This document shows positions 1 to 47,874 of a stretch of DNA of 47,874 nucleotides, in pieces (the first letter of the stretch is position 1; each line of letters begins with the position of its first letter). Under the pieces are notes generated by a model. That model was not told where the DNA came from and ran no database searches. It saw only the letters and a list, made by a program, of their open reading frames with translations. A program made the translations under genes and the position numbers. The DNA is from Octopus bimaculoides (taxonomy: Eukaryota): positions 1,521,112 through 1,568,985 of the forward strand of contig NC_069005.1 of assembly GCF_001194135.2 (NCBI RefSeq), in the 5' to 3' direction.

Positions 1-43
<43 letters not shown>

Positions 44-217
44 AATATATACACGTTTATATAATCGTTTTGCAAGATTCTTGATGTGAAATCGTGTGTT
101 GAAACAGATATTGTTGTATTTGGGGATGGTCATGTTGCCAGTTTACCCAATAAAAACACACGCACTATATATTTGGTGTTAATTTGCTTCAGCTTTATAT
201 TGCATTAATCGTATTTT

Positions 218-262
218 GGCCAGAGTTCTTTCGTCACACTTCTGTGACCTCATCAGTGGTCC
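218..262 (-). ncRNA. Minimal type I hammerhead-ribozyme-like motif, probably from a Penelope-like repeat end
   Basis: Minus strand GGACCA-CTGATGA-G-GTCAC-AGAAGT-GTGAC-GAAA-G-AA-C-TC-TGGCC: intact CUGAUGA/GAAA/UH core, 5-bp stem II, 2-bp stem III, bulged stem I. Folded by eye only. Confidence 0.5.
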
Positions 263-584
263 TTTGCTTTCTTCTTTCCTATTTGTGTATCTTTCCTTAC
301 GGAACGGCATCTCTCCCCTCCTCTCTTTGAACTTTAATCCCATCTGGTTTTTAATTGCCTTTATTTACGTTGTCTTGGGTTCAATTCTTGCTGTTCACAC
401 TTCAAATCTTAGTGTAATAAAACGAATAATATAAAAATATAAATATAATTACCTACACTTTATCTCTAGTCTTTGACAAGGAATCAGTGGAGCAAAACGA
501 TTTAGAATTCCAAATGCCAGTTTCAAACAGATGCAAGGGAAGTAACTGAAATTCTTTAACAGTAACATCCCTTAAATAAATGGG

Positions 585-620
<36 letters not shown>

Positions 621-712
621 GATCGATCTTTTAAAGAAGCTTATCCAGATTTAAATATCTGGATATAAATACAACTATTTCCATTACTTCTGCATAAGTT
701 TTCTATCATTAT

Positions 713-758
<46 letters not shown>

Positions 759-3232
759 CATCATTCTCATTTGACATCCGTCCTTCATAAGGGTACAGGA
801 TAGATTGTTCATTGCTGTCAGTGGCTGGTAGTGCAGAGGGGAACAGAAGAGACAGAGCTCAGTGAGGGAGTAATGAAAGGGAATGAGTAATGTGAGAGGG
901 AGAACGAATGATAAGGAGCTCCGACAAACGCACATACGATGTGGGTCTAGTTGAATAGACTCCCTCTGTCACATTCATTCTCTCCACCCAACAGCCTCTC
1001 ATAGTAGCCCTTCCATTATCCCTTTGTGTCGTGAGAGTTGTTACCATTCCACAAACACTTCTAACCAACAACATCTCACATTGTTCCAGTTCCCTGATGA
1101 CCAATCATAAACATCTTTTTTCTGTATGCCTGAAGTATTTCTCAGAACATGCAAACTTCTTCCTTTATTTCTCTCCCTTTGATAGGTATCGGTATGTCTG
1201 ATATTTTTCTTCTCTTCAAGCTATGTACTATTTTTCTTCATTAATCCTTTTATTCCCATCTGTCCAAGCCTAGCTCTTAACTTTTACAGTTCTACCTCAC
1301 ACTATTCAAGCATTGTGTTAACTTCAGTCAGTTGGTATCAGCCATATATGTGATCTGTAACCTTCAGCTGATTGTCTGGTAGAAACTCCTTGTTCTTGTC
1401 TATTATAAGCCTCTCTGTCCTCACCTTCTAATAGGATGCTTCAAGCAGTACATCTCTGAATTGCTGTTGGATGGTTCTTTAAATCTAAACTTCATGTAAA
1501 ACTCAGTATCAAATGTGACTGCATCAGTCAGTCCTGAAACACATGATATAACAAGAATCATACTAACTTTGTTTACATTCATTTGAAGGAAGTGATGAAG
1601 AGTTTAATGTCATGGAGAAAATCCTAATCCCTTCTCTCATTCATTTCTCTTCTGTAACAGAATCATAAGAAGACCAGGCTTTTGTCTCATCAGATTTTTT
1701 TATCATGAATTTATATAACCCTCTATATCTTCCTTCTCCAAATAATCTCAAGTCTCTGGGTCTATTTGGCTCTTACTCTGATATATCTAATCTCTAAACT
1801 GTGCTGGATGATACATTATTCATCAAGGATAAACTTAGCATTCACAATCGTCTGTCTATTCTGTTTTCTGGAGATAAGGAAGTCTATTTAAAGACTGGTG
1901 AACTGGTAGGACTATTAGAGCATCCAATATTTTAGTTTACAGTATTTTTTCTGGCTCTCTGCAATCTGAGTTCAGATCCTACCAAGGATGAAGTTTATTC
2001 AACTTGTATGTCCACCTAATTTTACTGATGATCAAGTCACTAATTGATTTCCTGCACTGCTGCTAATAATTAGGTTGTTTGTGCTCCAGAACTGCAGTAA
2101 TATTGATCCGTCCTTCTTGAAGGCTATCCATAGCCTATATTTAGTCTTTGGAAGCTTTCATGGTGTTTTCCAGCATTTCTATTCAAGTCACCAGATGCAA
2201 TGATGAAGTAACCTCAATTTGTCATTTGTCATTTGAGGTAAACGACAGAAGGGACCTTGTAAGAGTGGTCCTTCTGGTCACCAGCTCTTACTGTCACGTG
2301 TATGCCGAGATCAATGACACTGTTCAACTATTGATTGTCAGTCTAAGCTCAATTATCGTATTGTGATTCACTCTGATTATTCACCTCAATTGCATTATCT
2401 ATTCATTTCCCCTGCTTATGATATGCTTACATCACTCACTCCGTTGTGGTTACTAACCCAGAAGAATTTGAACTGCTGCTCTTTATCTGTGAGGACTTTG
2501 GCTGAGCTCCTCTTCCATCTTATCTCTTGTACATAACATACATCAACACTCTCTGCTCTAGCACCTCCATAATTTCTCTTAACTTACCTTTCAAGGTGCT
2601 GATGTTAATGAAGGCATCTCTGATGTTTTTTAAGCTGACTGGAAGACTGACATGCATATGTGTGTTTGTATACATACATACATATATACATACACACACA
2701 CACATATATATATATATATACATATATTTCAGTTTTGTATTTGTTTTCTTTGATGTTTTTTTTTTCATCCTACAAATGAAATCATGTGTATCTGGGGAAG
2801 GTCATTTGGCCAATAAAAACACACACGCTGATTTTCTTGCATGTTTTTTTTTTTTTATTAATAGTTAACCAGTTAACTAATTAATTGTTTGAGTGGTTGT
2901 TTGATCAACTGATAAATCAGTTGGTTTGTCAAAGTTCTTTCGTTGTCATTGGCAACCTCATCGATGATGCTCTCTCACTGTTCTGGGGTTTGTATCAACA
3001 AACTTTAGAACCATCAAATGTGGTTGGAATTTTTCAGACAAGAAAGAAAATTTCAAATGCAGTAAAAATAGCAGAGAAAGATTGAGTGTTTAACCCTTGT
3101 AAGACAGAAAAAAAGTTGGCATTCAAAATTGACTTTCTTGTCTGCAAAACACACATTATATATATATATATATATATCTACACATATATATATATATATA
3201 TTTGTGTGTGTGTGTGTGTATGTGTGTGTGTA

Positions 3233-3266
<34 letters not shown>

Positions 3267-3427
3267 ATCTAAGTGGGTACCGTAGTCGCATGTACCAGTT
3301 ATTAATACTGACTAACCTCCATGAGCGTATAAAATTCCAGTTGGTTTCATTTACTAACCTCAGTCTATCTTTACATCAGTAAATCCATATGTCTCTACCA
3401 TTACTTGCGTGTGTGTATTTGTGTATT

Positions 3428-3492
<65 letters not shown>

Positions 3493-3712
3493 TTGTATAG
3501 TGTGATTTAAATTAAAATGGCACGACATATCACCAGTATTTAGAACTTTATGTAGCAAAATAGAAAACTATCTTTCACTGGTCTCCAGAGTTTGAAAAAT
3601 CACAGAGTACATGTGAAAAGAAAAGAATAGAAAACATATATATGTGTGTATGTATGTGTGTATATATTTATATATATATATATGTATCCATGTATGCATA
3701 CATACATATGTG

Positions 3713-3749
<37 letters not shown>

Positions 3750-3959
3750 GTGTGTTTGTGTATGTGCAAGTGTATGTATGTGTGTGTATATTATTTTCAA
3801 AATTGAATATCAATGTACATATAAAGCTATCAATAATAATAATAGCATGTAAATACTTACATGCTGTACGTACAGCTTTATATAGACATCAAGATCCTAT
3901 TTCAACAAAGAATTCTTTTGCATTTTCTCAAATGTTTATAAATTCTTATGGCATCAACA

Positions 3960-3992
3960 ATATATATATGTATGTGTGTGTATATATGTATG

Positions 3993-4056
<64 letters not shown>

Positions 4057-4081
4057 TGTATATATATATATATATATATGC

Positions 4082-4113
<32 letters not shown>

Positions 4114-4115
4114 GC

Positions 4116-4155
<40 letters not shown>

Positions 4156-4270
4156 ATATATATATGTATGTACATATACATACATATATATGTATTTATA
4201 TACATATGTATTTATATACATATATATGTATTTATGTGTATGTATATAGATGTGTGTATGTATGCATGTA
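3960..4270. repeat. Compound (TA)n/(TATG)n microsatellite
   Basis: Seen directly; similar tracts at 1-50, 3160-3265, 3435-3490, 3640-3790, 17005-17045, 26020-26065 and 34310-34370. Confidence 0.95.
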
Positions 4271-5241
4271 TTAATGATACGAGGCAGAGCGTTGGTCTTT
4301 GTTGGAGCCATACGTAGTAATTGGTGTATCCTCTTTCATTGCCTGAAAATAGAAAATGGAATTTTATAGATTTTTTACAAATCAATTTTTTTTTTTGATT
4401 TTCACACAAAATTTTAGAGATATTAAAAACATATGTTGAATAAAGAAGACCTGCTTAGAAACAACGGTATCTTGATATCAGAAAGTTTTTGGAATTTATT
4501 TTGTCCTTTGGTTTATCCTCATCTAACAATCATCAGATATTATTAGTGCAGGTCTTCTACTTTTTGCAAGAGCTTGGGCTTAATCCTCTCAGAGGGATAG
4601 GCTTCCCCACAGTTTCTCAGTGGGAAAGGTTTCCAAGCAAAGACCCATGGTGCTATTAAACAAGAGCCCAACAGTTGGAGCATTATGGCCATATCTTGCT
4701 CTTCCCCAGTTCAAGAATGGTGCTCTTCTGAAAGAACAGAATTCTGAGAGATAAATTGATTGTTGTCAGCCTCCAGTTGGACATCCAAGACCAGCAGATG
4801 CAGACAGCAACTGCAAGTGGTAGCCTTAGTTTTTGGTTTCTTCTTCTTCCTCTACCTCCTCCTCCTTTAATGCCTGTTTTCCATGCTGGCATGGGTTGGA
4901 TGGTTTGACCACATCTGACAAGCCAGAGATCTGCACCAGGTTTCAGTCAGATTTGATTTGGGTTTCTATGGCTGTTTGCCCTTCCTAATGCCAACACAGT
5001 CAGCAATTTTGAGGGGAGGGGGACTAGTTGATACCATCAACCACAGTACTTAATTAGTGCTTGAAAGGACGAAAGACAAAGTTTACCTCGGTGGAATTTG
5101 CACTCAAAATGTAAAGAGATAGAAGCATTACCACCAAGCATTTGTTTCTGAAATGGTTCTGCCAGTTCACCACCACACCTGTAACATTTCTACCAACTCA
5201 CAGGTAAAACATTGATAATGAAAAACGAAATTATGTCTAAC

Positions 5242-5340
5242 CGAATATACGTTGTCATCCACATTTTGGTATTTCTTTTCTCGGTAAAAATTCTTTGATT
5301 TCAAAACATATAACATAATTATGTCTGCTACCACCGATGC
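5242..5340 (-). CDS. P2RX: P2X exon 10: ASVVADIIMLYVLKSKNFYREKKYQNVDDNVYS (3' boundary uncertain)
   Basis: Strong acceptor ttttttctctgtttcag|GCA; end of TM2 and YxxxK motif; candidate donors after 5251 (gtatat), 5242 (gttaga) or 5202 (gtgagt). Confidence 0.88.
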
Positions 5341-8300
5341 CTGAAACAGAGAAAAAACAATAAAAAATGGAATTTGGTGAAAAGGTTTCGTGTAATTTGT
5401 AAAAGATGCGAAAAAGTGATAGGAAACACTTCACTCCACAACACTGACTCAAAACCAAACTCTCTCTCTCACTCACTCACTATCTATCTATCCATCTATC
5501 TAGCTAGCTCTCTATCTATCTATCTATCTATCTATCTATCACTCCCTGTCTCTCTCTCTCTCTATTTCTATCTATCTAATTCTCTCTCTCTCTCTTTCTA
5601 TCTATCTAATTCTCTCTCTCTCTCTCTATTTCTATCTATCTAATTCTCTCTCTCCCTCTCTCTATTTCTATCTATCTAATTCTCTCTTTCTCTCTCTAAT
5701 TCTTTCTCCCTCTCTCTTATCTCATCATGTAGCTTCCAATCAAATTCTCTCTCTCACTCTCTCTCTTCCTCTAGCTTTCTATCTAATTCTCTCTCTCACT
5801 CTCTCTCTTTGTCTTGCTCTCTATCTAATCCTCTCTCTCTCCTTTGTTCTCAGTTTAACTGCCTTCCTCTCTCTCTTTCTATTTATCAATCTATATGTCT
5901 ATTCTCTTTTACACACTTTTTCTCTCTCTCTCTCACACACACACACAAGTAATAGCCAGATTACACTCAAATATATGTATATATATGTGTATATATGTAT
6001 ATATATATATATACACACCAGTGACAATAAAGCTAAACCACTTCCAAGATTTAACAAGAGGGGAACAATGCTGAACTTCCCTGCCCGTCCTTGGATTGTG
6101 ATGAGGAACTGGATTCCATAGGCCTTTATCAAAGTCCGCATCGATTGATTCTCATTTTGGAAATATTTTGCAAACCTGGACAAGTAGAACACACAGACAG
6201 GAAATATAGTGTTGTAATCTTTCAATTAGTGAATCTGTTAATCTCTTTTAATCTCTTAATCATTTAATTTTTTAATTGTTGGATATCTTAATTTTTTCAG
6301 TTATTTAGTTTGAAGGGATTTTACTGATGGTAATAATCTAAGTTCATATTTTCATATGGTACAGGATTCATCGATATCAGTTTCTTGGACAACTAAGTCA
6401 TAGAACATATAGCATGTATATGTGTATACATACATATATTTGTGTTGTGTGTGTGTGTGTGTGCACGTATATGTGTGTGTACATAAAAGTGTAGACAGAC
6501 AGACAGATAGGTAGAATACGTCTATACAGAAATATATAAAGGGCAATTAAGGTGAAAACAGGACTTGAAATAGCTGAGAGTGTTGTGTTTTGAGGTTGAC
6601 AAGATTATGGATTCTTACCTGAAATTAAATCCTTCTGATACAACGTTCGACCGATCCAATCGAGTGAACCTATATTCTGGTAAGCATTCGTCGAGAGAAA
6701 AGTCAAGGTTACAGTTCCAAACAATATTCACTTGAATTGAGGCCCCCTGGAAGAGCAAGAATTACAAGAACGGACAATCTAGAAATACAAGTTCAATGAT
6801 GTCACAAAAGAAATGTTCAGAACATAACATTGTAAACATACGTAATCAGAATAACTTATACTATCGTCATCATCATCGTCATCATCATTAAGTATATGTA
6901 TGTATATTGTATATGTGTCTATACATATAACTGACATGTTTGTATCTCTCTCTCTGTGGCCCTGTGTGTATCTATATATATATATATATATATATATATN
7001 NNNNNNNNNNNNNNNNNNNNNNNNNNNNNNNNNNNNNNNNNNNNNNNNNNNNNNNNNNNNNNNNNNNNNNNNNNNNNNNNNNNNNNNNNNNNNNNNNNNN
7101 NNNNNNNNNNNNNNNNNNNNNNNNNNNNNNNNNNNNNNNNNNNNNNNNNNNNNNNNNNNNNNNNNNNNNNNNNNNNNNNNNNNNNNNNNNNNNNNNNNNN
7201 NNNNNNNNNNNNNNNNNNNNNNNNNNNNNNNNNNNNNNNNNNNNNNNNNNNNNNNNNNNNNNNNNNNNNNNNNNNNNNNNNNNNNNNNNNNNNNNNNCGC
7301 CAACGATATCCACGAGGTTACATTGCTGCCTTCCTTAAATAATTGTTTCTAATTTAGGAAATTTTAAGGGTAGGGGGTAGAGAAGTAAGTCGATATTATC
7401 AGATCCCCCCCACCCCACTCCTCGCCCCACCCAGTAATTGATTGGTATTTCTTTTATTAACCTTGGAAAATGAAAGACAAAAGTTGACCCGAAAAAAATA
7501 ACCTCAAAGTTTTTTTCCTATGCTCAAACAATTTTGCCTGTTCATCACCTTCCTAACCTCATAGCTTCTAATTTAGATTCAAAGCCAGCAGTTTTGAGTC
7601 AACTCCAGCATATAGCTGGTACTTTATTTAATTAACTCTAAAAAGATGAAAAGTAAAGTCAATCTGGGCAGGATTTGAACTCAAAACACAAAGAGCTGAA
7701 AGAAATACTGCTAACCATTTTCCCACCAGTCTAACGAATTATCATCAGAAGAAAAATAAAAAGCAAAACGGATCTTGGAGGCAAAGAAAGTCAGAATTTT
7801 GAGTGAATTCCATAAAAAGAATTTGTTCTGTTCTAAGTGACAATACCATCATCGTGTTACATTATATTTTGGAAAAGTTTCACCTGAATCTGTCTTGATT
7901 TGACTTTTGTGAAGACAGAAAAGATATAAAAACAAGGAGAAACATGTCTGACAAGAGGAAGCAGGACTCTAAGAACATTTGTGTAGGAATATGGAAATAT
8001 TTTGGTTACGAGACAGGCTTAGAATTCTCCCTTATGTCTTCCTATGAAATATGATGCTCCAAGATACATCCCTAACAAGGCATTTAACCAAACACCCAGA
8101 AGTAAATGGAAGAAAGAGATTGAGAGAGGCAGGAAAGAGCAGTGAGAGGGGCAAGTTGGAAAATGAAATGTAAAGAAATCTCCTTACCATTTTCAGAATG
8201 CTTTCGGTACTGTCGTCTCCTTTTACTAAGTCTAAAATATCCTGAATTGTAAAGATGGGGCAAAAGCGATTTGTAGCATTTCGGGGATCATACCGGCATT

Positions 8301-10134
8301 TACTCAGCTGACGATTATTTTCAAAACCAATTATGTTACGTCTGAAATTGGATGGAGAGAGAGAGAGGAGGGAAAAAAATCACTAGAATATAACTGAGAT
8401 ATCAGGGAGAAGAAGACTAACAAGTAAGTCATTAATTAATCAGTCATTGGCCAATAAACACATGTGACCATGGAACTGATGGTTGCCACATTACAACATG
8501 TAGCTTTTAGAAGATCTGTATTCCTCAGGTTTGAGTATTGATCTATAATTATAATGAACTGAAACCTTTCTTGGACACTGAATTCTTCAAAGAACATTCA
8601 TATACAGGCTTACAGATGTTACAAGACATATTTTAGAGGACAGAATGGTTTGGTTTGGAGGAAAGGGTTCTGTTCAAAGCCTTCTCAATCCTCCAAGACT
8701 ACCGGTTATCATTCTGGTGCTAACTCTTTACAATGGCATTCAAAACCAAGTGTTGTAACAATATATAGAGACATTGTAGACTGTATCTAAGAATAGGCAA
8801 CTCAACAGATTGGTATGGAATCTCTCGGCAACAAACACCAGATGTGTGATTTCTTACATCTTGCTTTATACAATTTCAACAGCAGCCTCGACCCCTGTGC
8901 CTCCTTAGCCTTTGTGCCTCCTTAGCCTTTGTGCCTCTTTTGCCTTTGTGCCTCTTTTGCCTTTGTGCCTCCTTTGCGTTTGTGCCTGCTCCGCTCAAAG
9001 CTCTACCACATCACTTGTCTCTCTTCCTCTTATCTCTTTATTGTGCTCGCTTCCATGCCCTGCACTAACCATCATTACCCCCACCAGACAACATAACAAG
9101 ATTCTTATGAAAACCATTTTCCAGATCAACAGATGCAAACTAAAAATGTTTGTTCTTAAGTTTGGATGCTGTGAGGAGAGGAATCTGACATTACAAGACC
9201 GGACCTTCATCTGAAGAAAGAGATTTTCCAACCGAGGTGTTTAGACACTACCAAGAATCCTTAAGAACAAAGCGAAAATGAGGAGGGAATGGTAAACATA
9301 TGGACTGGGGCCAAGTAATGAATAAAGAATAAAAAAAAAAGAGGAATTAAAAGAACTCATATTTTATAAGGTTTAATTAGAGGTCAATGAATAAAAGGGA
9401 TGAAGTGGTTGACTGTGTGGGGTGAGTGGGCAGGTTGGGGGAGAGGTGATGGAGGGAAGGGTTTTTTTCGCTAAGAATTTGTTTTGCAGTTGTGTCCCTA
9501 CAGATGCTGTATCTGTCATTCCACATTTTGGGGCAAAAAAGCAACAAAAAAAAAAAAATAATAAAAATCAAAGCTGAAGAATAAGCTTTATGGTTCTTCA
9601 TATTTCAGAAAGGACTCAACTCAGCTGTAAAAGAACTGCAATTATTAAGGGTAGCAGCTGCACTACTACTACTACTACNNNNNNNNNNNNNNNNNNNNNN
9701 NNNNNNNNNNNNNNNNNNNNNNNNNNNNNNNNNNNNNNNNNNNNNNNNNNNNNNNNNNNNNNNNNNNNNNNNNNNNNNNNNNNNNNNNNNNNNNNNNNNN
9801 NNNNNNNNNNNNNNNNNNNNNNNNNNNNNNNNNNNNNNNNNNNNNNNNNNNNNNNNNNNNNNNNNNNNNNNNNNNNNNNNNNNNNNNNNNNNNNNNNNNN
9901 NNNNNNNNNNNNNNNNNNNNNNNNNNNNNNNNNNNNNNNNNNNNNNNNNNNNNNNNNNNNNNNNNNNNNNNNNNNNNNNNNNNNNNNNNNNNNNNNNNNN
10001 NNNNNNNNNNNNNNNNNNNNNNNNNNNNNNNNNNNNNNNNNNNNNNNNNNNNNNNNNNNNNNNNNNNNNNNNNNNNNNNNNNNNNNNNNNNNNNNNNNNN
10101 NNNNNNNNNNNNNNNNNNNNNNNNNNNNNNNNNN

Positions 10135-10196
<62 letters not shown>

Positions 10197-11117
10197 AACA
10201 TATACACATAGTCTCTCTGTCACTCTTACATACATGCACACATAATCTCTCACTTTCTCTCACACATAAGGACACATAATCGATCTCTCTCCATATCTCT
10301 CTCTCTTTCTATTTCCCTCTCTCTTTCCATCTCTCTCCCTTACCACCACCCCTCTCTCTCTCTCTGTTTGTGTGTGAGCATATTTCTCTTTATGTCTCTG
10401 AGGAGAGGGAAAATATCAATGCCAGTCGTGTTTAATAAATCAATCATTTTGTCTCTTTCTCTTTCTATCTGTATGCGCATATTTCTGCATATGCGCATGC
10501 ATTACGTGTGTGTGTTAGTGTGTATGCATGTATGTTTGTGTGCAATAAAACATGCTGAATGTGCAGCGAGCTGTGACAAATCATTTGCATTCAAACAGCT
10601 GCGCCTGAGATCGTATTTTATTCCCGCAACACGGAAGTGTGCTCGAAGTGTGCATTGGTGGGGGAGAAGAATCTTCTGGAAAAACTGTTGAAAACATGAT
10701 GATGATGATAATAATTATTCCAAATTTTGGCTCAAAGCCAGTAATTTTGGGGGCAGAGGATAAGTCAATTACATCGACCCCCAGTACACAACTGGTACTT
10801 ATGTTATCAGCCCCAAAAGAACAAAAGCTAAAGTGGACCTCAGTAGAATTTGAACTCGGAACATATAACACGGATGGAGACGCCACTTAGACACTAGCAA
10901 CCGTGCCAGCTTGTCACCTTTGGCACAGTTTTGGAGGGGAAGGGGACTAGTCGATAACATTGACCCCAGTATTTCACTGGTACTTAATTTATCAACCCCG
11001 AAAGGATGAAAGGCAAAGTGGACCTCAGCAGAATTTGAACTCAGAACATAGCATCAGGTGAAATACCACTAAGCATTTCCCCTGGTGTGCTAATGATTCT
11101 GCCAGCTCACCATCTTC

Positions 11118-11159
<42 letters not shown>

Positions 11160-14100
11160 TTAATGATAATTATTATAATATTATAAATAATAAATGTCCG
11201 GCACGAAGGTGCTATCTACCTGAAGGGCAACTTTTTGAAAAGGTATTCCAATGATGTCTGTGATGGTATTCATGCGAAAAATGGGGCAGGATTTCAAAGT
11301 GTGGGGATCATAGGTACAGTTTTTGGACATATTCGAATCAACATTAACCCTGTATTAATGAACAAAAATACAAATTTCAAAAAAAAAAAAAACAGAGAAA
11401 CAAATATTTTAAAAAATCCAAGAAATAGGAGGTAAAAACAAAATATAAAAAAGAATAAACTGTAAACAAAATTATATAAATTTATTGTTTTTTTTTTTTG
11501 GTTTTACACCTGTGTGTCTCGGTTAATATCAAATATTTAGGAATAATAAGATAAATGCTTTTTTTAAATATTTTGAATGCTTTGTATCCTGTTTTCAGAA
11601 ACTGGTATTTCCAGCTCATTGGGATAATATATCGAATAGAGACCCCAAAGGGCTCCCCATACATGTCCTGTTACTGTTACACTTGGTTCTTGAGCAGGGT
11701 ACTTAACTCTCAGATGGTTTATTTTTCTTTACAGTAAATAGATAACAGTTCTCGAGCCTGTATACACAAATCAGATGATTCAGACCAAAATTGACAGCCA
11801 TAAAAGCTAAGTCACTTTATGTACCAAGACAAATTTGGGGGACCAAAAATTCCATATGGAATGCTGCAGGATTTGAAGAGACAGTGATGATGTTTGAATG
11901 TTTATGCTTTTATTCTATGTCAACTTGTATGCCAGAAAATATGGTAGTTTGCTGGAGTGAGTTCAAATTTAATCACCAATAAAAACGTGTGATTAACTGC
12001 CATCCGAGAGGAGAAAACTAAAGTAACCAACTGCAATCTGTGACATTCTTCCACTGGTAGCCCAAATACTGTATTGATTGTCAATATAGACCAGGGTCTA
12101 ACTGTTATTGATGAAAACATAACTGGCTTCTCTTCATTCAATTAACAATTTATTGATCTGAAAGTTATTTACATCAATTATGAACTAAGAAATCTAAATA
12201 AATATTTCACATTATTCTGCACAAAAGATCTTCTTCAAATGTATTAACCAATGGAATTGATATTGCAAAAATACTCGTGTCCCTTTAGATTTAGATTTTT
12301 CAACTTCATTAACATCAAAATCAAATCAAATGGAAATTGTAGTTGTGACCCCTGTGCCGGTAGCATGTAAAAAAGCACCACCCAAACGTGGCCGATGCCA
12401 GTGCCGCTTTGACTGTGTATACAGGCTCGAGAACTGTTATCTATTTATCGGATTGTAGTTGTGACCCCTGTGCCGGTGGCATGTAAAAAGCACCCTCCGA
12501 TCGTGGTTGATGCCAGCAGCTCTGGCTCCTGTGCCAGTGGCACATGAAAAGCACCCACTACACTCTTGGAGAGGTTGGCATTAGGAAGGGCATTCAGCTG
12601 TAGAAACTGCCAGATCAGATTGGGGCCTGGTGCAAACTTCTGACTTCCCAGACCCCAGTCGAACCGTCCAACCCATGCCAGCATGGAAAATGGACATTAA
12701 ACGATGATGATGATGGAAAACCCTTTTGGACATTTTCTGTTCCAAAAGGTTTTTCCGATCCAATATCCCCATTCTATTCCGGTGCTGAGCTGGCAGAGGC
12801 ATCGGCATTGCTGGGCCAAATGCTAAATGCAATCTCATCTGGTCCCTTACATTCTGAGTTCAAATTCTACCAAGGCTGGCTTTGCCTTTCATTCTTTTGG
12901 TGCCATTCGAATAAGTACTAACTGTGTACTGGGGGCTGATGGATGCAATCAACTCACCCCACCCCTGAAATTGCTGGCCTTGTGCCAAAATTTTAAACTG
13001 ACATTTACTTTTGCTATTATTTATAAATTTACGTGTGTGCTTCAAGATAGTCCAAAAAAGAATTATTTCATTACAGAGATGTACTTGCATAGCAAGTAAC
13101 CTGATCTGAGATTGTGTACTGGAACAAGCACAATTGCAGCGTGGAAGGTGTTTATAAGCCATTTAAAATAACACACAAAAGCCGTTAGATTCACTTCAAC
13201 ATTTAAATTTAATTTACCAAAATATTTTCGGCGCTTTGAGACTGACAAAATCCTGTGCTCCATTATTTCATGTCTTCTTGAAAGTCTCTAAAATCCTTCT
13301 GATATCTTACACAATATTTTATAAAGGAAAAGTATAATTTGAGGGACAGTAGACTGTTATCTCTGGCAGTAGTCACAATCATATAAAGTCTATCTCCTTC
13401 ACTGTCTCCTACATAATGTGTTTGTTCAAACTGTGATGGCTATTTATAACTATGTAGGTTATCTCGTATGAGAGTTAAGTGTCTGGACTCTAATCTCATA
13501 ATAATGGCTAACAGGATAACAACACAACACTCCCTGGTCAAGGGTTCTGAAATAAAATAGGGCAGGAGTTTGAAGCTTATTTGGGACTTGCTGAAATATA
13601 AACTAGATCTTTTACTTGTTTCAGTCGTTGCACTGTGACCATACTGAGGCAACGCCTTGAAGAGTTTTTTTAGTTGAACAAACTAATCCCAGGACTTATT
13701 TTATTAAAACTTGGTACTTATTCCATGAGGTTTGTTTTGAACACTGGTTGTCAAGCAGTGGTGGGGAACAACCCCCCCCACACACTACTGTATGAGGTCA
13801 TAATCAAAAATTATCTGACCTAGATTTTTTTTTTTTTTTTTTTTTTTTTTGCACAAAATAATAATGCATGATCAAAATCTGCAAGGGTATTTAGGTGGCT
13901 GCGTCCTTCCTGAGCACGAACAAAAATTCTTGTGTCTCTAGGTTGCGCCATTCGCCCACAGTGAAGCGTTGAGTACAGACGTTCACTCTTCAGAGTGTGA
14001 TGTGCAATTTCTCTGTTTGAGTCACGATGACTGAGTGTATTGAGCAAAGATGCTGTAACAAATTCTGCTCAAAACTTGGTGGTACTCAAGCCAAGACAAT

Positions 14101-17003
14101 TGAGAAGATTCAGAAGGCCTTTGGAGATGATGCTTTGGGAAAACACAAATAAAGGAGTGGTACAATCGGTTCAAAGACGGCCCCACCTCAGTGGACAGTG
14201 AGCCATAATTATGCACTACAAGGTGAGACAATTAACAAAGAATACCACCTGGGCGTTCTTTGTTGCCTTCTTGAAGCTGTGTGGCAAAAACAACCCGACC
14301 TGTGGGCAGCAAAGAATTGGTAACTCCACCAATCTAATGCTCCTGTTCATTCCACCCACGTCACTCGAGCATTCCTTGTCAAGCAAAACACACCACTCAT
14401 TCGTCAGGCTTCCTACTCGCCAGACTTGGCTCCATGTGACTTTTGGATTTGGGGGGGGGGTTGCACGTGCGTTTACCTGCATATGACAGCAGAGTCTTAG
14501 AAAATAATTTAAAATCTTACCTGGAGACCTTGAATTTAGGGAAATGAACGTTGTTCTTGACGAAGATGGTGAAATTAGCTGCTGATTTCAGTAAGGGCTC
14601 ACTACAAGAGACAGATTATCAAGTTAGTAGTAGTAGTAGTAAGTAGTAGTTGTTGTTGTAGGAGGGAGGAAAGGAGGGGTAATGGTAATTAGTGTGGTCA
14701 GTAGACAGGTAGATATTAAATGTATAACAACATAGTCCTTCAGATTGGTTCAAAGGCCCAGTTGGTACTTTTAACTCTTTTGATACAAACTCTGCCTTCA
14801 GAACTCCTCTGGTTTCATGGCAGAAAAACCTTCATTTTTAAGTGGTCATATCTAAATTAAAACCTTCCATTACAATTTCGTCAATAACTTAAGTACCAGT
14901 TGCATACTGGAGTCAATCTAATCGACTGCCCCCCCCCCACTTCTCCCAAAATTTCGGGCCTTGTGCCTTAGAGCAGAAAAGATTACATAAGGGTAGGTGA
15001 GAATTACTAGAAAGAAGGGGCAATGCTGGTGATGTCAATGGGAAGTGTCTGAGCACACTCTGAAAGTAGAAAAAGGAAGAACACGGATGAAGAATCACTT
15101 CAGAAAAACCAGTAAATGTGTTTCTTATTGGCATAATGACTCTCCTGAAATACAACAAAGTTTTATGAACCCATTAAGTCCCGCAGTCCTATAAATAGGA
15201 CACTAAATGAGAACATTAAATAAGCTATATCACATTGTCTCAGTGTCCTATTTATAGGACACCGAATATTTCTATTTCTACTTGAAGTAAAGGAGTTTTA
15301 ATAATTATTTTTATCATTATAACGTATTTTCAATCATCTGTAAAAATTTAAAAGTAATATTCAGAAATTTGAGAACTCTGGGAGGGTTAATACAATTGCA
15401 GCATGGAAGACATATTGGCCATCCAAAAACACACAAAGATATGATTTCACTCAATTCTTTATTATTTGGTGTCCATATTTTCATTGCACCAACTACGACC
15501 TGGTCACTGGTTTTTGAATGACCAACATGTGTCGTCCACCCTGTAACTGTTCTAGTTTCAACACAGTCTCAGATCAAAACACTTGTCTGGCAAGTACGTC
15601 TCTGAAACTTTTATGAACAATCTCTCCAAAAATTGTTGGGATTTTCATAGTTGCAATGCAAAGCAAGCAATTTCCAGTGGGATCTAGTTTTTGCATGTCA
15701 AGCAGAAGGAACTGTTTTTCTTTTCTTTTTTTTTTTTTTTTTTTTTTTTTTTTGTATTTTTTGTATTATTTGGGTATGAATTTATCTTTACAGTTTTTGT
15801 TAAAATCAGAAAAAAAAAAGTAATTGACCCAACACTTACCCTAAAGTATCATTTTCAAATGGACACCAGGCATAAATCTCACAGACTTTAGTACCATTTT
15901 GGGAAGAATTTACACAGCGACCAGTTCTGAAGCCTGGAAAATAAAAATCACTTCACATAATCTAGAACCTTTTGAATGCATCATCATCACCACCACCACC
16001 ATAGGACGCACCCTAGCCTAGGCCATACTTTTGCACAATAAATTACCAATAAAATAATGTTTTAATTCTTCCACTTAGCTGTATAACTTTGTTATCACCA
16101 GTAATTATAAGCAGTTAATTGCATCCGCATTTGATATAGCCTAGGTTACATTTACATGACCTCTGATGTATAATTTCAGCCAACAGTCACAAGTTTTGAG
16201 CCCTACATTGAGTGCTTGGATGCAGAGGAAATTTTTTAGCCATTTTTGGGTAAAAAAGGTGTGACTTATAGGTGTGTCAAATGCAGTACTTCATTATTTA
16301 GAAAATTTATTCAAGAAAAGGTAAACTATCTTAACAGAAATGTAGTAACAAAAAGCTTAATGCCCCAAATTGTTTTGGCTGTTTATCAACCCGCTTGGAT
16401 ACCCACATAGACCCCAGGGTTCACTTTTGACCACTTGGCCAACCCCTAATCTAAACAAAGATCCGTTTTATCTTAATTCAATGTTTAAGATCTCCTGGAT
16501 CAGGATAATCTTGGACTAAAAGTAAACCCACAAAACTACTTACCATCGCCACTTGGTATCATTGTTTCAGCTGGGCAGTCAGCGTCGGTGGTACAAAAAT
16601 CACCAGAAGCAACATCCTGCAACACACAGACATTGTTATTTAAACAGGGACTCTAAGAATTTGCACAGACTAACTTATATACTTTCAGGATTTACATAAC
16701 TATGACATCATCATCATCATCGTTTAACGTCTGCTTTCCATGCGTTCATGGGTTGGACGATTTGACTGTGGACTGGTGAAACCGGATGGCTACACCAGGC
16801 TCCAATCTGATTTGGCAGAGTTTCTACAGCTGGATGCCCTTCCTAATGCCAACCACTCAGAGAGTGTAGTGGGTGCTTTTACATGTCACCCGCACGAAAA
16901 CGGCCACGCTCGAAATGGTGTCTTATGTGCCACCCACACAAGAGCCAGTCCAGGGGCACTGGCAACGATCTCACTTGGCTTGCCGGGTCTTCTCACGCAC
17001 AGC

Positions 17004-17045
<42 letters not shown>

Positions 17046-18098
17046 GCACATCTCATCATCATCATTATGATCATCATTGTTTAACATCCGTTTTCCATGC
17101 TGGCATGGGTCGGATGGTTTGACTGAGGACTAGCAAGCCAGGGGGCTGCACCGGGCTCCAGCCTGATCTGGCAAGGTTTCTGCAGCTGGATGCCCTTCCT
17201 GATGCCAACCACTCTGAGAGTGTAGTGGGTGCTTTTTGCATGCCACTGGCATAGGAGCCAGTTGTAGGGCACTGGCATCGACCACGTTCGGATGGTGCTT
17301 TTAATGTGCCCCCAGCACAAGGAGCCAGCCAGTATATATATATACACACACACACATATGCACACACACACACACACACACACACAAATATATGTATATA
17401 CACACACATATACATACATGTGTGCACATAAATAGCTAGCTAGATAGATATACATATTTACGCACACACACACACACACACAATGTTTTACAGATCCATT
17501 TTCATCTTTCTTATAAATCAATTTAACATTGGATACACACAGTAGATATCAGATAACAGGATGTTTCGCTTTAAGATAATCAACTTTGTTATCTGATACT
17601 TGGTCATCCAATACTCGATGCAAAACAGATTGCTTAAATGATAAACTGTAACTGTAATTCTGTAAGAATCTCACTCTATTGACCAATAGATACATACCTG
17701 TTTTTTCTGACTTACTTCATCATCATTTAACGTCCTCCTTCCATGCTGTCATGGGTTGGACGGCTTGAGAAGAGCTGGCTGGGCAGAAGACTGCACTAAG
17801 CTTCAGTGTCTGTTTTGGCAGGGGTTTTTTTTACAGCTCGATGCCCTTGCTAACACCAACCAACCCACAGAGTGGACTGAATGCTTATGTGGCACCAGCA
17901 CAGGAGAGGTCAGTTTGGCATGGTCTTTGCAACTGGATGCCTTTCCAAATGCCAATCATTTTACATTGAGGACTCGCTGCTTTTTTTATGTGGCACCAGC
18001 ACTGGAAGGGTCACCAAGTAACTTGCAAGACTAAGATCCTTTGAGAGAGGAGGGGGTATTGAGCAGGTAGTAATCTTGTGGCATATGTGGATATGTAT

Positions 18099-18130
<32 letters not shown>

Positions 18131-21100
18131 CTTGCAAATCTACCCATCTACGATGTAGGCATAAAATGAGGGAGTGAAGGCATAATGGCAGTATGTATTG
18201 AGAAATATGTAAATGGACTTGATAGATTACTGGCTGATGTCTTAGAGAAATCATATTATTTTTGGTGATATAATATTCTATTACAGCTATATGATGTGTT
18301 TGTGACTCTGTGAGGTGATGATGATTCACTCCCAAACTGAAATAGTCTCCCAGCCTCTGTACCATGAATGGTTATGTGGACCACTCCTAAAAAAATCCAG
18401 ACCTTCCTTCAACCATTACATAAAAAGTATTAAGAAAAAATGTTATTTACATATACTTTTATTTTAGTTGTTTGCACTATTTTACACTTGTTTATACTCT
18501 TATACATTCAAAGTTGACAAATTTCCTTATTTAAATTATGAATCATATTCATTTCGATAATATCAATATGATTACAAAACTTCTTTGTAGACAATATTTT
18601 CGGTTTGGTCAACACTAATTTTCAAATTACTGAAGTCCGTTGCTCTACTCATAGTGACGTATAACTGGCCATGTGTAAACATTGGAGTGGGTAAAAATAC
18701 ACCGATACGATCTAAAGTCTGACCTTGTGCCTCGTTTGCTGTGAATGCGCGAACGGAATCTTTAAGAATCCTCCCATCTACGATGGGAAATAAAGGGAGG
18801 AGAGAGAGAGAGAGAGAGGAAGAAGAGAGTATAAAGTTAGTCTTATAGTCTTACATTCCACCAAATCTAGTGCTGACCCATTCTTTGTCTCACTGTTTAC
18901 CAAACATGGTGGTATTCCATTTATAACCACAATGTATACCAGACATAATTATACCACACCCCTCCGTCCACCCAGTTCATAGCATCACAGTATACCACGC
19001 ACAGTTATGAGGTCTCATATTTCCAGTACGCACTAACCATGGTGATATCTCCCTTATTAATCTTTTTGGACCCTAACCATGGTGATATCTCTTTTATAGT
19101 ATCAATGAACATCAGTCACACCTTTATCACCTCACACTTTCACTCTACTCACAGTAATAGCCGTAGCATTGATAACAGTAGCAAGAACAACAATGAAAGC
19201 ATTTCTAGTAGTAGTAGTAGTAGTAGTGGTGGTTTACTTACTTGGGGACACCTTTGAGTCTGGTTGTACGTTATAATAGCATTGGTCATTACAAACACAG
19301 CACCGTTCTCCTGTAAAATATCAAGATATATACAGAGTTCAAATTTACAGGTAACAAAAGAGAAAGGACAGGTGAATGAACAAGAAGCAGGTGTATTCGT
19401 TTGGTGCTTGGGAAGAATGGAGAAGTCTTTGACATTTTTGAACCTGTGTTCTTTGACAGAAGGGATTGAGAGGAAAAAATGGAGAGAGAATGAAAAAATC
19501 AGAGAGAGGAAAAAATGTATAGGGGTCAATGGTTCAACACACATACACACACATATCATCATTATCATCATCATTTAAAGTCCACCTTCCATGCTGGCAT
19601 GGATGGGACGGCTTGACAAGAGCCAGCCAGGCAGAAGCCTGTGCCAGACTTCTGTAACTGTTTTGGTAGGATTTTTAAGGCTGGATGCCCTTCCGAACAC
19701 CAACCACTTTACAGAGTGTCCTGGGTGCTTTAAGTGGCACCTGCACTGACAGGGTCATCAAGTACTTGCAAAACAAAACAAAAAAAAACATTTTTGAGGG
19801 TGGGGGCATTGGAGGAGGTGATCTTGTATCTGGTGATGAAAGGTTATTTTCAGTTTATCTCACCTGAGGTGGAACAACATAGTCTGCCACATCCCAGACT
19901 CCAGGTGTGTCTGACAAAATTGTTCGGTTTGTCAAAGCGATGCCTTTTACTTTCGTGCTGATGGATCCAACTACAAAATCAAATTCTTGGTAACCTTTCT
20001 TGTAGACAATAACATACCTGTCAAAGACAGAAACATATACGATGATGCCATAATTAGTGGAAAAATCTATTATTATATGTACAAAAGACAAAATATTTGT
20101 CTACCCTGCTTTTTGAATAAGATATTTACTTTTGTAAAAACTTCAGGGTATTTCAGAAGCTGGGTAGCACATTTTTTTTCAATACAAAGGAATTATATCG
20201 GCCAAACTTAATACCTGTCACATATTTATATATATAATTCCACTTGGACGTTATGTTATATATAAAGAAGGGCCATTATGCAAATGAAAAAAACACAAAC
20301 CTGAAGCAGACTTGGATATATTATTGAAGATGTTGTGAATGATGACGAATTAATTTGACAAACCTAGCTCACTGATTGATTGACTGACCAATTAATCAAA
20401 TAATTAATTAGTTACTTGGTCAAATTGTTAGCTAATTGCCAAATGCCATATTTCCCAGCATATAATTCAAATTTTCAGCCCCAGGTGTACAACCAATTAA
20501 GGTAGGCTGACTTATACACAAAGAAAACTGTCATTTAGGTGCAACACCAACAATTTTTTGAAGGAAAGGATTTGATGATACTATTGACCCCAGTACTTTG
20601 TCAGTACTTTATTTTATTGACCCCAGATGGACGAGAGGCAAAATTAACCTCAGCTGGATTTGAACTCACAACGTAAAGAACTGGAACAAATTCTGCAAAA
20701 CATTTTTTTCTCACATTCTAACAATTCTTGCCACCTTATGTTCTTTTATTCTTTTACTTCTTTCAGTCATTTGATTGTGGCCATGCTAGAGCACAACCTG
20801 TCTGCAAAATTATATTTTTCTAAACAAACTTCATTTTATATGTTGTTTAAATTATTTTTCATAAAAATCTCAACATTATACTCTATGGTGCCTTTGATGT
20901 TTGCATTTAATTATTATAATTGTGTAACTAATTAATGTATTATAACACTTTAATTAATGTTGCCCGAGTTATTTTATGTCTATTTATGAAATTCTAAAAT
21001 TAAAAATTTCTTATTTCTTTCAACACAGAAACATTCTACAGAATTTTAGGATATTTTCCATGTCACATACCAGATCCAATTTTTTTCTAGAAATTTCCAA

Positions 21101-24100
21101 ATAATTTCAATATTTAAAGATTCATAACTTCTTTGCTTTTAATATCTCAAAAAATGGTTATGATTTTCATAATTGGTGTGAAAAACTACATCTGTGCTGA
21201 AATTCTTTTAAATATTTATTGTAGAGCAGGAAACTAAAAAGACCTGTTTTTTATGCCATTCCAGTTTCCACCCGGAACAGAAAAGGTTCCACACTTTTGT
21301 TTTAACGTATATGCTTTGGATGGGAATGGATTAAGAAACAAACTATTTAGAGGGAACCTCTGACAGAGTAGGGAACCTCTGTCAGGGTAGGGAACCTCTG
21401 TCAGGGTAGGGAACCACTATCAGGGTAGGGAATCTCTGTCAGGGTAGGGAATCTCTATCAGGGTAGGGAATCTCTATCAGGATAAGGAGCCTCTATCAGG
21501 GTAGTGAAGCTTTTTTTCTGTTTTTTAATGTGGACTGGGTGAAGACAAATTGCAAATCCATAAGAATTTCTGAAGACTTGTCGATTTTGAGAAAACTAAT
21601 GACTATTTATTGTTAATCTAGGGCTTACAACATAAATTAACATGAAATTTTGATGGAAGGTTTTGATTCAGATCACTTAAAAAACATGAAACTTGTGTTA
21701 GAGAACCAAGGCAGTCTTGAAAGCAGACTGGCATCGAAACGGTTCACTTGTTTCTGACCAACCTATGGTATGAATTTTTTGTTTTAAACCGGTATAAATC
21801 AAAACTTCCCATTAAAATTCCCATCTAATTCATGTTCTAAACACCAGCTTAATAATGACAAAGTTATTTTACAAAATTCAAGGAAACAAAGTCAGTCCTG
21901 ATACAATCTCCTTTCTCTCCAGGTATCACAGCATCAAGAAGGATGTCTATGTCGGCTCGTGAACTTTTAGATGTCCATGAGGTACCAAAAAACCATTAAC
22001 TGATGCATGTTACACACTAACACAAGCCATACTGATTGTGATGGCCACGTTGTATTGCAGCATTCAAATATTTAAAGAACTTGATAATGGAAAAACCGGT
22101 TTCCCTCTAACTTGCATCTAATTCAACCTAAGTTATCATTTTCCCAACAAATTATGGCTGACAGCTATAAATAAAATGGTTCTTGACATACATTTTAGAC
22201 ATGTTCAACAACATTTTTGTAAAACCAAAGTGATATGAAAACAAAATTGATTAAGTGCATTACAATTATTTTGCTAGCAAATAAACCATTTAAACAAGCC
22301 ATTTATGCAATCTTTTTAGTTGTAATGCACATTATTACTCTACAAATTAAATATTTTATTTTAGTCATAAGAGATTCAGACATTCACTGTTATTTCATAA
22401 TCAGTTATCATTCAAGAATAGTCACTTGAACTTTTCAAAATGAATCCATCCATCCAACCATTTTCTCAGTCATCTATCCCTGGGAGGGTCATGGCCGGAA
22501 GAGTCCTCAGATACCTTCTCTATTGGGTCCTAACAGAAGCAACTGTTGTTAGACATTCCGGTTGTATTCCTAAACGTAACCAACTGAGGTCATGGATATT
22601 ATCCGACCATTTTGTTCTTGGTCTGTCCCTAGGGCTCCTGCCAATTTGGCTCACTTTGAAGAATCCATCTTGCAATTCTTTCCTGCGACATTCTAATCTC
22701 ATGTCTGTAAGACCTTGCAGCACTCGGTAGTAAATAACCATTTAGGGTATGCTAGAGATCAGGCAAATAGATCAGGTAATATTCATTTCATTGACGATTT
22801 TGTTTTTCACTTTCACTACGTGATCTTAAACCGAAAGATTCCAAGTTTAGCATAAGTGAACTAGCTATGTTTAAAACGTATCTATTGAGAACCTTCTCAG
22901 TTTATTATTACAAATTGAAAGCCGAAAATTATTGTAAGCAATGGGTATAGGAATTTCAGAAAAAAATATTTTGAAATTAAAAAAAAAATTAATTTTAAAA
23001 AACAAATGTTTTGCAGAATTGTAATAATTTTATTTTAAAAAGTTAAATAAATAATAAAAAATCTAAGTTAAGAAGAAAAAAACTGGAGAAAAAGGGGGAA
23101 TAAGAAAAATGTGAAAAGCTGTTGTTTTTTTTCCTTTATGTGAAGTCGTAATCTCCGTTGAAGAAAACTTCAGAATTAGCAGAAACTTTTGAAAAAAGAA
23201 ACGAGAGAAAAAGAAATATTAGAAAGGAAAAACAAAAATGGGCGAGGCATCTATTCGACCCAGTCAACGGGATATTGACGCTATGTCAATATTTTCACTT
23301 TCGTTATTACAACTTGAAGGAATGTCTGTCTCGCAAAGATATCCTGTTGCGGCTATTGTGACAACATGTGTGAAATATTGACGAAAACATATTATGTGAG
23401 TAGAATGCTTTCGATTTATCGTTTCTTCAACAACTGCAAATGTTGTCAACTCAACATATATTTATGGATGTAATATTTGGATATGTCGTCAGTGCCGTGT
23501 ATAGCCGAGGTGTTTTTCGGGCCTTAAAACCCTCATCCAAGCAACTCGACCTAAATTAAGCAAGTCTGGGCCTGTATCCAAACGGCATTCAACTGATCTC
23601 CACTAATCGTCCTCTTTTCAGCCAGAACCATCTAGATCTAGAATATTTTCTTTCACCAGCCTCTCTGTTGCCGTTGGTGGCTCCTCTGTTCTTTCTGTAA
23701 CCCGACAAGGTTTTATAATCCTTACTCAGGCTGCAACCAGCAAACTTTCATCAATCTCCTCTCGTAAAAAACCTCCATCCTCCCAGTTATATATACCTTA
23801 TATATACCAGTTATATATACCTTATATATATGAAAACTCACATCTTTAATCAAATTGGGGGAGTACAAAGTCTGTTCCTTGTTTTCTTTAGATTTTTTCT
23901 TCTCTTGTTTTAATAACCATCAGCTATTTCATATAAATAAAAGGAAAAAAACCCAAAGTAAAACGAGATGAGGAGAAGAAAATACAACGACTTACCCAAC
24001 AATATATCCAATTATAATCAGTTGTAATAAACGATTGATAATACCGACTTTCTTACTGTGAATGTGGACGATTTTCGGAGTATCATACTCGAAAATTAAA

Positions 24101-24126
24101 CTCAAAATAAAATCGCAATAAGCCAT
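5242..24126 (-). CDS. P2RX: P2X purinoceptor (ATP-gated cation channel), spliced gene model: join(24126-23996, 20017-19864, 19310-19242, 16616-16544, 15933-15840, 14601-14521, [11349-11220 OR 8341-8188], 6746-6619, 6175-6019, 5340-5242); last exon unresolved
   Basis: Hand-translated exons join in frame through GT-AG introns and give family hallmarks: N-terminal YDTPK, TM1, TKVKG lysine pair, NFT, 10 ectodomain Cys, FNFR, RTLIKAYG, TM2 (GSGLALLSL/ASVVADIIMLY), C-terminal YxxxK (YREKK). No vertebrate subtype can be assigned from sequence alone. Confidence 0.96.
5460..5950. repeat. (TCTA)n/(TC)n low-complexity tract
   Basis: Seen directly; includes repeated tctctctctctatttctatctatctaat units. 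Confidence 0.9.
6019..6175 (-). CDS. P2RX: P2X exon 9: FAKYFQNENQSMRTLIKAYGIQFLITIQGRAGKFSIVPLLLNLGSGLALLSL
   Basis: Acceptor ttgtccag|G, donor CTG|gtgtat (weak); RTLIKAYG, AGKF and first half of TM2; inside track ORF 5899-6225. Confidence 0.95.
6619..6746 (-). CDS. P2RX: P2X exon 8: GASIQVNIVWNCNLDFSLDECLPEYRFTRLDRSNVVSEGFNF(R)
   Basis: Acceptor ctcttccag|, donor AG|gtaaga; WNCNLD, CLPxY, RLD and GFNFR motifs; phase 0/2. Confidence 0.96.
8188..8341 (-). CDS. P2RX: P2X alternative exon 7A: (R)RNIIGFENNRQLSKCRYDPRNATNRFCPIFTIQDILDLVKGDDSTESILKM
   Basis: Acceptor catccaatttcag|A, donor ATG|gtaagg; RNI, CxYDP..CPIF; 154 nt, phase 2/0. Confidence 0.9.
8891..8992. repeat. 17-bp minisatellite, about 6 copies (GCCTTTGTGCCTCYTTW)
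   Basis: Units start at 8891, 8908, 8925, 8942, 8959, 8976. Confidence 0.9.
10945..11111 (-). mobile_element. tRNA-derived SINE copy between P2X exons 7B and 7A
   Basis: Clear similarity to 24790-24968. Confidence 0.78.
11220..11349 (-). CDS. P2RX: P2X alternative exon 7B: (R)VNVDSNMSKNCTYDPHTLKSCPIFRMNTITDIIGIPFQKVALQ
   Basis: Acceptor ttttgttcattaatacag|G, donor CAG|gtagat; open frame with CxYDP..CPIF; 130 nt, phase 2/0. Expression is not shown by sequence. Confidence 0.8.
12345..12715 (+). mobile_element. (GAT)n-tailed SINE or RTE 3'-end repeat with internal tandem duplication
   Basis: attgtagttgtgacccctgtgccggt occurs twice (about 12336 and 12451) before the conserved 3' end and gatgatgatg tail. 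Confidence 0.75.
12783..12960 (+). mobile_element. tRNA-derived SINE copy, inverted relative to 10945-11111
   Basis: gagctggcagag...tctgagttcaaattc...tttgcctttcattc...aagtact...actggggg. Confidence 0.72.
14027..14450 (+). mobile_element. Internally deleted, decayed mariner (Tc1/mariner) transposase fragment
   Basis: Translates to MTECIEQRCCNKFCSKLG...IQKAFGDDALGKTQIKEWYNRFKDGPTSVDSEP (N-terminal HTH region), then jumps to W*LHQSNAPVH...SYSPDLAPCDFW (C-terminal mariner motifs) with a stop codon. Confidence 0.88.
14521..14601 (-). CDS. P2RX: P2X exon 6: EPLLKSAANFTIFVKNNVHFPKFKVS(R)
   Basis: Acceptor cttgtag|, donor AG|gtaaga; NFT and KNNxxFPKF motifs; phase 2/2. Confidence 0.95.
15840..15933 (-). 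CDS. P2RX: P2X exon 5: FRTGRCVNSSQNGTKVCEIYAWCPFENDTL(G)
   Basis: Acceptor ttttccag|, donor GG|gtaagt; TGRCV and CEIxAWCP motifs; phase 1/2. Confidence 0.95.
16544..16616 (-). CDS. P2RX: P2X exon 4: DVASGDFCTTDADCPAETMIPSGD(G)
   Basis: Acceptor ttgcag|, donor G|gtaagt; head-domain C..D.DC pattern; phase 0/1. Confidence 0.92.
16706..17003 (-). mobile_element. (GAT)n-tailed SINE or RTE 3'-end repeat
   Basis: Contains ggttggcattaggaagggcatccagctgtagaaac and a (GAT)n tail in element sense. Copies: about 4865-4995, 17070-17332, 17718-18035, 19556-19770, 47692-47874 (minus) and 12345-12715, 30075-30245, 41797-41985 (plus). Confidence 0.8.
19242..19310 (-). CDS. P2RX: P2X exon 3: ENGAVFVMTNAIITYNQTQRCPQ
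   Basis: Acceptor ttttacag|, donor CAA|gtaagt; FVMTN and QTQ..CP motifs; phase 0/0. Confidence 0.93.
19864..20017 (-). CDS. P2RX: P2X exon 2: YVIVYKKGYQEFDFVVGSISTKVKGIALTNRTILSDTPGVWDVADYVVPPQ
   Basis: Acceptor gacag|G, donor CAG|gtgaga; KGYQ, TKVKG and WDVADY motifs; inside track ORF 19855-20091. Confidence 0.96.
21352..21503. repeat. 19-bp minisatellite, about 8 copies (GGGAACCTCTGTCAGGGTA)
   Basis: Head-to-tail units with point variants and no spacers. Confidence 0.9.
22440..22730 (-). mobile_element. RTE-type LINE 3' fragment
   Basis: ORF 22520-22741 gives GRSPRDRPRTKWSDNIHDLSWLRLGI, resembling the G.R.RGRP..RW C-terminus of RTE-clade ORFs. Confidence 0.65.
23996..24126 (-). CDS. P2RX: P2X exon 1: MAYCDFILSLIFEYDTPKIVHIHSKKVGIINRLLQLIIIGYIV(G)
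   Basis: ATG at 24126; YDTPK motif and TM1; donor GG|gtaagt, phase 2. Confidence 0.93.
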
Positions 24127-24789
24127 TACTAAATCTTGTTGTGTTACTCCTGTTTCAACTGCAGCACTTAGTTTCTGTTTTAATGTTTTCCTTTTCCTTT
24201 TTTTTTTTACGGAAATTGGTTCACAGTTATGGGATGGCGTGTACCACAGTTAAAAGAAAATCTGGTCTTAATCCCAGTGGGTTGCTTATTATGATGCGAT
24301 TTGGTCACATGAGATAATTATTATTATAGGACAAAAAAAAAAAAAAGAAAAAAAGACCGATGGCCTTTCATATCTCTTTATTCTCTCTTCTTCTCTTTCA
24401 CTTATCAGGTGTGTTATTAAACAAAAGCAAACAAGAAAGAAAAAAACCGTGGGCGATTAGTTTAGTTCATCTCTCACACTAACCACAATAGAAACATACA
24501 ACTGTTACAGGACAAAAAAAAATCGTTGTTTTTTATTTTATTTTATCTAATTTCATTTTATTTTATTCAATTTGATATTTGCCCCGGGTTTAACATTACA
24601 ATCGAATGGCAACAGCATGGCAATAAATAGCAAAACATATTTCACTTATAAACATTCAATATATCACCAAATAAAACCACTTTTAACACGATTGTATGAA
24701 ATACGCATTACACACATATATACATAAGCACACACACATACGCACGCACACATTTCTATATTGCCCACAAGAGGGCTAGACATAGAGGG

Positions 24790-24968
24790 GGACAAACAAG
24801 GGATTAAGTTGATTACATCGACCCAGTGCGTAACTGGTACTTATTTAATCGACCCCGAAAGGATGAAAGGCAAAGTCGACCTCGGCGGAATTTGAGCTCA
24901 GAACGTAACGGCAAACGAAATACCGCTAAGCATTTCGCTCGGCGCGCTAACGATTCTGCCGGCTCGCC
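24790..24968 (-). mobile_element. Well-preserved tRNA-derived SINE (family with GCCTTTCATCCTTTCGGGGTCGAT central block)
   Basis: Element sense reads ggcgagccggcagaatcgttagc...ctgagctcaaattcc (A/B-box-like), then the conserved central block. Other copies: about 5020-5170, 7590-7740, 10740-10920, 10945-11111, 20570-20700 (all minus) and 12783-12960, 41068-41280 (plus). Confidence 0.8.
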
Positions 24969-26011
24969 CCCCCCCNNNNNNNNNNNNNNNNNNNNNNNNN
25001 NNNNNNNNNNNNNNNNNNNNNNNNNNNNNNNNNNNNNNNNNNNNNNNNNNNNNNNNNNNNNNNNNNNNNNNNNNNNNNNNNNNNNNNNNNNNNNNNNNNN
25101 NNNNNNNNNNNNNNNNNNNNNNNNNNNNNNNNNNNNNNNNNNNNNNNNNNNNNNNNNNNNNNNNNNNNNNNNNNNNNNNNNNNNNNNNNNNNNNNNNNNN
25201 NNNNNNNNNNNNNNNNNNNNNNNNNNNNNNNNNNNNNNNNNNNNNNNNNNNNNNNNNNNNNNNNNNNNNNNNNNNNNNNNNNNNNNNNNNNNNNNNNNNN
25301 CTCTATTGCCGAACCGCTAAGTTACAGGGACGTAAACACATCAACATCGGTTGTCAAGCAATGGTGGGGGAGAACAAATACAGACATAAAGACACACCCA
25401 CATTATTACAGGGATTGGACAAAATAATGGAAACACCTAGCATCACAGCATCATAATTTTGAAATATCTATAAAACCGTCAAAAGCTTGTTTATTTTTAT
25501 GCTTTTTGATTTATTTTTAGTGTTGCTTAATGTTTTGCTAAAATTGCTGTTTCTTTTCATATATCATCAGAAAAAGGTAATTAAAATTCTTTAAAATGAC
25601 AGATTTATTGAACTTTCAAAGAGGTCGAACTGTTGGTGCTCGTATGGCAGGTGCTAGCGTAACAAAAATAGCCGAAATGGACAAGCTTTATACTGTACTC
25701 TAATACGTTCTTAACAGAATATACCTTAGCTATATATATATATATATATATAATATATTACGGGCTTCTTTCAGTTTTCGTCTACCAAATCCACTTACAG
25801 AGCTTTGGTCAGCTTGAGATACTTGTCCAAGGTTCCATGCAGTGGGACTGAACCTGGAACCATGAGTTTCGGAAGCAAGCTTCTTACCACACACCCACAC
25901 CTGTGCCTAAGATCACAGCCACGCCTGCACCTATGATCATAGCCACACCTGTACCTCAATAGATAAATAGATAGATGTAGATATAGGTACAGATATAAAA
26001 TATAGATTAGT

Positions 26012-26064
<53 letters not shown>

Positions 26065-27929
26065 AAACAAAACAGGAAATTGGAAAGTTTTTGGTATTAT
26101 TTACTTACCAAAGCACATGTTTCATTTCATTTGCTAATAGTATATAGCGTCATCATAGTCATCATNNNNNNNNNNNNNNNNNNNNNNNNNNNNNNNNNNN
26201 NNNNNNNNNNNNNNNNNNNNNNNNNNNNNNNNNNNNNNNNNNNNNNNNNNNNNNNNNNNNNNNNNNNNNNNNNNNNNNNNNNNNNNNNNNNNNNNNNNNN
26301 NNNNNNNNNNNNNNNNNNNNNNNNNNNNNNNNNNNNNNNNNNNNNNNNNNNNNNNNNNNNNNNNNNNNNNNNNNNNNNNNNNNNNNNNNNNNNNNNNNNN
26401 NNNNNNNNNNNNNNNNNNNNNNNNNNNNNNNNNNNNNNNNNNNNNNNNNNNNNNNNNNNNNNNNNNNNNNNNNNNNNNNNNNNNNNNNNNNNNNNNNNNN
26501 NNNNNNNNNNNNNNNNNNNNNNNNNNNNNNNNNNNNNNNNNNNNNNNNNNNNNNNNNNNNNNNNNNNNNNNNNNNNNNNNNNNNNNNNNNNNNNNNNNNN
26601 NNNNNNNNNNNNNNNNNNNNNNNNNNNNNNNNNNNNNNNNNNNNNNNNNNNNNNNNNNNNNNNNNNNNNNNNNNNNNNNNNNNNNNNNNNNNNNNNNNNN
26701 NNNNNNNNNNNNNNNNNNNNNNNNNNNNNNNNNNNNNNNNNNNNNNNNNNNNNNNNNNNNNNNNNNNNNNNNNNNNNNNNNNNNNNNNNNNNNNNNNNNN
26801 NNNNNNNNNNNNNNNNNNNNNNNNNNNNNNNNNNNNNNNNNNNNNNNNNNNNNNNNNNNNNNNNNNNNNNNNNNNNNNNNNNNNNNNNNNNNNNNNNNNN
26901 NNNNNNNNNNNNNNNNNNNNNNNNNNNNNNNNNNNNNNNNNNNNNNNNNNNNNNNNNNNNNNNNNNNNNNNNNNATATATGTGTGTATATGTGTGTGTGT
27001 CTGTGTTTCTTCCCCCAACACCACTTGACAACTGATGTTGGTGTGTTTATGTTCCCCTACCTCAGTGGTTCGGCAAAAGACCGATAGAGTAAGTACCAGG
27101 CTTACAAAGAATAAGTCCTGGGCTCGATTTCTTCGACTGAAGGCGGTGCTCCAGCATGGCCACAGTCAAGTGACTGAAACAAATGAAAGATTACTCCCTC
27201 CTTTCACTGAGCATCAACCTAATGTACTTTTTGTGCACCTCCTTTTTGTGTACTTTTTGCGCACCTCCTCATCCTCATCTGCGGCAGAATGAGTTTAGAA
27301 AATAATGCCTTCCATACTGCAGTTGTTTTAGTTTCAACTCATGGTCCCAAGTTCAAATCACTTGCCTGGCAAGTATCCCTTTTCAATTAAATATTTTACT
27401 AAATATTTATTAATATTTGATGGACTTTCCTGTCGAATATTATGTCTGAGCGTTCAGCTTTTGTCGAAACGACCTGCCACACAAATGATTCGTTTATAGT
27501 GATCAAACGAATGTGCTGTACATTATCTCACCTGCCTCCATCAAATCAGTGTCACCTGAACGGTGCACCACGTGTCAGATGCCAAAGTGATTGCAGTGCA
27601 ACATGAGATGAAGGGTTTTGCTCTAAAACGCAATGCACCACCTGGTCTAGGAATTGAAACCATGATCTCGTGGTTGTGAGTGCAACACCTTAACCACTAG
27701 GCCATGCATCCTTGCTAATATTTTTACTAATATTTACTAATATTTTGCTAAATATCAATATTTGACTTTGAACCTAACCCCTACACTGAAGCAAAAATAA
27801 TTAAATTAATCAATTTTCCAGCAATTTAGTTTGATCTCCTCTTGGTCCAGGTTCTCTACTCACCAAAGACAATTTCACATTTTAATTTTCCTGTCTTCAT
27901 TATAGAGGAATCTTTAATGTGGACCAGAA

Positions 27930-28236
27930 TTGTTGTTGTTGGCACTCCGTTGCTTACGACGTTGAGGGTTCCAGTTGATCCAATCAACAGAACAGCCTGC
28001 TCGTGAAATTAACTTGTAAGTGGCTGAGCACTCCACAGACACGTGTACCCTTAACGTAGTTCTCGGGGATATTCAGCGTGACACAGTGTGACAAGGCTGG
28101 CCCTTTGAATTACAGGCACAACAGAAACAGGAAGTAGAGTGAGAGAAAGTTGTGGTGAAAGAGTACAGCAGGGTTCGCCACCATTCCCTGCCGGAGTCTC
28201 GTGGAGCTTTTAGGTGTTTTCGCTCAATAAACACTC
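27930..28236 (-). mobile_element. SINE of the same family as 38679-38934, cut by an N-gap
   Basis: Reverse complement shares the segment after the head; a related degraded copy lies at about 29130-29400. Confidence 0.65.
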
Positions 28237-28691
28237 NNNNNNNNNNNNNNNNNNNNNNNNNNNNNNNNNNNNNNNNNNNNNNNNNNNNNNNNNNNNNNNN
28301 NNNNNNNNNNNNNNNNNNNNNNNNNNNNNNNNNNNNNNNNNNNNNNNNNNNNNNNNNNNNNNNNNNNNNNNNNNNNNNNNNNNNNNNNNNNNNNNNNNNN
28401 NNNNNNNNNNNNNNNNNNNNNNNNNNNNNNNNNNNNNNNNNNNNNNNNNNNNNNNNNNNNNNNNNNNNNNNNNNNNNNNNNNNNNNNNNNNNNNNNNNNN
28501 NNNNNNNNNNNNNNNNNNNNNNNNNNNNNNNNNNNNNNNNNNNNNNNNNNNNNNNNNNNNNNNNNNNNNNNNNNNNNNNNNNNNNNNNNNNNNNNNNNNN
28601 NNNNNNNNNNNNNNNNNNNNNNNNNNNNNNNNNNNNNNNNNNNNNNNNNNNNNNNNNNNNNNNNNNNNNNNNNNNNNNNNNNNNNNNNNNN

Positions 28692-28985
28692 CACACACAC
28701 ACACACACACACACACTATCTCTCTCTCTCTCACACACACATTCACACATAATCACACACATTCATACATACCCACACACACTCACACGTATACACAGGC
28801 ACTCACGCACATTCACACACCCATGTGCACACACACACACACACACACTCACTCTCACACACACACACACACACATTCACACATAATCACACACATTCAT
28901 ACATACCCACACACACTCACACGCATACACACATATTTACACATACCCACACACACAATCACATACACACACATACATACATACC
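28692..28985. repeat. (CA)-rich compound microsatellite
   Basis: Seen directly; internal duplicated block cacattcacacataatcacacacattcatacatacccacacacactcacacg. Confidence 0.9.
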
Positions 28986-29699
28986 TGTATTATACACAGA
29001 AAGTCTTTGTCTACTTCTCCCTCTGGTATGTCATGTGCTTTGACAAAGAGAGGAAGACAGGCTAATAGCATGACATCAAAGTTAAATTCTCCATTTCACA
29101 GAATGTCTCTATCTAACGCTCTTCACCTGATTGTAAACTGGTGCTCCATCGGTCACAATGATAACGGTTCCAGCTGATCCTATCAACAGAACGACCTACA
29201 CACACGTGAAATTAACCTGCAAGTGGCTGACCACTCCTCAGACTCGTGTACCCTTGACATAGTTCTGAGAGATTGAGCATGGCACAGAATGTGACAAGAC
29301 TGTTTCTTTAGAATGCATGTGTTGCTTATCTTTGCCTGCTGGAACAAAGTGAAATAAAGTGCCTTGCTGAAGAATGCAACACACTGCCAGGAATTGAACT
29401 CACGACTTTACCAGTCAATCTGGAAGGGTCACTCATGGTGTTCACATGCTCTGTCTGCTACTATACCATCTAACAGGTCTACTCTCATCCACTGCCAACT
29501 GACCACTCATGTCTCACCAACCCTGCATGCCCACCGTGGCCCTTCCAGTGGGACCCACAGGCCACACTTCTGACCGGACATACATACTTCCTCTCTTCCG
29601 GTCCTTCCCTACAACACAGCCTGGCTCATAATACCACAACACCAGGTCACACGCCTTTGTACCTTTAACCAAAGGTCACACACCTTTGTACTTGATTGT

Positions 29700-30060
29700 A
29701 TAAGGGTTGCTAGAAACTTCTAAGCAGTCTTCTGCTTGGCTTCATGAACAAACATTCACTGAGGGGGACGCCCACATCTGTTGCTGTCCAGTTCAAGACA
29801 AACAGGAGCAACCACAGAGGCTGACCAGGGCAGGTTGTAATGTCCTTGTTTTCCATCTGTTCTTTCTTGTCTGCAAGGATGGTCCTGCAGGTGTCTTTAA
29901 AAGAGGCTGTTGCCTGATGGACAATGAGGTGCCAGGCTTCATGGTCAGTGGCAAAAACAGGCCACTGGTCGTGATCAATGTGGCAGGGGCTAAGAGATTT
30001 CTTTAGAGAGGCATTGTACCTCTTCTTTGGTGTTTTCTTATCATGGTGACCAGAGGATGT
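29700..30060 (-). mobile_element. RTE-type LINE 3' fragment
   Basis: ORF 29710-30090 gives GHHDKKTPKKRYNASLKKSLSPCHIDHDQW...ATDHEAW, matching the RTE C-terminal G.R..G.PKKRY.D.LK..L..C.I...W pattern, degraded. Confidence 0.7.
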
Positions 30061-31224
30061 TCTTGTTTCTGTGTGACCTTGTAAAAGCACCCATTACACT
30101 CTCAGAGTGGTTGGCAGTAGGAAGGGCATCCAGTCGTAGAAACCATGCCAATGCAGACTGGAGTCTGGTGCAGCCTTCCAGCTTGTCAGCCCTGCTCAAA
30201 CCGTCCAACCCATGCCAGCATGGGCAACGGATGCTAAAGGATGATGTATGCATTCAACAATGAAAGTATTCACAGAAAGAGTGGAAAATATGTGCAAATA
30301 CAAAATTAGGTTATGAAGGCAACATAAAGACTGGGATTTTATTGAAATATTTATGAATTCTTTTGATGAAAGAAGTTCCAAATAAAAAAAATATTTGAGT
30401 AGAAATAGCTTAAATATATAATGTTAATTAGTATTCATTCATTTAATACAATTTAATCATGTAAGTACGTATGCAAGTATGTCTGTATGGGGGAAAACGT
30501 CATGGTAAATTAATTTTGTAAACAGAAATTTCCTGGAACAAAACCTACTGATACAGTTTTAGGTGAGGCAGAGTTATCCCCCTTAGATTAGTTGCAGCTG
30601 TGTCAACGACTACTTTCAAAATTGATAGCAGTTTCCTGGTCCACCAATGGAGAATTCTATGTTTACAATAAGAATTTTCTCTTATGAGGGCATTGACTAA
30701 ACATCTTGTGTTTGGAGTTTAAAAAGTTGCCTGGATCAAGTGAGTTTTTTTAGGATCCTTGCTCTTTTATCCGAGCAAAGCTTACATCGTTTGCCCCCAT
30801 AAAGATTATTCTGGGAGCCTTTGTTTAATCATGCATGGCATAGTTTCCTCTTTTAAACACCATATGTAGCTGGCCAGGGATGTGATGTTGTGCCTCTCTG
30901 GTATCCTAAAAGAGGGCCAGTGATTCCTCAGAAGCTGCTTGAAGAGGCCACCTGTGGAACCAACATATTTCTTTGCCTGTGCTCTTGTGCTACAGCGGCT
31001 GTTGTTGCAATCATTAACATTGCTTATGTTGCTGTCAAGTGATGTTGATGTTGTTGTTGCTGGCATCGCTGCCATTGCTGCTGGTGTTGCTGGACGCAAT
31101 CCTGGTGTCGCTGCTGCTGAAGCTGCCACTGCAGGGGGCATTGCTGCTGCTGTTGTAGCTGCTTGCATTGCTGCTGGTGTGACTGCCGTTACCGTTGCCA
31201 CTGTAATTGCTGTCCCCATTGTTG

Positions 31225-31805
31225 TTGCTAAAGGTAGAAGCTCTCTGAACTTTGCCCAACTCATTCTTATTCTAGCAGCTATGCTTGTATAGCATCCACC
31301 TCCACTGCTGACTTGGTCACCTAGGTAACAGAGGCTATCTACTACTTCTAAGCATCCCACTGGGCATTTGACAAAGTCTGTTTTCTCTACATTTCTAGTG
31401 TTTATTGGTGCCTACACAAAGACTACTTTCTCTGTTAACCTTCCAATGTCACTCCTGCACCTCTTATGTGTCCATAGCTTACACCAGGTACACCTTGTAG
31501 AGTTTCTGCTTACACCTTTTCTATATATCGAGCAGGACCATCTCTCTGAAGGGATTTGTGATTTGTTTATTTCCCTATTTACTAAGACTTTACTAAATTA
31601 ACTTTAAAGCCCTTTGATTCCCGACCTTGCTTCCACACCTGAACTTTCTTCTCTGATTCTGTTAGTGATTCAGTTATAAGAACAAAGTCATCAGTATAGA
31701 AGATCTCCCCAGGGCAGCCCGTCTTACATTCCTCTGTTACAGCCTAGAAGACTATGATGAAAAAGTGAGGGCTGAGGACCGATCCTTGGTGAACTCCTAC
31801 CTGTA
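31225..31805 (-). mobile_element. Decayed RTE-type LINE reverse-transcriptase fragment
   Basis: Minus strand gives VGVHQGSVLSP, then after a frameshift FYTDDFVL (YADD position), a Cys/His cluster WSCSIYRKGVSRNSTRCTWCKLWTHKRC, and LEVVDSLCYLGDQVSSGGGC...ARIRMSWAKFRELLPL; stops and frameshifts present. Confidence 0.88.
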
Positions 31806-33473
31806 CATTGAATTCATTGCTATACTCATTACCAACTTTCACTTTACTGACAGCATCCCTGTACATCTCTTGTACAGCTCTCACTCACCACTCATCTATC
31901 ATCTATAAATGCATATATATTTATCATATATATACACAGACACTTGGTTACATATATATATATATATATACTCATACAAAAGCATACATCTACTTACACA
32001 CACACACACACACATTATGTTTACACCTATATTCACAAGTATACATATATACATCCATATATATATATATATATGCATACACATTCATACACATATAGGT
32101 GTTAGGATGCTAAAAATATGTGGTGAGAGCCTCTTGTCTGGCATGCCAAGGATTCTGCCAGCTCGTTGCCTTGCATAGTCAACCAGATAATACAAGGAGG
32201 TGTCATACCCAATGCCTGGCAAGTGTTAATTGTTATGAAAGTGTAGCAAACTCTAGTGAACTTCCTCTCTCTCTATTATATATAAGTACATACGAATGTA
32301 GCAGGTAATAGCTAATCTTTGGGTACTATTTTGGACCCCGTTTGTGTCTANNNNNNNNNNTGCTAAAAATATGTGGTGAGAGCCTCTTGTCTGGCATGCC
32401 AAGGATTCTGCCAGCTCGTTGCCTTGCATAGTCAACCAGATAATACAAGGAGGTGTCATACCCAATGCCTGGCAAGTGTTAATTGTTATGAAAGTGTAGC
32501 AAACTCTAGTGAACTTCCTCTCTCTCTATTATATATAAGTACATACGAATGTAGCAGGTAATAGCTAATCTTTGGGTACTATTTTGGACCCCGTTTGTGT
32601 CTACCACTCCAGTTGGTTGGTATTGGCACAATTTGTCTCTTACTCTATCATGCGCCAATATGCAACCCAACCAACCACAGCATCCAAATAAGTCATGTGA
32701 GACAGTCTATTACAAACAACATTTGAGGCTACTGTCAGCTATAAAAGCTCACCTCCTTCTAGTTTCAACATCTGTTGGTTCTAGAGTTTCTAAGGCCTAA
32801 CCACTGACCACATTACAGTGACCTCCATCACCATGATGTCTCTCACAAACATCTACGCAGCACCAACACACTGCACTGGTTCTAACACATTGCTGTTTGT
32901 GAGCTTTCCTCACCAGGTTTAACAACTAACATACAACCCACGCAGATGCATGCAGATATATGAACAAACGTACATCAACCACTTCCATTTATCATTCAGT
33001 TGTGTATATATATACGTGTGGCCACAATAAACGTATTTAAAGTTGTCACCTTTGTTCCATGTATTTCTTCATACCAGGTTTACTACCAAATGAGATTACA
33101 GCCTTCTGAATGGAGTCATGTTAGATGGAATGCCACTTAACCAACTAAAAAAGCAGAGATGTTTTAGAAAGAGCCAAGTACAGAAATATCAATCTGATGC
33201 ACAAAGGTATACAAGTAATTGAATGACTATTAACACAATAGATTAATAAGATAATCAGTTTGCATGAGATCTAGTTTAGATGTGTGCCCAGCTCTGTATA
33301 TTACTACTACTGTTCCTTTCATAATGAGACAACTGCAAAACGAACTGGGAATTATCCTTTCTACCTAGCATTTGTCAATCTAGAGAAGCTCTTTGCCTTG
33401 GTACTTCAATCTAGAGGCTGGTGGTCTTTAAAAAATAACTAGGTGTAGATTCAAGTTAAATAACAGCAGTGCA

Positions 33474-33735
33474 AGCTCCAGTATATCACACTCCAGCATG
33501 TCACACTGCAATAGCCAACACTCCAGTATGTTATACTTGAGTATCCAACACTCCAGTATAAAGTACTCCACTATCCCACAGTCTAGTAAGTCACTCTCCA
33601 GTATCCAGCACTCCAGTATGTCACACTCCACTATTTAACACTCCAATATCCAACAGCCTAGTAAGTTACTTTCCAGTATATCACACTCCACTATTTAACG
33701 CTCCAGTATATCACACTCCACTATTCAACACTCTG
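33474..33735. repeat. Degenerate 15-bp minisatellite (ACTCCAGTATRTCAC)
   Basis: Recurring cactccagtat; 5-aa periodicity (LECxx) in spurious ORF 33428-33631. Confidence 0.8.
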
Positions 33736-34321
33736 GTGTGTGTCGCACTCAACATCAGATCATAAATTAGTGAAGTTACTTCACTCTATCGATTTGCAAA
33801 CAAAAGAGTTCCTAATCAAGGGAAGACAATTAACGTCGGACCTAATAATGTCTGCTGACGACATTTAATTGTTCTTCCTGCTGTTTTCTCTCTCAGACTT
33901 CTGTCATTTATTATTTTTCTGGTTCTCTTCGTTTCCCCCCACCTTTTTTTCTGTTAATTGGATGTTTTACATTTTGCATTTGTCCTCTCCTTGCCAGACT
34001 TGTGCAACAGATGCGTTTATCCTTGTTTCGTAACCAGCACACAACCGTAAAGTCATGCAGGAAACGGTTTTACCTCATGTGAGTATCGCATTCATACATC
34101 ATCATCATCATCACTTGTGTGTATATATACACACCTATGTGTGTAGTTGTCTTTATACATACATGTATGTACGTATGTATGTATGCATATATACATTCTC
34201 TACCCGTTTAGCGTTGACTGTCGGATGAAATGCCAGAGTATATATTAGATTTATCATCACTTGTGTATACACACACATACCTATGTGTATAGTTGTGTTT
34301 ATACATACATGTATGTATGTA

Positions 34322-34370
<49 letters not shown>

Positions 34371-34846
34371 TCCCCCCGTTTAATGTTGACTATCAGAAGA
34401 AATGTCATAGTATATACAATGCTATAGTATATATCAATAATGTATTTTATTTTGGTCAAGTCAGTGTCTTAGAACAAAGGCGACTGACTCGATCAAAACA
34501 ATATACACACACACATGTATATATATATATATATATATAGTACTCTGTTTATCATTTTGTCCACGTTTTGTTTGCAACGTCCTGTACCCGGACATGCATC
34601 TATATATACATGTTGATGTAGGTATGTACATACATGTACGTATATATGCATATACTCATTTATTATTTGTATTATACACACACACACACACATATATATA
34701 TCTGTATATACCGTATTTTAACCCCCTAATTTTTTGCCCTTAAAATTTGGAAAAAAGTTTTTTTAAGGACTAATAATACTATCCATGTATAAGAAACTCC
34801 CATATTTTTGACAAAAAAAGGGCTCCTTTTACACATTAAAATACGG

Positions 34847-34877
<31 letters not shown>

Positions 34878-37761
34878 GCACACCTACAAAACATGGAATC
34901 GTTGTCCTCTGTTTACTCTATTTATTTATTATTATATAAGTTCCATGTCCTTTGTACAATACTCGTTAATTATCATTAATATAAAGGTTGTTTTTTGTTT
35001 TTTCAACGGAGAAAACGTGTTTTATTTTCATCGGAAAAGAGAAATTGAAACCGAATTTATTCCTTAGATATTCTTCTAATTGTTTATGACGATGATCACA
35101 GAATGGAGATCCGGACCAAATTCGCTGGAGACTTAATTACATTAAATACATACTATAATCCGTAATTGCTTTATCGTAATATTTATTTTCTCTTTTATAT
35201 TTAACTTTTCGAAGTCTAAAAGCAAAAATGAGATATAAACATTATTTGATTAATAATATTAATAAATAACAATAATCCTTTTTACTATAAGGGCTAGGCT
35301 TGAAATTTAGAGAGGGGGTTGGATGGTCGATTATATCGATCCCAGTGTTTCCTTACGAGAAATGTACATTTCTGTGCATGTGTTTTTGTCAATAGGCATA
35401 TTATATACACACGAACACATATGTGTGTATGTACACACCCACAAACACACGCACGCTAATGGATGTCCTTGTTTGAAATGTGACATCTTCTCGTGACAAT
35501 AATAATAATAATAATAATAACTGGCACGAAACACACTAGACTAGCAATTTAAAGGAGGGCACAAGTTGATTTACACCAGTTAAATGAAGTCTGGAAGCTA
35601 AGATAATTATTGACCCCTGTACATGACTGGTGCTTTACTTTATCAACCCTCGAAGATCGAAAAGCGACGTTGGCCCCAGCGGGAATTAAACCCAGAGCGT
35701 GAAAACCCAGGAGAAAATATTTTCTGATTTAGGCAGGCACAAGGCCATGCAATTTTGAAGAGAGTGTCTTTGTCGATTACACGGGCCAAATACTNNNNNN
35801 NNNNNNNNNNNNNNNNNNNNNNNNNNNNNNNNNNNNNNNNNNNNNNNNNNNNNNNNNNNNNNNNNNNNNNNNNNNNNNNNNNNNNNNNNNNNNNNNNNNN
35901 NNNNNNNNNNNNNNNNNNNNNNNNNNNNNNNNNNNNNNNNNNNNNNNNNNNNNNNNNNNNNNNNNNNNNNNNNNNNNNNNNNNNNNNNNNNNNNNNNNNN
36001 NNNNNNNNNNNNNNNNNNNNNNNNNNNNNNNNNNNNNNNNNNNNNNNNNNNNNNNNNNNNNNNNNNNNNNNNNNNNNNNNNNNNNNNNNNNNNNNNNNNN
36101 NNNNNNNNNNNNNNNNNNNNNNNNNNNNNNNNNNNNNNNNNNNNNNNNNNNNNNNNNNNNNNNNNNNNNNNNNNNNNNNNNNNNNNNNNNNNNNNNNNNN
36201 NNNNNNNNNNNNNNNNNNNNNNNNNNNNNNNNNNNNNNNNNNNNNNNNNNNNNNNNNNNNNNNNNNNNNNNNNNNNNNNNNNNNNNNNNNNNNNNNNNNN
36301 NNNNNNNNNNNNNNNNNNNNNNNNNNNNNNNNNNNNNNNNNNNNNNNNNNNNNNNNNNNNNNNNNNNNNNNNNNNNNNNNNNNNNNNNNNNNNNNNNNNN
36401 NNNNNNNNNNNNNNNNNNNNNNNNNNNNTGGACTAACGCTTCTCTTGGAAAATTCTAACATATCAATTATAGCTCTGAAGTTACTGGAATCATTTGGTTA
36501 GGCTTTTTTTGAAGATAAAACCAAACCCTGGTTACATTTTTATGAGTGTGTATAAATTATGAATTTGTTTGGAAAAGCACATTGGCAAAATTATTATTAT
36601 TATTATTTTTTTTCACATAAGCTTATTCAAAACCTTTATTATCATTTTTAGCCAGACAATCATTTATAGTATTTTTAAAAGATTTATTTCACTTACATAT
36701 TATATTATTAACATTTTACTTCAGTCTCTTACCTACTTACCTGTCTGTCTAACGGAATAGACACACACGTACACGCATATATATTATAAGAGTCACAGGT
36801 AGTAATATTGACACCGCATAGTGTCATAATAATAATAATTACTATAGTTCAATATATACACAGAAAATGCATACACATACATTTATTGTGTGTGTGTGTG
36901 CCGATTTATTGTAAATCGACAAAATACAGCTTCGCATATTTATGCTACTGTTTTGAACTGTATAGATGTGTGTCGTGTTAAAGGGGAAAGAGAGAGAGGG
37001 GGGTAGATCGATGGCAACACGAACAGTAAAGTAAAAAGAAAATAATCAAAACATGTTATCGATAGGAATGAGTAGTGTTATTGTAATACTTTCATATTGA
37101 GTCATTTAATGGAGTTTATTCACCCCCACCCCTTCTCTCTCTCTTTCATTTCGCTCACCTGTTTGTTTCAAATTTATTATCTGACAGGTATGTAAATAGA
37201 TAATAAATATATCTACATTCGTTTTGTCATCCGCATGTGATCAAACAATGACATGACAGCGGTTAATGTTTCATTTTCAACTGTTGCAGCGGAAACGGTA
37301 CGAATTTTTTTTTATACACGGGGAATCCCCCCTTAAACCATACTTATGCATAATACAAGGAAAGACTGGCCATTTTAGCCTATTGTTTGAGTTAACCGAT
37401 GCTAAAGGTTGATATGGATCACGTACAATGTGCGTGTGGATAATAGTTTGACTCAGCTTCGAACCCGTCATAAAATATCGAGAGATGGGTTCGTCCTAGG
37501 CGCCCACGAAACTTTGTCACATGGGGGCTGAGTCAAACTGTTATGTATATATTATGTATAGGGCGCATAGCGCAGTGGTTTGGATGCTGTACCATTTCCA
37601 GGCAACGTCGATTTTGTGGAGAAAGCGAGATAATGTACAGCACATTCGTTTGATCACAGTAAACGAATCATTTGTGTGGCAGGTCGTTTCGACAAAAGTT
37701 GAACACTCAGACGTCAATCTTCAACAAGAGAGCCCATCATATATATATATATATATATACT

Positions 37762-37884
37762 CTTTTTATTAAAGCTGCGAAATTATCAGAGAACTGTTAG
37801 TCGGTTTCACGTCCCGTTGGTCGGATGGGACTTGAAAAACTCTGAGTAACAGTTCTGCGATAATTTTACAGCTTTAATAAAAAG
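37762..37884. other. About 120-bp imperfect palindrome (foldback/MITE-like)
   Basis: Outer 16 bp CTTTTTATTAAAGCTG / CAGCTTTAATAAAAAG perfectly inverted; inner AGAACTGTTA/TAACAGTTCT and GTCCC/GGGAC also pair. Confidence 0.8.
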
Positions 37885-38511
37885 TAGGTCACTCTACCTT
37901 TGGTATCAAGTACTATTTTTTCAACTTGTTTTGGACTTATGTACTCACCTGTGTGTGTGTATGTATATAAATATATATATATATGATAGCTTCTCATATA
38001 ACACACACACATTATTACTCTGGACGTGATAAATTAATAAAATTACAGAAAATAATGTAAACGCCATAAAACTTTATAAAACAAATATAACATCGTAATT
38101 CACTCATTCCTCCTCCTCACCTCCCACCCAGCTCGCATGTTCGAATCTTTTTCCCGTATATCTTTCCATCTGCTGCATTCTTGGCTCATCTCTTCAATAT
38201 CCCGAGACGACCATTTGTTACCACTTCTACCCATGTCTTCCTTGGCCTTCGTCCCTTTTCTGCTGCTGTTGCTTTTCCCATTTCTAAACCTTCATACTCA
38301 TGTCTATACCAACACATTACCAAATGGCAGTTCCTGAAAACTGTTGCTCTTATAAACTCCTGTTACAGCTGGGAGAACAGTTTTTCTGTACAAACCCTAA
38401 TAATGTTTAATTATAAAAATATAATAGGATTCTCAAAACATTGAATGTCTTTGAGGGTCCAATAAAATAGGTACCAAAGGGGGTTTATGGGTTAAAAAAA
38501 TGATTGAGAAC

Positions 38512-39026
38512 CAGGGCTGTGGAGTCAAAACAAAGAATTTTGACTCTGACTCCTCTACTGTTGGGCACCTCCAACTCCGACTCCTCTTTATGTAATCAAG
38601 TGATAGTGTTGGTCTACATATCTCATAAAGTATATGCATATGCTTGTACTATGAGTAGGCCTATGGGTTATAACTAATGGAGGCGCAATGGCCCAGTGGT
38701 TAGGGCAGCAGACTCGCGGTCGGAGGATCAGTTTCGATTCCCAGGCCGGGCGTTGTGTGTGTTTATTGAGCGAAACACCTAAAGCTTCATGAGACTCTTT
38801 CGCCCCAACTTTCTCTCACTCTTTCTTCTTGTTTCTTGAGTAACGCTGCAATGGACTGGCGTCCCGTCCAGCTGGGGGGAACACATACACCATCGAAACT
38901 GGGCCAATGAGCCTGGCTAGGCTTTGAAAGGGCGACATTGATCGTTTTTTATGTTATAACTGGTTTAATAAAGATATTGTGAGTCGGAGTCGGTAAAACT
39001 ATACCAACTCTGACTCCATGGCCCTG
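38512..39026. mobile_element. hAT-type MITE with 8-bp target-site duplication, carrying a nested SINE
   Basis: TIRs CAGGGCTGTGGAGTC / GACTCCATGGCCCTG (13/15 match); perfect flanking TTGAGAAC at 38504-38511 and 39027-39034; internal GGAGTC/GACTCC subterminal repeats. Confidence 0.85.
38679..38934 (+). mobile_element. tRNA-derived SINE nested in the MITE
   Basis: Head with A-box-like TGGCCCAGTGGT and B-box-like GTTTCGATTCC; shares gtgtttattgagcgaaacacctaaagct with the reverse copy at 27930-28236. Confidence 0.75.
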
Positions 39027-41345
39027 TTGAGAACCCCTGCTTTGTCTTCGAACCATTTTCTGTGACATGAGTTTCATATGATGAAAATTCTTGAATCCTT
39101 CAAAACCATATTCTCCCTATATACATTATTAGTGTTTTGTTTTTTTTCTACCAAGCATTTACCATGATGGCATTCTTTGGTTCTTTTGATGGATCTCCTC
39201 TATTGAATATTTTGAGGCTGTAGTGTTTGGTATTAGAGTTCTTTGTCTTTGTGTGACTTTTCTAAGATTGTCCTCTTCCGTCATCTCAAGAACTTTGTCC
39301 AATATCTTTGTTGATATAAGAATCTCTTGCAGGCTACAATCAAACCTTCGCTAAATTGGATCTAACATTGGAGATAACACTGAGTGGTAAGAACACAAAC
39401 CTTATTCTACTGCAACTACTGACCAGCTGGTGACCACCTGAGTGAGCAGGTGTGTTGTCCAGAATTTAGTTGTGTTTTCTTCACTTAATCAGTAGAAAGT
39501 CTGAGGCCATCTTACTGTTATTTATGCACTGCAGCAATGAAATGTGAGAAGAACCCAGTTTTTATGCTCTGCATATAGAACCACAAATTCTTGGAATGGT
39601 AATAAAGCACTAACAACTGATTCTTTATGTCTTTTGAAACACCTGGCTGTGCCGGACTCTCCTCTGTCACTAAATTCAAAACGATGAATGACTGTCTACG
39701 TTCATGCATCATCTTCATTGTTTTAAGGTCCACTTTTCCATGCTCGCATGGGTTGGATGGAATTTGCTGAGGGAGATATCCTATGGCCAGATGCCCTTCC
39801 TGTTGTCGATAAGGTAACATTTCCCCACGGCCAGACATAGTTTTGTAGAATATTAGAAAGGAATGACATGCTTGTGTGACAGTGATGTCAAGACAAGGGG
39901 AGATGTACATTCGTTTTATAAGAGCTTCTCTCAGTTTCCATCTACCAAATCCACTGCAATTTCCAGCAGACTGCCAGTGCCCAACCTACAGCAGAAGCTT
40001 CCGAGCAGGCACCAGCCTGATTGACAATGACCCTTCTTCTGCCATGCAATGTCCTTGGTCATCATCTGCAATGACCGATGAACATTATATTATATAGTAG
40101 AAGACATTTGACCAAACTGCTACACAGTAGGATTGAAACTGAAACCTGTACCTCACTGGGAAGCAAACTTCTCAACCACACAGCAATTCCTGCTGGTAAA
40201 CATTCCTTACTTAATTCACAACCAGGTGTGGAACCCTGTTTCCTCTTCGTTATACACCTGGGAAATTAGGACCTTTTCCCAATTACTTAACCCTTTCCAA
40301 AATAGTTTGATTTCTTCAATAGGTGCACTGCCTGCTTCACCTAATTAAATTAATTTCAGTGCCCTTTTGTTAGCAATTTCTAAATCAACACCACCCACCC
40401 ACCCGTTAACTTCATAATTCTTGAAGGTTATGTCTAGAATAGCTTGGCACCAACACCAATTTCTGCACCATGGTTGTATGTTTGCTGTGTCTCGTTGGAA
40501 TATTATCTGAATTGTGTGTAAAATGGTGAGCCCTTGGATGACTTTTGTTCAATGTTATTTTTCTGTCAAATTCTCTGGTAATTATCTTTTATTTTACACT
40601 TGTTTCAGTGACTGGATTGTGGCCATACTGGGGCACTGCCTTGAAGGGGTTTTAGTCAAGCAAATCAATCTCAGTACTTGTTTTTTTTTTTTTTTTTTTG
40701 TGTGTTTAGAGTCTTGTACATATTCTATCAGTTTCTTTTGCTGACCTGTTAAGGACACTTGCCCCAGGTACCATACAGTGAGACTGAACCCATAACCACA
40801 TGGTTGCAAAATGAGCTTCTTAACCACACAGACAGACATGCCTGTACTGATGGCCACAGTTTTTATCTTCACATTCCATGTCTTGTGTATTTTCATTTTG
40901 AGGTTCTTGAAATTTGATAACTTTTCCATTTCCTTCCAGATATATTTTGGATAGAGGAAGGATGCAAGTGTATTGTTTGTTTTACTGGGGTTGATCTAAT
41001 TGACTGGCTACCCTCTCCCAAAATTTCAGGCCTTGTGCCTACAATAGAAGGGATTATTATTATTGAAGGTGGTGAGCTGGCAGAAACCTTGGCATGCTGG
41101 GTAAAATGTTTAGTGGTGTTTTGTCTGTCTTTATGTCCTGAGTTCAAATTCCACCAAGGTTGAATGTTGCCTTTCATCCTTTCAGGGTTGATAAATTAAG
41201 TACCATTTGAGCACTGGGGTCGATGTAATGAACTTGTCCTCGCAAATTTCAGGCCTTGTGCCTATTGTAAAAAGGATTATTATTATTATTATTATTATTA
41301 TTATGCCTATTGTAGTGATGTCATTGGTTTCTTATATTCTTCCAG

Positions 41346-41539
41346 GAAAACATGAGTGTAACTAAGAAAAACAGCAAGAAGACCTTCCACATTGATGAGT
41401 CTGACTTGCTTTGCAAGAATGGATGCGGTTACTATGGTAACCCAGCCTGGCAAGGGTTCTGTTCAAAGTGTTACCGGGAAGTCTACCAAAAGGCAAAGCA
41501 AGCCCAGGTGCAGCACGATGCTTTACAGAAGGCAAAACG
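41346..41539 (+). CDS. RABGEF1: RABGEF1 first coding exon (ATG 41352): A20-type zinc finger
   Basis: Acceptor ttcttccag| at 41345 just before the ATG implies an upstream non-coding exon; donor CG|gtaaat, phase 2. Confidence 0.93.
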
Positions 41540-42795
41540 GTAAATTATATTTTTTTTTGTTTCACTTGATTATTTTACCCCAAATTTGAAACCTGAACCT
41601 TTATTATTGAATATTTCAGTTCATTTGATTATAGGATGCTGAAGTGGAATTCTTTATTGTTGCAGTAATTTCCGACATATAAATGGATGTAGTAACATTT
41701 CTCCATTTAGTTGAGGAAGCATTTTCTTTTTCGTTTTCCTCCTTTTTCCTGTTTCTCTCTCTTCTTTGTCTTGCAAATTACTTGGCAACTTCATTAGTGC
41801 TGGTGGCATGGAAAAAGATCCCCAGTCCATATTGTGTAGTGGTTGGCATTAGGAAGGGCATTCAGTCATAGAAACCCTGCCAAAGCAGACATTGGATGTC
41901 AATGTGGCCCTTTAGATCGCCCAGATCCTGTCAAACCATCCAACCCATGCCAGCATGGGAAGTGGATGTTAGATGTTGGTGATGTAGTGTAAACACATTC
42001 AAACATTGTTACTATCTTTTCGATACTTGCTGCGTTTCACATGGAATTTTTTGTCCCTCGAAGTTGTCTTGGTGTAGAAGTCAACCTATGTTTTTCAGTG
42101 GTAAATTTTGCTCTGAAAAATTCAACTTACATACCTGAAAATCTGGTAATAAACATATGCATAGATGACATGTCGAAGGAGAGTCCTTCATTGTTTGGTA
42201 AGACAAGCACCAAATCATTACATTTCTGACAACTACCAGTAATGTTTGTTAATCTACAGCAATGTAATTTATTTATATAGAACACTACGAAACAACATCT
42301 GCAGTTGTTGGTCTCTACACAATTGAGAGAAGTGGTGCTTGATCAAATAACGGATTTATCAAACTGAAGTCACGACAGAAAGAAATATGCTGCTCTTCTA
42401 CTACAAGCAATAAGCTTTCTCTGTCTCTCCCTCTTCTCTCTCCTCTCTGTCTCTCTCTCTCTCTCTCCTCTCTGTCTGTCTCTTTTAGCCCTGGCACTCC
42501 TTTATCCGTCTGCTGCTGCTGCTGTTCATTTAGCCACAGAAGCAAGTACTTCACGAGTGGCTTATCACCATTATTCAAATTGTTACTCTGTTTTATTCGA
42601 CCTGTTTCAAGTCCCACCCAGAGACCTCAAGTAACAACAAGTTGGAGATTTTACTGTGGCTGTTAATCTCAGATTAGCAATGACATATTGTAGACCAGAT
42701 TCTGAGAACTAAAATTCTGTTAAATTTGTAATATTTCAATTTTGAAATATTACAAAAGAAAAACAATCAGATTCACAGTGTTTTCTTTGGGTGTA

Positions 42796-42847
<52 letters not shown>

Positions 42848-45800
42848 CATCATCATTATTATTATTATCATTATTATTATTATTATTATTGCAATCATTA
42901 TCATTCATTATTATTGTTGCTGCTGCTGTTGTCTACTTTGGCAATGAGCTTTTCCTACTAACTTGTCTGAAACCATGTTTAAAGTGGTCTCACTTTAAAA
43001 GTTTCCATTAAACTTTCATGCTGGTCTATGTTTCAAGCACCATTTAATAATGGTAAAGTGGTTTTATCACATTCTNNNNNNNNNNNNNNNNNNNNNNNNN
43101 NNNNNNNNNNNNNNNNNNNNNNNNNNNNNNNNNNNNNNNNNNNNNNNNNNNNNNNNNNNNNNNNNNNNNNNNNNNNNNNNNNNNNNNNNNNNNNNNNNNN
43201 NNNNNNNNNNNNNNNNNNNNNNNNNNNNNNNNNNNNNNNNNNNNNNNNNNNNNNNNNNNNNNNNNNNNNNNNNNNNNNNNNNNNNNNNNNNNNNNNNNNN
43301 NNNNNNNNNNNNNNNNNNNNNNNNNNNNNNNNNNNNNNNNNNNNNNNNNNNNNNNNNNNNNNNNNNNNNNNNNNNNNNNNNGACACCTTGGGCAAGTGTT
43401 TTACGCTAAAGCCTCAGATCAACAAAAGCCCTCTGAGTGGCTTTGATATGTAGAAACTGAAAGAAGCCTGTTGTGTGTGTGTGTGGCTCCTTGCCTTGAC
43501 ATCACATGTTGTTATACAAGCTGTGTTCTTCGTTTCCAATGTTCCATACAAACATGTCTAGCCACAGAGAAATATTACCTTACTAGGAAACAGGTGAGGA
43601 TTAGCAACAGTGAAAAACCCCTCTCATCAAATTCTGTCTGACCCATCCCAGCCTAAAAAAAGTTGACATTGAAACAATGATGAAGAAATATTTAAAACTT
43701 TTTTTTTTTGTTCTTTTCTACAGAATTTTGATTTCTATGTTTTTGTTATTTATTTCAGACTGGCTGGACTTGGTGACTCCCCTCCATCTTTCTCGAAGTT
43801 TGAAGAGAAAAAAACCCAACAGACAAACAAAAGAAGTCATACAGTGAAATCCATCTTCAAACGACCCTTACAGAAAGGTTTGTTACTATTATTTTGAGCT
43901 TGTAATTTTGGCTTTTGTGTTGGAGAAAACTTGCTGCCCACCTGTCCAAGAGTGGCACAACAGACATTACTGGTCCTTTAGTATTCAGATTATTCTGTTA
44001 AATGTAATACAAATGTAAATCAATCGACATTGATTTGAATTAATCATGAATTATCTTGTAAGTTTGAGATTTCAATGATATTTCAATGAGATTTCAATGA
44101 GATTTCAATGATTGCTGAAGTTTTGAATGGCATTGTTAGGTATAGGGACAGGCATTGTAATCTCAGCCACTTAGATGTCATGTTAACCAGATTAAGTTCA
44201 AGCCTTATCAATACTAGGGCTCATGGAAGACCTGAGTATGGGGTTTGGTGCCCATGGCCTTCAAAGGCTCTCTGGTTCTGATGAAATCAAAGTGAATAAT
44301 AAGCCAGTCAATGATCATGGACAGAGAAGGAATTACAGAGGGCTTCTAGTAACAATCATTGCTGTTGTCTCACTTATAAATGCTAAATCATTTTTTTTTC
44401 ATTCTTCCAGAATCTTCTCCGGATCAATTGGCCACCCGAAAGAAAGAGGTGCGACGTGCTAGCCTGGAGAGTCAGCAGGTTGGTGGTGAATTTGCTGAAT
44501 TCCTTCAAACCTTAAAGAAGCCAGTTGCACTCGATGTTTCCAAACGAGTGCGAAACTTGAATGAACGGATCCATAACCTCACTGACTATTCCATTGAGGA
44601 ACTGTCTGAAATGGTGCAAGATTTCTACCAGAGCATGTCTGATCAATTCCATGGAACTCCGCTTTATAGCAGTAAGTTTGAACAGTTTCATGGTTTTTTT
44701 CCATACGTGGTTTCATGCCAAACATATTCCTAATGGAAAAAAGGGGTGTACATTTTATGAAGAAAAGTCCAGGGTCTTTTTCTTGTTGTAAGTTGAAGAC
44801 TGTAGGAAAAAATGTGGACAGGATGGAATTCCAGAGAATTAATATTCTGGAATGGAAAGACTTGAATTTATGTTTAGTGCAGGGGTCTAGGGGTAGTGGT
44901 GGACAGAACATGGGGTGATGAGGGAACTTAAAATGGAGTGAGGAATGCTTGAGTGGAGGTAGAGACTGGCCAGTTCCAAAGATCAGTGGTCAATGTAGTA
45001 ACAGTAGAAAAGGCTGAGTGAGGAGACACAGCATTTGTGTGGGGATTGCTAGGGGTGAGAGCATGTGGGTGAAGGACTTCATGCCAATCAATTGGATAAC
45101 CGTTTACTGGATGTATAGCAGCAGCAGCAGCAGTCCTGAAATATGAGAGTGGCTTTTTGAACTTTGGTACAAGATGTATCATTTGTTGGTGTGGGGCATG
45201 GTTGGGGTAATTTTTGTAATGAAGTCTTTGCTATGGTAAAGAGGAATGATTGTCTATGAAGCAGAGGCATCTAGCATTTACAGACTTTGAAGTATCAAAT
45301 TGGGAGTTTTTCATGTTTAGGGTGGATTCTGTATAATAAGATTTTTCTTTGATATTTATAGCTTTGTATTGTTGAAGGTAAAAAGATTATATGACCCCAA
45401 TTAGGGGCTGGTTTTAGGGTCTCTATTCATGGAGTCAGTGAGGGTTTCATATGAGATGTCCAAGTTGTGTGTATGCTTCAGTGGTTCTCAACCATTTCTT
45501 GCCAATGGAAACCCTTTGGATTCTTATTTTACTTGAATGGACTCTAACCCTAGCCATTCAATGTTTTAAAAATCCTATTTTTAATATTGACTGTTATTAG
45601 GAATTGTGTAAAAAAAATTAAAAAATAGAAGTGCAAGCAATTTTATGCCCCTAAATTTTAATGGAGTTCTCGTATGGATCCTCAAGAGTCATATGAACCT
45701 TGGTTGAGAACACCCTGGGGTAGATGACAGTCGAGTGCAAAAGGTAAAGGAAGAATAAAAGATGGTATCATGTTTCGGAGTGTGTGTGTTGATAAATAAG

Positions 45801-47364
45801 CCAATGTATAGGATGTGTGTGTGTGGTGGGGTGCAGAACCAATCTTTGAGGGTTGGTTTTGTTTCTTCTTTACACAGACACACACTTCCTCTCCTATACA
45901 TTGAGTGTACAGGTGGAAGTGGAGAGTATCTAGACTAAAGAATACTCCATCAGCACAAGATGCAATGATGCCAATATTGAGAGGTGGAAGGAATTCATAG
46001 AATTAATCTCATCTTTTTGTCTCAGTATGACTGGAAATTATGGGCCAGTGGAACCAGAAACGGTCCCTGTAACCTGGTTGACTTATTAATCCAGCTCCCA
46101 GTTTTTCTACTCGTCTGTTTTCTATCCTAACCTCTACTCATACTCAACAGGTTGCACTCCAGAAACAACAGAACAGCTTATGGATTATATAGAAAAATTC
46201 ATCATGACAACTCTGTACCGGTTGGTTTTCTGTTCTCCACACACCAATGATGAGGAGAAAGACTTGACCATCCAGGCTCGTATTCGAAGTTTCCATTGGG
46301 TCAATCCACAGATGCTGGACATGTCTATTGCTGAGCACGAATCTGCAGTTCGACAACTGGTGGACCAGGCAATTACAGGTAAATTGATAGAAATGGTAAA
46401 GCATCAGACTAAATGCTTTAATGAATTCGTTAACAGTTTCACATCATCCTTGATCGGGTTAACCATTGATAAGAAACAATCCATCCATAAACATCTATTT
46501 TTGTTTGAGAATAGTTTAGCTGCTATTTCTAGCAGGTTAAATCCCTGCATAACTCTCTCTCTTTCATCATTTCAACATCCCCCCTTTTCTGTGAACAGCT
46601 GAAATATGTTGAGGCAGATTTTCTATGGCTGGATGCCTTTCCTGTCACCAAACCTCACCTTTTTCAAAGCAAGATAATGTTTCCATGTGGCTGAACAAGT
46701 TTCAATGGAAAATTGTAAACAAAGAACACAGCTTGTATGACGGGGATGCTTGTTTACAACTATCAGAAGGACACACACGTGCGTGGGTATATATACACAC
46801 ATATGCAATGAGATTCTTTCAGTTTCTGTTTGCCAAATCCTCTCACGAGGATTTGGTTATCACAGGGCTATAATAGAAGACACTTGCCCAAGGTGCCATG
46901 CCATGGGACTGAACCCAGAACCAAGTGGTTTTGAAGCAAACTACTTGACCACACAGCCACATTTGCAAGAATAATCTCAGGATTATTCTTGCACTTTTTA
47001 AATCACGTTTTTATATAACGAGTAATCTAAGAGCTAATTAGCTATTTCTGATTATATTTTATCAATGATGCTAATTTAATTGAACAAATAATTTGCTGAT
47101 ATTGCAGATATTATTGAAATGAATTCGAAACGTGCACCGCAAGACAAATTAGCATGTTTGGTAAAATGCAGCAAACATATATTCGAAGTGTTACGTGCAT
47201 CGAAAGACAGTCCAGCCAGCGCCGATGAATTCTTGCCTGCTCTAATTTACATTGTCTTAAAGGCTAACCCTCCTTTACTCCAGTCGAACATCCAGTACAT
47301 CACCCGGTTCTCCAATCCCAGCCGCCTTATGAGTGGTGAGGCTGGCTATTATTTCACCAACCTT
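41352..47364 (+). CDS. RABGEF1: Rab5 GDP/GTP exchange factor Rabex-5, spliced and 3'-partial: join(41352-41539, 43759-43877, 44411-44671, 46151-46378, 47108-47364, continues beyond window)
   Basis: A20 zinc finger [30 protein letters not shown] segment, helical bundle, VPS9 domain with SADEFLP and [10 protein letters not shown]; five exons join in frame via GT-AG. Confidence 0.96.
42797..42915. repeat. (ATT)n/(ATC)n trinucleotide microsatellite
   Basis: Seen directly; source of the poly-Leu spurious ORF 42742-43011. Confidence 0.95.
43759..43877 (+). CDS. RABGEF1: RABGEF1 coding exon 2: [39 protein letters not shown]
   Basis: Acceptor tatttcag|A, donor G|gtttgt; FSKFEEKK motif; absent from the ORF track (no ATG). 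Confidence 0.9.
44411..44671 (+). CDS. RABGEF1: RABGEF1 coding exon 3 (helical bundle): [22 protein letters not shown]...[23 protein letters not shown]
   Basis: Acceptor attcttccag|, donor A|gtaagt; inside track ORF 44380-44733. Confidence 0.92.
45479..45717. mobile_element. Short MITE, probably hAT-like
   Basis: Ends CAGTGGTTCTCAACC / GGTTGAGAACACCCTG are near-inverted; body matches the reverse complement of 38378-38511; no intact TSD seen. Confidence 0.6.
46151..46378 (+). CDS. RABGEF1: RABGEF1 coding exon 4: [27 protein letters not shown]...[12 protein letters not shown]...VDQAIT
   Basis: Acceptor tactcaacag|, donor G|gtaaat; IEKxIMTxLY and IRxxHWV motifs. Confidence 0.94.
47108..47364 (+). 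CDS. RABGEF1: RABGEF1 coding exon 5 (VPS9 core): [25 protein letters not shown]...[19 protein letters not shown]...[10 protein letters not shown]
   Basis: Acceptor attgcag|, donor CTT|gtaagt; catalytic Asp/Pro and Tyr/Thr VPS9 motifs present. Confidence 0.96.
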
Positions 47365-47691
47365 GTAAGTATCTGGCTTTCACGTCGCAACTGTTTTCAA
47401 CTGTTTAGCATTCAGATTACTTCTGTCAGATGTGGTGGCTTCTTGATTCATAGTTTTGAATCAATCGAGCATTGTCTTGTAGCTTTGAGACTTCAATGAT
47501 ATGATTGTTTATTTTTAGAATGACGCTGAAGAATGATAGGTGTCAGAGGCCAGACCTTGCCTACTTTAACATAAAACAGAATATTGGGGCCAGATATGGC
47601 CACTTTAAATGCTAAAGGGTTAACAATTAATCTGTGTTTGCTTTAATAATTCTCTGTAATTAGGTCTGTCTCTCTCTTTCATATATATGTA

Positions 47692-47874
47692 TCATCATCA
47701 TCATCGTTTAACGTCCGCTTTTATGCTAGCATGGGTTGGACGATTTGACTGAGGACTGGTGAACCAGGTGGCTGCACCAGGCTCCAATCTGATCTGGCAG
47801 AGTTTCTACAGCTGGATGCCCTTCCTAACGCCAACCACTCAGAGAGTGTAGTGGGTGCTTTTACGTGTCACCCG
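47692..47874 (-). mobile_element. (GAT)n-tailed repeat copy in a RABGEF1 intron, cut by the window end
   Basis: Highly similar by eye to 16720-16890. Confidence 0.8.

What the first reader, a model, noticed from the sequence alone, without database searches (positions are those of the whole stretch)
8188..11349. Tandem duplicated, frame-locked mutually exclusive exons in a P2X receptor gene
Seen: two homologous exons sit between exon 6 (ends AG|gt, phase 2) and exon 8 (starts phase 0). 7B (11220-11349, 130 nt) and 7A (8188-8341, 154 nt) each have a plausible acceptor and donor, no stop, and CxYDP...CPIF. Each alone restores the frame. Both together (phase 0 into phase 2) or neither causes a frameshift. 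No other P2X exon was found duplicated, so this is not a second gene. The two peptides differ strongly outside Cys/YDP/CPIF, suggesting an old duplication with 7B kept open by selection. Established: this exon encodes the dorsal fin and its disulfide, which borders the intersubunit ATP pocket, and P2X channels are trimers. Inference: one gene could make two receptor chemistries plus mixed trimers through a cassette switch. I am not aware of such a switch in P2X genes but cannot search the literature here.
Basis: partly seen in the sequence, partly recalled or inferred. Interest (0 to 1): 0.88.

Follow-up and report, generated by a model that had tools for sequence, protein, structure and literature searches.

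The report
Octopus ATP-receptor gene's alternative exon pair
The octopus P2X ATP-receptor gene really does have two interchangeable copies of exon 7, but both isoforms are already in RefSeq and the same swap was cloned in the sea slug Aplysia; the new point here is that the pair occurs in every mollusc class examined.

Summary
The window is the Octopus bimaculoides P2X4-like gene, on the minus strand. Exon 7B (11349-11220, 130 nt) and exon 7A (8341-8188, 154 nt) both have AG/GT sites and are 1 mod 3. Each alone gives an open frame. Both together, or neither, gives stop codons.

Splicing the window either way reproduces RefSeq isoform X1 (7A, XP_014779935.1) and X2 (7B, XP_014779936.1) exactly. 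The assembly gap lies inside the 7B-7A intron. The gap-free O. vulgaris chromosome shows the same order: exon 6, 7B, 7A, exon 8.

The switch is not new. Aplysia AcP2X and AcP2Xb differ only in exon 7 (Sci Rep 2021), and a Lymnaea paper suspected an alternative exon in 2012.

I found no published account of the pair's breadth. An upstream B-type and a downstream A-type exon, in the same phase, sit in all seven mollusc genomic loci inspected. Same-gene isoform pairs also occur in abalone, periwinkle, mussel, scallop, clam and a chiton. One brachiopod and two nemertean genes have a single exon 7.

The exon encodes the dorsal-fin wall of the ATP pocket, so two receptor flavours are likely. Functional difference is inferred, not shown.

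The parts
11220..11349 (-). Exon 7B (B-type, resembling vertebrate and outgroup exon 7; 130 nt; encodes VNVDSNMSKNCTYDPHTLKSCPIFRMNTITDIIGIPFQKVALQ after a split Arg codon)
   Evidence: AG/GT sites, 1 mod 3, open frame. Used in RefSeq isoform X2, XP_014779936.1. Orthologues in O. vulgaris, Argonauta and Sepia. dN/dS 0.47 against Argonauta.
8188..8341 (-). Exon 7A (A-type, mollusc-specific; 154 nt; encodes RNIIGFENNRQLSKCRYDPRNATNRFCPIFTIQDILDLVKGDDSTESILKM after a split Arg codon)
   Evidence: AG/GT sites, 1 mod 3, open frame. Used in RefSeq isoform X1, XP_014779935.1.
14521..14601 (-). Exon 6, the constitutive upstream partner; ends AG|gtaaga in phase 2
6619..6746 (-). Exon 8, the constitutive downstream partner; starts in phase 0 (GGG GCC..)
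8342..11219 (-). Intron between 7B and 7A (2878 nt as assembled), containing the assembly gap at 9679-10134
   Evidence: the gap is intronic, and the order is confirmed by collinearity with the gap-free O. vulgaris locus L002
4271..24126 (-). Whole P2X4-like coding region: e1 24126-23996, e2 20017-19864, e3 19310-19242, e4 16616-16544, e5 15933-15840, e6, 7B/7A, e8, e9 6175-6019, e10 5340-5242, e11 4342-4271 (including the stop)
   Evidence: spliced translations equal P0002 and P0121 exactly. PF00864. Human P2X4 structure 9bqh, E = 1.7e-112.
11118..11159 (-). (CAU)n tract in the RNA, starting about 60 nt downstream of the 7B donor; speculative pairing partner of the tract at 6843-6898
   Evidence: Present at the same place in O. 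vulgaris, absent in Argonauta and Sepia.
6843..6898 (-). (AUG/ACG)n tract in the RNA, about 100-150 nt upstream of the exon 8 acceptor and complementary to the (CAU)n tract; pairing would loop out 7A
   Evidence: Conserved only within the genus Octopus, so speculative.

Best explanation
This is the Octopus bimaculoides orthologue of an ancient pair of mutually exclusive exons in the P2X receptor gene, found across molluscs.

A tandem duplication of exon 7 occurred before the living mollusc classes diverged. It produced an upstream B-type copy that resembles the exon 7 of other animals, and a downstream A-type copy specific to molluscs.

The spliceosome joins exon 6 to one of the two copies and that copy to exon 8. 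Both copies are 1 mod 3, sitting between a phase-2 donor and a phase-0 acceptor. Transcripts with both copies or with neither are therefore frameshifted and hit early stop codons. Nonsense-mediated decay presumably removes them, so only one-copy mRNAs make protein.

The two products, 403 and 395 aa, are identical except for 51 or 43 residues. Those residues form the dorsal fin, its Cys-Cys loop and the following helices, which wall the ATP pocket between subunits.

The likely result is two subunit flavours from one gene, differing in agonist potency, agonist profile or gating, and able in principle to mix in trimers.

Shown: the anatomy, the frame lock, the existence of both annotated isoforms, the conservation and the purifying selection. 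Inferred: nonsense-mediated decay as the enforcing step, regulated exon choice, functional difference and heterotrimers.
For: - Exact anatomy and frame lock.
- Both isoforms are in public records. O. bimaculoides has XP_014779935.1 and XP_014779936.1. O. vulgaris has QHX41545.1 and QHX41546.1. O. sinensis has X1 and X2.
- The order e6, B, A, e8 with AG/GT sites and length 1 mod 3 holds in O. vulgaris, Argonauta, Sepia, Patella, Ostrea and Solemya.
- Same-gene isoform pairs that differ in exon 7 between an A-type and a B-type form exist in three Haliotis species, Gigantopelta, Babylonia, Littorina, Ruditapes, Mytilus, Mizuhopecten, Elysia and the chiton Liolophura. For Mytilus, Mizuhopecten and Elysia the rest of the protein was also checked and is 98-100% identical.
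- A-types group across classes, and B-types group with vertebrate P2X4. Type-specific residue signatures are conserved.
- Lingula, Lineus and Tubulanus genes have one exon 7.
- 7B is under purifying selection: omega 0.47, p = 0.03, with dN equal to that of 7A.
- The Aplysia cDNAs differ only at residues 215-264. AcP2X is B-type and AcP2Xb is A-type. Both gave ATP currents, the A-type form smaller and unstable.
- The exon maps to human P2X4 residues 203-249, a region where alanine mutants change potency and agonist profile.
- Both isoform models are confident across exon 7. They differ in the short helix before the first Cys.
Against: - No RNA reads could be examined here. Use of 7B in O. bimaculoides rests on database isoform models and on O. 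vulgaris GenBank entries whose experimental basis I could not verify.
- Tissue or stage regulation is unknown.
- Selection on 7B is only modestly significant. Over the short O. bimaculoides-O. vulgaris distance omega was 0.65, from 7 substitutions.
- No conserved intronic regulator was found.
- The only functional comparison of the two types, in Aplysia, is 'data not shown' and reports similar currents.
- Orthology of the B-types rests on short, divergent peptides plus their position.
Confidence: 0.85

Rival explanations
1. 7B is a decaying duplicate (a pseudo-exon) that gene predictors splice in by homology. It is not used in vivo, and only 7A is functional.
For: 7B has the weaker intronic donor (gtagat). 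Omega was 0.65 over the short O. bimaculoides-O. vulgaris distance. The retrieved Argonauta, Sepia and Solemya protein models lack the B exon.
Against: The open frame, both splice sites, the Cys pair and the 1-mod-3 length are kept in all seven mollusc genomic loci examined. dN equals that of 7A, and omega is 0.47 against Argonauta. B-type forms are the cloned, best-expressing receptor in Aplysia. In many molluscs the B-type form is among the annotated isoforms.
Confidence: 0.04
2. Assembly artefact: the 7B region belongs to a collapsed paralogue or was misjoined across the gap at 9679-10134.
For: A gap lies between the two exons, and the newer O. bimaculoides assembly did not close it.
Against: The gap-free O. 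vulgaris chromosome has the same order with collinear introns on both sides of the gap position. Five further mollusc loci without assembly gaps show the same order. No other P2X exon is duplicated.
Confidence: 0.01
3. The pair is real and both exons are used, but the two isoforms are functionally equivalent. The duplication persists through neutral or splicing-level constraints rather than because it gives two receptor chemistries.
For: Aplysia AcP2Xb gave 'currents very similar' to AcP2X. Core residues (N204, the Cys pair, CPIF) are shared by both types.
Against: Two distinct residue signatures have been maintained across all the mollusc classes sampled. This is hard to explain without different functions. 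The differing positions lie in the segment where single alanine changes alter potency and agonist profile. Land snails keep one gene of each type.
Confidence: 0.12

Closest known systems
Aplysia californica AcP2X / AcP2Xb (NP_001191558.1 / NP_001191559.1; Gyori, Kohn, Romanova and Moroz, Sci Rep 2021, PMC7943599)
   Same: One P2X gene with two cDNAs that differ only in exon 7 (residues 215-264). One is B-type and the other A-type, by the same signatures as octopus 7B and 7A. Both were expressed in oocytes.
   Different: The paper calls them splice forms with a '147 base deletion/insertion'. It does not call them mutually exclusive tandem exons or a conserved pair. The Aplysia genome was too fragmented to show the exon order. 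The octopus B-type is 4-8 residues shorter and lacks the Leu three residues before the first Cys.
Lymnaea stagnalis LymP2X versus transcriptome contig FX193730 (Bavan et al., PLoS One 2012, PMC3510196)
   Same: A segment of 150 nt and 50 aa differs between two transcripts of one gene, and the authors suggested an alternative exon. LymP2X carries an A-type exon 7.
   Different: It was only suspected, and it was placed in the head domain. There was no genomic evidence.
Tandem-duplicated mutually exclusive exons in other ligand-gated channels, from my own knowledge: AMPA-receptor flip/flop exons, and insect RDL exon 3 and exon 6 variants
   Same: A homologous exon pair in the extracellular or ligand-binding part. 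One gene yields subunits with different agonist sensitivity or desensitisation that can co-assemble.
   Different: These are unrelated protein families. For P2X the functional difference between the variants has not been measured.
Vertebrate P2X splice variants (for example the P2X7 isoforms reviewed in PMC9329894)
   Same: Alternative splicing diversifies P2X subunits.
   Different: These involve exon skipping, intron retention, and alternative first or last exons. That review mentions mutually exclusive exons only as a generic category. Vertebrates diversify mainly through seven paralogous genes.

Membership tests
P2X receptor family (PF00864) | Sequence match to the P2X family profile and to solved P2X structures | tested here: met
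   PF00864 is recorded for P0002 and P0001. Human P2X4 structure 9bqh matches at E = 1.7e-112 over residues 4-377.
P2X receptor family (PF00864) | Ten conserved ectodomain cysteines, the NFR motif and two transmembrane helices | tested here: met
   Invariant C116, C126, C132, C149, C160, C166, C216, C228, C264 and C273, and N293-F294-R295, in alignments A1 and A3. Terminal long helices at 25-49 and 331-371 in the model.
Tandem-duplicated mutually exclusive exon pair | Two adjacent homologous exons with the same splice phase and similar length | tested here: met
   130 and 154 nt, both 1 mod 3, both AG/GT, homologous peptides sharing the C..C-P-I-F core.
Tandem-duplicated mutually exclusive exon pair | Either exon alone keeps the frame; both or neither breaks it | tested here: met
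   Translations.
Tandem-duplicated mutually exclusive exon pair | Mature transcripts contain exactly one of the two | tested here: inconclusive
   Annotated isoforms X1 and X2, and the O. vulgaris GenBank pair, each hold one copy. No reads could be mapped here, so double-inclusion or skipped transcripts cannot be counted.
Mollusc P2X exon-7 A/B pair (as in Aplysia AcP2X/AcP2Xb) | Isoforms differ only in exon 7 | tested here: met
   P0002 and P0121 are identical outside exon 7.
Mollusc P2X exon-7 A/B pair (as in Aplysia AcP2X/AcP2Xb) | One A-type exon (RNI-x-G-F..L..CR..CPIF[V/I]) and one B-type exon, with B upstream of A | tested here: met
   7A fits the A signature. 7B groups with the B-types, although its N-terminal part is shortened in cephalopods. 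The order B then A holds in seven mollusc genomic loci.
Mutual exclusion by competing RNA pairing (docking site and selector type, as in Dscam) | Conserved intronic sequences complementary to each other next to the alternative exons | tested here: inconclusive
   The only candidate is a (CAU)n/(AUG)n microsatellite pair shared by the two Octopus species and absent in Argonauta and Sepia. Flank conservation is not elevated.
Mutual exclusion by steric hindrance or by U2/U12 spliceosome incompatibility | An intron between the two exons too short to splice, or one U12-type and one U2-type intron | tested here: not met
   The intervening intron is 744 nt to 22 kb long. All sites are GT-AG with U2-type donors.

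The most novel reading that the evidence does not exclude
The exon-7 A/B switch arose in the mollusc stem lineage and has been maintained in all the classes sampled here. Those are cephalopods, gastropods, bivalves and a chiton. It acts as the molluscs' substitute for the vertebrate P2X gene family. One gene yields two pharmacologically distinct dorsal-fin variants, plus heterotrimers, under regulated splicing. In stylommatophoran land snails a gene duplication has left one paralogue annotated with each type. I found no paper stating this conservation in the library searched.
Probability: 0.45. Interest if true: 0.55.

Novelty: already known. Interest (0 to 1): 0.35.

Why it matters
Molluscs generally have a single P2X gene, whereas vertebrates have seven. 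An exon pair that swaps the dorsal-fin wall of the ATP pocket, and that has been kept across all the mollusc classes sampled, is a natural experiment. It shows how ATP-receptor diversity can arise without gene duplication, and which dorsal-fin residues tune agonist recognition.

For this particular finding the practical value is modest. The octopus isoforms are already annotated, and the swap has been cloned in Aplysia. What this analysis adds is the evolutionary frame: one ancient duplication, a fixed B-then-A order, conserved type signatures, and absence in the brachiopod and nemertean outgroups. It also locates open B-type exons in the Argonauta, Sepia and Solemya genomes that the retrieved protein models of those species do not use.

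Tried and rejected
- **Newer O. bimaculoides assembly (L001).** I hoped it would close the gap. It is the same sequence with the same gaps.
- **dN/dS between O. bimaculoides and O. vulgaris, exon by exon.** There were too few substitutions to decide. I replaced it with the Argonauta comparison.
- **Profile search with exon 6 + A-type + exon 8 segments.** It returned mostly short fragments and told me little about taxonomic breadth.
- **Flanking-intron conservation as a mark of regulated exons.** It was not elevated relative to constitutive exons.
- **Search for docking and selector RNA pairings.** Hits were microsatellites, poly-A/T runs, dispersed repeat copies specific to O. bimaculoides, and a 34-nt perfect inverted repeat not found in O. 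vulgaris. None is conserved beyond the genus.
- **My first impression that B donors are simply weaker than A donors.** The U1-match count did not bear this out (means about 6 of 9 for both). Only a class difference at position +4 holds.
- **Cys-Cys spacing (11 versus 9 residues) as a type marker.** Rejected, because heterobranch and several other B-types also have 11.
- **Look-ups of the shorter isoforms in the gene index.** These failed because only the longest product per gene is indexed.
Full report
**What is there.** The window is a stretch of the Octopus bimaculoides genome. It matches assembly GCA_001194135.2, record CM046625.1, base for base, gaps included. It carries a P2X4-like ATP-gated channel gene on the minus strand.

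A rough tblastn probe, followed by the real protein, placed eleven coding exons per transcript between 24126 and 4271. Exon 7 is present twice.
- 7B lies at 11349-11220. It is 130 nt, with acceptor tacag| and donor |gtagat.
- 7A lies at 8341-8188. It is 154 nt, with acceptor tttcag| and donor |gtaagg.

Exon 6 ends AG|gt in phase 2, and exon 8 begins in phase 0. Both exon 7 copies are 1 mod 3. Each alone keeps the frame, while inclusion of both or of neither runs straight into stop codons.

Splicing the window through 7A gives a 403-aa protein identical to P0002. Splicing it through 7B gives a 395-aa protein identical to P0121.

**The assembly gap.** The N run at 9679-10134 lies inside the intron between 7B and 7A and touches neither exon. 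The newer O. bimaculoides assembly is the same sequence re-scaffolded, so it cannot close the gap.

The gap-free O. vulgaris chromosome (L002) supplies the independent test. It has exon 6 at 14756-14839, 7B at 20227-20358, 7A at 23964-24119 and exon 8 at 27094-27234. Collinear intron blocks reach the low-coordinate edge of the gap position (window 9678) and come within about 800 bases of the other edge (window 10936). A misjoin or a collapsed paralogue is effectively excluded.

**It is already annotated and already published in relatives.** The 7B isoform I built from the window is exactly XP_014779936.1, 'P2X purinoceptor 4 isoform X2 [Octopus bimaculoides]'. The 7A isoform is XP_014779935.1 (X1).

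O. vulgaris has both forms as GenBank entries, QHX41545.1 (7A) and QHX41546.1 (7B). O. sinensis has X1 and X2.

[quoted passage not shown] I retrieved both proteins. They differ only at residues 215-264.

I found no paper on the octopus isoforms. I also found none that calls the pair mutually exclusive or shows it to be conserved. A review of P2X7 splicing uses 'mutually exclusive' only as a generic category.

**How old and how widespread.** The isoform pairs of the limpet Patella vulgata and the oyster Ostrea edulis differ only in this segment. In the genomes, two tandem exon 7 copies lie between exons 6 and 8 in Patella, Ostrea, Argonauta, Sepia and Solemya. In every case a B-type copy lies upstream of an A-type copy. 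Each copy has AG/GT sites and a length of 1 mod 3.

The B copies of Argonauta (L005 15917-16046), Sepia (L006 33771-33894) and Solemya (L007 13765-13906) are open, but the retrieved protein models of those species do not use them.

A wider protein survey found same-gene isoform pairs with one A-type and one B-type exon 7. They occur in three Haliotis species, Gigantopelta, Babylonia, Littorina, Ruditapes, Mytilus, Mizuhopecten and Elysia crispata, and in the chiton Liolophura. For Mytilus, Mizuhopecten and Elysia the rest of the protein was also checked and is 98-100% identical. The chiton places the pair on both sides of the deepest mollusc split.

Two bivalve gene models, Saccostrea cucullata and Tegillarca, wrongly read through both copies, B then A. 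This again gives the genomic order.

In a score matrix and neighbour-joining tree, A-types from cephalopods, a gastropod and bivalves group together. B-types group with each other and with vertebrate P2X4. The peptides are short and the B-types divergent, so this is supportive rather than conclusive. The fixed genomic order is the stronger argument for a single duplication.

Each mollusc locus has exactly two copies. The genes of the brachiopod Lingula and the nemerteans Lineus and Tubulanus have a single exon 7, flanked by introns of a few hundred bases at most, with no second copy. On this sampling the duplication dates to the mollusc stem. Annelids could not be checked.

**Selection.** Over the short O. 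bimaculoides-O. vulgaris distance the per-exon estimates are noise: omega is 0.65 for 7B, from 2 synonymous and 5 non-synonymous changes.

Against Argonauta, 7B has omega 0.47 (one-sided p = 0.03). Its dN of 0.32 is about equal to 7A's 0.29. 7A and exon 6 are clearly constrained.

7B also has unusually low synonymous divergence (pS 0.45, against 0.81 for 7A). That pattern is often seen when an alternative exon carries splicing signals, but here it is only suggestive.

The strongest evidence for selection is retention. The frame, both splice sites, the Cys pair and the phase are kept in every mollusc examined.

**What the exon encodes.** Octopus residues 202-252 align to human P2X4 residues about 203-249 in the solved structure 9bqh. 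This segment contains the dorsal-fin loop, the Cys217-Cys227 disulfide and the CPIF strand.

In rat P2X4, alanine scanning of R203-L214 showed several effects. R203A and N204A are nearly dead. I205A, T210A and L214A change ATP potency and agonist responsiveness. L214 contacts the ATP ribose (PMC4232510).

Across 24 A-type and 27 B-type mollusc exons, the types carry distinct conserved signatures at exactly these positions:

| P2X4 position | A-type | B-type |
|---|---|---|
| 206-208 | (L/I)-G-(F/Y) | P-(D/E)-N |
| 213 | acidic or polar | aromatic |
| 218 | Arg in 96% | variable |
| 231 | hydrophobic | polar |
| 234 | acidic | Thr/Ser |

Cephalopod B-types are further shortened and lack the Leu three residues before the first Cys.

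AlphaFold models of both octopus isoforms are confident through exon 7, with block pLDDT of 72-89 for X1 and 66-85 for X2. Both keep the strand and the two helices after the second Cys. Only the 7A model has the short helix before the first Cys. These are monomer models from shallow alignments and count only as weak evidence.

**Mechanism.** The frame lock is shown. The following steps are inferred.
- Double-inclusion and skipped transcripts are cleared by nonsense-mediated decay.
- Exon choice is regulated.

Steric hindrance and U2/U12 incompatibility are excluded. The intervening intron is 744 nt to 22 kb long, and all sites are U2-type GT-AG.

Both alternative exons have weaker donors (5-7 of 9 U1 matches) than exons 6 and 8 (7-8 of 9). 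There is also a consistent class difference in all seven species. B donors read AG|gt followed by g, c or t. A donors read G|gtaa.

I found no conserved docking or selector pairing. One candidate is specific to the genus Octopus. A (CAU)n tract starts about 60 nt after the 7B donor. It is complementary to an (AUG/ACG)n tract about 100-150 nt before exon 8, and pairing would loop out 7A. Both tracts are present in O. vulgaris and absent in Argonauta and Sepia. This could easily be chance.

**Function.** In Aplysia the B-type form (AcP2X) gave robust ATP currents. The A-type form (AcP2Xb) gave similar but much smaller and unstable currents, reported as data not shown. The functionally characterised Lymnaea receptor is A-type. 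Both types can therefore form ATP-gated channels. Whether they differ in pharmacology or co-assemble is untested.

**Verdict.** However, the octopus isoforms are already annotated, and the swap is already cloned in a gastropod.

The conservation of an ordered B/A pair across molluscs, its absence in three lophotrochozoan outgroups, and its possible resolution into two genes in land snails are modest additions that I could not find in the literature.

Noticed in passing
L005 15917-16046 (Argonauta hians); L006 33771-33894 (Sepia/Acanthosepion pharaonis); L007 13765-13906 (Solemya velum): These are open B-type exon 7 copies with AG/GT sites and a length of 1 mod 3. The protein models retrieved for these species use only the A-type exon, so a second isoform is probably missing from each annotation.
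   Followed up: yes
proteins P0173/P0183 (Bradybaena similaris) and P0175/P0065 (Candidula unifasciata): In these land snails the B-type and A-type exon 7 occur in two different genes on different contigs. The proteins are only 60-67% identical outside exon 7. This fits a gene duplication in which each paralogue is annotated with one type. The B-type copies carry a 10-residue insertion (PGSIQLPENV).
   Followed up: partly
proteins P0195 (Saccostrea cucullata) and P0239 (Tegillarca granosa): These public gene models read through both exon 7 copies in tandem, B then A. That is a prediction error, since the real junction would shift the frame.
   Followed up: partly
window 24752-24924, next to the gap at 24976-25300; L002 872-2270: O. 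vulgaris has 7.7 tandem copies of a 183-bp unit about 730-2130 bp upstream of the P2X start codon. O. bimaculoides shows one copy abutting an assembly gap, so the gap probably hides a collapsed array. Related copies sit in the introns around 7B (10761-11067, 7599-7687, and inverted at 12852-12941).
   Followed up: partly
window 11735-11768 and 12414-12447: A perfect 34-nt inverted repeat (TAAATAGATAACAGTTCTCGAGCCTGTATACACA), with 645 nt between the arms, lies in intron 6. It looks like the ends of a small DNA transposon. The arms were not found in O. vulgaris or Argonauta with up to 8 mismatches.
   Followed up: partly
window 44380-44733 and 47119-47499, + strand: Open frames here match DUF5601 (E = 2.7e-13) and the VPS9 domain (E = 3.3e-27). 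They are exons of a neighbouring gene resembling a Rab5 exchange factor, on the opposite strand to the P2X gene and upstream of it.
   Followed up: no
window 11220-11349 compared with L005 15917-16046: Synonymous divergence in 7B (pS 0.45) is much lower than in 7A (0.81) or exon 6 (0.65) over the same species pair. This hints at constraint on the RNA itself, such as splicing enhancers or silencers, inside 7B.
   Followed up: no
protein P0272 (Aplysia NP_001191558.1), residues about 215-228: The start of the Aplysia B-type exon reads RQTKPSKQRKRHV, where all other molluscs have RRNLP..D.YL. This looks like a local frame error in the deposited cDNA, or an Aplysia-specific change. It lies in the functionally sensitive R203-L214 equivalent.
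   Followed up: no
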